Shown one piece after another: positions 1-64,000 of a stretch of DNA of 64,000 bases. A program made the translations under genes and the position numbers. The first letter of the stretch is position 1, and each line of letters opens with the position of its first letter. Location of the stretch: assembly GCA_027622715.1 (NCBI GenBank), contig JAQBYN010000014.1:15272-79271 (forward strand), read 5' to 3'. Under the pieces are notes generated by a model. It was not told the origin of the DNA. It saw nothing but the letters and a program-made list of their open reading frames with translations, and did not search any database. Source of the stretch: Pseudomonadota bacterium (lineage in GTDB: Bacteria > Pseudomonadota > Alphaproteobacteria > SHVP01).

Positions 1-550
1 CGTCATGCGGCGGCGAGGTGAAGATCGCGTTGTCCACCATGTATTCCCAGAAGCCGGTAAAAACGCGGCGCTCGACAACGATCGCGCCGAGAACCTTGTC
101 GGCGCCACCGCTGCCGACGACTAAGACGCGGTCGCGTTCGGCGAGGTCGCCCGATGCGCCCATCCGCAGCGGCCTGATGCCCAGCGGTGTGAGGGCGCGC
201 ACCAGACCAAATCCGGTGTCGTAGTCGTAGGCGACGTATTCGGCGCCGACCGTGCGCCCGTCGTTGGCGTGGAGTTCGATCTCTGTCGCTTCGAGGATCA
301 GGTAGCCGATGGTGAGAATCAGGCCGTTGTCGTCGATGACGATGCCATGCCCGGACCTGTGGGTACCCAGGCCGGACGCGGTTGCCGCGTCGCGTGGTAT
401 TCGCGACTCCAAGCGCACAACAGCATCAAGAATGTCGGCGCTCGAGGTGCGTTCCTGTGCCATCGCCCGCGGCGGCGCCATCGCCGCGACCGCAAGGGCG
501 ACAATAACTGCGGAGAGCCAGGCAAATCTCGGCGTGACGTTTCTTGTCAT
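1..550 (-). CDS. Trypsin-like (S1C/DegP-like) peptidase-domain protein, N-terminal part only; the 3' end runs off the window
   Basis: My own minus-strand translation from ATG at 548-550 gives a signal peptide MTRNVTPRFAWLSAVIVALAVAAMAPPRAMAQE. It is followed by GHGIVIDDNGLILTIGYLI...DGRTVGAEYVAYDYDTGFGLVRA...GASGDLAERDRVLVVGSGG, which fits the S1C peptidase layout (GSGFII..G.ILTNxHV / DLAL / GD..L..GD.V.AIG). The frame is open to position 1. It is not in the ORF track because it lacks an in-window stop. Confidence 0.5.
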   Translation of the reverse strand, partial: MTRNVTPRFAWLSAVIVALAVAAMAPPRAMAQERTSSADILDAVVRLESRIPRDAATASGLGTHRSGHGIVIDDNGLILTIGYLILEATEIELHANDGRTVGAEYVAYDYDTGFGLVRALTPLGIRPLRMGASGDLAERDRVLVVGSGGADKVLGAIVVERRVFTGFWEYMVDNAIFTSPPHD

Positions 551-688
551 TCCTGCGACCTCATGGGCGATCCATACGTGATCCTATGACGAGCCGACCC
601 TGTTGCGCCATCATCGACCCCCACGCCACCCACAAGTTGTTGTGATAGCCTGTAACTTCGCGAAGCCAAACGACGATGGAGGCGTGTC

Positions 689-2368
689 ATGCCAGCTCAG
701 ATCAAACGACGATTCATGTCGGTCGGTAACCGTGCCGTTCATTACCGGCGTGCCGGTAGCGGTCCACCGGTCGTCCTGATTCATGCCTCGCCGGCATCAT
801 CGCGGGCGGTGATCCCGTTAATCGACACGCTGTCAGGGTCGCACACGGTCTTTGCGTTCGACTCGCCCGGATTTGGCGAAACCGATCCGCTCGGCGTTGC
901 GAAGGTCAACATCGAGAAGATTGCCACGGCCTATGCCGCTGCACTTGATACCTTGAAGATGCCGCGTTGTGCGCTCTACGGCACCCATACCGGCGCATGT
1001 ATCGCGCTCGAGTTGGCGCGGCGCTTTCCCAAAAAGTTCACCGGCGTCGTATTAGATGGTGTACCGATTTTTGGCGCGGCCGACACCCGCGACATTCTCA
1101 GGAATTATCTGCCTCCGTTCCGCGCGTTGTGGGATGGCAGCCATTTACCCGGGCACTGGTCCCGCATGCGCGACCAAGTCCTGTGGTTTCCGTGGTACCG
1201 TCGCACGGCCGCGGCGCGCAGCGATCGCGCCTTTTCCACGCCCGATCAACTTCATGCATCGATCATGGATTTCTTCCGTTCGGGCGATGCCTACCGCAAG
1301 GGCTATGGCGCGGCGTTTACCTACAACGTCGGCGCCGCGGCCCGCGCTCTCACAATTCCAGCGACATTCATGGCGCGCGACGACGACATGCTCTATCCGC
1401 ATCTCGATCTCTTGCCAAAGCTGCGGCGCAGTCAGGTGATCGAACGTCACGGTCGCCACGGCTATCTCAAAGAGCAGGCCCGGGTGATCAAAGGGTACGT
1501 TCGCAAAGCCAAGCCGCCAGCCGACCCGGCATTGGCGCCCATCGCCGGTCGCATCAATCGCCGGTACATCGACTTGCCCAAGGGGCAAGTGCTGGTCCGG
1601 TCCGCCGGGGAGGGGCAGGGTGGTCGCCCCCTCGTTCTGATCCACGACGGGCGGTGGTCGTCTCACATGTTCGGGCCGTTGATGACGGCGTTGTCGAGGC
1701 GTCGGCCGGTTTACGCATTCGATCTGCCGGGCAACGGCGATTCGGATGGGCCGGCCAAAGCGCGCCCGACCGTAGCTGATTTCGCCAAAGACGCCGCCGC
1801 CGTGGCCGGCAAACTCGGTCTCAAGAAGTATGACCTGTACGGCAAGCAAAGCGGCGCGTCGGTCGCGGCAGAAATAGCGGCCCTGCATCCCGCCCGGGTC
1901 GGCAAGTTGATCCTCGACGGCGTCATTCTGTTTTCGGCAGCTGAGCGAAAACGTCTCGCCGCGCATTACACACCACCGATCGAGGTGACCTGGGACGGCG
2001 CCCATCTGTTCAAGACCTGGTTGATGTTGCGCGACGAGCTTGTGTTCTGGCCGTGGTATGCGCGCGACGGCAAGCATGCGCGCGCAATTGACGGCAACTT
2101 CGATGCACCGTGGTTGCACGGTCGCGTCGTCGAGGTTCTCAAGAGCAAGGGCACCTATCACCTGCTCACCCAGGCCGCCTTGAAGCACGATATCGCGCGC
2201 ACCCTGACCCGCCTGAAACCGACGACACTGATCGTCGGTGAGGCGTCTGACCCGCTCGCGCGCTACGCAGGAAAGGCGGCACGCCTGTTGCCGAACGGCA
2301 GCCAGACCTTGTTGCCGCCGGAAACGGGCGGGCAAGCCGCGACCCTCTCCAAGTTTCTCGACTTTTAG
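689..2368 (+). CDS. Two-domain alpha/beta-hydrolase fold protein (internal tandem duplication)
   Basis: 559-aa ORF. Residues ~15-270 and ~290-559 are clearly homologous to each other (VVLIHASPASS/LVLIHDGRWSS, FDSPGFGETD/FDLPGNGDSD, LYGTHTGACIALELA/LYGKQSGASVAAEIA, LDGVPIFGA/LDGVILFSA, WDGSHL/WDGAHL, WFPWY/FWPWY). Confidence 0.7.
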   Translation: MPAQIKRRFMSVGNRAVHYRRAGSGPPVVLIHASPASSRAVIPLIDTLSGSHTVFAFDSPGFGETDPLGVAKVNIEKIATAYAAALDTLKMPRCALYGTHTGACIALELARRFPKKFTGVVLDGVPIFGAADTRDILRNYLPPFRALWDGSHLPGHWSRMRDQVLWFPWYRRTAAARSDRAFSTPDQLHASIMDFFRSGDAYRKGYGAAFTYNVGAAARALTIPATFMARDDDMLYPHLDLLPKLRRSQVIERHGRHGYLKEQARVIKGYVRKAKPPADPALAPIAGRINRRYIDLPKGQVLVRSAGEGQGGRPLVLIHDGRWSSHMFGPLMTALSRRRPVYAFDLPGNGDSDGPAKARPTVADFAKDAAAVAGKLGLKKYDLYGKQSGASVAAEIAALHPARVGKLILDGVILFSAAERKRLAAHYTPPIEVTWDGAHLFKTWLMLRDELVFWPWYARDGKHARAIDGNFDAPWLHGRVVEVLKSKGTYHLLTQAALKHDIARTLTRLKPTTLIVGEASDPLARYAGKAARLLPNGSQTLLPPETGGQAATLSKFLDF

Positions 2369-2381
2369 AGAGGGGAAGTCT

Positions 2382-3236
2382 GTGACGATCGAAATTCGCT
2401 CGCTCCACGATTCGTTTGGCGCGGAAGTCATCGGCGTGGATCTTTCGCGACCGCTGGACGCGGAAGAATTCGCCACCGTCCACCGCGCCCATCTCGACCA
2501 CGGCATCATTCTGTTTCGCGACCAAGAGCTGACGCCCGCGCAGCACAAAGCCTTCAGCCGCCGCTTCGGGCCGCCGGAGATTCACGTCGTCTCGTGGTAC
2601 CGCTTACCCGACCATCCCGAAATCATTGTGGTCTCCAACAAGAAAGGCGCCGAGGGCAAGCCGCTCGGCCTGGAAGATGCTGGCCGCTACTGGCACAGCG
2701 ATATGTCCTACTTGCCCACGCCTGCGCTCGGCTCAATCCTCTACGCGGTAGAAGTGCCGCCGACTGGCGGCGCCACGATGTTCGCCAGCATGCATGCGGC
2801 GTTCGACGCGTTGACGCCCGAGCGCAAAGAATCGCTCTCCAAGATGCGCGCGGTCCACCATTTCGGCAGCCGCTGGTACCGCGAGAAAGACAAGGCAGGC
2901 ATCCGCCCGCCGATGACCAAAGAGGAAGAAGAAAAAACCCCGCCGGTCGATCATCCAATCATCCGCACCCATCCCGAGAATGGCCGCAAGTCCATCTACA
3001 CCGGCGGCTTCACCATGGGTGTCGTCGGCATGGCGCAAGATGAGGCCCTAGAATTTCTCGACGACCTCGACGCATTCATGACCCAACCGCAGTTCGTCTA
3101 CACCCACGAATGGCGCGCCGGCGACGTCGTGTTCTGGGACAACCGCTGCACGATGCATCACGCCACGGTCTACGACGCCCAAAAGCACACCCGTCACATG
3201 CATCGCACCACGATCAAGGGCGACAAGCCGTTCTAG
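2382..3236 (+). CDS. TauD/TfdA-family Fe(II)/2-oxoglutarate-dependent dioxygenase
   Basis: ORF 2238..3236 is trimmed to the GTG at 2382 (VTIEIRSLHDSFGAEVIGVDLSRPLD...), which is preceded by agaggggaag. The WHSDMSY (HxD) and C-terminal His motifs are typical of taurine/alpha-KG dioxygenases. The trimmed start avoids overlap with the upstream hydrolase. Confidence 0.75.
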   Translation: MTIEIRSLHDSFGAEVIGVDLSRPLDAEEFATVHRAHLDHGIILFRDQELTPAQHKAFSRRFGPPEIHVVSWYRLPDHPEIIVVSNKKGAEGKPLGLEDAGRYWHSDMSYLPTPALGSILYAVEVPPTGGATMFASMHAAFDALTPERKESLSKMRAVHHFGSRWYREKDKAGIRPPMTKEEEEKTPPVDHPIIRTHPENGRKSIYTGGFTMGVVGMAQDEALEFLDDLDAFMTQPQFVYTHEWRAGDVVFWDNRCTMHHATVYDAQKHTRHMHRTTIKGDKPF

Positions 3237-3243
3237 CTGATGC

Positions 3244-3747
3244 TTACAGCCACCGCCGCACGCGTCCCTTGTAGTCGCGGTAGGCCACGCCGAACTTGCC
3301 CTCAAGATAACGTTCCTCGCGCCTGATCACTCCGTAGTGCATCACCACCAGCACGAGCGGGAGCAGCAGAATGACCCACCCAGAATTAACGGCAAAGGCC
3401 AGCCCGAGGTAGAACGCCGTCAGACCCAAGTAGATCGGATTGCGCGAAAACCGGTACACCCCATCGGTCACCATTGTCGTGCTCGGTTTGTGCGGCTGCA
3501 CGGCGGTCCCGGCCCGGCGAAACCGCGTCGTGCCGCCGCCGGCCAGTATCAGGCCGATAAGGATCAAAACCCCGGCGACAATCCAGCGGGCGGGGGCGTC
3601 GACGAGGGGGATTGGTATAAATTGGTCGATCAGCGCGCCGGCAACCAGTCCGCCCGCGTATACGAGCGGTGGCGGCATCACAACGCCGGGGTGATCGGCA
3701 TGGGCCGCGGCGGGGGCGGGTTGTTTGTTTCCGTCGGGGGTGGTCAT
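3244..3747 (-). CDS. Isoprenylcysteine carboxyl methyltransferase (ICMT)/PEMT-family membrane methyltransferase
   Basis: C-terminal RFSRNPIYLGLTAFYLGLAFAVNSGWVILLLPLVLVVMHYGVIRREERYLEGKFGVAYRDYKGRVRRWL is the ICMT-family signature. Several TM helices. Start is set at the internal Met (MTTPDGN) to avoid overlap with the upstream gene. Confidence 0.7.
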   Translation of the reverse strand: MTTPDGNKQPAPAAAHADHPGVVMPPPLVYAGGLVAGALIDQFIPIPLVDAPARWIVAGVLILIGLILAGGGTTRFRRAGTAVQPHKPSTTMVTDGVYRFSRNPIYLGLTAFYLGLAFAVNSGWVILLLPLVLVVMHYGVIRREERYLEGKFGVAYRDYKGRVRRWL

Positions 3748-3827
3748 CGGGTCCTCCAGTCTCAACAGGTCGTACCGACAGATGTTGTCATCAAGGCAAG
3801 CTGCGCCATGGCCGGGACGAACGATCG

Positions 3828-4550
3828 CTAATCGGTGGAAAACTCGACGAGGTCGTAATCCGACTCGAGCAAATCCCACCGCACCTTCACCGGAATCAGG
3901 TCCGGGCCGCTGTTCCATAGTTCGATCGGCGGGAACTCTTCAAAGTGCCAACGGAACCGGCGGCACGCGAAGGTGCCGGCCTCGACCGTGACGCTTTCTT
4001 CGCCAATGAACTCAAAGACGCCATGCCGCGCTGCCATGATCGGGCCCGATGCCCCGTTGGGAAGCGGCGAGGTACTAACCATCAGGAACTTCTGGATCGC
4101 CGGGCCGGCTGGATCGAAATGGGCAGGCTTCATCGCATCGCCGCTGACCGGGTGGCCGCCAAAAATGCAAACCGGTTCGTCGAAGGTCATGGATTGATGC
4201 AACCGTCCAGCGCCGCGGGTCCACGAGTCACAGGTCACCTTCTGGCCATCGATCAGGAACCAAGCCGCCCCCTCGAAGGCGCCACCCACGCTCAAACGGA
4301 CATAGGCGTCTCTCGGGTACCACCGCGAATCCAGCGTGGAGACGACGTCACGGAGCACCCCATCTTCGTCCATCTCACAGTGGGCCCGGTGCGTCCGCGT
4401 GCCGTCCGGCTGAACGGTGACCGTGAACCACTCGCGGCCGGTTTCACCCTTGGTATCGTGCCGGTAGGACAGCTTTCCCCGTAGGGTGCGATGGCGCATG
4501 CTGTGCACACTAGATGAGCGGGCGCCGGTCGGGGAGTGGCATCCAAGCAA
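3828..4550 (-). CDS. Hypothetical protein (no recognisable family); the track start codon is TTG, an ATG alternative lies at 4499
   Basis: 240-aa ORF with balanced, non-shadow-like composition (W/F/Y/D/E-rich: EWFTVTVQPDGTRTHRAHCEMDEDGVLRDVV...). Divergent from the ECF sigma gene and upstream of the ICMT-like gene on the same strand. Confidence 0.45.
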   Translation of the reverse strand: MLGCHSPTGARSSSVHSMRHRTLRGKLSYRHDTKGETGREWFTVTVQPDGTRTHRAHCEMDEDGVLRDVVSTLDSRWYPRDAYVRLSVGGAFEGAAWFLIDGQKVTCDSWTRGAGRLHQSMTFDEPVCIFGGHPVSGDAMKPAHFDPAGPAIQKFLMVSTSPLPNGASGPIMAARHGVFEFIGEESVTVEAGTFACRRFRWHFEEFPPIELWNSGPDLIPVKVRWDLLESDYDLVEFSTD

Positions 4551-4672
4551 TGGTCGGGAATATCGTCCGCTGTCAGGCGTTTACCTCCCAATAGCCAAAA
4601 CCGGTTCGCGCTAACAGATTACTTGATAAAACAGTTATAACTCTTTGTTTTAATTGGATTAGGCGCTGACAG

Positions 4673-5188
4673 GTGCAAGAGAAAGACCGACTTATAATTG
4701 AGCAGATTCCGCGTCTGCGGCGCTATGCGCGGGCGCTAACCGGCAACGCGAATGCCGCCGAGGATCTCGTTCAAGACTGTTTGGAGCGCTCCTGGAACAA
4801 GTTCCACCTGTGGCAGCGCGGCAGCAACATGCGCGCCTGGATGTTCACGATCATGCACAACATTCACGTTAATCAGGTTCGAAAAGCGATCAGCCGACCT
4901 ACCGTTGTATCGCTGGCTGAGTGGACCGACGACCGCGGCGTCAAGCCAGTGCAGGAAAAGCGCGTCGAAGTCCGCAACGTTGGCGCGGCGTTGGAACTCT
5001 TGCCCGAAGAGCAGCGCGCGGTCGTCCTGCTCATCGGCTTGGAAGAACTGAGCTACCTGGAAGTCGCAAAGGTCCTCGACATTCCTATTGGCACGGTGAT
5101 GTCGCGGCTATCGCGGGGACGCGAGCGCCTGCGCCAAATGCTTTCGGATGTCGGCGTCGAGCCAAAGGAAACGGTGACTGAGACATGA
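4673..5188 (+). CDS. ECF (group IV) RNA polymerase sigma factor
   Basis: 171 aa. Region 2 (LVQDCLERSWNKFHLWQRGSNMRAWMFTIMHNIHVNQVRK) and region 4 HTH (LSYLEVAKVLDIPIGTVMSRLSRGRERLRQ) are both present. Confidence 0.85.
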   Translation: MQEKDRLIIEQIPRLRRYARALTGNANAAEDLVQDCLERSWNKFHLWQRGSNMRAWMFTIMHNIHVNQVRKAISRPTVVSLAEWTDDRGVKPVQEKRVEVRNVGAALELLPEEQRAVVLLIGLEELSYLEVAKVLDIPIGTVMSRLSRGRERLRQMLSDVGVEPKETVTET

Positions 5189-5946
5189 CCCAAACACCGA
5201 TCACTGACATCGATCTGCACGCCTATGTGGACGGTCAGGTCGATGCGACCCGGCGCGCCGAGATCGAGGCACACCTCGCAGCGAACCAAGCCGCGGCTGC
5301 AACAGTGCGCGAATATCGCCGCCTCAATCGGCGTCTTCACGAAGAATTCGACGATGTTCTCAACGAGCCGGTGCCGCACGCGATGATCCGCGTGTCGCGC
5401 CGCCAGCCGTTCGACGTGATCCGCCGGATCGCGGCCGTCCTCGTCCTGGTTGTAGTGGGGGGCGCGGGGGGGTGGGTGCTCAACGATCTCTCCGCCGCGC
5501 AAGGCGACCCGGTCGCCGCGGCGTTCCCTGAGCGGGCCGGGATCGTGCATGCGATTTATTCGGCTGAACGCCGTCATGCGGTCGAGGTCGCCTCGGACGA
5601 ACGACCGCACCTGGTCGCCTGGCTGACCAACCGGCTCGGCACCGACGTCAAACTGCCCGATCTGACAGAGGCGGGATTCCAATTGGTCGGTGGTCGCTTG
5701 CTTCCCGGCGAGTCCAAGCCGGCGGCCCATTTCCTCTACGAGGACGTCGAAGGCCGCCGGGTGACCTTGTATATGCGCCACGGCGATACCGGCAGGGGCG
5801 ACACGAGATTCTCCTTCGCTGATGAAAATGGCGTCGGGGTCTATTACTGGATTAACGGCCAGACCGGCTACGCGCTGGCTGCCAGCCTTGAGCGCGAAGA
5901 CCTGCTGAAGGTCGCCAAGATCGTCTACCACCAACTTGGCGGTTAG
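5185..5946 (+). CDS. Membrane anti-sigma factor (ZAS-like N-terminal domain without the Cys ligands, one TM helix, periplasmic domain)
   Basis: ATGA overlap with the sigma gene stop. N-terminus LHAYVDGQVDATRRAEIEAHLAANQAAA matches the anti-sigma HxxxCxxC region, but Cys is replaced. TM helix IAAVLVLVVVGGAGGWVL. Confidence 0.7.
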   Translation: MTQTPITDIDLHAYVDGQVDATRRAEIEAHLAANQAAAATVREYRRLNRRLHEEFDDVLNEPVPHAMIRVSRRQPFDVIRRIAAVLVLVVVGGAGGWVLNDLSAAQGDPVAAAFPERAGIVHAIYSAERRHAVEVASDERPHLVAWLTNRLGTDVKLPDLTEAGFQLVGGRLLPGESKPAAHFLYEDVEGRRVTLYMRHGDTGRGDTRFSFADENGVGVYYWINGQTGYALAASLEREDLLKVAKIVYHQLGG

Positions 5947-5989
5947 GCCGGCGGTTGAGTTTGACCTCACGCCGTTCTATTAGGACGCC

Positions 5990-6796
5990 GTGCTCTTCTG
6001 GCTATCCAAGACCTTCTGGATCATCGCCGCGCCAGCCAATCTCGCGCTGATCGTCGCAGTATTAGGTGTCCTATTGCTGTGGACGCCCTGGCGGGTCCTC
6101 GGTCGAAATCTGGCGGCACTCGGGATCACTGTTCTCGTCGTTTTCGCTGTATTGCCAATCGGAAGCTGGTTGGCGTTACCGCTCGAAAACCGGTTTGGGA
6201 CGCCCGACCCGATGCCTGAGCGCCTGACCGGCATCATCGTTCTCGGCGGATCCGAAAACGTCTCTCAAACCCGTCTCCGCGGCATCGTCGCCGTCAACGG
6301 CGCAGCCGATCGTCTTATTGCATTTGGCGATCTTGCCCGGCGCTACCCTGAAGCACGGCTCGTCTATGCCGGGGGCAGCGGCTCGTTGCGGCCGGGCGCG
6401 CTTCGCGAAGCAGATGTGGCGCGGCAGGCGCTCCAAATCATGGGCGTCGATACCGACCGGGTAGTGTTCGAGCGTGAGTCGCGGAATACGTATGAGAATG
6501 CCCGCAACCTCAAACCGATGGTCATGCCGACGACGGGCGACACCTGGTTGTTGGTGACGTCGGCTCTTTACATGCCCCGTGCGGTTGGCGTTTTTCGAAA
6601 AGCCGATTGGCCGGTGCTGCCGTATCCGGTGGACCATAGCCAGGGGTTTGGCCCGCCTCGATTATCGCTGGATTGGGATTTAGCCGGTCGCGCGGGCTCG
6701 GCCCAGCAAGCGATGCGTGAATGGATTGGTTTGGTCGTATACCGTGTGCTTGGGCGAACCAGCGCGGTCCTTCCAGACTCGGCGTCGGACCAATAA
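5990..6796 (+). CDS. DUF218 (YdcF/ElyC/SanA-like) membrane-anchored protein
   Basis: N-terminal TM helices then GIIVLGGSEN...LVYAGGSG...ESRNTYENARNL...LLVTSALYMPRAVGVF, typical of DUF218. Confidence 0.65.
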   Translation: MLFWLSKTFWIIAAPANLALIVAVLGVLLLWTPWRVLGRNLAALGITVLVVFAVLPIGSWLALPLENRFGTPDPMPERLTGIIVLGGSENVSQTRLRGIVAVNGAADRLIAFGDLARRYPEARLVYAGGSGSLRPGALREADVARQALQIMGVDTDRVVFERESRNTYENARNLKPMVMPTTGDTWLLVTSALYMPRAVGVFRKADWPVLPYPVDHSQGFGPPRLSLDWDLAGRAGSAQQAMREWIGLVVYRVLGRTSAVLPDSASDQ

Positions 6797-6813
6797 AGAA
6801 CAAGGAGCACAGC

Positions 6814-7815
6814 GTGCGGCGAATTGGAGCGCTACTTGGTGTTATCGTGTGGCTCTCGTCGGCAGCGGCGTGGGCCGCCGACGACGATCCGGTCACTTTT
6901 GACCTCGTTAAGTGGCAGTCGTGGCTTAGCGAGGTTCGGGTTGAGGCCGCCAGCAAAGGCATACGGCCTGCCATCGTCGATGATGCTTTGACGGGTCTTG
7001 ATCCAATCCCTCGGGTTATCGAACTGGACCGCCGCCAGCCGGAATTCACACTGACATTCGATCAATACGTCACCCGCGTCGCGTCGGCAGCGCGCGCGCA
7101 AAAGGGGCGGCAGCTCCTCGCTGAAAACAAGCCGCTCCTCGACGCGGTCGGCCAGAAGATTGGGGTGCAGCCGCGCTTCGTCGTCGCATTGTGGGGAATT
7201 GAGACCGATTTCGGTCGGCTGACAGGCGGGTTCAACGTTGTAAACGCCCTTGCCACGCTGGCGTTCGATGGCCGGCGCAGCGCCTATTTCCGCAAAGAGC
7301 TGTTTAACGCGCTGCAAATTCTGAATGAGGGGCATATCGACGCGAAAAGCATGACGGGATCGTGGGCCGGTGCCATGGGGCAGGCGCAATTCATGCCCTC
7401 CAGTTTTGTGAACTTTGCGATCGACTATGACAATGACGGGCGGCGCGACATTTGGACAACGCCGGCGGATGTCTTCGGGTCAGCCGCCAACTACCTAAAG
7501 CAAGTTGGGTGGAAGGACGATGAAACCTGGGGTCGCGAGGTGCGCTTGCCCGCCGACTTTGACGCGACCCTCGCAGAATCCAAGGCGATCAAGCGCACCG
7601 CCGATTGGCAAGCGCTGGGAGTCCGTAACCTGGACGGCAGCAGCCTGCCAGCGCGCCAACTCAATGCCCAAATCGTCATTCCGGACGGGCCGGACCGGCC
7701 GGGTGGCCGGGCGTTCATGGTTTACGACAACTTCCGAGCGACGCTGCGCTGGAACCGATCAAATTATTTTGCCCTCGCGGTCGGGTTGCTCTCGGATCGG
7801 ATTGGCGCTAACTAA
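6814..7815 (+). CDS. mltB: Lytic murein transglycosylase (MltB family)
   Basis: GTG start after caaggagcac. Signal peptide, then GVQPRFVVALWGIETDFGRLTGGF and AGAMGQAQFMPSSF motifs of MltB-type lytic transglycosylases. Confidence 0.8.
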   Translation: MRRIGALLGVIVWLSSAAAWAADDDPVTFDLVKWQSWLSEVRVEAASKGIRPAIVDDALTGLDPIPRVIELDRRQPEFTLTFDQYVTRVASAARAQKGRQLLAENKPLLDAVGQKIGVQPRFVVALWGIETDFGRLTGGFNVVNALATLAFDGRRSAYFRKELFNALQILNEGHIDAKSMTGSWAGAMGQAQFMPSSFVNFAIDYDNDGRRDIWTTPADVFGSAANYLKQVGWKDDETWGREVRLPADFDATLAESKAIKRTADWQALGVRNLDGSSLPARQLNAQIVIPDGPDRPGGRAFMVYDNFRATLRWNRSNYFALAVGLLSDRIGAN

Positions 7816-7861
7816 GACAGGCGAACCATATCCTGAGCCTGACGGAGCGAAAACACACAAC

Positions 7862-8818
7862 ATGATGGGGTGGGCGCGCGCTGCCCGCGGGACCGCCGCG
7901 GTCTTAACGCTACTTGCTGTGAGCGCTTGTGCGCAGACCCAGCTCGCGGTTCACGCGATCAAAGAAGTTCAAAAAAGAGGCGCGACCGAGGATGCCGTCG
8001 CTGGCATAGCGCCTAATGGTGTGCCGATCGGACCCGGCGGCGTCTACAAGGTTGGCACACCCTATGTGATCAAGGGGGTGCGCTATTTCCCGGAGGAAGA
8101 CAGCGACTATAACGAAACCGGAATCGCGTCATGGTACGGACCGGGCTTTCACACCAAACAGACGGCCAACGGCGAAACCTACGATGAGAACGCGCTGACA
8201 GCGGCGCATAAAACGCTGCCACTACCGAGTTACGTGCGCGTCACCAATCTCGAGAACGGTCGCGCTTTGGTTTTGAGAGTTAACGACCGCGGGCCCTACG
8301 CGCACGGGCGAATCATCGACGTGTCGCGGCGCGGGGCCCAACTGCTAGGTTTTGAAAACCATGGCACCGCGAAAGTCCGGGTTCGTATTGTCGATCAAAG
8401 TTCGACTGGTTTCGTCGCAGGCCGACCGGTGACCACACAAGAAGAGCGCGACGCCGTAACCGCGGTGCCTGTCGCGTCCGTCGAATCGCGGCAGTTGGCG
8501 GCGCTTCCAGGTGTTGCTACTGCGCTGGCGCCTGTCGCGACCGTAGCACCACCGCCCCAGGTCGCCCTGGAAGCGGTCGGCCCGACGGATATTTATGTCC
8601 AGGCGGGCGCGTTCACCTTGTATGACAATGCAAACCAGCTCGCGGCGCGCCTGTTCTCTTTTGGTGAACCAACGATTCAATCGACGATCGTCAATGAGAT
8701 CGAATTCTTTCGTGTACGAATTGGTCCGCTGGCGTCGATCCAACAGGCCGATCAAGTGCTCGAAGACATGATCGGATCGGGGTTCCCGGAATCTCGGATT
8801 GTCATCGGACCCCGCTAG
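7862..8818 (+). CDS. rlpA: Septal ring lytic transglycosylase RlpA (DPBB domain plus C-terminal SPOR domain), lipoprotein
   Basis: Signal peptide with lipobox LLAVSAC. GIASWYGPGFHTKQTANGETYDENALTAAHKTLPLPSYVRVTNLENGRALVLRVNDRGPY is the RlpA double-psi beta-barrel. The C-terminal ...IYVQAGAFTLYDNANQLAARL...FFRVRIGP is a SPOR domain. Confidence 0.8.
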   Translation: MMGWARAARGTAAVLTLLAVSACAQTQLAVHAIKEVQKRGATEDAVAGIAPNGVPIGPGGVYKVGTPYVIKGVRYFPEEDSDYNETGIASWYGPGFHTKQTANGETYDENALTAAHKTLPLPSYVRVTNLENGRALVLRVNDRGPYAHGRIIDVSRRGAQLLGFENHGTAKVRVRIVDQSSTGFVAGRPVTTQEERDAVTAVPVASVESRQLAALPGVATALAPVATVAPPPQVALEAVGPTDIYVQAGAFTLYDNANQLAARLFSFGEPTIQSTIVNEIEFFRVRIGPLASIQQADQVLEDMIGSGFPESRIVIGPR

Positions 8819-8893
8819 TCCGGTGCCTTCGAATCGACTTATTCGCGTATATGCTAAGCAGCACCACCGCACTCGACGCAACAGGCGAGAACC

Positions 8894-10039
8894 ATGCTGA
8901 CTAGAACATTATTATTGATTGCGATTGTCACCGCCGGTGCGTTTTCAAGCGGGTCGATCTTGGCCCAATCAATCGACAGTCCGGCTCGCGAAGCCATTCT
9001 CCTCGATGCTCAAACCGGCGCCGTCCTATTTGAGAAAAATGCCGATGAAATGATGCCGCCGGCCTCGATGAGCAAATTGATGACCCTTTTCATGGTGTTC
9101 GAGCGGCTGCGCGATGGGTCGATCTCCCTCGATGACACCATGCGCGTAAGCGAGGCCGCCTGGCGCATGGGCGGCTCGCGGATGTTTGTTGAGCACAACT
9201 CGCGGGTCACGGTGTCCGACTTGCTTCGTGGCGTTATCGTCCAGTCCGGCAATGACGCGAGCGTCGTGTTTGCTGAAGGGCTTGCCGGAAGCGAAGAAGC
9301 GTTCGCCGAGGAGATGACCCGGCGCGGTCGTGAGATAGGACTGACCCGCTCGGTCTTTCGCAATTCCACAGGCTGGCCAGATCCTGATCACCGCACCACG
9401 GCGCGTGACCTCTCGACTCTGGCGCGGCACATTATCCAGGTGTTTCCGGCGTACTACGAAATCTTCCAGGAAAAGGAATTCACCTACAACAATATCCGGC
9501 AGGGCAACAGAAACCCGCTGCTCTACAAAGATATCGGGGCCGATGGGCTCAAAACCGGCCACACCGAGGAATCCGGATACGGGCTCGTCGCCTCGGCGAC
9601 GCGCAAGGGGCGCCGCCTGATACTCGTGATTAATGGTCTGGAAAGTGTCAATCAGCGTTCGCAAGAAAGCGAACGGTTGCTCGATATTGGATTTCGTGAG
9701 TTCAACAATTTTCCAATGTTCTTGGCCAACGAAGTGGTCGAGGATGCCCAAGTCTGGTTAGGCAGCGAACCAACCGTCTCACTCGTGCTCGAAGAAAGCC
9801 TTTTGTTAACGATGTCGCGCAAGGCGCGGCGCGAGATGAAGGTGACCGTTGTGTACGACAGCCCAATCGCAGCGCCGATCGAAAAAGGTGCGCGCCTGGC
9901 GCAGCTTCGCGTCGAAGGACCCAACATGGAGCCGGTAATCCGCGACCTCGTCGCGGCCGTGGAGGTTGACCGACTTGGCTTCGTCGGACGTCTGGGCGCA
10001 GCAATAAGCCACATCGTCTGGGGCTCTCAGGCTCCTTAA
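8894..10039 (+). CDS. D-alanyl-D-alanine carboxypeptidase (PBP5/6 family, peptidase S11)
   Basis: Signal peptide, SMSKLMT (SxxK), SGND (SxN) and KTGHT (KTG) motifs in canonical order. Confidence 0.85.
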   Translation: MLTRTLLLIAIVTAGAFSSGSILAQSIDSPAREAILLDAQTGAVLFEKNADEMMPPASMSKLMTLFMVFERLRDGSISLDDTMRVSEAAWRMGGSRMFVEHNSRVTVSDLLRGVIVQSGNDASVVFAEGLAGSEEAFAEEMTRRGREIGLTRSVFRNSTGWPDPDHRTTARDLSTLARHIIQVFPAYYEIFQEKEFTYNNIRQGNRNPLLYKDIGADGLKTGHTEESGYGLVASATRKGRRLILVINGLESVNQRSQESERLLDIGFREFNNFPMFLANEVVEDAQVWLGSEPTVSLVLEESLLLTMSRKARREMKVTVVYDSPIAAPIEKGARLAQLRVEGPNMEPVIRDLVAAVEVDRLGFVGRLGAAISHIVWGSQAP

Positions 10040-10047
10040 AGGACTTT

Positions 10048-10677
10048 GTGGCGCACGGTCGATTCATCACATTCGAGGGCGGCGAGGGCGCCGGCAAATC
10101 GACGCAGGTCGAGCGCCTTGGTGAACGCCTGCGCGCCGATGGCCACGACGTCCTGATCACGCGCGAGCCTGGCGGCGCGCCTGGCGCACTAGAAATCCGT
10201 CGCCTTCTGGTGGAGGGCGCGGTTGAGCGGTGGGAGCCGGTCAGCGAGTTGCTTTTGCATAACGCGGCGCGACACGAACACGTCTGCAAGACCATCGCGC
10301 CGGCGTTGGCAGCCGGTGTCTGGGTGGTCTGCGACCGTTTTGCCGATTCAACCGTGGCCTATCAGGGCTATGGCCAAGGTGTCGCGCGCGACACAGTTGC
10401 GCGGATCAATGCGCTCGGGGCGAACGGCGTGTCGCCGGATCTGACCATTATTCTCGACCTTGCGGTTGCCGATGGTCTGGCGCGCGCCGGCGGACGCGCC
10501 GATGTCGAAGACCGCTACGAACGCATGGGCGCCGATTTCCACGAACGCATTCGCGCCGCATTTCTGGATATCGCCCGCGCCGAGCCGGATCGGTGCGCCG
10601 TTATTGCCGCTGCTGGCGATGCGGATCAGATCGCCGCTCAGGTCTGGGATACCGTGCGCACGCGCCTTAGTATCTAA
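10048..10677 (+). CDS. tmk: Thymidylate kinase
   Basis: P-loop FITFEGGEGAGKSTQ and LITREPGG motifs. GTG start. Confidence 0.9.
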   Translation: MAHGRFITFEGGEGAGKSTQVERLGERLRADGHDVLITREPGGAPGALEIRRLLVEGAVERWEPVSELLLHNAARHEHVCKTIAPALAAGVWVVCDRFADSTVAYQGYGQGVARDTVARINALGANGVSPDLTIILDLAVADGLARAGGRADVEDRYERMGADFHERIRAAFLDIARAEPDRCAVIAAAGDADQIAAQVWDTVRTRLSI

Positions 10678-10680
10678 GGC

Positions 10681-11793
10681 ATGTCGGAAACGGACTCCTC
10701 CCCGGAACTACAGCCGCGTTTTAACCCCGAGCTATTGGGTCACGAAGACGCCGAAGCACGGCTGTTGCGATGGTGGCGCAGTGGACGGTTGCCGCATGCC
10801 CTGCTGTTGACCGGACCCCGAGGTATCGGCAAGGCGACTTTGGCCTACCGGCTTGCCCGGTTCGTCCTAGCGCAAGGCCATGACGATGGCGGGGCAACGC
10901 CTTTGCTGGGCGCGGAGGCGACGCCTGACTCGCTTTTTGTGCCGCCGGACGCCCCAGTTTTTCGGCGGGTGGCGCAAGGTTCTCATGCCGATCTGGCGAC
11001 ATTGGAGCGCACCTATGACGAACGCGCAAAGCGCTTGCGGAGCGAGATCGTGGTCGACGAGGTTCGCCGCCTCCGCCCGTTCTTCGGTGCTACGTCGGGT
11101 GAGGGGGGGTGGCGCGTCGCCGTCGTGGATGCGGTCGATGAGGTAAATATCAACGGCGCGAACGCGCTTTTGAAACAGTTGGAGGAACCGCCGCAGCGTG
11201 GCCTGCTGATTTTGGTGGCCCACGCACCCGGCCGCCTTTTGCCGACGATCCGGTCGCGTTGTCAAAACCTCGCACTGCGACCGCTGTCGTCCGATGTCAT
11301 GGCCACTATTCTCGGCGCGCGGCTCCATGATTACACCGACGAAGAACGCCTCGCCTTGTCGGTGCTTGCAGACGGCAGCGTCGGTCGGGCAGTGGAGCTG
11401 GCGGGTCAGGGCGGCCTAGATCTCTACCGAGAGCTCGTCTCGCTCCTCGCGCCGTTGCCTGAGTTGGATGTTGCCGGCGTCCACGCCCTGGGCGACCGCT
11501 TGGCGCGCCGCGGCCAAGAAGCGACCTATCGAACTCTGATCGACCTGCTGCTCGATTGGCTGAGCCGCATGGTCCGGGCCGGCGCCGAAGAAAGGCGGCC
11601 GGTGCAAATCCTTGGCGACGAGCGCAGCGTTATTGACCGTCTGTGGCAGTCCGGGCGACCGATCGCCTGGCTCGACGCATGGGAAAACGTCCGCGATCTC
11701 ACCGCGCGCGGGGATGCTGTCAATCTCGACCGCAAGCAGGTTGTGATCAATATATTCACGACGCTGTCGAACGCCGCCGCCACGGCCCGGTAG
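10681..11793 (+). CDS. holB: DNA polymerase III subunit delta'
   Basis: HALLLTGPRGIGKATLAYRLARFVL AAA+ clamp-loader signature. Position after tmk is typical. Confidence 0.85.
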   Translation: MSETDSSPELQPRFNPELLGHEDAEARLLRWWRSGRLPHALLLTGPRGIGKATLAYRLARFVLAQGHDDGGATPLLGAEATPDSLFVPPDAPVFRRVAQGSHADLATLERTYDERAKRLRSEIVVDEVRRLRPFFGATSGEGGWRVAVVDAVDEVNINGANALLKQLEEPPQRGLLILVAHAPGRLLPTIRSRCQNLALRPLSSDVMATILGARLHDYTDEERLALSVLADGSVGRAVELAGQGGLDLYRELVSLLAPLPELDVAGVHALGDRLARRGQEATYRTLIDLLLDWLSRMVRAGAEERRPVQILGDERSVIDRLWQSGRPIAWLDAWENVRDLTARGDAVNLDRKQVVINIFTTLSNAAATAR

Positions 11794-11882
11794 GTTGACA
11801 CCGTTAGGTCCTTTGGCCATCGTCCGCCGCCATAGCGACGGGTGATCCGCAGCGGCCGGCTCTAGGCCCCAACGCTGCTGGA

Positions 11883-13451
11883 GTGACTTTGATGGCTGCT
11901 GAAAACAAGACATTTTATCTGACGACGGCGATTTCGTATGTCAACGGCGCGCCGCATCTCGGCCACGCCTACGAGGCGATTGCGAGCGATGCACTCGCTC
12001 GCTTCAAGCGCTTGGATGGCTTTGATGTCATGTTCCTCACCGGAACCGACGAATACGGCGAAAAGAATGCCCGGACGGCGGCAAAGGCGGGGATCGACCC
12101 GCAAGCCTTCGTCGACGGCAATACCGCCAAATTCAAAGACATGGCCGGTTACCTCAACATCTCAAACGATGATTTCGTGCGCACCAGCGAACCGCGCCAT
12201 CACCGCGCCTCGCAGGCGATGTGGCAAAAACTCGTCGATGCCGGTGAGATCTATCGTGGCAACTACAGCGGCTGGTATTCGGTCCGCGACGAAGCCTATT
12301 TCACCGAGGACGAACTCACCAAAGGCGAGGGCGGCGCATTACTCGCGCCCTCCGGGGCCGAAGTCGAATGGGTCGAGGAAGACAGCTACTTCTTTCGCCT
12401 CTCCAGTTGGGGCGACCGGTTGCTGCAGCACTTTGATGACCACCCGGATTTCATTCAACCGCAAAGCCGCCGCAACGAAGTCACCAGCTTTGTGAAATCG
12501 GGCCTGCGCGACCTATCGGTCTCGCGCCGGCGATTGACCTGGGGCATTCGCGTGCCGGGCGACGACGATCACGTCATGTATGTCTGGCTTGACGCTCTAA
12601 CCAACTACATCACCGGTGTCGGCTATCCCGACGAGGATTCGGACACGTTCAAACGCTACTGGCCCGCCGATTACCACATCATCGGCAAGGATATTGTGCG
12701 CTTTCACACGGTCTATTGGCCGGCGTTCTTGCTCGCCGCCGGACTGGCGTTGCCAAAGCATGTCTTTTGCCACGGGTTCCTCAATATCGAGGGCCAGAAA
12801 ATGTCGAAATCCCTGGGCAACGTTCTGGCGCCGCAAGACATGATCGGCCGCTACGGCCTCGACCCGATTCGCTACTTCCTCTTGCGCGAGGTGCCGTTTG
12901 GACAGGATGGCAGCTTCTCGCACGAATCGATCGTCAACCGGATCAACAGCGATCTCGCCAACGATCTCGGCAATTTGGCCCAGCGGGTTCTGTCGATGAT
13001 CAACAAGAACTGCGGCGCGGTGGTGCCACAGCACGGCGATCTCGAACCCGCCGATCAGGCGCTTCTCGATTCGGCCGCCTCGCTTCTACCGGCCGTCCGG
13101 CGCATCATCGATACCGATCTTGCGTTCCATAATGCGCTGGCCGAAATCTGGCGTGTCGTCGGCGATGCGAACCGCTACGTCGATGTCCAAGCGCCATGGG
13201 AGCTCAAGAAAAAGAACCCCGACCGCATGGCGACCGTGCTGTACGTTCTGGCCGAAACCGTGCGGCGGTTGGCGATTCTAGTGCAGCCCTACGTGCCGCA
13301 ATCCGCGTCGGCCATGTTGGATCAACTCGTCGTGGCCGCCGGCGACCGCAGTTTTGCCGCGTTGGATGAAGACAAGCGTCTCAAACCGGGTACGCCGCTG
13401 CCGAAGCCAAACGGTGTGTTTCCCCGATTTGTCGATGAGGTCGCGCCGTAA
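11883..13451 (+). CDS. metG: Methionine--tRNA ligase
   Basis: HIGH-type motif PHLGHAYEAI and KMSKS motif (KMSKSLGN). 522 aa. Confidence 0.9.
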   Translation: MTLMAAENKTFYLTTAISYVNGAPHLGHAYEAIASDALARFKRLDGFDVMFLTGTDEYGEKNARTAAKAGIDPQAFVDGNTAKFKDMAGYLNISNDDFVRTSEPRHHRASQAMWQKLVDAGEIYRGNYSGWYSVRDEAYFTEDELTKGEGGALLAPSGAEVEWVEEDSYFFRLSSWGDRLLQHFDDHPDFIQPQSRRNEVTSFVKSGLRDLSVSRRRLTWGIRVPGDDDHVMYVWLDALTNYITGVGYPDEDSDTFKRYWPADYHIIGKDIVRFHTVYWPAFLLAAGLALPKHVFCHGFLNIEGQKMSKSLGNVLAPQDMIGRYGLDPIRYFLLREVPFGQDGSFSHESIVNRINSDLANDLGNLAQRVLSMINKNCGAVVPQHGDLEPADQALLDSAASLLPAVRRIIDTDLAFHNALAEIWRVVGDANRYVDVQAPWELKKKNPDRMATVLYVLAETVRRLAILVQPYVPQSASAMLDQLVVAAGDRSFAALDEDKRLKPGTPLPKPNGVFPRFVDEVAP

Positions 13452-14245
13452 TGCTGGTCGACAGCCACTGCCACCTCGATTTTGACGCGCTAGCCGGCGA
13501 CCGCGACGGAGTATTGGCGCGCGCGCGCGCTGCCGGCGTCGGCGCCATGCTGACCATAGGAACGCACCGCGCGAACCATCAGGCGGTGAGGGAAATCGCC
13601 GAAAGTCAGCCCGATATTTGGTGCTCTGTCGGCATCCACCCGCACGAGGCCGACACTGACTCGCTGCGGGCCGACGAAATCGTCGCCCTCACCAAGCATC
13701 CCAAAGTGGTGGCTATCGGTGAAACGGGCCTCGATTTTTACTACGACCACTCGGACCGCACGCGCCAAGCGGAAAGCTTCAGGGCGCATTGCGTGGCGGG
13801 CCGCGAGACCGGGTTGCCGGTCATCGTCCACACCCGGAACGCGGACGCCGATACGGCCGCCATCCTGCGCGAGGAATCCGGGGCAGGGGCGCTCAAAGGG
13901 GTCATCCACTGTTTCAGCGCGACGCGCGATTTCGCCACGGCCGCACTCGATCTCGGATTTTACATTTCCCTGTCCGGAATCGTGACCTTTAAAAACGCCA
14001 CCGACATCCGGGAAACCGCCAAATCAGTGCCCGCTGACCGGCTGCTCGTCGAAACCGATGCGCCCTATCTTGCGCCCGTGCCAAAGCGTGGCAAAACCAA
14101 CGAACCGGCTTATGTCGCCTACACGGCGGCGGCCGTCGCGGCGCTGCGCGGCATCGATGACGCCGAACTGGCAGCGATCACCACCGCGAACTTCTTCCGG
14201 CTGTTCGATCGCGCGACGCCGCCGGTCGGCAATCCCACCGGCTAA
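13451..14245 (+). CDS. tatD: TatD-family metal-dependent DNase/hydrolase
   Basis: MLVDSHCHLDFD..., GETGLDFYY, VIHCFSA motifs. TAATG overlap with the metG stop. Confidence 0.85.
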   Translation: MLVDSHCHLDFDALAGDRDGVLARARAAGVGAMLTIGTHRANHQAVREIAESQPDIWCSVGIHPHEADTDSLRADEIVALTKHPKVVAIGETGLDFYYDHSDRTRQAESFRAHCVAGRETGLPVIVHTRNADADTAAILREESGAGALKGVIHCFSATRDFATAALDLGFYISLSGIVTFKNATDIRETAKSVPADRLLVETDAPYLAPVPKRGKTNEPAYVAYTAAAVAALRGIDDAELAAITTANFFRLFDRATPPVGNPTG

Positions 14246-14252
14246 CGTAACG

Positions 14253-15011
14253 ATGCAGGCGGTCATCTTGGGGAGCGGTACCGCTGGCGGGACTCCGCGA
14301 ATCGGCAACAACTGGGGCGCCTGCGACCCCGAAGAACCGCGAAACCGACGGCGCCGGGCGTCGATTTTGGTGCGCGACGGCGCGACCCAGATCCTCATCG
14401 ACACGTCGCCAGACTTGCGCCAACAAGCGCTCGACGCCGCGGTTGATCGGCTCGATGCGGTCCTTTTCACCCATGCCCACGCCGATCATGCCCATGGGAT
14501 CGACGACATGCGCTTCTTCGCCCATGGCAACGGTGGCGCTATCGATGCGTGGGCCGACCCGGAAACCCTCGCCCAGCTTCAGGAGCGCTTCAGTTACACC
14601 TTTGAGCAAGACGCCAATCGGCTCTACCCGGCCATTCTCAACGCTCGCCAGATCGTCGGGCCATTTCAGATTGGCGACACCCCGGTTATTCCGTTTCGCC
14701 AAAAACACGGCCCGATTGGCACGCTGGGCTTCAGGGTAGGGCCCATCGCTTATTCAACGGACGTCCAAGAGCTTCCCGAGGCTGCGTTTGCAGCACTTGC
14801 GGGCGTCGATATCTGGATCGTTGATTGCCTCCAGCGAACGGCGCACCCGACGCACGCTCACCTGGATTTAACGTTGGAGTGGATCGAACGGGTCAAACCA
14901 CGGCGCGCGATCCTGACCCACATGAATACCTCGCTGGATTACCGGACTTTGGTCGACGAGCTGCCGGAAGGCGTAGAGCCAGCGTATGACGGGATGGTTT
15001 TGGACGCCTGA
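14253..15011 (+). CDS. MBL-fold metallo-hydrolase (PhnP/GPMB-like)
   Basis: ORF trimmed to internal Met (MQAVILGSGTAGG...). THAHADHAHGIDD is the HxHxDH zinc-binding motif. Confidence 0.75.
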   Translation: MQAVILGSGTAGGTPRIGNNWGACDPEEPRNRRRRASILVRDGATQILIDTSPDLRQQALDAAVDRLDAVLFTHAHADHAHGIDDMRFFAHGNGGAIDAWADPETLAQLQERFSYTFEQDANRLYPAILNARQIVGPFQIGDTPVIPFRQKHGPIGTLGFRVGPIAYSTDVQELPEAAFAALAGVDIWIVDCLQRTAHPTHAHLDLTLEWIERVKPRRAILTHMNTSLDYRTLVDELPEGVEPAYDGMVLDA

Positions 15012-15188
15012 GCGCCTCGGTCCATAATTGAAGCTACAGCTTATTAAAGATGTGTAACCTATGATATTTAATAAGCAATACATATTTGTCATAATATATA
15101 TTATGCGACAATTAGGTATCATGAGGTGTAGCCAGGCCGTCACCCGATCTGTTGTGATCCCTGCCAGCCCCACGCATACTCCCGCGCT

Positions 15189-16004
15189 ATGACGACACTT
15201 TCATCGCTAGACACCGCCTCCGCCATGGACCGTCTCCTCGGAATCATGCGGCAGCTGCGCAGTCCGGACGGCGGTTGCCCGTGGGACATTGAACAGACCT
15301 TCGAGACCATCGCGCCATACACCATCGAGGAAGCCTATGAGGTGCGCGACGCAATCCACAGTGGCGATCGCAACGCGCTAAAGGACGAGCTTGGCGATCT
15401 CCTGTTCCAGGTCGTTTTCCACGCCCAGATGGCCGACGAACAAGACTCATTCAGCTTTGCCGACGTTGCCGAGGCGATCTCGGAGAAAATGATCCGGCGT
15501 CACCCGCACGTCTTCGCTGGCGCCAAAATCGCTAATGCGGCGGCTCAGACCGAGGCTTGGGAAACCCATAAGGCGGCGGAACGCGCCGCAAGTGCCGTCG
15601 GCGACGCGAGCATCCTGGACAACATCCCTGCCGCCCTACCCTCCCTCAAACGCGCCGAGAAGCTGCAAAAACGCGCCGCACGGGTCGGATTCGATTGGCC
15701 GGATATTGCGCCCGTCATAGCAAAAATTGACGAGGAACGGGCCGAATTGGTTGCCGCCGTCGCGACCGGGGATCGGGCCAAGATCGCCGATGAAATGGGC
15801 GACTTGCTGTTTGCGGTCGCCAATTTGTCGCGCCACCTCGATCTCGACCCCGAGGAGTCGCTCCGCTTGACGAACGACAAATTCTTACGCCGTTTCAAAT
15901 ACATAGAGACGTCACTTAAAGGAAAAAATAGAGCCCTAGAAGACTCGTCGCTCGAAGAGATGGAGGCCCTGTGGCAAGCCGCCAAGGGAACCGAACCCAA
16001 ATGA
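15189..16004 (+). CDS. mazG: Nucleoside triphosphate pyrophosphohydrolase MazG
   Basis: Two tandem MazG EExxE motifs (EEAYEVRDAI, ELGDLLFQV; second repeat EERAELVAAV, EMGDLLFAV). Confidence 0.85.
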   Translation: MTTLSSLDTASAMDRLLGIMRQLRSPDGGCPWDIEQTFETIAPYTIEEAYEVRDAIHSGDRNALKDELGDLLFQVVFHAQMADEQDSFSFADVAEAISEKMIRRHPHVFAGAKIANAAAQTEAWETHKAAERAASAVGDASILDNIPAALPSLKRAEKLQKRAARVGFDWPDIAPVIAKIDEERAELVAAVATGDRAKIADEMGDLLFAVANLSRHLDLDPEESLRLTNDKFLRRFKYIETSLKGKNRALEDSSLEEMEALWQAAKGTEPK

Positions 16005-16765
16005 GAGTCGATCTTGCCGGAAAGGTCATTCTTGTCACCGGGGCCACCTCAGGGTTTGGTGACGCAACCGCGCGCCGCCTTCACGCCGCCGGTGCGTTGG
16101 TGATCGCGGCCGGTCGCCGCGCCGACCGACTTGCCGCGCTGGCAGAAGACCTCGGCCCCCGCCTCCACCCGGTCACCCTTGATGTCCGGGACCAGGCGGC
16201 GGTGTTTGCGGCGATTGATGGACTCCCGGCCTCTGTATCGGCCATCTACGGCCTGATCAACAACGCCGGCCTCGCGCTCGGCATGAATTCCGCGGACGAG
16301 GCCGACCTCGACGACTGGAACGACATGGTCGACGCCAACATCAAAGGTCTCATGTACGTCACCCGCGCGGTGCTCCCGGGCATGGTGGCGCGGGGTGCGG
16401 GCCATGTCGTCAACCTCGGCTCGGTTGCGGGCACCTACCCCTACTTCGGCGCCAATGTGTAAGGCGCCTCCAAGGCATTCGTGCACCAGTTCTCGCTCGA
16501 CCTGCGCGCCGACCTGGTTGAAAAGAACATTCGCGTCACGTCGGTCGAGCCTGGGGCCGCCGAAACCGAATTCTCGCTGGTCCGCTTCCACGGCGATGCC
16601 GACAAGGCCAAGGCGACCTACAAGGGGCTCGATCCGATCAGCGCTGACAATGTCGCGGACGTCATCGACTACGTGCTCACCGCGCCCGCCAACATCAATA
16701 TCAACCGGATTGAGATTATGGCAGCGCAGCAAGGGTTCGCTGGTTTCAACTTCGTCCGAAAGTAG
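16001..16765 (+). pseudogene. YdfG-like NADP-dependent short-chain dehydrogenase (SDR) interrupted by an in-frame TAA at the catalytic Tyr codon (16460-16462)
   Basis: Reading frame is continuous across ORFs 15971..16462 and 16481..16765: ...GSVAGTYPYFGANV*GASKAFVHQFSLDLRADL... matches the SDR YxxxK active site (VYGASKAFV), with Y replaced by the stop. N-terminal TGATSGFG Rossmann motif. ATGA overlap with the mazG stop. Confidence 0.6.
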
Positions 16766-16781
16766 GGTCGCGCGGGCGCCG

Positions 16782-17594
16782 CTATGGCGTCTTTGGGAAC
16801 AGCAGCGATCGCAGCGACATCCATGCCTCCTGCGCCGGGGCGAGCAAAATAGGATTGCCCCAAGCAGGCCCTGCGGGCGTGTATGCCGTGCCATCGATAT
16901 GCCGGGCATAGCCGCCCGCCTCGGCATGGAGGAGAACGCTGGCCGCGTGATCCCACGGGTACATCTTGTGAAACAGCGCGAAATCGGACCGACCGGCAGC
17001 CAGGTTGAGGTAGATCTGGACCGCGCAGCGTAACTCTAATGTCGGTGCGATTTGGCCGATGGCCGCGAAGAGCCCCGGCGCGTGCGCCTCATTGGCGAAT
17101 CGAAGATTCAGGCAACCTTGCATCTGCGCCACCGGTTTCGATGCTGCCACCGTCAGCCGAGACCCTGCCAACCACGCGCCACCGCCACATTCCGCGACGG
17201 CCATCTCTTCGGATATAGGGTCGTAGACCCAGGCGTGGGTCGTAACCCCTTTTTGCACCAGCGCGACCAGGATGCCGAACAGGCGAATACCCGCGGCAAA
17301 ATTAGCGGTGCCGTCGATCGGGTCGATCAACCAGACTTGGTCCGCGGTGCCCAGAATGTCTCGCCACACCGGTTCCTCGGTCGCGGTTTCCTCCCCGACG
17401 ACCGCGGCCCCCGGCAGGACCTTCAAAAGACGCTCGGTAAGATAGCGCTCCGACGCGATGTCGGCATCGGTGACGAAGTCGTTGGGCCCTTTGAGCCCGA
17501 TCTCGACGCCCGCGAGGTTCCTGAAAGCGGGCAACACAACGTCACGACCACAGGCTTCAAGGATCGCGGCAACATCAGCAAGATTTGGGTTCAT
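16782..17594 (-). CDS. Inositol monophosphatase family protein (SuhB/HisN-like)
   Basis: FVTDADIASERYL, WLIDPIDGTANF and WVYDPI motifs of the IMPase family. Start at internal Met MNPNLADV. Confidence 0.8.
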   Translation of the reverse strand: MNPNLADVAAILEACGRDVVLPAFRNLAGVEIGLKGPNDFVTDADIASERYLTERLLKVLPGAAVVGEETATEEPVWRDILGTADQVWLIDPIDGTANFAAGIRLFGILVALVQKGVTTHAWVYDPISEEMAVAECGGGAWLAGSRLTVAASKPVAQMQGCLNLRFANEAHAPGLFAAIGQIAPTLELRCAVQIYLNLAAGRSDFALFHKMYPWDHAASVLLHAEAGGYARHIDGTAYTPAGPAWGNPILLAPAQEAWMSLRSLLFPKTP

Positions 17595-17610
17595 GGCCTG
17601 CCCCACGTTC

Positions 17611-17644
17611 AAAGAAAAAGGGCCGCGGTACGGTACCGCGGCCC
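17611..17644 (-). terminator. Rho-independent terminator of groEL
   Basis: Perfect 12-bp inverted repeat GGGCCGCGGTAC-g-GTACCGCGGCCC (17620-17644), followed on the minus strand by UUUUUCUUU (plus-strand aaagaaaaa at 17611-17619). It lies 28 nt past the groEL stop. Confidence 0.65.
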
Positions 17645-17671
17645 TTCGTAACATTTGGCTGAATGCCAGGG

Positions 17672-19519
<1,848 letters not shown>

Positions 19520-19595
19520 TCACTTGACAAGATCGAGTGCTAAATCATTGAAATCATTCTGTAATTGACTTAAGCCGCCGAACCCCCAACATGCT

Positions 19596-19892
19596 GTGAC
19601 AGTGACCACTTTATTGAGGTGCTACATGCCAAGCAGCATTGATCTAGAGTTAAAGGGGTATCGGCTCACTACCGCCGAGATCTTCTACCACCTCCCCGAC
19701 TACCCAGCCCTCCTGCAGACCTTCGTGATCCAGAAGTACGATTTAGCGCCCGGATTCCCGGTAATCTCTGACTTCCTCACCTACTGGGAGAACGAGATTG
19801 AGGCGCGTATCCACTCGGTGCGCCTCGCAAACGTGGATCTCATCGGGGCCGGCGACGTCCGCTACGCCAACGGTCGGTTCACCCTTCACTAG
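19596..19892 (+). CDS. Usg-like small protein (PF06233-like); start possibly the second Met at 19626
   Basis: 98-aa ORF ...LKGYRLTTAEIFYHLPDYPALLQTFVIQKYDLAPGFPVISDFLTYWENEIEARIHSVRLANVDLIGAGDVRYANGRFTLH. It resembles alphaproteobacterial Usg proteins as I remember them (GY.LTTAEI.Y..PD.P.LLQT..WQ.YDLAP.FP.L..FL.FW...L.G.LHSV...H). Composition is unlike a GC-shadow ORF. Opposite strand to the flanking groES and groEL. Confidence 0.5.
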   Translation: MTVTTLLRCYMPSSIDLELKGYRLTTAEIFYHLPDYPALLQTFVIQKYDLAPGFPVISDFLTYWENEIEARIHSVRLANVDLIGAGDVRYANGRFTLH

Positions 19893-19899
19893 TGTCGGG

Positions 19900-20187
19900 T
19901 TAGCCGAGGATCCCCATGATGTCGGACTCTTTCATGATCAAGAGGTCCTCGCCTTCGACTTTGACGTCGGTCCCCGACCATTTGCCGAATAGGACGCGAT
20001 CGCCCTTTTTGACATCCAGCTTAATGACCTTGCCACTCTCGTCGCGACCGCCGGGTCCGACAGCGATGATTTCGCCTTCTTGGGGTTTTTCCTGAACGGT
20101 GTCGGGAATGATGATTCCGCCCTTGGTTTTCTGTTCGGAATCGATCCGTTTGACGATGACGCGATCTTGTAGCGGCCTGATCTTCAT
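19900..20187 (-). CDS. groS: Co-chaperonin GroES (10 kDa)
   Basis: [46 protein letters not shown]... is full-length GroES, 95 aa. Confidence 0.95.
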
Positions 20188-20228
20188 CTGGGACTGCCTC
20201 TATGGAGCGGTGGTTGCCTGGAATTAGG

Positions 20229-20255
20229 GTTAGCACTCTCTATCGAGAGTGCTGG
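20229..20255. promoter_or_regulatory. Degenerate CIRCE-like inverted repeat upstream of groES
   Basis: TTAGCACTC-tctatcga-GAGTGCTGG: the left arm is consensus, the spacer is 8 rather than 9 nt, and the right arm ends GG instead of AA. It is equivalently AGCACTCTC-tatc-GAGAGTGCT, a 9-bp perfect IR. It lies about 45 bp upstream of the groES start. Confidence 0.5.
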
Positions 20256-20299
20256 CTTGATAGCGGTTTCAATCCGGCCGAGTCAACCGGGGCATGCGA

Positions 20300-21616
20300 T
20301 CAATCGGCGGCGATAAGTCTGTCTTCGGCCAACCGCCGTTCAAAGCGGCGCGCATCGACCGGGTAAAGAGCGACGCAAATCGTCGTCATCCCATTGTCCT
20401 CGCGCTTCTCCGTGACATCGCCATGTTCATGGAGCCAGGCAATGGCCGCGCCGTCCTGCGACGGGACCTTGAATGTGCAGGTTTCACGCGCTTTCCGAAG
20501 GTGCCAAGCAATCACCTCTAGCAATCTCGAACACCCCTCACCGGTCGCCGCGGAAACCGCCACCACCTCGTTCGTGCCCGACGCAAGTGCGCCGAGCCGT
20601 TCGTTTTCCTCAGCCGGCAGCAGGTCGATCTTGTTTTGAATCTCAATCACAGGTGTGCCCGCACGTAGGCCGATATCTTCAAGAATGCCGAGGACGTCCG
20701 ATTTCTGATGGTCGTGGTCGGGATGCGCCATGTCGCGCACATGCAAGATCATATCGGCGTCGCGCACTTCTTCGAGGGTGGCAGCAAAGGCGGCCACGAG
20801 GTCGTGCGGCAGATTGGAAATGAAACCCACCGTGTCCGACAAAATGATGCGCTCGCCAGTGGCCAAGGTTAGCCCTCGCATCGTCGGATCTAAGGTGGCG
20901 AACAGCATGTCCTGCGCAAGGACCGACGCAGACGTCAGCCGGTTAAACAACGTTGACTTGCCTGCGTTCGTGTATCCGACGAAAGCCACAGTCGGGAACG
21001 GCACTTTGCGGCGGCTCTCGCGATGTAGGGTCCGCGTTCTGCTGACGCCGCGCAGTTCCTTTTCGAGCCGGATGATGCGATCGGAAATCATGCGGCGGTC
21101 GGCCTCGATTTGCCGTTCGCCCGGTCCGCCCATGAAGCCGAATCCACCGCGCTGGCGCTCCAAGTGGGTCCACGATCGCACCAGCCGGCTTTTTTGGTAA
21201 TTGAGGGCTGCCAGCTCGACCTGCAACGTGCCTTCTCGGGTTCGGGCGCGGGCGCCGAATATTTCGAGGATCAGGCCGGTCCGGTCGATTACCTTGCAAT
21301 CCCAGTCACGTTCAAGATTGCGCTGCTGGCCTGGGGTCAGGGCGGCATCGACGATGACAATTTCGATGTCGCGCTCTTTGAAGGTCGGTTTGAGGTCCGC
21401 CACTTTGCCTGACCCCAACAAAGTGGCCGGGCGTGGGCCGCCCATCGTGATGACCTCACGCAGCCTGACATCGAGGCCGATCGCCTCGGCCAAACCGACG
21501 GCTTCGGCCAGAGAGGATTCAGGCAGTCTTCTTGTGTCCGCCTTGCTCCGAAAATATGGATGCAGAACCGCGGCCGCAGTTGGAATCCCGTCCTTGTGGG
21601 AGATGCCCTCGGTCAA
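20300..21616 (-). CDS. hflX: GTPase HflX
   Basis: HflX N-domain plus G domain: GYTNAGKSTLFNRLT (G1), DTVGF (G3), NKIDLL (G4). Immediately downstream of hfq as in most proteobacteria. Confidence 0.9.
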   Translation of the reverse strand: MTEGISHKDGIPTAAAVLHPYFRSKADTRRLPESSLAEAVGLAEAIGLDVRLREVITMGGPRPATLLGSGKVADLKPTFKERDIEIVIVDAALTPGQQRNLERDWDCKVIDRTGLILEIFGARARTREGTLQVELAALNYQKSRLVRSWTHLERQRGGFGFMGGPGERQIEADRRMISDRIIRLEKELRGVSRTRTLHRESRRKVPFPTVAFVGYTNAGKSTLFNRLTSASVLAQDMLFATLDPTMRGLTLATGERIILSDTVGFISNLPHDLVAAFAATLEEVRDADMILHVRDMAHPDHDHQKSDVLGILEDIGLRAGTPVIEIQNKIDLLPAEENERLGALASGTNEVVAVSAATGEGCSRLLEVIAWHLRKARETCTFKVPSQDGAAIAWLHEHGDVTEKREDNGMTTICVALYPVDARRFERRLAEDRLIAAD

Positions 21617-21634
21617 ATCCGCCGAGCCTGGAGC

Positions 21635-21895
21635 CTATTCCTCACCCTCGCTGGTCTCTTCGGCCGATGGGTCGAATAATTGAACCGGTTGGGCGGGCAT
21701 GACGGTGGATATCGCATGTTTGTACACGAGTTGAACGTGGGCATCGCGGCGCAAAAGGACGCAAAAGTTGTCAAACCAACTGATGACACCTTGCAGCTTG
21801 ACCCCGTTGACGAGAAACACTGTGACGGGAAGTTTGTTCTTTCGAACATGATTTAGGAAGACGTCTTGGACATTTTGAGACTTGTTAGCCGACAT
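21635..21895 (-). CDS. hfq: RNA chaperone Hfq
   Basis: Sm1/Sm2 motifs ([23 protein letters not shown]...VYKHAIST), 86 aa with an acidic C-terminal tail. Confidence 0.95.
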
Positions 21896-22055
21896 TTTGG
21901 CCCTCGTCCTTTCTTGTTTTCACGTCGTCCCCCAAAAAGCCAGTTCTGAGAACCGGCTCACGACGGATTAGTGTTGCCTGCCGTGCAAAACTCTAGCGTG
22001 ACGTGCACCCCAATTCTATGTCGTAGCGCACAGATTGTGCGGATTTAGCGGCACC

Positions 22056-22922
22056 TCACGTTTTCGTGAGTTGAGCATTTCGGACATGGTTTCCGTACAG
22101 CGTAATTAGCCGCGTCGTGGTCGATCCGGGCTTGCCATTGGCAATCACTCGATCGTCGATTTGCACAACGGGGGTTACGAAGCTAGTCGCGCTGGTCACA
22201 AAAGCCTCGCGCGCAGCCATTGCCTCCGCCACCGAAAAGGGTCGCTCGATCACGCGAATGCCCTGCTCTTCTGCAAGTTGTTTGAGTACCAAACGGGTGA
22301 TCCCGCCGAGGATCGCGTTGGCCAATGGGCGCGTTACGAGATTGCCGTCGGTGTCGACGATCCAGGCGTTGCTGGACGCGCCCTCGGTGACCATGCCATC
22401 GCTATCAACCTGCCAAGCCTCATAGGCGTTGGCTTCTCTGGCAGCCTGCTTGGCCAGAATGTTGGGTAGCAGGGAGACCGACTTGATATCGCAACGGCCC
22501 CACCGAATGTCGGGAACCGTAATCACGGTCACCCCGTTGTCTTGATTTTCAGAACTGGGTCGCCCGCCGCGGCGCGCGGTGACGACGACGCTTGGCTCGA
22601 CGTCGTCGGGAAACACGTGGTTGCGGGGCGAGACACCGCGCGTAACTTGGAGATAGACGATACCGCGCTGCAACCGGTTGCGGCGGACCACTTCGTGAAG
22701 AATGACATCGAGGGCCCCCGGCGCCATGGGGCTCGCTATGCCGAGCTCCCCGAGGCTGCGCATTAGGCGATTATGGTGGGCTGGCACATCAACCAGCCGT
22801 CCGCGTTCGATCGTGAAGACCTCATAGACCCCATCGGCAAATTGATAGCCCCTGTCCTCGACATGGACCCCCGCGGCGTGGTGCGGGACGTAGCGGCCAT
22901 TGACGTAAGCGATTCGTGACAC
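22056..22922 (-). CDS. Class IV (D-amino-acid/branched-chain) aminotransferase, Dat-like
   Basis: IAYVNGRYVPHHAAGVHVEDRGYQFADGVYEV...; EAW/VTEGASSNAWIV motif. Start assigned to the GTG (VSRIAYVNG) 3 nt downstream of the trkH stop. The upstream in-frame extension was rejected because it overlaps trkH. Confidence 0.7.
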   Translation of the reverse strand: MSRIAYVNGRYVPHHAAGVHVEDRGYQFADGVYEVFTIERGRLVDVPAHHNRLMRSLGELGIASPMAPGALDVILHEVVRRNRLQRGIVYLQVTRGVSPRNHVFPDDVEPSVVVTARRGGRPSSENQDNGVTVITVPDIRWGRCDIKSVSLLPNILAKQAAREANAYEAWQVDSDGMVTEGASSNAWIVDTDGNLVTRPLANAILGGITRLVLKQLAEEQGIRVIERPFSVAEAMAAREAFVTSATSFVTPVVQIDDRVIANGKPGSTTTRLITLYGNHVRNAQLTKT

Positions 22923-22924
22923 GG

Positions 22925-24379
22925 CTAGCTTCTCCAGTAAGCGCGAGTGAACAGCACCAGCACGACCAATAGCTCCAGGCGGCCGATGATCATGGCAGCA
23001 ATGATCGTCCATTTTGTCGCGTCCGAGAACGCGGGATAGGAAAGCTCGGGCGCCGTCAGCGCTAGACCGGCACCGGCCGTCGATAACGTCGTCGCGGCCA
23101 AAGCCAGGGCACCTTGAAGGTCAAAACCCAGCAAACCGAATACCAATGCCCCTAGGGCAAGGAATGAAAGAAACATCATGAGCTGGCCCCACACGCTCCG
23201 CAGGGTCGGCTCGTCAATGATTTGTCCGCCATAGCGCAGGCGAACGACTCCGTGCGGGTACGACAGGCGCGACAGTTCGCGTCCAGCCAGTTTGAAGAAA
23301 ACCGAAAGTCTCATCAGGCGCATGCCGCCCGCGGTCGATCCTGTGGCACCGCCGATTAACATCAGGCCAATCAGGATCACCGGCACAATCACGGGCAGCG
23401 CGCCGCTCGCGGCGCTGCTGCTCGCGCTGTATCCCGTCGTGGTCAGGGCGGAAATGACGTCGAACGCGGCAGTGCGCACGCTGCTACCCAGGCCCAGGCT
23501 CTGCCCCGCAGCCAGGGCGCCGACGACGATCGCAGACGCAATCAATACGATACCAAGGAGGTACCGCGTCTCGGCATCTTTCAGAATCGGCCCGTACCGC
23601 CCGCGGGTGACCGACCACAGCATGGTAAAGTTCAACGCGCCCACCAGCATAAAGATCATCAGGACGATCTCGACCCCGACACTATCGTACGCGGCGATGC
23701 CGACTGTTCGCGTACTGAAACCGCCGGTCGAGATGGTTGAAAACGCATGCGCGGCGGCGTCGAATGGCGCCATCCCAACAACCACGAGGGCGAAAATGCA
23801 GAGGCCGGTGAGGCCGACGTAGATCCACCACATGGACCGTGCCGCACGTTCGGTACGGCCCAGCAGCGTGTCGCGGTCACCCCGCGGCATTGGCGAGACG
23901 AACAGGTTCATCCCGCCGACGCCGCCAAAAGAGAGCAGCACAACCGCGAACAAAATAATAGCAAACCCGCCGAGCCACTGAAGAATCGCGCGCCAAAGCA
24001 GGATTCCCCGCGGTACCGATTCAAGGTCCGTCAGGATTGTCGCGCCGCTCGTCGAAAACCCGGACAGTGCTTCGAAATACGCGTCGACGAAGGAGGCAAA
24101 AATCCCCGAAAGAACAAAAGGGATCGCGGCCAACGCCGGAACGAGTGTCCACAACAACGTCGCTGTTAGGAACCCGCCCCTCAGATCGATTCGGTGTTCG
24201 GTCCCGCGTGTGGCGATAATCGCCGTACCACCGACAAAGAGCGTCAGCCCGCTGCCCACCAAGAAAGTGGCACCTGTTGCGTCCTCAGCAACGCCGAACG
24301 ATAAAGCGGCAGGCAACAACATGAACGCCGCAAGGATAGCTGCGGCCCAGCCGAGAACGTTGACCTGCGTAGTGAACAT
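22925..24379 (-). CDS. trkH: Trk-system potassium uptake membrane protein TrkH
   Basis: 484 aa, polytopic. Repeated selectivity-filter-like GFSTSG/GFSTRT/TTTGYS/STAGAG motifs characteristic of TrkH/KtrB. Confidence 0.85.
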   Translation of the reverse strand: MFTTQVNVLGWAAAILAAFMLLPAALSFGVAEDATGATFLVGSGLTLFVGGTAIIATRGTEHRIDLRGGFLTATLLWTLVPALAAIPFVLSGIFASFVDAYFEALSGFSTSGATILTDLESVPRGILLWRAILQWLGGFAIILFAVVLLSFGGVGGMNLFVSPMPRGDRDTLLGRTERAARSMWWIYVGLTGLCIFALVVVGMAPFDAAAHAFSTISTGGFSTRTVGIAAYDSVGVEIVLMIFMLVGALNFTMLWSVTRGRYGPILKDAETRYLLGIVLIASAIVVGALAAGQSLGLGSSVRTAAFDVISALTTTGYSASSSAASGALPVIVPVILIGLMLIGGATGSTAGGMRLMRLSVFFKLAGRELSRLSYPHGVVRLRYGGQIIDEPTLRSVWGQLMMFLSFLALGALVFGLLGFDLQGALALAATTLSTAGAGLALTAPELSYPAFSDATKWTIIAAMIIGRLELLVVLVLFTRAYWRS

Positions 24380-24403
24380 TGGGCGCGGGGTTTCGGCCTC
24401 GGC

Positions 24404-25780
24404 TCAGAAAAAGTCGAGCCGGACGGCAAACAACTTTTCGACTTTCTTCACCATGTCCCGGGTCGCGAAAACGATCACGCGGTCGCCGGTCTCGATAATA
24501 GTGTCTCCGCGCGGGATAATGACTTCGTCGCCGCGCGCCAAAGCCCCGATGATGACCCCGGCAGGCAGTTTCACGTCATGCAGTGATTTGCCGGACAGCG
24601 GGGAGGCATCCAAAGTCTCGGCTTCGATGATCTCGGCCATGCCGTCGCGCACCGAATGAACTGCGCGAATTCTGCCGCGGCGAATGTGCTGAAGAATGCG
24701 CGAAACAGTAATTGCGCGCGGATTGACAACGGCGTCGATCCCCAGCGATCGCACCAAGGGGCCGTAGTCCATGTTATTGACCAGCGTCGTCGCGCGCTTG
24801 GCGCCTTCTCGCTTGGCCAACAGTGAGCTCAAAATATTGACCTGATCGTCGTTGGTTACCGCGATCACCGCATCGGCTTCTTTCACATTGGCCTCGGCCA
24901 ATATTTCGGCCGCCAGCGAATCTCCGTAGATCACGACAGCTCGTTCGAGTTGGTCGGCGACCCGCTCTGCACGTTCCCGGCTCACTTCGATGAGTTTGAG
25001 CCGGATGTCTGGAATCTCATCGATGATCTGTTTGGAAACGAACAAGCCAATGTTGCCGCCGCCGATGACAACAATGCGTCTGGCTTCTTTCTCTTCGTGG
25101 CCAAAGGCAGCCATTGCCCGCTGTACTTGCCTGGTATCGACGGTGAAATAGACTTCGTCGCCGACCAATATTTGATCGTCGCCGCCGGGTGTGATGATCC
25201 CCTCGCGGCGTACGATTCCAACGACCCGCATGTGCAGATCCGGAAACAGCTCGGTCAACTGGCGCAAAGGCGTGTCGATAATTGGGCAATTTTCCTCAAC
25301 TGAGACCGCGACAACGCGCACCTTGTCATCGACAAAACTAACCATGTCAGAGGCACCGGGAACGTTCAGCCGGCTGGTGATTGCGCGTGCGACTTCGATC
25401 TCGGGCGAAATAATAACGTCGATCGGCAGGTGATTGCGCGAGAACAGGTTTTGCCAGGCTGGGTCAAGGTAAGTCTGCGCGCGAATGCGTGCGATCTTGG
25501 TGGGCGTCTCGAATAGCGAATGGGCGACCTGGCAGGCCACCATATTAATTTCGTCGTTTTGGGTGACTGCAACGATCATCTCGGCGTCGCGCGCGCCTGC
25601 TTGTTCCAGAACGTCAGGGTGGGAGGCATATCCTTCGATCGCGCGAACATCGAGCGTCTCGTTCATTTTTTGGATGGTTTCTGGTGACTGATCGACGATC
25701 GTGACGTCGTTATTCTCCGACGCCAGTTGTCGCGCGATGCTGGACCCCACGAGCCCTGCTCCACAAACGATGATTCTCAT
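24404..25780 (-). CDS. trkA: Trk-system potassium uptake protein TrkA (tandem RCK/NAD-binding domains)
   Basis: MRIIVCGAGLVGSSIARQL (GxGxxG) and second IVVIGGGNIGLFVSKQI. 458 aa. Confidence 0.9.
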   Translation of the reverse strand: MRIIVCGAGLVGSSIARQLASENNDVTIVDQSPETIQKMNETLDVRAIEGYASHPDVLEQAGARDAEMIVAVTQNDEINMVACQVAHSLFETPTKIARIRAQTYLDPAWQNLFSRNHLPIDVIISPEIEVARAITSRLNVPGASDMVSFVDDKVRVVAVSVEENCPIIDTPLRQLTELFPDLHMRVVGIVRREGIITPGGDDQILVGDEVYFTVDTRQVQRAMAAFGHEEKEARRIVVIGGGNIGLFVSKQIIDEIPDIRLKLIEVSRERAERVADQLERAVVIYGDSLAAEILAEANVKEADAVIAVTNDDQVNILSSLLAKREGAKRATTLVNNMDYGPLVRSLGIDAVVNPRAITVSRILQHIRRGRIRAVHSVRDGMAEIIEAETLDASPLSGKSLHDVKLPAGVIIGALARGDEVIIPRGDTIIETGDRVIVFATRDMVKKVEKLFAVRLDFF

Positions 25781-25815
25781 TGGTGCTGGCCTGCGCCTTT
25801 ATCCTGGCCCACCTG

Positions 25816-27210
25816 CTAAGCCCGGCCGTTCCCGCCGGCGACGCCGAGCGCTTTTAGCTTTCGGTGAAGCGCCGAGCGTTCCATACCAACGAAAGAAGCG
25901 GTACGCGAGATGTTTCCGCCAAATCGATTGATTTGCGCGAGCAGATATTCCCGTTCGAACACTTCTCTAGCCTCGCGCAGGGGCATGGCCATTACCTCAC
26001 CATTGTCTTCTTGGCGAAGCGACGAGACGCCGTTGGAACGTATCTCCGGCGGCATTGTCTCGGCGTCGATCGCGGTTTCAGGACCGCCAGGCGCCATGAT
26101 CAACAGGCGCTCAATCATATTGCGTAACTCGCGCACATTGCCTGGCCAGTCCTTTGCTTGCAGGACGGCCATCGCGTCGTCGGCAATCACCCGCGCCGGC
26201 AGTCCGGTCGATTGCGCCATGCGTTCCATGAAATAGCGGGCCAACAGTGGGATGTCCTCGCGTCGTTCGGACAGGGGCGGCACCCGGACCGGGACGACGG
26301 CTAAACGATGAAAAAGGTCTTCACGGAATCGCCCGGCTGCGATTTCGTCCGACAGATTGCGGCTCGATCCGCTGATCACCCGCACGTCGACGCGGACTTG
26401 CTCGCGACCACCCAGGCGCGCGAACGTCTGTTCCTGCAGGACGCGAAGGATTCGGCCCTGGGTCTCGAGGGGCATGTCGGCCGCTTCATCGACGAACAGC
26501 GTGCCTTGGTGTGCCTGCTCGAAAATGCCGATCTTCCGAGGGCTATTCGGTCCGGTCGCGTTCGCTTCCGCGCCAAAGAGTTCCAGATCGATTGTTTCGG
26601 GTGCCATACGTGCCGCGTTCATGACGACGAATGGCCCGGTGGCGCGCCGCGAGCGGTTGTGGAGCAGCCGGGCGGCGACTTCTTTGCCGCTGCCGGCGGG
26701 GCCCGTGATGAGGACGCGGCTCCCGGTCGGTGCGACTTTCTCAATGGCGGCGCGCATTGTGTTGATTGCGGCAGTACCGCCGATAAGGTCGGATTCTTGT
26801 CCAAAACGCAGCCGGAGTTCTTCGTTTTCCCGGCGAAGCCGGGCCGCCTCGATGGCCCGCGATACGACTAAGAGGAGACGGTCGGCCGCAAAGGGTTTCT
26901 CAACGAAATCGTAGGCACCCCGTTTTATCGCGGATACCGCGGTCTCGATATTCCCGTGTCCGCTGATCATGATGACCGGCAGGTTTGGATACTCAGATCG
27001 GATCACGCCGAGGAGTTCGAGCCCGTCGAGTTCGCTGTTTTCCAGCCATATGTCGAGAACGACCAACGTCAGTTCGTGTTGCTCGAGCGCGAGAAGGGCC
27101 GTGCGGCTGTCCGTCGCCGTGCGCGCCGCATAGCCTTCATCCGAGAGAATCCCCGAAAGCGATTCTCGGATATCTGCTTCGTCATCGACAATGAGAATGT
27201 CGCGCGCCAA
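25816..27210 (-). CDS. ntrX: Sigma-54-dependent response regulator NtrX
   Basis: REC domain (ILIVDDEADIRESL...LVVLDIWL), AAA+ sigma-54 activator domain (VLITGPAGSGKEVAARLLH; GAFEQAHQGTLFVDEAADM) and C-terminal HTH. Confidence 0.85.
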   Translation of the reverse strand: MARDILIVDDEADIRESLSGILSDEGYAARTATDSRTALLALEQHELTLVVLDIWLENSELDGLELLGVIRSEYPNLPVIMISGHGNIETAVSAIKRGAYDFVEKPFAADRLLLVVSRAIEAARLRRENEELRLRFGQESDLIGGTAAINTMRAAIEKVAPTGSRVLITGPAGSGKEVAARLLHNRSRRATGPFVVMNAARMAPETIDLELFGAEANATGPNSPRKIGIFEQAHQGTLFVDEAADMPLETQGRILRVLQEQTFARLGGREQVRVDVRVISGSSRNLSDEIAAGRFREDLFHRLAVVPVRVPPLSERREDIPLLARYFMERMAQSTGLPARVIADDAMAVLQAKDWPGNVRELRNMIERLLIMAPGGPETAIDAETMPPEIRSNGVSSLRQEDNGEVMAMPLREAREVFEREYLLAQINRFGGNISRTASFVGMERSALHRKLKALGVAGGNGRA

Positions 27211-27243
27211 ACTTCTGCCTCCCCTACCCTCGAACCGTTCTTT

Positions 27244-29517
27244 TTATTCTGCCGCGGCGTCCAGTGGTGCCGCCACGTGCGAGTCATTGTGTCGTGGAAA
27301 GACAAGGGAAATGCGCGCACCGCCCTCGGGCCCATCTTCAAGAATCAATCGGCCGCGATGCTCTTCCATTATTTTCTTCACGATAGCAAGGCCCAAGCCC
27401 GTCCCTTTTTTTCGAGTCGTTACGTAAGGTTCTGTTAGACGCGCGCGCTGTTCTTTCGGCAAGCCTCGACCGTTGTCCTCGACACACAAGCGAACGAGAT
27501 CACCGTCCTCGCTAATGTCGACGCGAATACGGCCCGGCCGCATGTCGCCTTCCTCTTGCCGTCCTTCAATCGAGTCGGCGGCGTTCTGCATAAGATTGAT
27601 GACTGCCTGATTGATCTGGCCCCGGTCGCAATAGACCGTCGGGCCGACCGGCGGCAGACTGGTTTCGTACACGATATCGGGCGAACCGGACTGCTGCAGA
27701 AAGCTTACGTGCTCAACAATCTTGCGCAGGTCTTCGGCACGAAACTCTGGCGCCGGCATCCGGGCGAACTTGGAGAACTCGTCAACCATGCGGCCGATAT
27801 CGTCAACCTGTCGCATGATCGTATCGGTGCATTGACGGAATATGTCTTGGTCGGTGGTAATTTGATCGTGGTACTTGCGCCAAATCCGGTCGGCCGAAAG
27901 TTTGATCGGCGTCAGCGGATTCTTGATCTCGTGGGCGATACGCCGCGCGACGTCCGCCCAAGCGGCGCGGCGCTGTGCGGAGACAAGCTCCGATATGTCG
28001 TCAAAGGTCACGACAAACCCCGATTGCGGGTCGGCGATCGGATCGCTAACGATCCGGACATGCAGTTCGCGAACCTGCCCCTTGCGGCTAATCGTAACCT
28101 CGCCGTCGATCTGACGTCCGTTGCTGAGAAGCGCGCTGTCCAGGAGATCGGCCATCTCCGGCAAGAGTTCGCGAAAGTTTTGCCCAATCAATGTTTCCCG
28201 CGGCATGCCGAGCAGGTCGGTGGCGGACCGATTCGGCAGCGTGATCCGTCCCGTCGAGTCCAATCCAAGAACGCCGGCTGAAACTCCACCGAGCACGGCC
28301 TCGGTAAATCGGCGGCGTTCGTCGAGTTGCTGATTGGCCTCGATAAGTTCCCCGCGTTGTGCCCGGAGCTGGTTGGTCATGCGATTGAAGGCGCGGCTGA
28401 GGGTCCCGAATTCGTCGTCCTCTCGGCCTTCGGCAACGCGGACGTCGAGATCGCCCGAACGAACCCGCTCTGTTGCCCCCACGAGCGACGAGATTGGCTG
28501 CACCAACCTATTGGCGAAGACCAACGCGAGCCAGATCGCGATGCTCAAGAGCAAGAGCGCGAGCAGGATGAAAACCGTCGCAAGGCTGATTTCGACGCGC
28601 GATCGTTCGCTTTCAAGGCGGTTGTAGGACTCGGTCCGGCGCCGGGTCTCCTCAGCGAAGCCTAGGACCAGAGGATCGACAAGACGCCCGACGTACATAT
28701 AGGTGTCGCTCAATGTGTCGAGCCGCATCAGGGCTCGGACGTTTTGTTCGCCGAAACGCAGTAGAACGACATCGCCCGAACGCGCGCGCGTCATGATGGT
28801 CTCATCGTCGATCAAGCTCATATCTTGACTGAGCCGCGTGCGCGCCAGGATGATGCCGCGGCCATCGAAAATCATGGCTTCGGGCAGGCCGCGCGCGTCG
28901 GCGAGGAATTGCAACGTGCCAGTCAGCCGCGCGGGATTGTTGCGCGCGGCGTAAAGGCCTTGGCGCATGGCATCAGCCATTGCGCGCACGTCACCTTCGA
29001 TGGTTTTCCTATTCTCCTCAACATAGGCGTTGGCCACCGCGACGGAGTTGTTGATCGCGGACCGCGTGTTTTCGCTGAACCAAAGGTTGACGCCAACGTT
29101 GATAAACAAAGCCGATACGACGGCAACCACGATCGTTGGCACCATCGCCACCAAGGCAAACATGGCAACCAGTCGGACGTGGAGGCGAGAGCCGGCAAAT
29201 CCGCGGCGCCGCGCGACAACCAGTCGAACGAACCTGGCGGAGACGGCACTCAACAAGGAAAGCAACAGGATGCTGTCGACCAACAGCAATGGTCGAACTG
29301 CGGCACGGTCGCTACTGAACGGCGCCACGCCAATGACCGCGAGGTAGGTCAGCGCGCCAGCGGCAATCGCCGCGACCGCAAGTCCCAGCACCAGCTGGCG
29401 CTCAAGACCGACGCGCTGCGCCCACGCAAAAAACCGGCCGAGCTGCTCGTGGGTCTGTGTCTCAGATGCCATACGCTGTGACCATTTGGTCCAAGGCACT
29501 GTGCCCGTGAACCACAA
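27244..29517 (-). CDS. ntrY: Sensor histidine kinase NtrY (TM/HAMP/PAS/HisKA/HATPase)
   Basis: N-terminal TM helices, H-box IAHEIKNPLTPIKLSADRI, N/G boxes (LMQNAADS; GTGLGLAIVKKIMEEHRG). Position between ntrC and ntrX. Confidence 0.85.
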   Translation of the reverse strand: MWFTGTVPWTKWSQRMASETQTHEQLGRFFAWAQRVGLERQLVLGLAVAAIAAGALTYLAVIGVAPFSSDRAAVRPLLLVDSILLLSLLSAVSARFVRLVVARRRGFAGSRLHVRLVAMFALVAMVPTIVVAVVSALFINVGVNLWFSENTRSAINNSVAVANAYVEENRKTIEGDVRAMADAMRQGLYAARNNPARLTGTLQFLADARGLPEAMIFDGRGIILARTRLSQDMSLIDDETIMTRARSGDVVLLRFGEQNVRALMRLDTLSDTYMYVGRLVDPLVLGFAEETRRRTESYNRLESERSRVEISLATVFILLALLLLSIAIWLALVFANRLVQPISSLVGATERVRSGDLDVRVAEGREDDEFGTLSRAFNRMTNQLRAQRGELIEANQQLDERRRFTEAVLGGVSAGVLGLDSTGRITLPNRSATDLLGMPRETLIGQNFRELLPEMADLLDSALLSNGRQIDGEVTISRKGQVRELHVRIVSDPIADPQSGFVVTFDDISELVSAQRRAAWADVARRIAHEIKNPLTPIKLSADRIWRKYHDQITTDQDIFRQCTDTIMRQVDDIGRMVDEFSKFARMPAPEFRAEDLRKIVEHVSFLQQSGSPDIVYETSLPPVGPTVYCDRGQINQAVINLMQNAADSIEGRQEEGDMRPGRIRVDISEDGDLVRLCVEDNGRGLPKEQRARLTEPYVTTRKKGTGLGLAIVKKIMEEHRGRLILEDGPEGGARISLVFPRHNDSHVAAPLDAAAE

Positions 29518-29532
29518 TGTTGCATTATTGCA

Positions 29533-30975
29533 TCACTTGGGCGCGCGCACTACCTCAATTTGTAGCTCGCGGATTTTCTTCCGCAACGTGTTCCTATTCA
29601 GGCCAAGCAAGCTTGCGGCTTTGATCTGATTACCGCGCGTCGCGCGCAGACTCAGGGCGATCAACGGTCGCTCTACCTCGTTCAGGATGCGTTGGTAAAC
29701 CCCGTCGGGCGGAAGCGCCTCGCCGTGCGCCGCGAAGTAGGCCTCGAGATGCCGTTCGACGGCGCCACTCAGGCTGTTGTCACCGTCGATCTGTTGCTGA
29801 CGGACATCGCCGGCGAGTTCACGTTCGACCGCCGACGCCGGCACGGTCTCGTCTGCCGTCAGCGCGGCAAGACGGCGCATCAGGTTCTCCAACTCGCGGA
29901 CGTTGCCGGGCCAACGGTATTCTCGCAGCCGCTTGAGGGCATCGCCGGTGAGTCGCTTTGGCGGTAAACCTTCTTTTTCCGCGCGCAGTAGGAAATGCCG
30001 CACCAGATCGGGAATGTCGTCGGTCCGCTCGCGCAATGGCGGCAACCGCATCGGCACCACGTTCAAGCGGTAAAACAAATCCTCGCGAAACAATCCCTGG
30101 TCAACTAGGCGACGCAACGAGCGATGCGTTGCGGCGACAATGCGCACGTCGGCGCGGCGGGCCTGCCGGCTGCCTACAGCAGAATACTCGCCCTCTTGCA
30201 GGACGCGTAGCAGCCGGGTCTGCGCTTCGATCGGCATATCGCCGATTTCGTCGAGAAACAACGTGCCGCCATCGGCTTGCTCAAATTTGCCGCCGTGACG
30301 CATCGTGGCGCCGGTGAAAGCGCCCTTCTCGTGTCCAAAGAGCTCGCTTTCGATCAATTCGCGTGGAATCGCGGCCATGTTCACCGCGACGAAGGGTCGG
30401 TTACGGCGGCGGCCGAAGTCGTGGAGGGCTCTTGCGACAAGTTCCTTTCCGGTTCCCGATTCGCCCGAAATCAAGACGGTCAGATCTGTCGCCGTCAGCC
30501 GTCCCATGACGCGGTAGACGTCTTGCATTGCGGCCGAACGTCCAACCATCGGCATGACTTCGTCGTCGTCCTGGCGTGTCGACGGGGCCACCGGCGGACG
30601 CCGCGCGCCACCCTCTAGCGCTCTGTTAACAATGGACACTAATTCATTGATATCAAATGGTTTTGGAAGGTATTCATAGGCGCCACGCTCGGTCGCGCGC
30701 AGCGCCGTCATCATGGTATTGCGGGCGCTCATGACGATAACCGGCACGTCAGGTCGGGCCTTACGAATCCGCGGCAAGAGGTCGAGACCGTCTTCGTCGG
30801 GCATCACCACATCGGTAATGACCAGGTCACCTTCGCCAGCCTCGATCCATTGCCACAGCGTCGCGGCGGTGCCCGTTGTGCGCACTGCATACCCGGCGCG
30901 GGCAAGCGACTGGCTGACGACCTTACGGATAGACGCGTCATCGTCCGCGACCAGGATGGTTCCCTCGCCGCTCAC
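29533..30975 (-). CDS. ntrC: Nitrogen regulation protein NR(I), NtrC (sigma-54 activator)
   Basis: [16 protein letters not shown] domain, [15 protein letters not shown] Walker A, GAFTGA sigma-54 contact motif (EKGAFTGA), C-terminal Fis-type HTH. Start assigned to the GTG overlapping the ntrB stop (GTGA). Confidence 0.88.
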
Positions 30976-32093
30976 GATGATGACCGCTCCTCGTTTGCTG
31001 CAATCGGGAGCCGTAGGCGAAACACGGTGCGGCCTGGCTCTGACTCGCATTCGATGAGCCCGCTATGGTCCCCGATGATCTTGGCGACCAGCGATAGGCC
31101 AAGCCCCGTGCCGGAACGCTTGGTCGTGACAAACGGGTCAAACATGTGCCGTCGAATATCGTCCGATATGCCCGGGCCATTGTCCTGGATGGCAACCTCC
31201 AGCGGCAGATGCACCTGCTCTTGCGTGCCCGGCACCGCCAGACGCAAGCCGTGCCTGTAGGCAGTCGACAGCTGAATCTCGCAAGGCAAACCGCTACAGG
31301 CCTCGACCGCGTTTTTGATCAGGTTGAGGACGACCTGGACCAGTTGGTCGCGATTGCCCAATAACGGCGGCAACGATGGGTCGTAGCGTTCTTCGAAAGC
31401 GGTGTCGGCGGCAAAGCCCGCCTGGGCCACCCGGCGCGCATGATCCAGCACGAGATGGACATTGACGGGCTGACGCTCCAGCGGCCGCGGATCGGAAAAG
31501 CCCTCCATGCTGTCGATGAGGCTGCAAATACGGTCGGTCTCGTCGCGGATCAGGCTCGTCAATTCGCGGTCTTCGGTGCTCGCGTTCATTTCGAGCAACT
31601 GCGCCGCGCCGCGAATACCGGCCAACGGGTTCTTGACCTCGTGGGCCAGCACCGCCGCCATTCCAGTAACGGATCGCGCGACATCGCGGTGGCTCAACTG
31701 ATGTCCCATGCGTGACGCCATCGTCAGTTCGCGGATCGTCAGCAACAAACTTCCCGGCGCATCGGGTAACGGCGTCAGCTGAAAGCTGACGTCGCGGCGG
31801 CCCATCCGTGGTGTGTAAAGTTCGGCATCGTGCTCGGCGACGCTGCTACCACTCGCCCGCGCCTTTTTCATGAGCCCCAGCAAGGTCCCATCGCGCGGGG
31901 CAACAGCGGTGATGCCTTGGCCGACCAGAACGCCGGCGCTGGCGCCAAAGAACTGTTCTGCGGCCGGGTTGATGTACTCGATGGATTCGCTGGGGCCGAC
32001 AACCAACAGCGGATCGGGTACCGCTGCCAGGATCGCGAAGGCGTCGACGATCCCGGGTTCGTCAAGGGCAGCCGACCGGCGGTCGTGAATCAC
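30972..32093 (-). CDS. ntrB: Nitrogen regulation sensor kinase NtrB (NR(II))
   Basis: PAS region then H-box [20 protein letters not shown] box [11 protein letters not shown] boxes [21 protein letters not shown] 30972..32591 is trimmed to the GTG ([19 protein letters not shown]...) that overlaps the dusB stop, because the upstream extension overlaps dusB. Confidence 0.85.
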
Positions 32094-33076
32094 GCCGCCG
32101 CCGCGAGCTCGACCCGCGGTGCAAGCGCGCGAAGCAGGCGGATCACGGCGTTTGGATCGTCTTCTCGGTTGATCGCATCCAAAGTCGCCTTCGATCCTGG
32201 CAAATCCCGCAGATACCAAACCAAGTGTTTGCGCGCGGTTCGTACCGCCAGCGCGCGCCCTTGCTGGGTCAGCATCGCGTCGTAATGCTGTTCGATCAGG
32301 TGCAGGCGGGCCGTAGGCGTCGGCGCATCGGTCCGGACGCCGTCGCTTAAATAGGTGGCGGCATGGGCGGGAAACCACGGCCGCCCATACGCGCCGCGCC
32401 CGATCATGATGCCGTCGGCGCCGGACTCGGCCAAACAGACGTCGATGTCGTCGTAGGTCGTGATATCGCCGTTGGCGATGACCGGTAGCCGCACCGCCTC
32501 TTTGACAGTGCGAATGAACCGCCAGTCCGCGCGCCCCGAATAGAACTGAGCGCGGGTGCGGCCGTGCACGGTGATCATGCGCACGCCGCACGCTTCGGCG
32601 ATCCGGGCCAACTCAGGGGCGTTGCGGCTGTCGTCGTCCCAACCGGTGCGCATCTTGAGCGTCACCGGGATTGAGACCGCGTTGACTGTCGCCTCGATAA
32701 TCCGGCGCGCCAAGGGCAGTTCCCTCATCAACGCCGAGCCGCAAAGGCTACCGACAACCTTTTTCGCCGGGCACCCCATGTTGATATCAATGATGTCGGC
32801 GCCGCACCCGGCGTTGATCCGCGCCGCTTCGGCCATTATTTCGGGGTCGCGGCCGGCGAGCTGAACGGCATGAAGCCCGGTTGCGGTGTCGCGTTCCGCC
32901 ATCCGCCACGAACGCGGCGAGGCACCGACCAATTCGCGGCTGGCGATCATCTCGGAAAAGGTCAGGCCGCCGCCTAATTGCCGTACCAGCCGCCGGAACG
33001 GCGCATCGGTGATGCCCGACATCGGGGCGAGCAAAACGGGAGAGTTGAGGTCGAGAGGACCCACTGAAATGGTCAT
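32090..33076 (-). CDS. dusB: tRNA-dihydrouridine synthase B (NifR3)
   Basis: [28 protein letters not shown] and later motifs of the Dus family. Classic nifR3-ntrBC arrangement. Confidence 0.9.
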
Positions 33077-33193
33077 TACTTGTGCAGCGATGGTTGTTGC
33101 CTAATCGTTGAGCAAGATAGGCCGCAGGGCCGGGTCCCGCAATGCCGCCGCCGAAGCTTGGCGCGGGACGAACGCGGCGCTAGGTTGCCGCCG

Positions 33194-34351
33194 GTGACAA
33201 CAGTGGCGCTCATAGTCGCGGCCGGCCGCGGCGCGCGGTTCGGCGGCGGAATTCCCAAACAATATGTGCCGCTCGGGGCGCAGCCGCTTCTTCGCCATAG
33301 CGTTGCCCGCCTCACCAACCACCCCGCGATCGGCGCGGTCAGCGTGGTGATCGATCCCGAGGACGCCGCGTTGTACCGCGACGCTGTCGACGGGCTTGCG
33401 GTCATGGCGCCGATCGAAGGCGGCGCAAGCCGACAGGAATCTGTGCGCCGAGGTCTGGAGAGCCTGTCGCGTGAAAGGCCGGACACGGTGCTGATCCACG
33501 ACGGCGCCCGCCCCTTCCCCGACAACGCGCTCGTAGGCCGGATCATCGCCGCGCTCGCCGACCATGTGGGCGCGATCGCGGCGCTACCCATTGTCGATAC
33601 ACTCAAGCGCGCCAGCGAAAACGGGCTCGTCGGCGCGACCGTCAATCGGACCGGTTTGTGGCGCGCGCAGACCCCGCAGGGGTTTCATTTCGAGGCGATT
33701 CTCGCCGCCCACCGTGCCGCGATAACATCCGATGACTTGACCGACGACGCTGCGGTCGCCGAACGTGCAGGACTCGACGTGACGTTAGTCCAAGGCGCGG
33801 AGGATAACCTCAAGGTGACGACCCCCGACGATTTGATCCGGGCAGAAAACATCTTGGCGCGCGCCCAAGGCGACGTCCGCGTTGGCAGCGGCTTCGACGT
33901 CCATCGCTTCGGACCCGGCAACGCAGTGACACTGTGCGGCATTGTCGTGCCCCATGACCACGCGCTGACGGGCCATTCGGATGCCGACGTTGCGCTCCAC
34001 GCCTTGACCGACGCTATTCTAGGGGCGCTCGCCGACGGCGACATCGGCCGTCATTTCCCGCCCAGCGACGCGCGGTGGCGCGGCGCGGCCTCAGAGATCT
34101 TTGTCCGGCATGCAGTGGGCCGGGTGACGGACCGTGGCGGGACCATCGCTCATGCCGATATCACCATCATTTGCGAAGCGCCGAAGATCGCGCCACATAG
34201 CGACGCCATGCGCGCCCGCGTCGCGGCGATGCTCGGGCTCGACGCCGGCCGCGTGAGCGTCAAGGCCACGACGACCGAAGGACTAGGGTTTGCCGGCCGG
34301 GGCGAAGGGATTGCCGCACAGGCAACGGTCACATTGCGGGTGCCCGACTAA
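33194..34351 (+). CDS. ispDF: Bifunctional IspD/IspF (MEP cytidylyltransferase / MEcPP synthase)
   Basis: N-terminal [18 protein letters not shown] (IspD) and C-terminal [12 protein letters not shown]...[19 protein letters not shown] (IspF). GTG start chosen at 33194; the upstream part of ORF 33080.. overlaps dusB. Confidence 0.9.
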
Positions 34352-34848
34352 TGTCTAACGCACCCACGCCCCTGCCCTTCCTCCACCCCGCGTCCCTCGT
34401 TGCGACGGTCTTCGGCGCCGGCCTGTCGCCGGTGGCGCCCGGCACCGTCGGATCGCTGGTGGCGCTTCCATTTGCTTGGTTGATTTATTGGGCCGCGGGT
34501 CCCGCCGCGTTGCTGGCGGCGACGCTCATCGTGTTCTTCATCGGTTGGTGGGCATCTTCGGTCTACGTCAACAAAGCCGGGATCGCCGATCCCGGCGCGG
34601 TGGTCATTGACGAGGTCGCCGGCCAATGGCTTGTGCTCGCTGTCGCGCCCTTAGATATCTGGTATTTCGCCACAGGCTTCGTGCTGTTTCGGCTATTCGA
34701 CATCGCCAAGCCTTGGCCGGTCAGCTGGGCGGACCGGCGGATCAAGGGCGGCTTCGGGGTCATGTTCGACGATATTCTCGCAGCGATATACGGCGGCGCG
34801 GTGCTTCTCGCCTTGGTCTGGCTTGTCGAGGGCAGCAATGTTCTCTGA
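34351..34848 (+). CDS. pgpA: Phosphatidylglycerophosphatase A
   Basis: GAGLSPVAPGTVGSLVALPF...FDIAKPWPVSWAD are PgpA family motifs. TAATG overlap with ispDF. Confidence 0.8.
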   Translation: MSNAPTPLPFLHPASLVATVFGAGLSPVAPGTVGSLVALPFAWLIYWAAGPAALLAATLIVFFIGWWASSVYVNKAGIADPGAVVIDEVAGQWLVLAVAPLDIWYFATGFVLFRLFDIAKPWPVSWADRRIKGGFGVMFDDILAAIYGGAVLLALVWLVEGSNVL

Positions 34849-35350
34849 TGAACTGCAGGCCCTTGCCGGCAAAGTTGTCCAAACGTGCAAGGCGCGCGGC
34901 GTGATGGTCGTGACCGCGGAGTCCTGCACGGGTGGCCTGATCGCTGGTTGCTTGACCGAGGTCGCGGGCGCGTCGGCTGTCGTTGATCGCGGATTCGTCA
35001 CCTACCACAACGACGCAAAGCGCGACGTCCTTGGCGTCGACCAAGCCCTCCTGGACACGGTCGGCGCGGTTAGCGAGGACGTTGCACGGGCAATGGCTGA
35101 AGGCGCGCTCGGCGCATCGCGCGCCGACATCGCGGTGTCTTGCACCGGGATCGCCGGTCCAGGTGGGGCGACTCCGGGTAAGCCCGTCGGCCTTGTTCAC
35201 ATGGCGCTCGCCCGGCGCGGCGCGCCAACACAGCATCACCGAATGGCATATGGTGACATCGGTAGAGATTTAGTGCGCCTCAACACGGTGCGCGATGCGT
35301 TGCGGATGATTCTGGACAATACCGGCGACACCGAAGGGAATGCGGCATGA
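34823..35350 (+). CDS. CinA C-terminal-domain protein (nicotinamide-nucleotide amidohydrolase PncC-like); alternative ATG at 34838
   Basis: VVTAESCTGGLIAGCLTEVAGASAVVDRGFVTY..GP.GATPGKPVGLVHMA are CinA/PncC motifs. 26-bp overlap with pgpA if the 34823 start is used. Confidence 0.75.
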   Translation: MSRAAMFSDELQALAGKVVQTCKARGVMVVTAESCTGGLIAGCLTEVAGASAVVDRGFVTYHNDAKRDVLGVDQALLDTVGAVSEDVARAMAEGALGASRADIAVSCTGIAGPGGATPGKPVGLVHMALARRGAPTQHHRMAYGDIGRDLVRLNTVRDALRMILDNTGDTEGNAA

Positions 35351-36348
35351 CGGGTAAAATGCAGGCGGTCTTGATCGACGCCCCAGGTGGTCCTGAGGGG
35401 CTCGGTGTCGCTGAGGCACCAATTCCCGAACCGGGGCCAGGCGAAATACGCCTTAAGGTTGCCTATAGCAGCATGAACCCGATGGACGTCTTCGCCCGCC
35501 AGGGCACAGTGAGCTGGCTGCCGATCAAGTGGCCGTTTATTCCCGGCATCGAACACGCTGGGGTGGTCGATAAGGTCGGTGACGGCGTCGACGCCGGGAT
35601 GATCGGCAAGCGCTATCACTCTCGCAATATGTTCGGCGGCAACGCTGAATATTCGATCTCGCCGTTATCCAACGCCCATCCAATGCCGGACGGTTTGGAT
35701 TGGAAGACCGGCACCTGCTACGGCGGGATGACGTATACGTCGTATCACGCCCTCCACACCGCGGCGCGCATACGCCCCACCGATTGGTGCCTGTTCCATT
35801 CGGCGGCCGGCCCGATCGGCATCATGCTGACCCAAATCGCCAAAGATGCCGGCGCCAAGGTTATTGGCCTGTGCAGTGGCGGCAAGATTGACTACGCCCG
35901 CCAATACGGGGCCGACTACCTAATCGACTACACCACCGGTGATTGGGTCACTGAGGTAAAGAAGATCACCGATGGTCAAGGCGCCGACATCATTGTTGAC
36001 GGCAACCAGGGTCCAGACGCGCCCAAAAACTACGAGGTCATCGCGCCCGGCGGGCATTGCATTTACGTCGGTGCCACGGCGGGCAGTCCGGCACCGGAAA
36101 TCCCTGTATCGACCTTGATCTTCAAGTCGGCCTTTGTCGGCGGCTTTAACCTGCCCCTGCTCGAAACCCGCGGCGCACGTGATAACGCCGACGTTCTGCG
36201 CAAGGTGATCGATGGCACTTGGAAAGTGCCGATCAGCGAAGAGGTCACATTGGACGACGTACCCGACCTGCACCGGCGCTTTGCCGCACGTCAGGTCAAA
36301 GGCCGCGCTGTAATCCGCGTCGGCGGCGAACTCAACTGGTCCAAATAG
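35347..36348 (+). CDS. Zinc-independent MDR-family quinone oxidoreductase / NADPH:quinone reductase-like
   Basis: MQAVLIDAPGGPEGL...EIRLKVAYSSMNPMD... and nucleotide-binding AAGPIGIMLTQIAKDAGAKVIG. ATGA overlap with the upstream gene. Confidence 0.8.
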   Translation: MTGKMQAVLIDAPGGPEGLGVAEAPIPEPGPGEIRLKVAYSSMNPMDVFARQGTVSWLPIKWPFIPGIEHAGVVDKVGDGVDAGMIGKRYHSRNMFGGNAEYSISPLSNAHPMPDGLDWKTGTCYGGMTYTSYHALHTAARIRPTDWCLFHSAAGPIGIMLTQIAKDAGAKVIGLCSGGKIDYARQYGADYLIDYTTGDWVTEVKKITDGQGADIIVDGNQGPDAPKNYEVIAPGGHCIYVGATAGSPAPEIPVSTLIFKSAFVGGFNLPLLETRGARDNADVLRKVIDGTWKVPISEEVTLDDVPDLHRRFAARQVKGRAVIRVGGELNWSK

Positions 36349-36426
36349 CCCCGGTCTGCCCGACCGGCGGTCAGGGCGCGCACGCCTGCGCGCGCCCGGC
36401 GCGTATTCGTCTACCGTTGTGATCCC

Positions 36427-37644
36427 GTGACCGACGCCCCGCGCATCCCCCTGCCCTTCAAGATCGCCCTGGTTGCCAACACGGCGATTGGACCCGCGGC
36501 GACCCAGCTCTTCGTGCCCTCGGTACCCGCCATTGCGGTCGAGTTCGGCGTCGCCATTGGCGTGGCGCAAATCTCGTTCTCGGCGTCGATGGTTGCGCTG
36601 GCGATTTCGACGTTGTTCTACGGCCCACTGTCGGACCGCTACGGTCGGCTGCCGATGTTGTATGTCGGTCTGGCGCTGTTCTTGATCGGCACGACGGTTT
36701 CGCTGTTTTCCACTGACATCACCATGTTGATCGCCGGACGGATCGTCCAGGCGATGGGCGGCGCAGCCGGCATGGTCATTACGCGGGCGATCGTCCGCGA
36801 CATCTATGGTCCAGTTGCTGCCGCGCGCGTCCTGGGCACGCTCATCGTTGCCACAATTGGCGCGCCGATGCTCTCGATCGTGCTCGGCGGGTTGATCACC
36901 GACCTGTTCGGCTGGCGGTGGATATTCGGCGTCTCGCTGGGGCTTGGACTGGGCGTGGCCGCTCTGGCTTGGGCCACGATGCGCGGTGCCGAAACAAAAC
37001 GCGCAACGGTCAGCAGCCTCGCCGACATGGTGCGCGGTTACGGTCGCCTATTTCGCTCCCCGATCTTTGTCGGCTTCATCTTGCAAGGCGGTTTTGGCGC
37101 CGGGTCGTTTTTTGCCTTCATGGCGGTCGGACCCTTTTTGATGGTCGAAGTCCTCCACCGCCCGGCCACCGAATTTGGCGCCTACTTCGCCATCGTTACC
37201 CTTGTGTTCATGAGCGGAAATTTTGTTGGCGGCCGTCTGTCGTCACGGGTTGGGTTGGAACGCATGGTCGTGATTGGCGGTATCGCCGCGTTGGCCTGTG
37301 CCGTGTTAGGCGTTGGCGCCTTCGCGGTCTTTGGCCTTGGCGTCGCTGTCATGTTCGGCACCTCATTCTTCATCTCGTTCGGCAACGGCTTGGCCATGCC
37401 CAACAGCCAGGCTGGCGCGTTGAACGTGATCCCCGAACTTGCCGGCACTGCGTCAGGCGCCGCCGCCTTCGTCCAAACCATCTTCGGCGCAGCGTTCGCC
37501 CAAGTGGTCGCCATGATCATCGACCCATCCGGCACCGCCCTGTTCGCCGCGATGCTGTTCGCGATGGTGACAGCGCTGATATTCGGATCGATCCCGCTCT
37601 ATCTAAAATCCCGTGCTGCCAGCCTCGGCGACACTGCCGATTGA
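36427..37644 (+). CDS. MFS transporter (Bcr/CflA drug-resistance subfamily-like)
   Basis: 12 predicted TM segments. GPLSDRYGRLPML matches the MFS motif A (G-x-L-aD-r-x-G-r-kx-x-l). Confidence 0.8.
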   Translation: MTDAPRIPLPFKIALVANTAIGPAATQLFVPSVPAIAVEFGVAIGVAQISFSASMVALAISTLFYGPLSDRYGRLPMLYVGLALFLIGTTVSLFSTDITMLIAGRIVQAMGGAAGMVITRAIVRDIYGPVAAARVLGTLIVATIGAPMLSIVLGGLITDLFGWRWIFGVSLGLGLGVAALAWATMRGAETKRATVSSLADMVRGYGRLFRSPIFVGFILQGGFGAGSFFAFMAVGPFLMVEVLHRPATEFGAYFAIVTLVFMSGNFVGGRLSSRVGLERMVVIGGIAALACAVLGVGAFAVFGLGVAVMFGTSFFISFGNGLAMPNSQAGALNVIPELAGTASGAAAFVQTIFGAAFAQVVAMIIDPSGTALFAAMLFAMVTALIFGSIPLYLKSRAASLGDTAD

Positions 37645-37651
37645 GGAAATC

Positions 37652-38497
37652 ATGACCTACCTAGAAGCCCACTTCACGACGCCCGACGGTCTCAAACTCT
37701 ATTACCGCGATTACGCCAACGCAGCCGGCCATGTGCCGGTCCTCTGCCTGGCCGGCTCGACCTCGAATTCACGCAGCTTCGACGATCTCGCGCCGCATAT
37801 CGCACAGACCTGCCGCGTGCTGACCATGGATTGGCGCGGGCACGGCAATTCGGATTGGGATTCGGACGAAAATAACTACAGCTTCACGGCCGATGCCGAC
37901 GATGTCGTCGAATTCTTGGCCCACCTCGGCGTTCCCAAGGTTGTCATCATCGGCACCTCGCGCGGCGGCATCATTGGCATGGTGTTGGGCCTGTCCAACC
38001 CTGCGGTGCTGGCCGGTGTTGTGGTGAACGACATCGGCCCGGAGATTGGCGCCGCCGGATCGAAGCGCTTGCGCTCGCGTACCGTGCTCGATGCTGAATT
38101 CGCGACCTTCGAAGAGGCTGGCATCAATTGCCGCGCGCGCTACGACACGCCAACGCCGGGTCTCAGCGACGCCTATTGGACGGCCTACGCACGCCGCACC
38201 TGTCGTCGCCACGATGACGGCAAAGTGCGCCCCGACTATGACCCCGGCTACGGCCGCGCCTTCCGGGCCGGGCAGACCACCGGCTCGCTGTGGCCGGCAT
38301 TCGAGTCACTCGCGAATATCCCCGTCCTCGCCATTCGCGGCTCGGAGTCCGACATTCTTGAAGCCGCCGGTATGGCGGCAATGGCGCAGCGCAAGCCCGA
38401 CATGCTCACCGCCACGGTACCGGGCCGCAACCATTGCCCGTTCCTCGACGAACCCGAAAGCCTCACCGCCATCGAAGGTTTTCTCGCCACCATCTAG
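37652..38497 (+). CDS. Alpha/beta-hydrolase fold protein
   Basis: PVLCLAGSTSNSRSF, nucleophile elbow GTSRGG (GxSxG), catalytic His near the C-terminus (GRNHCPF). Start at internal Met MTYLEA. Confidence 0.75.
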   Translation: MTYLEAHFTTPDGLKLYYRDYANAAGHVPVLCLAGSTSNSRSFDDLAPHIAQTCRVLTMDWRGHGNSDWDSDENNYSFTADADDVVEFLAHLGVPKVVIIGTSRGGIIGMVLGLSNPAVLAGVVVNDIGPEIGAAGSKRLRSRTVLDAEFATFEEAGINCRARYDTPTPGLSDAYWTAYARRTCRRHDDGKVRPDYDPGYGRAFRAGQTTGSLWPAFESLANIPVLAIRGSESDILEAAGMAAMAQRKPDMLTATVPGRNHCPFLDEPESLTAIEGFLATI

Positions 38498-38561
38498 CGC
38501 GTCCGCGCCTTGACGCGCCCCGCCGCGCGGGCGACAAGACCCACCAACAGGGAGGCTCCAC

Positions 38562-39560
38562 ATGGCCAAGAAAATGCGCGCGATCGTCGTCGAGGCGCCG
38601 GGCGATCCATCCGTCCTGAAACTGCGCGAGATCGACGTGCCGGAACCGGCAAGCGGTCAGGTCCGCATCAAAGTCGCCTATTGCGCCCTCAACCCGCTCG
38701 ATACCCACAGCCGCGCCGCGCGCGTCAAATGGGGTGCGCCAACCATGCCCTACACCCCAGGTTATGAATACGCCGGGCTGGTCGATGCGGTTGCGGACGA
38801 CGTCGACGAGGAACTCATCGGCAAGCGCGTCGTCGCAGTCGGCCAATGGGGTGGCAACGCCGAATACGCAGTGGCTGAAAGCGCCCGCCTGATCTCGGTC
38901 CCCGATGCCTTCGATTGGAAGATTGCTGCGGTCTTCGCGACCTGCGCGCCAACCTCTTGGCACCTCGTACACTCCGCCGGCCGGGTCAAGAAAGGCGACG
39001 TCGTCGTCATTCATTCCGCCGCCGGTGCGGTGGGCGCCCTAACCACCCAGATTGCCAAAGATGCCGGTGCCATCGTGCACGGCCTCGTCGGTAGTGCCTC
39101 GCGCGCCGAATACGCCAAGCAGTTCGGCGCCGACATGCTGATCGATCGCGTTACCGACAACTGGGCCGACGTCGTCCTGCGATTGACCAACGACCGTGGC
39201 GCCAACGTCATTTTCGACGGCGTCGCCGGCCCCGATGCCAGCCTCAACTACCGCGCCGTCGCCCCGCTCGGTAACGTGATCTATCTGGGGCAAATGGCCG
39301 GTCCGCCGCCCGACGTGAATATCGGCCAACTCATCGGCAAGTCGTTCTCTGTGACCGGCTTCGTCCAGTATTTCCACCAAGCCGCCACGGGCCGTGCTGA
39401 AGAAAAAGAACTTTTCGCCAACCTCGCCAGCGGCAAATGGCGCATCCCGGTCGAACGCATCGAACCGCTGGAGAAAGCCGCGGAGCTGCACACGGCGTTT
39501 GAGGGCCGGCAGTTGATGGGTAGGACCTTGATCGAGGTCGGCGGCGAGCTTTTGGGCTAA
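38562..39560 (+). CDS. MDR-family quinone oxidoreductase (paralog of 35347..36348)
   Basis: MRAIVVEAPGDPSVLKL...QVRIKVAYCALNPLD...; AAGAVGALTTQIAKDAGAIVHG. Same architecture as the 35347 gene. Confidence 0.8.
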   Translation: MAKKMRAIVVEAPGDPSVLKLREIDVPEPASGQVRIKVAYCALNPLDTHSRAARVKWGAPTMPYTPGYEYAGLVDAVADDVDEELIGKRVVAVGQWGGNAEYAVAESARLISVPDAFDWKIAAVFATCAPTSWHLVHSAGRVKKGDVVVIHSAAGAVGALTTQIAKDAGAIVHGLVGSASRAEYAKQFGADMLIDRVTDNWADVVLRLTNDRGANVIFDGVAGPDASLNYRAVAPLGNVIYLGQMAGPPPDVNIGQLIGKSFSVTGFVQYFHQAATGRAEEKELFANLASGKWRIPVERIEPLEKAAELHTAFEGRQLMGRTLIEVGGELLG

Positions 39561-40033
39561 GCCGCACCCTTGCTTGCCGCCGCGCCCTCGGGCGCTTCGC
39601 CGCCGTAAATAGCATGTGCGCGTTTCTCGAACGCCCGCACCATGCGTTGTACGGCTTCGTTGAACACCGCGCCGATCAGGGTCTGCAACAGGCGTGAGCG
39701 AAACTCGAAATCGACATAGAAGTCGATCGTCGTGTGCGCCCCGTCCTCGTCTGGAATGAACCGCCAGTGGTTGTTCAAATATTTGAATGGCCCGTGGGCG
39801 TATTTCACGTCGATCCGCTCGGGTGCCGTCAGCGTCACTTCTGACGTGAACTTTTCGCGAAACATCTTAAAGCCGATCACCAGATCGGCATGGATCACGT
39901 TATCCTTGCGTGAATTGACCCGCGAGGCGACGCACCATGGCAGAAAATCTTGGTAGCGATCGACATCGGCAACCAGATCGAAGAGTTGCCGTTGCGTGAA
40001 AGGCAGGCGCTTTTGTTCGGCGTGAGTCGGCAC
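39557..40033 (-). CDS. SRPBCC-fold protein of the RatA/Coq10 (polyketide cyclase-like) family
   Basis: QLFDLVADVDRYQDFLPWC...W.F is the RatA/Coq10 START-domain pattern. Position next to lipA is conserved in alphaproteobacteria. Confidence 0.7.
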   Translation of the reverse strand: MPTHAEQKRLPFTQRQLFDLVADVDRYQDFLPWCVASRVNSRKDNVIHADLVIGFKMFREKFTSEVTLTAPERIDVKYAHGPFKYLNNHWRFIPDEDGAHTTIDFYVDFEFRSRLLQTLIGAVFNEAVQRMVRAFEKRAHAIYGGEAPEGAAASKGAA

Positions 40034-40036
40034 CCG

Positions 40037-41038
40037 TCAGCGCACCGTTTGCGCGTCGCGCGAAGCGCGCAGCTCAACATCGCGCGCCGCGCCTAGCTGG
40101 GTCTCGCGAAACGCCCGTAGTTTCGCGAAATCGTCGCCGGCGTGATAGGACGACCGCGTCATTGGCGATGACGCCACCATCAAAAACCCTTTGGCCCTTG
40201 CCATCCGCGCGTAGTCCTCGAATTCGGTGGGGTCAACGAACCGGTCCACGCCGATGTGCTTCACAGTTGGCTGGAGGTACTGGCCAATGGTAATGAAATC
40301 GACGTCCGCCGAGCGCAGGTCGTCCATTACTTGGGCGACTTCTTTCTCGGTCTCGCCCAGGCCCACCATGATTCCCGACTTGGTGAACAGCAACGGGTCG
40401 ATCTTCTTTACCGTGTCGAGTAGGCGCAGCGAGTGGAAATACCGCGCACCGGGTCGCACGTCGGGATAAAGTCGCGGCACCGTCTCAAGGTTGTGGTTAT
40501 AGACATCGGGTTTCGCGGCGACGATCGCTTCGAGCGCGCCGTCTTTGCGCAAAAAGTCCGGTGTCAGAATCTCGATGGTGGTCGCCGGCGTATGGGCGCG
40601 CAGCGCTTGGATTGTCTTGACGAATTGATCCGCGCCGCCGTCCGCCAAATCGTCACGGTCAACCGAGGTGACGACGATATGGTTCAGGCCGAGTTCCTTG
40701 GCGGCAATCGCCGTATGTTCCGGCTCGAACGGGTCGACCGGCCCGGGCATGCCTGTGGTCACATTACAAAACGCGCAAGCCCGGGTGCAGATCTCGCCCA
40801 AGATCATCACCGTCGCATGGCCGAGGGTCCAGCACTCGCCGATGTTGGGGCAGGCCGCCTCCTCGCACACCGTGTGCAGGTTGAGACGCCGCATCAACGC
40901 ACGGGTCTGATGGTATTCCGGCGACACCGGCGCCTTGGCGCGGATCCAAGCCGGCTTGCGCTTGATCGGGTTGTCGGGTTTGTGCGCTTTTTCCGGATGA
41001 CGCGGCCGCACCGCCGCGCCGTCGCTTACTACGGTCAT
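40037..41038 (-). CDS. lipA: Lipoyl synthase
   Basis: [13 protein letters not shown] (auxiliary cluster) and CTRACAFC (radical-SAM CxxxCxxC). Confidence 0.95.
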
Positions 41039-41044
41039 ATGCTT

Positions 41045-42460
41045 TTAGAAGTGGAGTGCATGGCCGTACGCGTCAAGGACCGATTCGTGCATCATTTCCG
41101 ACAACGTCGGATGCGGGAACACGGTGTGCATCAGGTCGGCCTCGGTCGTCTCCAACGTTTTGGCAATCGTGTAGCCTTGGATTAATTCGGTGACTTCGGT
41201 GCCAATCATATGGGCGCCCAGTAATTCGCCGGTCTTGGCGTCAAACACCGTTTTGATCAGCCCTTCGGAATCGCCCAGGGCGATGGCCTTGCCGCTGCCG
41301 ATAAACGGGAACTTGCCGACTTTGACCTCGTAGCCTTTTTCCTTAGCCGCTTTTTCGGTGAGGCCGACGCTCGCCACCTGTGGGTTGCAATAGGTGCACC
41401 CCGGAATGTTGAGCGTCTTCATGGGCTGAACGTCTTTTACGCCGGCGATTTTCTCGACGCAGATCACAGCCTCATGCATCGCCTTGTGGGCGAGCCACGG
41501 CGCGCCGACCAGATCGCCAATGGCGTAGATGCCGGGTACGCCGGTCTCCAACCATTCGTTGACCACGACATGGCCACGCTCGACCTTGATCGCGCTGACC
41601 GTTTCAAGACCGCAGTCCTCGACGTTGCCGGCAATGCCAACCGCTAAGATGACCTTCTCGGCGGTCACGGTTTGGGCCGGCGTTTTGCTGCCCTTCATCG
41701 GTTCAACGGCCGCTTCGTAGCCACCCTTGGCAGGTTTTAGCGACGCAACCGAAGCGCCGGTGATGATCTTCATCCCTTGCTTCTCGAACTGTTTGCGGGC
41801 GAACGCCGATATGTCCTCGTCCTCCACCGGCAACACGCGGTCCAGCACTTCGACCACCGTCACCTCGGCCCCCAACGTGCGGTAGAAACTCGCGAACTCG
41901 ATGCCGATCGCGCCCGAGCCAATCACCAGCAACGACTTTGGCATCGTCTCCGGCACCATCGCCTCTTTGTAAGACCAAATGCCCTTGCCATCGGCTTTGA
42001 TGGTCGGTAGGTCACGGGCCCGAGCGCCGGTTGCCAGAATGATGTGCTTAGCCGAAATATCGGCAATCGCCTTGCCGTCCTTGGTCACGGCGATCTTGCC
42101 CGCGCCGTTGAGTTTCCCGTGCCCGTCGATCACATCGACCTTGTGCTTTTTCAACAGATGTCCGACGCCACCTGAGAGTTGCTTCGATACTTTGCGGCTG
42201 CGCTGAACGATCTTCTTGATGTCGAAGGAAATGTCTTTGGCGCTGAAGCCGAATTCGTCCAACCGGTGCAGCAAATGGTAAATCTCGGATGAGCGCAGCA
42301 GGGCCTTGGTCGGGATGCATCCCCAATTTAGGCAGATACCGCCGAGGTGTTCGCGTTCGATGCACACCGTCTTCAACCCGAGTTGCGCAGCGCGGATTGC
42401 CGCGACGTAGCCGCCCGGACCGCCGCCGAGAATCGCCACATCGTATTGTTGTGCTGCCAT
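41045..42460 (-). CDS. lpdA: Dihydrolipoyl dehydrogenase (E3)
   Basis: FAD-binding GGGPGGYVAA, redox-active disulfide GGICLNWGCIPTK, second GxGxxG IGSGAIGIEF. Confidence 0.95.
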   Translation of the reverse strand: MAAQQYDVAILGGGPGGYVAAIRAAQLGLKTVCIEREHLGGICLNWGCIPTKALLRSSEIYHLLHRLDEFGFSAKDISFDIKKIVQRSRKVSKQLSGGVGHLLKKHKVDVIDGHGKLNGAGKIAVTKDGKAIADISAKHIILATGARARDLPTIKADGKGIWSYKEAMVPETMPKSLLVIGSGAIGIEFASFYRTLGAEVTVVEVLDRVLPVEDEDISAFARKQFEKQGMKIITGASVASLKPAKGGYEAAVEPMKGSKTPAQTVTAEKVILAVGIAGNVEDCGLETVSAIKVERGHVVVNEWLETGVPGIYAIGDLVGAPWLAHKAMHEAVICVEKIAGVKDVQPMKTLNIPGCTYCNPQVASVGLTEKAAKEKGYEVKVGKFPFIGSGKAIALGDSEGLIKTVFDAKTGELLGAHMIGTEVTELIQGYTIAKTLETTEADLMHTVFPHPTLSEMMHESVLDAYGHALHF

Positions 42461-42521
42461 AACTTCCTACAAACGTTCGGGCTGCGTACAGCCGTCTAGT
42501 GGACGCGTGACCGACCCCGCG

Positions 42522-43850
42522 CTACAACAGCATCGTCACCGGGTCTTCAATGAAGCCCTTAAATGCCTGCAACAGCTCGGCGCCTATCGCGCCATCCACC
42601 ACGCGGTGATCGCACGACAAGGTGCACGACATCATCGTCGCAATCGACAGCGCGCCATCCTTGACCACCGGTCGCTGCTCGCCCTTACCCACGGCCAAGA
42701 TCGCACCTTGCGGCGGATTGATGACGGCGGCAAATTCTTTGATGCCGTACATGCCGAGATTGGAGATCGAGAACGTACCGCCCTGGTATTCCTCGGGTAG
42801 TAGCTTGCCCTCATGAGCCCGTCCCGCAAGGTCCTTCATTTCGTTGGAGATTTCGGCCAACCCCTTTTGATCGGCGTTGCGCACCACCGGTGTAATCAAC
42901 CCGTTGGCGACCGCCACCGCGACCGAGATATCGACGCTCGTGTAGCGCAGCGTCGCAGCGTCGGTCCAACTCGCATTCGCACTTGGCACTTTCTTCAGTG
43001 CCAAGGCCGCTGCGCGAATAATGAAGTCGTTAACCGACAGCTTGAACGCCGCGTCTTTCGCACCGCGCTCATTGAGCTCCTTGCGCATCGCCATTAGCTT
43101 GTCGATGTCGCAATCGACGGTCATATAAAAATGCGGCACCAGCTGTTTGGATTCGGTCAGCCGTCGCGCGATTACCTTGCGCATCGTGTTGTTGGGCACC
43201 TCAACATAGGCCGCGCCCGGTTGAATGGGTGCGGCGGCACGTTGCGGCAGCGCCGCGGCGGTTGCCGCGCGTTGCACGGGTGCGCCGCCCGATAGCGCGC
43301 TCTCGATATCAGCCTTGACGATCCGCCCGCCGGGACCGCTACCGGCCATTGACGCCAGGTCGAGCCCGGACTGCGCGGCCATGCGCCGCGCCAACGGGCT
43401 CGCCACGACTCGGTCGCTGCCGCTGACCGCGGCCAACCGGGGTGCGGGTGCGGTGACGGGTTGCTCGGCAACCGGTGCCGCCGCGGGTGCTGCTTGAGGG
43501 GCCGGAACCGCCGACGGTTCTGCTTGAGGTGTCGGAACCGGCGCAGGCGCCACGGCAGGCTTGGCCGCCACGCCGGTATCGAAACCACTTAGCGCGCCGG
43601 CGTCCTCGCCCTCTTCCAACAGAACGGCGATGACGGTGTTGACCTTCACCCCCTCGGTGCCTTCCGCGACGAGAAGTTTGCCGACGGTGCCGTCATCGAT
43701 GGCTTCGACTTCCATGGTGGCCTTGTCGGTCTCGATTTCGGCGATGACATCGCCCGACGAAATCGCCTGGCCTTCTTTGACCAACCATTTGGCGAGCGTG
43801 CCCTCTTCCATGGTGGGCGACAGCGCGGGCATCGTAATCGAAATCGGCAT
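42522..43850 (-). CDS. pdhC: Pyruvate dehydrogenase E2 (dihydrolipoamide acetyltransferase)
   Basis: N-terminal lipoyl domain ([22 protein letters not shown]...ETDKATME), Ala/Pro linker, E3-binding domain, catalytic DHRVVDG. Start at internal Met of ORF 42522..43958. Confidence 0.9.
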
Positions 43851-43860
43851 CTCGGGTTCC

Positions 43861-45255
43861 TTAGTCGCGGTAACAAACGGCTTTAACCGCCTGCACGATT
43901 TTGTCGGGGTTGGGCAGCGCGAGGGCTTCAAGGTTGGCGGCATAGGGCATCGGCACATCCTCGCCTGTTACCCGCAGCATCGGCGCATCAAGATCGTCAA
44001 AGGCCTGCTCCATCAGCACGGCGGCGATCTCAGAACAAATCCCACAGACTGGCCAGCCTTCTTCGACCGCGACGATGCGGTTGGTCTTGCGCACCGACTC
44101 GACGATTGTTGCTGTGTCCATTGGCCGTAGGGTCCGCAAGTCAATGACTTCGGCGTCGATCCCGTCGGCGGCAAGAAGTTCGGCGGCGTTCAGCGCATCG
44201 CGCACCGAAATCGAATAGGCAACGATCGTCACGTCACGTCCTGGCCGCGCCACGCGCGCTTTGCCGATAGGCACGACGTAGTCGTCCAGCTGCGGCACTT
44301 CTTGGGTGACGCCGTAAAGGATCTCGTTTTCAAGAAATATCACGGGATTGGGGTCGCGGATTGCCGCCTTTAACAACCCCTTGGCGTCGGCCGCCGAATA
44401 CGGCGCGACAACCTTCAACCCTGGAACACTGGCGTACCACGCCGCGAAATTTTGCGAATGTTGTGCCGCGACCCGTGCTGCCGCACCGTTGGGCCCGCGG
44501 AACACGATCGGCACCGGCATTGCGCCGCCGGTCATGTACAGCGTCTTTGCAGCCGAATTAATCAAATGATCCATTGCCTGCAGGGCGAAGTTGAACGTCA
44601 TGAACTCGACAATCGGGCGCAAGCCGCGATAGGCCGCCCCGACGCCGACGCCCGCGAATCCGTGTTCGGTTATTGGCGTATCGACCACCCGCTTGGCGCC
44701 AAATTCTTCCAGCAACCCCTGGCTTACCTTGTATGCGCCCTGGTATTGCGCGACTTCCTCGCCCATCAGGAAAACCCGGTCGTCGCGGCGCATTTCTTCG
44801 GCCATCGCATCGCGCAACGCTTCGCGCACCGTCAGTTCAACCATCGCCGTGCCCGCTGGCAGGTCGGGATCGGCGATCGTCGCGGCCGCCGGTCTAGCCG
44901 GCGCCTGGGAAGCGGTGGCGGTTACGGCTGCTGCCGGGGCTGCGGGTGCGACAGGTGCCGCAGCGCCGTTGCCACCGGCAGGCGCCACGCTAGCGTTACT
45001 CGCAGCGTCCTCACCGTCTTCCAGTAGATGCGCGATGACGGCGTTGACCTTCACGCCCTCGGTGCCTTCGGCGACTAAGATCTTGCCGAGTATCCCTTCA
45101 TCGATAGCCTCGATTTCCATCGTCGCTTTGTCGGTCTCAATTTCTGCCAGCACATCGCCGGGCGCGACGGCATCGCCCTCGGCTTTGAGCCACTTGGCGA
45201 GCGTCCCCTCCTCCATCGTCGGCGACAGGGCGGGCATTGTTATGGGTATCGGCAA
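43861..45255 (-). CDS. pdhB: Pyruvate dehydrogenase E1 beta subunit with N-terminal lipoyl domain
   Basis: N-terminal lipoyl domain ([23 protein letters not shown]...ETDKATME), then the E1-beta body ([36 protein letters not shown]...). This fused arrangement is known in alphaproteobacteria. Confidence 0.9.
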
Positions 45256-45272
45256 CGGCTGGTCCCCTGGCG

Positions 45273-46316
45273 CTAGGCTGCGGCGTCCGCCGCAACGAGA
45301 ATGTCGGTATAAAGTTCCGAGAGATCCGGCTCAGGACTCTGCTGGGCAAAATCCGCGGCGTCGGTGACGATTGCTTTGACGTCCTTGTCGATCTCTTTCA
45401 GCGCCTCTTCGGTTGAAGCGCCGCTGCGCAAGATTAGATCGCGCACATGATCGATCGGGTCGCGCTCTTTGCGCACCTTGTTGACCTCGTCTCGGGTCCG
45501 GTATTTGGCCGGATCCGACATCGAATGGCCACGGTAACGGTAAGTCATGGCCTCCAGGATGTAGGGGCCCTTGCCCGCGCGCATATGTTTGACCGCTTTC
45601 GCCACCGCGTCGCGCACCGCCAGCACGTCCATCCCGTCACACTCGCCGCCGGGGATGCCGAACGCATCGCCGCGTTTGTGGAGTTTGGTTTGGGCTGTCG
45701 AACGCTCGGTCGAGGTGCCCATGGCGTAGTGGTTGTTCTCGATGATGTAGAGCACCGGCAGCTTCCACAGCGCCGCCATGTTGAACGACTCGTAGACTTG
45801 GCCCTGGTTCGCCGCGCCGTCGCCGAAATAGGTCAGCGTCACCTCGTCATTGCCCAGGTATTGATTGGCAAAGGCGATGCCGGTGCCCAGCGCGGTCGGC
45901 GCCCCGACAATCCCGTGCCCGCCGTAAAAATTCTGTTCGCGGGCGAACATGTGCATCGACCCGCCCTTGCCCTTGGAATAGCCGTCAACGCGGCCGGTCA
46001 ACTCGGCCATAACGCCGCGCGGTTCCATCCCGCAGGCCAGCATGTGGCCATGGTCGCGGTAGGTGGTGATGACGGCGTCGGCTGCGGTGGTGGCGGCGCG
46101 GGCGCCGACCACGACGGCCTCTTGGCCGATATAGAGATGGCAAAATCCGCCGATCAGGCCCATCCCATACATTTGGCCGGCTTTTTCCTCGAAGCGCCGG
46201 ATCAGCAGCATGTCGCGGTAGAACTTGAGGAGTGCCTCGGGCGTGGCGTCGACCGTTGGCGTGGGGTCGGCCTTGCGCCGAGCTTTAGGTTTGTCGGACG
46301 CAGGCGCTTTTGCCAT
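45273..46316 (-). CDS. pdhA: Pyruvate dehydrogenase E1 alpha subunit
   Basis: ThDP motif GDGAANQG...; [11 protein letters not shown] phosphorylation-loop region; 347 aa. Confidence 0.9.
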
Positions 46317-46455
46317 GGTCTCTCCTGTGCCGCGGGTACGCGAGGAAGCGCAATATACGCAGATGTCCCGGTACCGGCGAGCGTTTTCTAACGGCGGACG
46401 ATTACAGCTAAGTGTCTAGAAAAAAAAGGAGAATCAGAAATTAACTGTGATTAAG

Positions 46456-46773
46456 TTAATTCGAAGAGGTGTAAAGCACGATCTCGTCCCTGTCGGCGAA
46501 GCCGAGCAACGACCGAGCCCGTTCGTCGAGCATATCGAGGTCTAGCCCGTCAGGCCGCAGCAGCTGCGTGCGGTGTTCCATCAGCGCGCGCTGCACCTGC
46601 ACCTCGCCTAAATCGGCCTTCGCCACCGCGATTTCGTCGTTGAGCCGAATCCAGGCCAGCAACCCGCGGTCGCCCTGGACAAAACTAATCCCGAAATACG
46701 CCACCATCAGAATCAGCAAAAACGGCGCAATGGCGGCGCGGGTACGTTTCGTGACTTCGTGGGCCAATCCCAT
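46456..46773 (-). CDS. ftsB: Septum formation initiator family protein (FtsB/DivIC-like)
   Basis: 105 aa: N-terminal TM helix then coiled-coil (LNDEIAVAKADLGEVQVQRALMEHRTQLL) and conserved tail (PDGLDLDMLDERARSLLGFADRDEIV). Confidence 0.7.
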   Translation of the reverse strand: MGLAHEVTKRTRAAIAPFLLILMVAYFGISFVQGDRGLLAWIRLNDEIAVAKADLGEVQVQRALMEHRTQLLRPDGLDLDMLDERARSLLGFADRDEIVLYTSSN

Positions 46774-46923
46774 GGCCCCACCGAATCACAGTCGATTCCC
46801 ACGCGTCAAGGCGGGCGAGTCATCGCGCCGCGGTTTCTTCGCTACTGTGACTCGAAAGACTCAGATGTGATTCAAGATGAAACACCTGCGCTGCGCCGCC
46901 GCATCCCGTAGACGAATTGGCCT

Positions 46924-48141
46924 GTGCCACTGCGCCGACAAGTCTATGTTCCAGCGATGAGCACCCCACCCGCGTCCGATCACCCAAAAAAGGGCCCGGC
47001 GTTTCTCTCGCACGGGTTTCGACCGTTCTTTTTCTTCGCCGGTATTTGGGCCGCGTTGGCCGTGTTGATCTGGGTCCTGGCATTCGCCGGTGCAATCGTA
47101 TTGCCCAGCGCGTTTGATCCCCTGACCTGGCATGTCCACGAGATGGTGTTTGGCTATGCGGCGGCGGCTATTGCCGGCTTCCTATTTACCGCCGTGCCGA
47201 ACTGGACGGGCCGCTCGCCGGTGCACGGCCTCCCCTTGGCCGGCTTCGCGGCGTTGTGGTTGGCCGGTCGCATTGCCGTCCTATGCGGAGAATTGATCGG
47301 CGCGTGGCCCGCCGCAATCATCGACGGCGCGTTTCTCATTGTGCTCGCCGCAGTGATCGGGCGCGAGATCGTCCTCGGTAAAAACCGGCGCAACCTCGTC
47401 GTGGTGGCGGTCATCGCGGTTCTCGCCACCGCCAACATATTGACCCACCTCGAACCGTTGGGCATTGCCGCAACCGGCAGCCTCGGCCTGCGACTGGGCA
47501 TTGGCGTGGTCATCACGCTGATCGGTGGCCGCGTGACCCCCAGCTTCACCGCGTCGTGGTTAGGCCGCCAAGGTGTCACCGCGCCGGACATCGCCGTCAC
47601 GCACATCGACCGAGTCGGCCTTGTCGCCGTAGCAGCCGCCATGATTGCCTGGACTGTCGTCCCCGAAGCCCGCGGCGCCGGCTGGTTGCTATGGTTCGCT
47701 GGCGCTCTAACGCTTTACCGCCTCGCCCGCTGGCGCCCCGACCGAACCCTGGGCGAACCGTTGGTCTGGGTGCTGCATCTCGGCTACGCGTGGCTTGCCG
47801 CAGGTCTGTTGTTGCTCGGTGCGTCGGTCGCTTTCGATGGTCTCAGCACCACGGCCGCATTACACGCCCTCACCGCTGGCGCCATCGGGACAATGCCACT
47901 CGCCGTAATGAGCCGCGCGACCCTCGGCCATTCCGGCCGTCCGCTCACCGCCACCCGTGTCACAACCGTGCTCTATCTGTGCGCTAGCGGCGCGGCAATC
48001 CTGCGCGTCGTGTCGCCGATCCTGGGCACGATGGAGATCGCCGCCCTGCACCTGTCGGCGGCGCTATGGATCATCGCCTTCGGCGGATTTGCCCTAACCT
48101 ACGCGCCGTTGTTTTTCGCGCCACGAACTGATGCGGAATAG
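46924..48141 (+). CDS. nnrS: NnrS-family haem/copper membrane protein (NO-stress associated)
   Basis: About 12 TM helices with NnrS motifs (FRPFFF, HEMVFGYAAAAIAGFLFTAVPNWTGR). Start may be the downstream Met at 46960. Confidence 0.7.
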   Translation: MPLRRQVYVPAMSTPPASDHPKKGPAFLSHGFRPFFFFAGIWAALAVLIWVLAFAGAIVLPSAFDPLTWHVHEMVFGYAAAAIAGFLFTAVPNWTGRSPVHGLPLAGFAALWLAGRIAVLCGELIGAWPAAIIDGAFLIVLAAVIGREIVLGKNRRNLVVVAVIAVLATANILTHLEPLGIAATGSLGLRLGIGVVITLIGGRVTPSFTASWLGRQGVTAPDIAVTHIDRVGLVAVAAAMIAWTVVPEARGAGWLLWFAGALTLYRLARWRPDRTLGEPLVWVLHLGYAWLAAGLLLLGASVAFDGLSTTAALHALTAGAIGTMPLAVMSRATLGHSGRPLTATRVTTVLYLCASGAAILRVVSPILGTMEIAALHLSAALWIIAFGGFALTYAPLFFAPRTDAE

Positions 48142-48211
48142 GCTTTGATCGTCGTGATCGATCATCGAGCATATTCCGTCTGTGGCTGCGACTGATTACA
48201 AACCAGCAATT

Positions 48212-48418
48212 TCAAGCGTCGACGTATTCCGCGATGCTGTTTGGCTGTGGCACGATATGGCCGTCAGCTTTCAGTCCGTCGATGTGAAAGCGGATTGCCA
48301 TACGGATTTCGTCCTCGACGGCTTCAACGGTGCTTCCCGTTGCAACGCAGCCCGGCAAATCCGGCACGTACGCTGAGTAATTCCCGTCAGCTTTCTCTAT
48401 GACCACGGCGTAACGCAT
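48212..48418 (-). CDS. hicB: HicB-family antitoxin (short form, HicB/UPF0150 fold only)
   Basis: MRYAVVIEKADGNYSAYVPDLPGCVATGSTVEAVEDEIRMAIRFHIDGL is the HicB N-terminal domain signature. It lies directly downstream of hicA with a 1-nt gap. Confidence 0.7.
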   Translation of the reverse strand: MRYAVVIEKADGNYSAYVPDLPGCVATGSTVEAVEDEIRMAIRFHIDGLKADGHIVPQPNSIAEYVDA

Positions 48419-48419
48419 C

Positions 48420-48611
48420 CTATTTCTCCGCCAACTGCGCTTGTTTCCGGATACTGCCAAGTGTTCCAAGTGCCAAATCGTCCGATGGCTTACCCGCGAC
48501 GGTTACCCTGCCAGGTTTCGTCGCGTGTTTGAGTTGGCGGTGACTTCCACGGACTCCCGCGATAGTCCATCCGTCCTCGTTTAGCAATTTTAGCACCTCA
48601 CGCACCTTCAT
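48420..48611 (-). CDS. hicA: HicA-family mRNA-interferase toxin
   Basis: MKVREVLKLLNEDGWTIAGVRGSHRQLKHATKPGRVTVAGKPSDDLALGTLGSIRKQAQL matches HicA (YcfA) including the GSH catalytic triad region. Start at internal Met of ORF 48420..48761. Confidence 0.7.
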   Translation of the reverse strand: MKVREVLKLLNEDGWTIAGVRGSHRQLKHATKPGRVTVAGKPSDDLALGTLGSIRKQAQLAEK

Positions 48612-48714
48612 CGTGACGTTTATGGAAGGATTGGAGGAAAAATTCACTACCCGCCGGCGGCGCAGAGTCGCAAAACTGGAGGCTATCCCTATGCTTGGAA
48701 TGCCGGAGGCTCGA

Positions 48715-49461
48715 TCAAAACTCCCGCAGCAACTTCCCGAACCCGTCGATCCGATCCTCAATCCCCGCGGCCCGCAGGCTGGCCCAGAACGACGCGGTGT
48801 TGGACGACACCACCGGTTTGCCGAGCGCCTGCTCCAACGGTTCGATCACATCCAACGTATTGAAGTCGGTGCAGCAAATCAGGATGGCTTGCGCCTCGGG
48901 CCGGTCAACTGACTTGGCGTGCTCGAACACCTGCGCCGGCGGCACCCGCGACATCTTCTGGATGCCCTCCCAGCCGGTATTGAGGCCGAGCCCGGCCATC
49001 GCCACCACGCCGATCCCGTGTTCTTCCAGAAAATGTTGCTCGTGTTCGTTGGTTGCTTCGATGTAGGGCGTTGCCATCCCCACCGTTGTCACGCCCAACG
49101 CCTCGAGCGCCTTCAAGATCGCGCCCGCGGTTGAGACCGCCGGCTTGCCGCCATTGTTGTCGCGCATGGTGCCGATCAACCGGTCCGCCGGACAGGCCAT
49201 CGAATCGGCGGTACACCCAAACGCCACGGCATCGACATTGGCCAGCGCCAGGTAGCTCACCGAGTCCGCAACCGCGCCCAGCATTTCTTTGAAGTCGTCA
49301 TGCGCCGGGTCGGCGTGCATCGGCGATCGGGTGAAGTGAAACGTCACGCCCTCGGGCGCCAGCCGCGCGAACTCGGCCTCGTTGACCGTGTTGCTGGGCG
49401 GCACGATCACCCCGATCCGCCGCCGGTAGCCGATGGGTTGCGCATTCGATAGATCCACCAT
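48715..49461 (-). CDS. Asp/Glu/hydantoin racemase-superfamily protein (maleate isomerase / arylmalonate decarboxylase-like)
   Basis: RIGVIVPPSNTVNE...; two Cys-containing half-sites (AFGCTADSM, ICCTDFNTL) as in maleate cis-trans isomerases. ATG at 49461 preceded by GGAG. Confidence 0.7.
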   Translation of the reverse strand: MVDLSNAQPIGYRRRIGVIVPPSNTVNEAEFARLAPEGVTFHFTRSPMHADPAHDDFKEMLGAVADSVSYLALANVDAVAFGCTADSMACPADRLIGTMRDNNGGKPAVSTAGAILKALEALGVTTVGMATPYIEATNEHEQHFLEEHGIGVVAMAGLGLNTGWEGIQKMSRVPPAQVFEHAKSVDRPEAQAILICCTDFNTLDVIEPLEQALGKPVVSSNTASFWASLRAAGIEDRIDGFGKLLREF

Positions 49462-49474
49462 GGCGTGCTCCCTG

Positions 49475-49882
49475 CTATTGCCCGAAGATGTTCGTGGCGG
49501 TGCGGGCAAAGTTCCGTCCGCTTAGCCAGGTGACGACGGTTATCAAGACAAAAAGGACGATCGACGGGATTGCGGTGCCGAACGAATCGCCGCTGGCCAT
49601 GTGCGTAATGAAGGCACCGCCCGCGACGCCCATCAGGCCCAGCCCGCCGATAAACGCGATCGGCGGCAACAACAACACAACCGCGCCAGCCACCTCGGCC
49701 AGTCCAACCAGCGTCATGAACCACAGCGGAAACCCGAACGCGTTGAAGGCCGTGACCATGTCTGCAGAACCGGACAGCTTGGACAATCCAGCCCCCGCAA
49801 AAGCCACGACCGCGAGAGCCGTCAAGACCCACACGATGATGGTACGCCGACGGCTCGGTGCCGTACTACTGATGTCACTCAT
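49475..49882 (-). CDS. DoxX-family membrane protein
   Basis: 135 aa, 4 TM helices, LSGSADMVTAFNAFGFP...GLAEVAGAVVLLLP is the DoxX pattern. Confidence 0.7.
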   Translation of the reverse strand: MSDISSTAPSRRRTIIVWVLTALAVVAFAGAGLSKLSGSADMVTAFNAFGFPLWFMTLVGLAEVAGAVVLLLPPIAFIGGLGLMGVAGGAFITHMASGDSFGTAIPSIVLFVLITVVTWLSGRNFARTATNIFGQ

Positions 49883-49971
49883 GTTCTTTGTTTCCTTTCA
49901 GCGTTGCTTTGCCGTCCCACCTGCCGCATTGCGCAGAGGTGCGGCGATCGGATTGTTAACGTCGTTCATAC

Positions 49972-50952
49972 TTACCTGAGCGACTCCTGAACAGCGGCAT
50001 CCACAGCCCGAGCCGCGGCTGCACGTTGCGCGATCAGGTCGAGCACGTCGATCCAGCTTGGTCCGAAAAAAACATCCCTGACCGCGTCGGCCTGCTCAAA
50101 GTTGGTCGTTGTAACGATTGAGTCGAGGCTACCCACCACGCGCGATTCGGCTGCGATTAGATCGTCGTAGACGGTAAGGCTGGCAAGCATGCGTTGTTTT
50201 TTGTCCCGTTGGGTGGGGTTGCCCGGTTGGAGTTGCTGAATCCGTTCTATGAGCGCGTCCCTCACACGGCCGAGCTCCCGTAGGTCCGCGCTCGCGCTGC
50301 TAAGCTCCTGTCGCGCCGTGCGTATTTGGCCGCCGACGGTTGCTATGCGGGCTTCACTCGAATCGATTGACGCGGTGAGAATCGCCACCATGGCCGCGGC
50401 ACGGTGAGAGGCCGCCGACATTCGGGCCCGCGCTGGATTGGCTGCCGGATTGATCGCTGAGAATGCCGCCTCGGACGCGGCCGTGATATGATATTCCAAC
50501 CGGTCGAGGTACATGTTCAGCACGAGGCGATCGCGTTGCCCCTCGGCGCGCGACCCGATCGGCCGCTCCAGAAAGGCGTCCCACCGGTCCAACAACTCGG
50601 CCGTGCGGCGTTCGATATCCTTGTTTGAGGCCAGCCAATCGCGCGCGACCGGCCCGAAATCGACATCGTTAACATAGCTGCCGAGGAGCGACCTTGCCTC
50701 GTTCGCGCGCGTCGCCAACAAGGTGCGCGCAGAGGCGATGAAGGGAACGCCGATCTCGCGTCCGGCAGCGTTGCCACTCAGGTGCAGCGTACCGGCGGTG
50801 CCAAATGTCTCGGCGATTTCGACGAATAAGTCGCGGTAGGTGTTGTGCGCCCGGTTTAGGTCTCGGTGGAAGACGGCCACGTCGGCGGCGTCGGCCGGGG
50901 CAGCCACGACCGGCCAAGCGATCAGCAGGAAGAGTGCAAAAAGCCACCGCAT
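49972..50952 (-). CDS. Secreted hypothetical protein (signal peptide, Ala/Arg-rich, predicted helical/coiled-coil)
   Basis: MRWLFALFLLIAWPVVAAPADAAD signal peptide. No recognisable catalytic motif. 326 aa. Confidence 0.5.
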   Translation of the reverse strand: MRWLFALFLLIAWPVVAAPADAADVAVFHRDLNRAHNTYRDLFVEIAETFGTAGTLHLSGNAAGREIGVPFIASARTLLATRANEARSLLGSYVNDVDFGPVARDWLASNKDIERRTAELLDRWDAFLERPIGSRAEGQRDRLVLNMYLDRLEYHITAASEAAFSAINPAANPARARMSAASHRAAAMVAILTASIDSSEARIATVGGQIRTARQELSSASADLRELGRVRDALIERIQQLQPGNPTQRDKKQRMLASLTVYDDLIAAESRVVGSLDSIVTTTNFEQADAVRDVFFGPSWIDVLDLIAQRAAAARAVDAAVQESLR

Positions 50953-50995
50953 CGCCGCAGTCTAGCGGCAATCGGCAGTCTGGTCAGCCGCGGCC

Positions 50996-55260
<4,265 letters not shown>

Positions 55261-55405
55261 TGGGCGATCATGTTCCGGCTGGAATTGGCGGCTTTTATAC
55301 CATACCTCCGGGCTTGGCTAGGGTTGCGCCCGGCGGATGTGGCGAGACCCGCGCCCACCCACGCTCTGCGCTCGTACAAATGTCGAGCCCACTCGATCAT
55401 CCGGT

Positions 55406-55648
55406 CTAGCCAGCCATCATAATGTCGCCCAGTGCGGCGGCAATTATGCGTCGGGGCCCTGGTTCCAGCGCCTCAATGGCGCCCCACGCCGCCTGGACCC
55501 CATCGGGGTCGGCCATGGCCTGAATAAGTAGCTGGCAGACAATATGGCTGCGGCCCAATACGGGCTCGGCCGCGCAGAGAACCTTTGCCAAGGTATCCGG
55601 ATCGGGCGCGCCTACGGTGACGGGGGGAGCGGGAAAAGCATGGCTCAT
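55406..55648 (-). CDS. Small hypothetical protein (80 aa) translationally coupled to tpiA
   Basis: Its ATG overlaps the tpiA TGA (minus strand ...GCG CGA TGA GCC CAT...). Protein: MSHAFPAPPVTVGAPDPDTLAKVLCAAEPVLGRSHIVCQLLIQAMADPDGVQAAWGAIEALEPGPRRIIAAALGDIMMAG. No known family recognised. Confidence 0.4.
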   Translation of the reverse strand: MSHAFPAPPVTVGAPDPDTLAKVLCAAEPVLGRSHIVCQLLIQAMADPDGVQAAWGAIEALEPGPRRIIAAALGDIMMAG

Positions 55649-56406
55649 CGCGCATCGGCCGCCGCGATGATGGACCAAAAGTCCTCGATCTTCAGACTGG
55701 CGCCCCCAACCAGCGCCCCGTCAACGGCATCCACGTCAAGAATATCGCCGGCATTCGCGGCATTGACCGATCCGCCGTAAATAATCCGAATCTCGGTCGC
55801 TGCAGCCTTGAGCGCGCCGTCTAGGACGGCCCGGATGTGTCTGTGAACCGCGGCGATTTCGTCCAGTGTCGGTGTGCTCCCCGAACCAATCGCCCACACT
55901 GGCTCATAGGCAATCACCGTATTGTCGCCCTGCGCGCCTGGCGGCAACGATCCTACGACTTGCCCCTCGACGACAGATAATGCGTTGCCCGCGTCGCGTT
56001 CGGCCCGCGTCTCCCCGACGCAGACAATTGCGGTCATCCCGGCGCGGAGTACCGCCGCTGCCTTGGCCCGGACCTGGGCGTCGCCTTCAGCGTGATCGGC
56101 ACGCCGCTCGGAATGCCCGACGATAACGTAGCTGCAACCCGTGTCGCGCAGCATCTCAGCGCTAATGTCGCCGGTGTGGGCGCCCTTCTCGTCGGCGTGG
56201 CAGTCCTGACCGCCCAACTTGATGACGCCAGCGTCAAAGGCGCGGTCGATTTTAGCCAGCAATGTCGCTGGTGGGCACACAACGACATCGCACGTCGGTT
56301 TGTTGGCAAGGGCCTTTGCCGCGAGGCCACCGGCCAGGGCGATGCCCTCTGCGCGCAACCCGTTCATTTTCCAATTTCCGGCAATCAGCCTGCGCCGTTC
56401 GGCCAC
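55645..56406 (-). CDS. tpiA: Triosephosphate isomerase
   Basis: LIAGNWKMNG, VVGHSERR, AYEPVWAIGSG, IIYGGSV TIM motifs. Start tentatively at the GTG preceding RRRLIAGNWK; the ORF track start at 56460 is possible. Confidence 0.85.
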   Translation of the reverse strand: MAERRRLIAGNWKMNGLRAEGIALAGGLAAKALANKPTCDVVVCPPATLLAKIDRAFDAGVIKLGGQDCHADEKGAHTGDISAEMLRDTGCSYVIVGHSERRADHAEGDAQVRAKAAAVLRAGMTAIVCVGETRAERDAGNALSVVEGQVVGSLPPGAQGDNTVIAYEPVWAIGSGSTPTLDEIAAVHRHIRAVLDGALKAAATEIRIIYGGSVNAANAGDILDVDAVDGALVGGASLKIEDFWSIIAAADAR

Positions 56407-56605
56407 GTTCAACGCTCCATGTCGTGGGTCCGCACCCGCTGAGGCCCCAAGGCCGTGCATAACAGATTTGTGACGGAGGGCCTAGACGGCGCGCCGTAGT
56501 CGCGTTTCCGCGGATTCGATAGGGTCCTGGCGGTTGCGGGCGCGTCCGGCGAGGGCTATATCGACTCTGCGGCCACTCAATTCACGCCCGTCAGGATCAA
56601 CCAGT

Positions 56606-58546
56606 ATGCTCGACTCGATTCGCCAAGGTATCAGTTCCTGGGTCATCAAGATTCTTCTGGGACTCCTCATCCTCAGCTTTGCGGTATGGGGTGTTGGCGA
56701 CATTTTTCTGGGCGCCGGGCAAAATCGAGCCGTTGCCACGGTAGCCGGCAAAGACATAACGACGGCCGAATTCGTTCGGTCCTACCAGCGCGACCTCCAA
56801 GAGCTATCGAATCGCGCGGGACGCTCGCTATCGGCTGACGAGGCGCGCCAATTCGGGCTTGTGCGCCAGACCATCTCGCGCATGGTCGTTCAAACCATGT
56901 TGGGCGAGACGGCGCGCGACTACGGCCTAAGTGTCAGCGACGACTTGGTCCGCGACGCGGTTTGGGCGACAGACGCGTTCCACGACGTGACCGGCCGCTT
57001 CGATCAGAATCGTTTTCTTCAGACGTTGGCGCGCAACGGACTATCAGAAGAAGAGTTTGTCTCCAGCATTCGCCGCGATCTCACCCGCGACCAACTCCTG
57101 TCCAGCATTTCGGTCGGCACCTTCGCGCCGGGCCCGCTGATCGAACCCATTTTTATGCATCGTCAGGAACGCCGGGTGGCCCAGCTTGCTGTGGTGAGTT
57201 TGTCCCAGATCGATGATCCCACTCCGCCCGATCAATCGACCCTCGTACGGTTCCATGAAGAGAACGAGGCCCGCTACATTGCCCCCGAGTACCGCTCGGC
57301 GACCTATGTTTGGATCGCGCCGAATGCGCTGATCGACGAGATCGAGGTCACCCAGGACGAGCTCGAGAGAACCTATCGCGCCCGCCTCGACAGCTATTTC
57401 ACGGCCGAACGACGCGCCGTCGAGCAACTGATCTTTGAGACCGCGGAGGCGGCGCTCAGCGCACGGGATCGTCTTGCTGCCGGCGCGGATATCGCGGCGA
57501 TCGCCAACGACGGCGCCGCGTTGAACCAAGGCGCCACGGATCTTGGCCTTGTCGAGTGGCTGGACTTGCCTGAAGACCTCGGCGACGTGATCTTCGAGTT
57601 GGGGCTGCGCATAGTAAGCGAGCCCTTCGAGAGCGCCTTCGGTTACCACGTCATCCGCGTCAATGAGATCACGCCTGAAGGCACCCGGCCGCTTGAGGAC
57701 GTTCGTGCCGAATTGGAAAGTGAAATTCGCCGCACTCGGGCTTTTGACGGGATGGAGGATTTGGTCGCACGACTCGAAGATGAAATGGCCGGTGGCCGAA
57801 CGCTAGAGGATGCCGCCGTGCGGGTTCGCCTGACATCGACCCGGCTTGACGCCATTGATAATGCGGGCCGCGACCGTGCCGCCAACCCGATTGAAGGCAT
57901 CCCCGATCTAGAGCGTTTCGTCGAGACGGTCTTTGCGACGGACGCCGGGCAAATCAGCGACCCCAGGGAATCGGGTGGCGGTGGTTTCTTTTTGGTGCGG
58001 GTCGATGCGGTGAACCGGGAAGCTGCACGACCATTGGCTGAAATCCGCGATGTCGTCGTGGAAGATTGGACTCGCGACTACAAGATGCGCGCCGCCCAGC
58101 GGACCGCCGAGGAGATTCTAGCGGCCGCGCGCGTTGGCGGAACCTTGGAAGAACTCGCCCAAGAGAAAGGCGCGCGACTGATCAAGAGCCAAGCCTTGAC
58201 GCGGACCAGCGGGCGCGTTCAGCCGGAGGTTTCCGGCGATCTGGTCTCCGGGTTGTTCGAGATCAACACGGGCGAATACGCGTCGGCAGAAACCGCTGAC
58301 GGCGATGGTTTCGCCGTGGCCCGGCTGGATGAAATTATCGAAGCGGCACCGGATCCCGACAACGTTGTCCTATCGCAGTTGCGCGATGTGCTGAATAGCA
58401 GCATGGCGCAAGACATTTTGTCGCAGTACCAGATCGCGTTGCAGGCCCAGGTCGGTGTCCAGGTGAACCAAGGGCTGCTCGAAACGATCGATCTCAACGG
58501 CGTGCCCGTCAATCAGGGCGGTGCGCCGCGGCACGGCGGCTTCTAG
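56606..58546 (+). CDS. ppiD: Periplasmic chaperone PpiD-like (SurA-N domain / parvulin-like PPIase domain protein)
   Basis: N-terminal membrane anchor (WVIKILLGLLILSFAVWGV), long SurA-N-like chaperone region, parvulin-like segment (FESAFGYHVIRV). Start at internal Met MLDSIRQ. Confidence 0.7.
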   Translation: MLDSIRQGISSWVIKILLGLLILSFAVWGVGDIFLGAGQNRAVATVAGKDITTAEFVRSYQRDLQELSNRAGRSLSADEARQFGLVRQTISRMVVQTMLGETARDYGLSVSDDLVRDAVWATDAFHDVTGRFDQNRFLQTLARNGLSEEEFVSSIRRDLTRDQLLSSISVGTFAPGPLIEPIFMHRQERRVAQLAVVSLSQIDDPTPPDQSTLVRFHEENEARYIAPEYRSATYVWIAPNALIDEIEVTQDELERTYRARLDSYFTAERRAVEQLIFETAEAALSARDRLAAGADIAAIANDGAALNQGATDLGLVEWLDLPEDLGDVIFELGLRIVSEPFESAFGYHVIRVNEITPEGTRPLEDVRAELESEIRRTRAFDGMEDLVARLEDEMAGGRTLEDAAVRVRLTSTRLDAIDNAGRDRAANPIEGIPDLERFVETVFATDAGQISDPRESGGGGFFLVRVDAVNREAARPLAEIRDVVVEDWTRDYKMRAAQRTAEEILAAARVGGTLEELAQEKGARLIKSQALTRTSGRVQPEVSGDLVSGLFEINTGEYASAETADGDGFAVARLDEIIEAAPDPDNVVLSQLRDVLNSSMAQDILSQYQIALQAQVGVQVNQGLLETIDLNGVPVNQGGAPRHGGF

Positions 58547-58549
58547 GCC

Positions 58550-59014
58550 TCAGCGCTCTTCGCTCGCGGCCGTCACCGCGCGCTGTCGTTCCCTCACCGA
58601 ATCGGGCCAGCGGCTCTTGATGTAGGCCAAGACCGACCAGATTTCCTCGTCGCTTAGGGCGCCACTGAATGCCGGCATTGTGCTGCGCGGGTTGTACGGT
58701 TTGCCGCCGAGTTTGGTAATTTCAAAAAGCTGCGCATCGGGATGATGCCACGTGTGCCCGCTCTCGTCGTGCGGCGGCGCCGGAAAACTGCCGTCGCTTC
58801 GGGGGCGCCGCCAATCGGCTTCGCCAGCTAGCGTCAAGCCGTGGCAGGACGCGCAATGTTCCCCGTAGATATCGGCACCGGCGGTCACTTGGTTCAAATT
58901 CGCGGGGTCCGCGCGTCGTGGTGGTGGATCGTTTGGCATCAACACAAGGTAACCGCCGACGCTGACGGCAACGCCAACAAGAACGACCGCGGCAATTTTG
59001 GTCGCGGTTCTCAC
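58550..59014 (-). CDS. Mono-haem c-type cytochrome (class I), membrane-anchored/periplasmic
   Basis: N-terminal TM/signal anchor, single CASCHG haem-binding site, Met ligand region (TMPAF). GTG start overlaps the PCuAC stop (GTGA). Confidence 0.7.
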   Translation of the reverse strand: MRTATKIAAVVLVGVAVSVGGYLVLMPNDPPPRRADPANLNQVTAGADIYGEHCASCHGLTLAGEADWRRPRSDGSFPAPPHDESGHTWHHPDAQLFEITKLGGKPYNPRSTMPAFSGALSDEEIWSVLAYIKSRWPDSVRERQRAVTAASEER

Positions 59015-59511
59015 TGACGGTCGCCTTGCCCATGGTGGGGTTCGACCCCACCGCTTTGAATGCGACGCACGGGCGCGGCAACGGTGATGGTCCGACCGTC
59101 CGAGAAGGTGAATGTCAGGTCGACAGACATACCGCTGCGAAAAGGCGTTTTCACCCCCGTGAACATAAAGTGGTGGCCGCCGGGCGCTAGGCTCACCGTT
59201 TCGCCTGGGCGAAACGCCAGCGAGTCAATTGGGCGCATCCGGAGGATGTCGCCATCGCGCGTGGTCGCGTGAAGGACGACCGTGTCGGCGGCCGGGCTCG
59301 TGGCGCCGGTGAGCGTTATCGTGCGCGTGCCAGCGTTATGAAACTCCATGTAGGCAGCACCGGTTGGGGTCGGCCCGATCGACTCGCGAACCCAGCCGCC
59401 GCTGATCCGCAATTCGCCAGTTGTGGCCTCCTGGGCCTCGGCAGGAACAACGGCGAACAGCACAGCAGCCGCAAGCCCGCAGAATATGCGTGAGATTTGG
59501 GCGGCGATCAT
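59011..59511 (-). CDS. Periplasmic copper chaperone PCu(A)C (DUF461)
   Basis: Signal peptide, then H(x)nM-x21/22-HxM-like Cu(I) site elements (HFMFTGV...M) and the beta-sandwich pattern (GGWVRE...AAYMEFHNAG...L) typical of PCuAC. Confidence 0.7.
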   Translation of the reverse strand: MIAAQISRIFCGLAAAVLFAVVPAEAQEATTGELRISGGWVRESIGPTPTGAAYMEFHNAGTRTITLTGATSPAADTVVLHATTRDGDILRMRPIDSLAFRPGETVSLAPGGHHFMFTGVKTPFRSGMSVDLTFTFSDGRTITVAAPVRRIQSGGVEPHHGQGDRQ

Positions 59512-59595
59512 TGGACAACCCTAATCCCGCCCCGTGAATACCGGAACGCGACTTGTTGTCGCTGGCGAGCGGCGGAGTCAGACTTGGTCGTTAGA

Positions 59596-59817
59596 TCAGG
59601 CCGCCAGCCCCTCATAGTTAAAGCCGGCATCTTCGACCGCCGTGCGAATGGCATCGTCGCTTAAGATGCTGTGAACGCTCACTTTGCCGCCCTCCAATTC
59701 AACCGACACCTTGGCGCTAGGGTCCGCGTGTTGAATAGCATTGGTCACGGATTTCACACATCCGCCACAGGTCATTCCTTTGACGAGGTACGTCTGATCA
59801 AACATCGCTTTCATCAT
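59596..59817 (-). CDS. copZ: Heavy-metal-associated (HMA) copper chaperone CopZ
   Basis: 73 aa with GMTCGGC metal-binding motif. Confidence 0.85.
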   Translation of the reverse strand: MMKAMFDQTYLVKGMTCGGCVKSVTNAIQHADPSAKVSVELEGGKVSVHSILSDDAIRTAVEDAGFNYEGLAA

Positions 59818-59820
59818 CTC

Positions 59821-60981
59821 CTAGTTTTGTGACGGTCTTTGAGCGACTTCTTGCTGCCGGTATTGCAGGACAGCGGTTAGCGGTACGAGCGTAAACCCCC
59901 TGCGACGCGCTTCAGGGCCCCAGGTTTCGAGCGCGTCGACGGTCCACGCGTGGGGGTGGCCGATGGCGATCGCGTAACCTTGGCGGCGCGCCACCGCTTC
60001 GGTCAACAACAGTTGACCCAGGACGTGATCTTTATTCGGTTCATTGTCGAGAAACACGTCGCGCCGCAAATAAGGGACGTTCGCCTCTGCGGCAGTTTGT
60101 TGCCCAACCGTTGCAATGGTCGTGCGGGAATCCAAAAACAACAGACCACGCGCCTGCAGCGTCCGCATGAAATGCGCCATCGCTGGGCGATCGGCGGTGA
60201 AGCGGCTTCCCATGTGATTGTTGATTCCGACGTAGCCCTCAAGCCGGGCCAGGTTCCACGCCAAACGCTCATCCAGGATGTCCGGCGTCATGTCGATGGT
60301 GAGGACATTAGGTCCCGTATCGAGTTCAGGATTCAGTGGTTCCATCGGTAGGTGAAGCAGGATTTCGTGCCCGCCCTCGCGGGCGATCGCGGTCTGTTCT
60401 GCGAGGTTATTGACGTACGGCAAGAATGCCATCGTGAGAACGCCGCTATTGAACCCGGCAATGCGCTGGGTCCGCGCGATGTCATGGCCCGAGTCGTCGA
60501 TGACGATGGCGATCATCGGTCCTTCTATCATTGGCGCTGCCGCGGCAAAGCGCCGCCACGCGGCGTCCTCGTTGCCTTGATCGGATACGGTCTGGTCGCG
60601 CGGTTCGATACGGGCTGCCCGTGCCGGCGGTGCGGCCGAGGCCACAAGGGCCAGTTCCGCGAGCCGACGGGATGGGCGATCGCGATCTGGCACCGGCGCG
60701 AGGGCTATTCGTGGTTCAGGTTCGGACGTTGCCAGCGGCACCGGTATTGGCGTCGGCGTGACCGGCGAGGCGCCCGCGCTTTGGCGCTCTCGCGGGGCTG
60801 CGGTGCCGGTTTGCTCGACGGCGGCTTGTTCCACAGAAACCGCCCTAGCGGTATCCCGGCTCGCCAGGGTACCGGTAGTGCCTGCGACGAGTAGCCCCAC
60901 ACCAATCAGCGCGACCACAAGCGCGATGGTCCGCCCCGTCGTCAGCCACTGCCTCAACCTGCGACCATGCATTGAGATCAC
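59821..60981 (-). CDS. Divergent polysaccharide deacetylase family protein (YibQ-like) with N-terminal TM anchor and Pro/Ala-rich linker
   Basis: IAIVIDDSGHD...LTMAFLPYVN...GHEILLHLPMEP...NHMGSRFT match the YibQ family. Stop 4 nt before the copZ start. Confidence 0.7.
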   Translation of the reverse strand: MISMHGRRLRQWLTTGRTIALVVALIGVGLLVAGTTGTLASRDTARAVSVEQAAVEQTGTAAPRERQSAGASPVTPTPIPVPLATSEPEPRIALAPVPDRDRPSRRLAELALVASAAPPARAARIEPRDQTVSDQGNEDAAWRRFAAAAPMIEGPMIAIVIDDSGHDIARTQRIAGFNSGVLTMAFLPYVNNLAEQTAIAREGGHEILLHLPMEPLNPELDTGPNVLTIDMTPDILDERLAWNLARLEGYVGINNHMGSRFTADRPAMAHFMRTLQARGLLFLDSRTTIATVGQQTAAEANVPYLRRDVFLDNEPNKDHVLGQLLLTEAVARRQGYAIAIGHPHAWTVDALETWGPEARRRGFTLVPLTAVLQYRQQEVAQRPSQN

Positions 60982-61045
60982 GGTCTAACCCTCTGATACA
61001 CCACTATTATGCAAGGTACATGATAACGCGCTGAATCGCCACAGG

Positions 61046-61441
61046 CTAGTCCAGGGCGCCAGCTAGGTCGTCGAGAATGGGGCAATCGGGCCGGTCGTCG
61101 CCGTGGCACCGATCTGCCAAATTGCGCAGCGTCGTGCGGATACTCTCGAGTTCGGTGATCTTTTGATCGATCTCGTCGAGGTGGGTTTCGACAATTCCCT
61201 TCACTTCCCCGCTCGCGCGCTTCCGGTCCCGGTAAAGCGATAGCAACTCGGCGACCTCGGCTACCGAAAACCCCAACCCGCGCGACCGCTTGATGAAGTG
61301 AAGTGTCTGGATATCGCGCGCGCTGTACTGCCGGTATCCCGACTCCGAGCGTTCGGCGGGTGGGATCAGATCGATACTTTCGTAATAACGGATTGATTTG
61401 GCCGTCACGCCGGTCTCGGCCGAAGCCTCTCCAATATTCAT
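61046..61441 (-). CDS. cueR: MerR-family Cu(I)-responsive transcriptional regulator CueR
   Basis: N-terminal HTH (MNIGEASAETGVTAKSIRYYESIDLIPP), coiled-coil dimerisation helix, C-terminal metal-binding loop CHGDDRPDCPIL (Cys-x7-Cys as in CueR). ATGA overlap with the copA stop. Confidence 0.8.
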   Translation of the reverse strand: MNIGEASAETGVTAKSIRYYESIDLIPPAERSESGYRQYSARDIQTLHFIKRSRGLGFSVAEVAELLSLYRDRKRASGEVKGIVETHLDEIDQKITELESIRTTLRNLADRCHGDDRPDCPILDDLAGALD

Positions 61442-63921
61442 GATGCGCCTCTCTCGGCAGCCCAGGCCCGCCACCGGCGCAGCAACAGGGCATTAGACAC
61501 CACACTCACACTCGACATCGACATCGCCCCACCGGCCACGGCGGGCGACAGAAACCCAGCGGCGGCCAAGGGAATGGCCACCAGATTAAAAATGAACGCC
61601 CAAAAAAGATTCTGCCAAATCTTGCGATAGGTCGCGCGCGAGGCGCGGATCGCATCGGCAATCAATAAAGGGTCGCCGCGCATCAATGTAATGCCCGCGG
61701 TGTGCATGGCGACATCGGTGCCGGTGCCCATCGCAATGCCGACATCGGCGGCGGCCAGCGCCGGCGCGTCATTGATGCCGTCGCCCACCATCGCCACGAT
61801 CTGGGCGCCGCCCCGCTGCAGTTTGCGCACCTCGGCCGCTTTGTCGTCCGGAAGAACGCCGGCAATGATCGTCGCAATGCCGATGTCGCGACCCACCGCG
61901 TCCGCCGTCCTGGCGTTGTCACCAGTCAGCATCACGGTGCGCACCCCCAGTTCGCCGAGGCGCGCGACCGCAGCCTTGGCGGTGGCCTTGATCCGGTCGG
62001 CCGCCGCGATGACGCCGAGAACTCGGGGCGTGTCGCCGGCCTCAGCGAGCCACATCACGGTGCGGCCTAGATGCTCCCAGTCCTGGGCGCGCGCCTCGAA
62101 CGGATCGCTGGCGGCACCGATTTCGGTGACCAACCGGCGGCTGCCCAAATAAAGCGTCCGGCCTTCAACCACCGCGCGGACCCCGCGCCCGGTCAAACTT
62201 TGGAAGTCGCTCGCCGTGGGCACCGTGACTCCCAACGCGCCGGCGTGGTCAAGAACCGCCCGCGCCAATGGATGCTCGCTGCCATGTTGCAGTGCCGCGG
62301 CAAGGCGGACCAAATCATCGGGTGCCTCGCCCTCGGCCGCCGCAACATCGGTGACGCCGGGCCGCCCTTCCGTCAGCGTGCCGGTCTTATCGAGGACCAC
62401 GATGTTGATACGGTGGCCGTGCTCCAAGGCTTCGGCATCCTTGATCAAGATCCCGGCGCGCGCCGCCACGCCGGTGCCAACCATAATCGCGGTCGGTGTG
62501 GCCAAGCCCAACGCGCACGGGCACGCCACGACCAGGACCGAGACGGCGGCGATGAAGGCATGGGCGAAATCGCCGTCGATGCCCCACCACACGCCGAACG
62601 TCACCACGGCAATGGCGAGCACGATCGGCACGAAAATCGCGCTAACTTTGTCGACCAGGCGTTGCACCGGCGCTTTGCTGGCCTGAGCGCCTTCAACCAT
62701 CTTGATGATGCGCGCCAGCGTCGTATTGGCGCCCACCGCGGTCACCCGAACCCGCAGCAAGCCGGTGCCGTTGATCGCGCCGCCGGTCACCGCGCCGCCG
62801 GTTTCTTTCATCACCGGCATACTTTCGCCGGTGATCAGCGCCTCGTCGACGTCGCTTCGCCCCTCTTCAACCGTGCCGTCGATCGGAATGCGTTCGCCGG
62901 GTCGGATGACGACCAAATCGCCCGTCATGACCTCGCCGAGCGCCACCTCGATCTCCGCGCCGTCGCGTACCACCCGCGCCGTATCGGGGCGCAGCTTCAT
63001 GAGTGCCCGGATCGCCGCTGTGGTGCCCCGCTTGGCACGGCTTTCGAACCAGCGCCCCAGCAGCACAAAGGTGACGATCGCCGCCGCGGCGCCGAAATGC
63101 AGGTGTCCAGGTCCTGCCGGATTGAACGACGGCACCAACCACAAGAACACGCTGAAAAAGTAAGCTGACGACGTGCCGAGCGCGACCAGCAGGTCCATGT
63201 TCCCGGCCCCAGCGCGCAACGCTTTGAACCCAGCCACGTAATATTGGCGACCAAAATAGAATTGCACCGGTGTCGCCAGCGCGAATTGCAGCCACGCCGG
63301 CAAGAATACCGGGCCACCGGCCAGCATCACGAACATCTGCACCAACAACGGCGCGGTCAAAACCGCCGCGCCGAGTAAATGATACAGCCCGCGCCGGGCT
63401 TTGCGCGCGGCGGCGGCGTCCTCGTCGGCGGCGCTCTCCCCGCTCCCTTCACGAACCTTGGCGCCATACCCGGCGCGCGCAACGGCATCAGTCAGCGCAC
63501 GCGGGTCGAGCAATCCTTTGGGCGCGTGGATCACCGCCTGTTCGGTGGCGAGGTTGACCTGAACGCGGTCGACGCCCGGTACCCGGCCCAGCACTTTCTC
63601 GACCCGCCCCACACATGTCGCGCAGGTCATGCCGACGATATCGAGCGTGATGTCTTCGTCGGGCACCGTAAAGCCGGCGCGGGTCACCGCGCTGGCCAGA
63701 TCGGTGGATGTGACCTGCGCCCGGTCAAAGGAAACCTCGGCGCGCTCGGACGCTAGATTGACGCTAACCGCGGCGACCCCGGGAACCCGCTGCAGGGCTT
63801 TTTCGACGCGGGCGACACAACTCGCGCAAGTCATCCCCTCGACCGGCAGGATCAGCTTGTCGGTCGCGATGGATCTGGTCGGGTCCGCGGCGGTCACGCC
63901 GGTAATTTCTTGAATGGCCAT
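61438..63921 (-). CDS. copA: Copper-exporting P1B-type ATPase CopA (two N-terminal HMA domains)
   Basis: Two GMTCASC/GMTCATC HMA motifs, CPC in TM6 (ACPCALGLATP), DKTGTLT phosphorylation site, GDGINDAPAL hinge. 827 aa. Confidence 0.95.
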   Translation of the reverse strand: MAIQEITGVTAADPTRSIATDKLILPVEGMTCASCVARVEKALQRVPGVAAVSVNLASERAEVSFDRAQVTSTDLASAVTRAGFTVPDEDITLDIVGMTCATCVGRVEKVLGRVPGVDRVQVNLATEQAVIHAPKGLLDPRALTDAVARAGYGAKVREGSGESAADEDAAAARKARRGLYHLLGAAVLTAPLLVQMFVMLAGGPVFLPAWLQFALATPVQFYFGRQYYVAGFKALRAGAGNMDLLVALGTSSAYFFSVFLWLVPSFNPAGPGHLHFGAAAAIVTFVLLGRWFESRAKRGTTAAIRALMKLRPDTARVVRDGAEIEVALGEVMTGDLVVIRPGERIPIDGTVEEGRSDVDEALITGESMPVMKETGGAVTGGAINGTGLLRVRVTAVGANTTLARIIKMVEGAQASKAPVQRLVDKVSAIFVPIVLAIAVVTFGVWWGIDGDFAHAFIAAVSVLVVACPCALGLATPTAIMVGTGVAARAGILIKDAEALEHGHRINIVVLDKTGTLTEGRPGVTDVAAAEGEAPDDLVRLAAALQHGSEHPLARAVLDHAGALGVTVPTASDFQSLTGRGVRAVVEGRTLYLGSRRLVTEIGAASDPFEARAQDWEHLGRTVMWLAEAGDTPRVLGVIAAADRIKATAKAAVARLGELGVRTVMLTGDNARTADAVGRDIGIATIIAGVLPDDKAAEVRKLQRGGAQIVAMVGDGINDAPALAAADVGIAMGTGTDVAMHTAGITLMRGDPLLIADAIRASRATYRKIWQNLFWAFIFNLVAIPLAAAGFLSPAVAGGAMSMSSVSVVSNALLLRRWRAWAAERGAS

Positions 63922-63928
63922 GCTAGAG

Positions 63929-63980
63929 ATATAAGGGTTCTAGTTACTGGAAGGTCAAGGTTTCTCGCGCGCTTGACCTT
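63929..63980 (-). promoter_or_regulatory. Putative MerR-type copA promoter: -35 TTGACC and -10 TTATAT/TATATC with an 18-19 bp spacer, embedded in a perfect 9-bp inverted repeat
   Basis: Minus-strand reading: cTTGACC-ttccagtaactagaaccc-TTATATctctagcATG. Plus-strand IR AAGGTCAAG(63951-63959)-12 nt-CTTGACCTT(63972-63980). The second arm carries an oppositely oriented TTGACC. Confidence 0.35.
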
Positions 63981-64000
63981 GCAAGCGTTCCCCTGCTTAG

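Follow-up and report, generated by a model that had tools for sequence, protein, structure and literature searches.

A premature TAA in a YdfG-like short-chain dehydrogenase (SDR) gene, located within a 64-kb stretch of DNA (the window), is very probably a genuine loss-of-function nonsense allele that arose recently in a population of an uncultured alphaproteobacterium. Translation confirmed the claim of the original prediction that the 254-codon frame of this gene is broken only once, by this stop (Table 1). The context of the stop in the translated frame is ...GSVAGTYPYFGANV*GASKAFVHQF... (also given as ...NLGSVAGTYPYFGANV*GASKAFVHQF...), and the sequence pattern TTCGGCGCCAATGTGTAAGGCGCC stands for the TAA allele, as opposed to its ...TAC... 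version.

TABLE 1 Coordinates of the mazG-SDR locus and its flanks, in window positions
Feature	Position	Strand	Basis or content
AT-rich spacer with sigma-70-like promoter matches, upstream of mazG	15015..15125	+	Consensus scan
mazG (nucleoside triphosphate pyrophosphohydrolase)	15189..16004	+	NCBIfam PRK09562, 357 bits (cutoff, 208)
YdfG-like classical SDR gene, now very probably a pseudogene	16001..16765	+	Translation; Pfam, NCBIfam, and PDB matches; intact 254-aa orthologues at 98% identity
N-terminal fragment ORF, 153 aa	16001..16462	+	Keeps TGxxxGxG, NNAG, Asn113, and Ser141; lacks Tyr154 and Lys158
Premature TAA at the Tyr154 codon (TAC in close relatives)	16460..16462	+	Same TAA in L081 to L084
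Untranslated C-terminal remnant	16463..16765	+	Holds Lys158 (AAG, 16472-16474) and a mechanical ORF from GTG (16481-16765, 94 aa)
Inositol-monophosphatase-family (IMPase) gene, convergent	16782..17654	-	Pfam Inositol_P, E 4e-39; ORF map

Family searches used the repaired protein, in which Tyr replaces the stop. Its residues 8 to 191 match Pfam adh_short (PF00106) with an E value of 7e-51, which places it among the classical SDRs, and translation gives TGATSGFG at residues 13 to 20, corresponding to TGxxxGxG, and NNAG at residues 87 to 90; G14, G18, G20, and N87 to G90 are invariant in 62 homologues. The best NCBIfam match by a wide margin is the YdfG equivalog PRK10538 (NF007829), whose score of 308 bits stays below the curated cutoff of 411. 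Hence, "YdfG-like," the label first given to this gene, is the right wording, while orthology to YdfG would not be proven even for the repaired protein. Among solved structures, 2NWQ (E 1e-81) and E. coli YdfG, 3ASU (E 7e-76), come closest. The Asn-Ser-Tyr-Lys tetrad of the family is not translatable in the window copy: Asn113 and Ser141 are present, the Tyr154 codon is TAA, and Lys158 lies past the stop, suggesting that the locus is a pseudogene of the SDR family and not a functional member.

The TAA replaces the codon of Tyr154, the tyrosine of the YxxxK motif (YGASK), and its difference from the Tyr codons is confined to the wobble position. Across the 62 aligned homologues, which extend to 59% identity, Tyr154, Lys158, Ser141, and Asn113 are all invariant, and in the alignment to 3ASU, residue 154 falls on Tyr147 (YGATK motif), in agreement with the earlier placement of the stop on the catalytic tyrosine. 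Relatives read TAC or TAT at this codon, meaning that the stop is indeed a single C-to-A (or T-to-A) change away from Tyr. Does a stop on the catalytic codon itself call for a special explanation? In the intact gene, 48 single-base changes create a stop, distributed over 39 codons, and 2 of the 48 are in codon 154, indicating that a random nonsense mutation falls there about 4% of the time. The strike on the catalytic residue had been considered noteworthy, but it is better regarded as a mild coincidence, noticed post hoc, that needs no special explanation. There is no support for reading meaning into the position itself, since nonsense mutations in most of this single-domain protein would be equally inactivating.

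The first question is whether the codon has been read correctly. In favor of a consensus error of sequencing or assembly at the A of 16462, with TAC or TAT as the true codon, the TAA is one base away from Tyr in a gene that is otherwise perfectly conserved; moreover, the window derives from metagenomic data, and no isolate genome is found among its relatives. Against such an error, TAA was recovered at the homologous position in all four public contigs on which the truncated products are encoded; these contigs come from two BioSamples, two SRA runs, and two assembly sources: two ENA scaffolds, L081 (scaffold_2859, 36.8 kb, SAMN03444961) and L083 (scaffold_818, 65.5 kb, SAMN03444948), and two Logan contigs, L082 (4.7 kb, SRR2027830) and L084 (1.7 kb, SRR2027816). 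Each of the two BioSamples or runs yielded the TAA by both assembly sources. L081 and L084 match the window exactly; an A at 15116 is common to L082 and L083, which additionally carry one private single-nucleotide polymorphism (SNP) apiece (13046 and 15063). The contigs differ from one another at these three positions, and all five TAA-bearing sequences are identical within the SDR gene. The contigs are therefore not copies of one assembly but reflect two or more population consensus sequences that differ slightly, and since neither ENA scaffold spans the whole window, the window itself derives from yet another assembly. Furthermore, an exact look-up in a collection of about 15 billion proteins found no copy of the repaired protein carrying Tyr154, whereas both truncated products (153 aa from ATG 16001 and 94 aa from GTG 16481) have exact matches in the public protein collection. 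It is very unlikely that two pipelines would repeat one consensus error in two samples, and the base-call or assembly error that the original prediction had allowed for is thus rejected as highly improbable. A minority wild-type allele could coexist within the samples, the TAA being known as the consensus base only. The two BioSamples may also be closely related, for example, by originating from the same site or time series, which would make them weaker independent witnesses of fixation but not of the base call.

The surrounding sequence does not resemble that of a low-quality assembly either. A metagenome pattern scan yielded no further TAA carriers but did provide the closest intact relative, L087, which is comparable with the window over 11.5 kb (13.8 to 25.3 kb). 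Protein-by-protein comparison across this interval showed that the genes other than the SDR are full length and colinear with those of L087, and no other disrupted gene was found, which argues against an artifact as well as against a generally decaying genome or a poor assembly. A scan for in-frame stops flanked by high-GC3 sequence returned mostly adjacent same-frame genes and antisense frames. One apparent second case, a premature stop in the neighboring IMPase gene (290 versus 302 aa), was dismissed: distant relatives end as the window does, pointing to a stop loss in the sister lineage. The IMPase ends in ...LLFPKTP* in the window and in L004, L002, and L001. In L087, L080, and L088 to L093, its stop has changed from TAG to TCG, adding 12 residues and creating a 20-nt convergent overlap with the SDR 3' end (window 16746-16784).

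When did the stop arise? Codon 154 is TAC in L087 (95.9% DNA identity over 11.5 kb), L080 (91.7% over 1,339 nt, without gaps), L088 to L093, L004, and L001 and TAT in L002, and the intact 254-aa gene is present in the same gene order on at least nine other contigs. No stop-bearing orthologue was found outside this population: a tyrosine codon, TAC or TAT, stands in every intact relative read, and all 62 homologous proteins carry Tyr. The lineage of the window therefore carries a derived stop, and an ancient pseudogene, which a stop shared among orthologues would have indicated, does not fit the aligned codons. The frame is thus disrupted relative to its intact orthologues by a change present in four contigs. 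Compared with L087, the SDR gene shows 34 nucleotide differences, comprising 29 synonymous changes, 4 nonsynonymous changes, and the stop, with a dN/dS of 0.043; on the 3' side of the stop, there are 15 synonymous and no nonsynonymous differences. Neither an indel nor a second stop was found in the SDR frame relative to L080 and L087. After polarization with more distant proteins, only A21D and E108D are assigned to the window branch, compared to about 47 nonsynonymous changes that neutral evolution along the whole branch would give, so any neutral period would be roughly limited to less than about 13% of the branch if the branches are taken to be equally long. Signs of relaxed selection, such as a raised dN/dS or further lesions, were not observed (dN/dS, ~0.04) and are expected only in older pseudogenes. 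From these comparisons, the lesion appears to be young, with purifying selection evident gene-wide, including after the stop; the absence of decay is consistent with youth but is not proof of it. The view that the stop is a very recent inactivating mutation gains support from this combination of Tyr in all intact relatives, low dN/dS, and an undecayed downstream frame.

The intact sequence past the stop, however, also fits continued selection, for example, through readthrough. A few ribosomes might read through the TAA, by near-cognate decoding or with an ochre-suppressor tRNA encoded elsewhere in the genome; if Tyr were reinserted, wild-type enzyme would be made at a low level, and the gene would be down-regulated rather than dead and still under selection. 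When UAA is decoded by near-cognate tRNAs, the residue inserted is typically Tyr, Gln, or Lys. The lack of nonsynonymous changes and secondary lesions past the stop is what continued selection would give, and the TAA departs from the Tyr codons at the wobble position only; a very young pseudogene, however, predicts the same undecayed pattern. Other observations speak against a leaky stop. A recoded stop would be conserved in orthologues, but the TAA is not found in any orthologue outside this population. In a crude GC3-based gene map, TAA ends about 18 of the 65 ORFs in the window, including metG and tatD, which rules out reassignment of this codon and, with TAA closing about one-quarter of the ORFs, argues against general suppression. 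The 104 nt from the stop (16457-16560) fold no more stably than shuffled sequences (z = -0.07), giving no sign of a readthrough-stimulating RNA structure, and an Rfam scan of the window gave no matches. No suppressor tRNA was found in the 64-kb window, in which the sole tRNA call is a probably spurious tRNA-Cys. In addition, UAA followed by G, as here, is an efficient termination context in the bacteria studied. On balance, a leaky stop is unlikely. The more specific form of it, in which the allele is kept because tRNA-Tyr or an ochre suppressor restores Tyr at the catalytic position and the stop serves as a strong translational attenuator, would, if true, explain the lack of decay past the stop, but we regard it as quite improbable.

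Another possible explanation is a genuinely split gene, in which the 153-aa fragment and a 94-aa fragment, reinitiated at GTG 16481, form a two-chain enzyme or have taken separate roles. The restart signals are present as originally described: AAGG at 16472-16475 is followed by a 5-nt spacer and GTG at 16481-16483, 19 nt past the stop, a geometry compatible with reinitiation, and gene callers annotate both pieces as genes. Yet the six codons that separate the stop from the GTG (16463-16480) encode GASKAF, including Lys158, and a reinitiated product would begin at Val161. Tyr154 would be in neither piece and Lys158 would fall in the untranslated gap, leaving any product without both key catalytic residues. 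AAGG and GTG are also accounted for by the codons of the conserved Lys158 and Val161: among four aligned intact relatives, AAGG is present in three (L080, L001, and L002) and GTG in three (L080, L004, and L002). The motif is thus common in relatives with an intact gene and is explained by coding constraint. Naturally split genes retain all essential residues and show a conserved split; here, the residues are lost, and no relative was found with the gene as two ORFs. Moreover, SDRs consist of a single Rossmann domain, and alignment to 3ASU places the cut in its core. A functional split gene is therefore extremely improbable, and this part of the original prediction was not sustained.

The genomic setting of the gene is conserved. 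The SDR ATG (16001-16003) overlaps the mazG TGA (16002-16004) as ATGA, an overlap kept in L087, the closest intact relative, consistent with the translational coupling to mazG first read from the sequence. The adjacency of mazG and the SDR gene is conserved down to relatives with 57 to 63% SDR identity, and the shared gene order is metG, tatD, an MBL-fold gene, mazG, and the SDR gene, followed by the convergent IMPase gene and groEL. Upstream of mazG, a sigma-70 consensus scan found three sites, compared to 0.8 expected from shuffles, in an AT-rich spacer that is the putative promoter of the mazG-SDR pair. This spacer stands out within a window of about 62% GC; the L083 scaffold ends there, and two of the three SNPs among the TAA-bearing contigs, at 15063 and 15116, fall there. 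Since the next gene is convergent, the SDR gene is the last of its transcription unit, and the stop should have no polar effect downstream. No paralogous SDR able to compensate was found within the 64-kb window. In the comparison of the window with L080 (15859-17197), dS is 0.17 for the SDR gene, 0.53 for the mazG tail, and 0.46 for the IMPase part. Recombination, constraint at the codon or RNA level, and sampling noise in such short segments are possible reasons for the low SDR value.

Two further arrangements downstream of this locus were observed. About 480 nt separate the groES gene (19900-20187, minus strand; Pfam Cpn10) from groEL (17672-19420, minus strand), and this gap holds a Usg-like gene on the plus strand (19596-19892; PF06233, E 2e-33). 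The same groES/Usg-like/groEL order is found in L088 and L090 and is unusual compared to the normally contiguous groESL operon. The (GGM)n tail at the C terminus of GroEL, an ordinary feature of this protein, is encoded by a tandem repeat at 17678-17735 whose period is 9/18 nt. Elsewhere in the window, the regions 20300-31050 and 41045-46316 provide a core-chromosome setting typical of Alphaproteobacteria, with hflX, hfq, a class IV aminotransferase gene, trkH, trkA, ntrX/ntrY-like genes, and a pyruvate dehydrogenase cluster, whose E1-beta gene (43861-45255, minus strand) encodes an N-terminal lipoyl-type domain; the pyruvate dehydrogenase assignments were made by reading translations, not by profile searches. 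The ARAGORN tRNA-Cys (GCA) call at 63246-63323 on the minus strand lies inside a high-GC3 ORF of 827 aa (61438-63921, minus strand) and is probably a false positive, with no Rfam tRNA at the gathering threshold.

What would a recent nonsense allele mean for the product of the gene? A single C-to-A transversion, from TAC to TAA, would have occurred in the lineage of this population. The mazG-SDR pair would be transcribed from the AT-rich spacer, and translation, coupled to mazG through the ATGA, would stop at codon 154. The predicted fragment of 153 residues would keep the NADP-binding half of the Rossmann fold, with TGxxxGxG, NNAG, Asn113, and Ser141, but would lack Tyr154, Lys158, helix alphaF, the last beta-strands, and the C-terminal substrate-closing region. 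In SDR enzymology, Tyr serves as the catalytic acid/base, with its pKa lowered by Lys. On this basis, the fragment would carry out no hydride transfer and would probably be unstable, and the loss of about 40% of the fold along with Tyr154 and Lys158 should abolish function. The TAA allele would then be the consensus in at least two environmental samples, in a gene whose remainder is not yet decaying.

For annotation, a nonsense pseudogene means that the 153-aa and 94-aa ORFs should be merged and flagged as one YdfG-like SDR pseudogene and not as two proteins. The locus is a clear case of a nonsense allele caught before further decay, in a natural uncultured population whose consensus it forms in two samples. 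Together with the conserved pairing of mazG and the SDR gene, it suggests that at least one lineage can do without an accessory dehydrogenase that is well conserved otherwise. The finding bears on no open mechanistic question and has little import beyond correct annotation: a recent nonsense pseudogene is an ordinary phenomenon of a known kind.

Comparison with known systems leads to the same reading. E. coli YdfG (3ASU/3ASV), an NADP-dependent 3-hydroxy acid/L-serine dehydrogenase and malonic semialdehyde reductase, and the probable SDR 2NWQ of Pseudomonas aeruginosa belong to the same fold and family, with full-length alignment over about 250 aa, and share with the window copy TGxxxGxG, NNAG, the positions of the Asn-Ser-Tyr-Lys tetrad, and a conserved C-terminal segment. 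Unlike YdfG, the window copy carries TAA where the catalytic Tyr codon would be and scores below the equivalog cutoff (308 versus 411 bits), and in its clade the SDR gene is translationally coupled to mazG, which to our knowledge is not the arrangement of ydfG in E. coli. Programmed readthrough or recoding, such as UGA-selenocysteine, likewise places an in-frame stop at an active-site position of a conserved enzyme frame; the window codon, in contrast, is TAA instead of TGA or TAG, is not conserved, is followed by no structure, and is an ordinary terminator in the window. The window allele resembles the young nonsense pseudogenes catalogued in many bacterial genomes, which likewise show a single point mutation, intact close orthologues, a dN/dS that is not raised, and no secondary lesions. 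Nothing substantive sets it apart from them: all that is unusual is the strike on the codon of the catalytic tyrosine, a 4% chance, and the allele is known as the consensus in two environmental samples rather than from a cultured strain.
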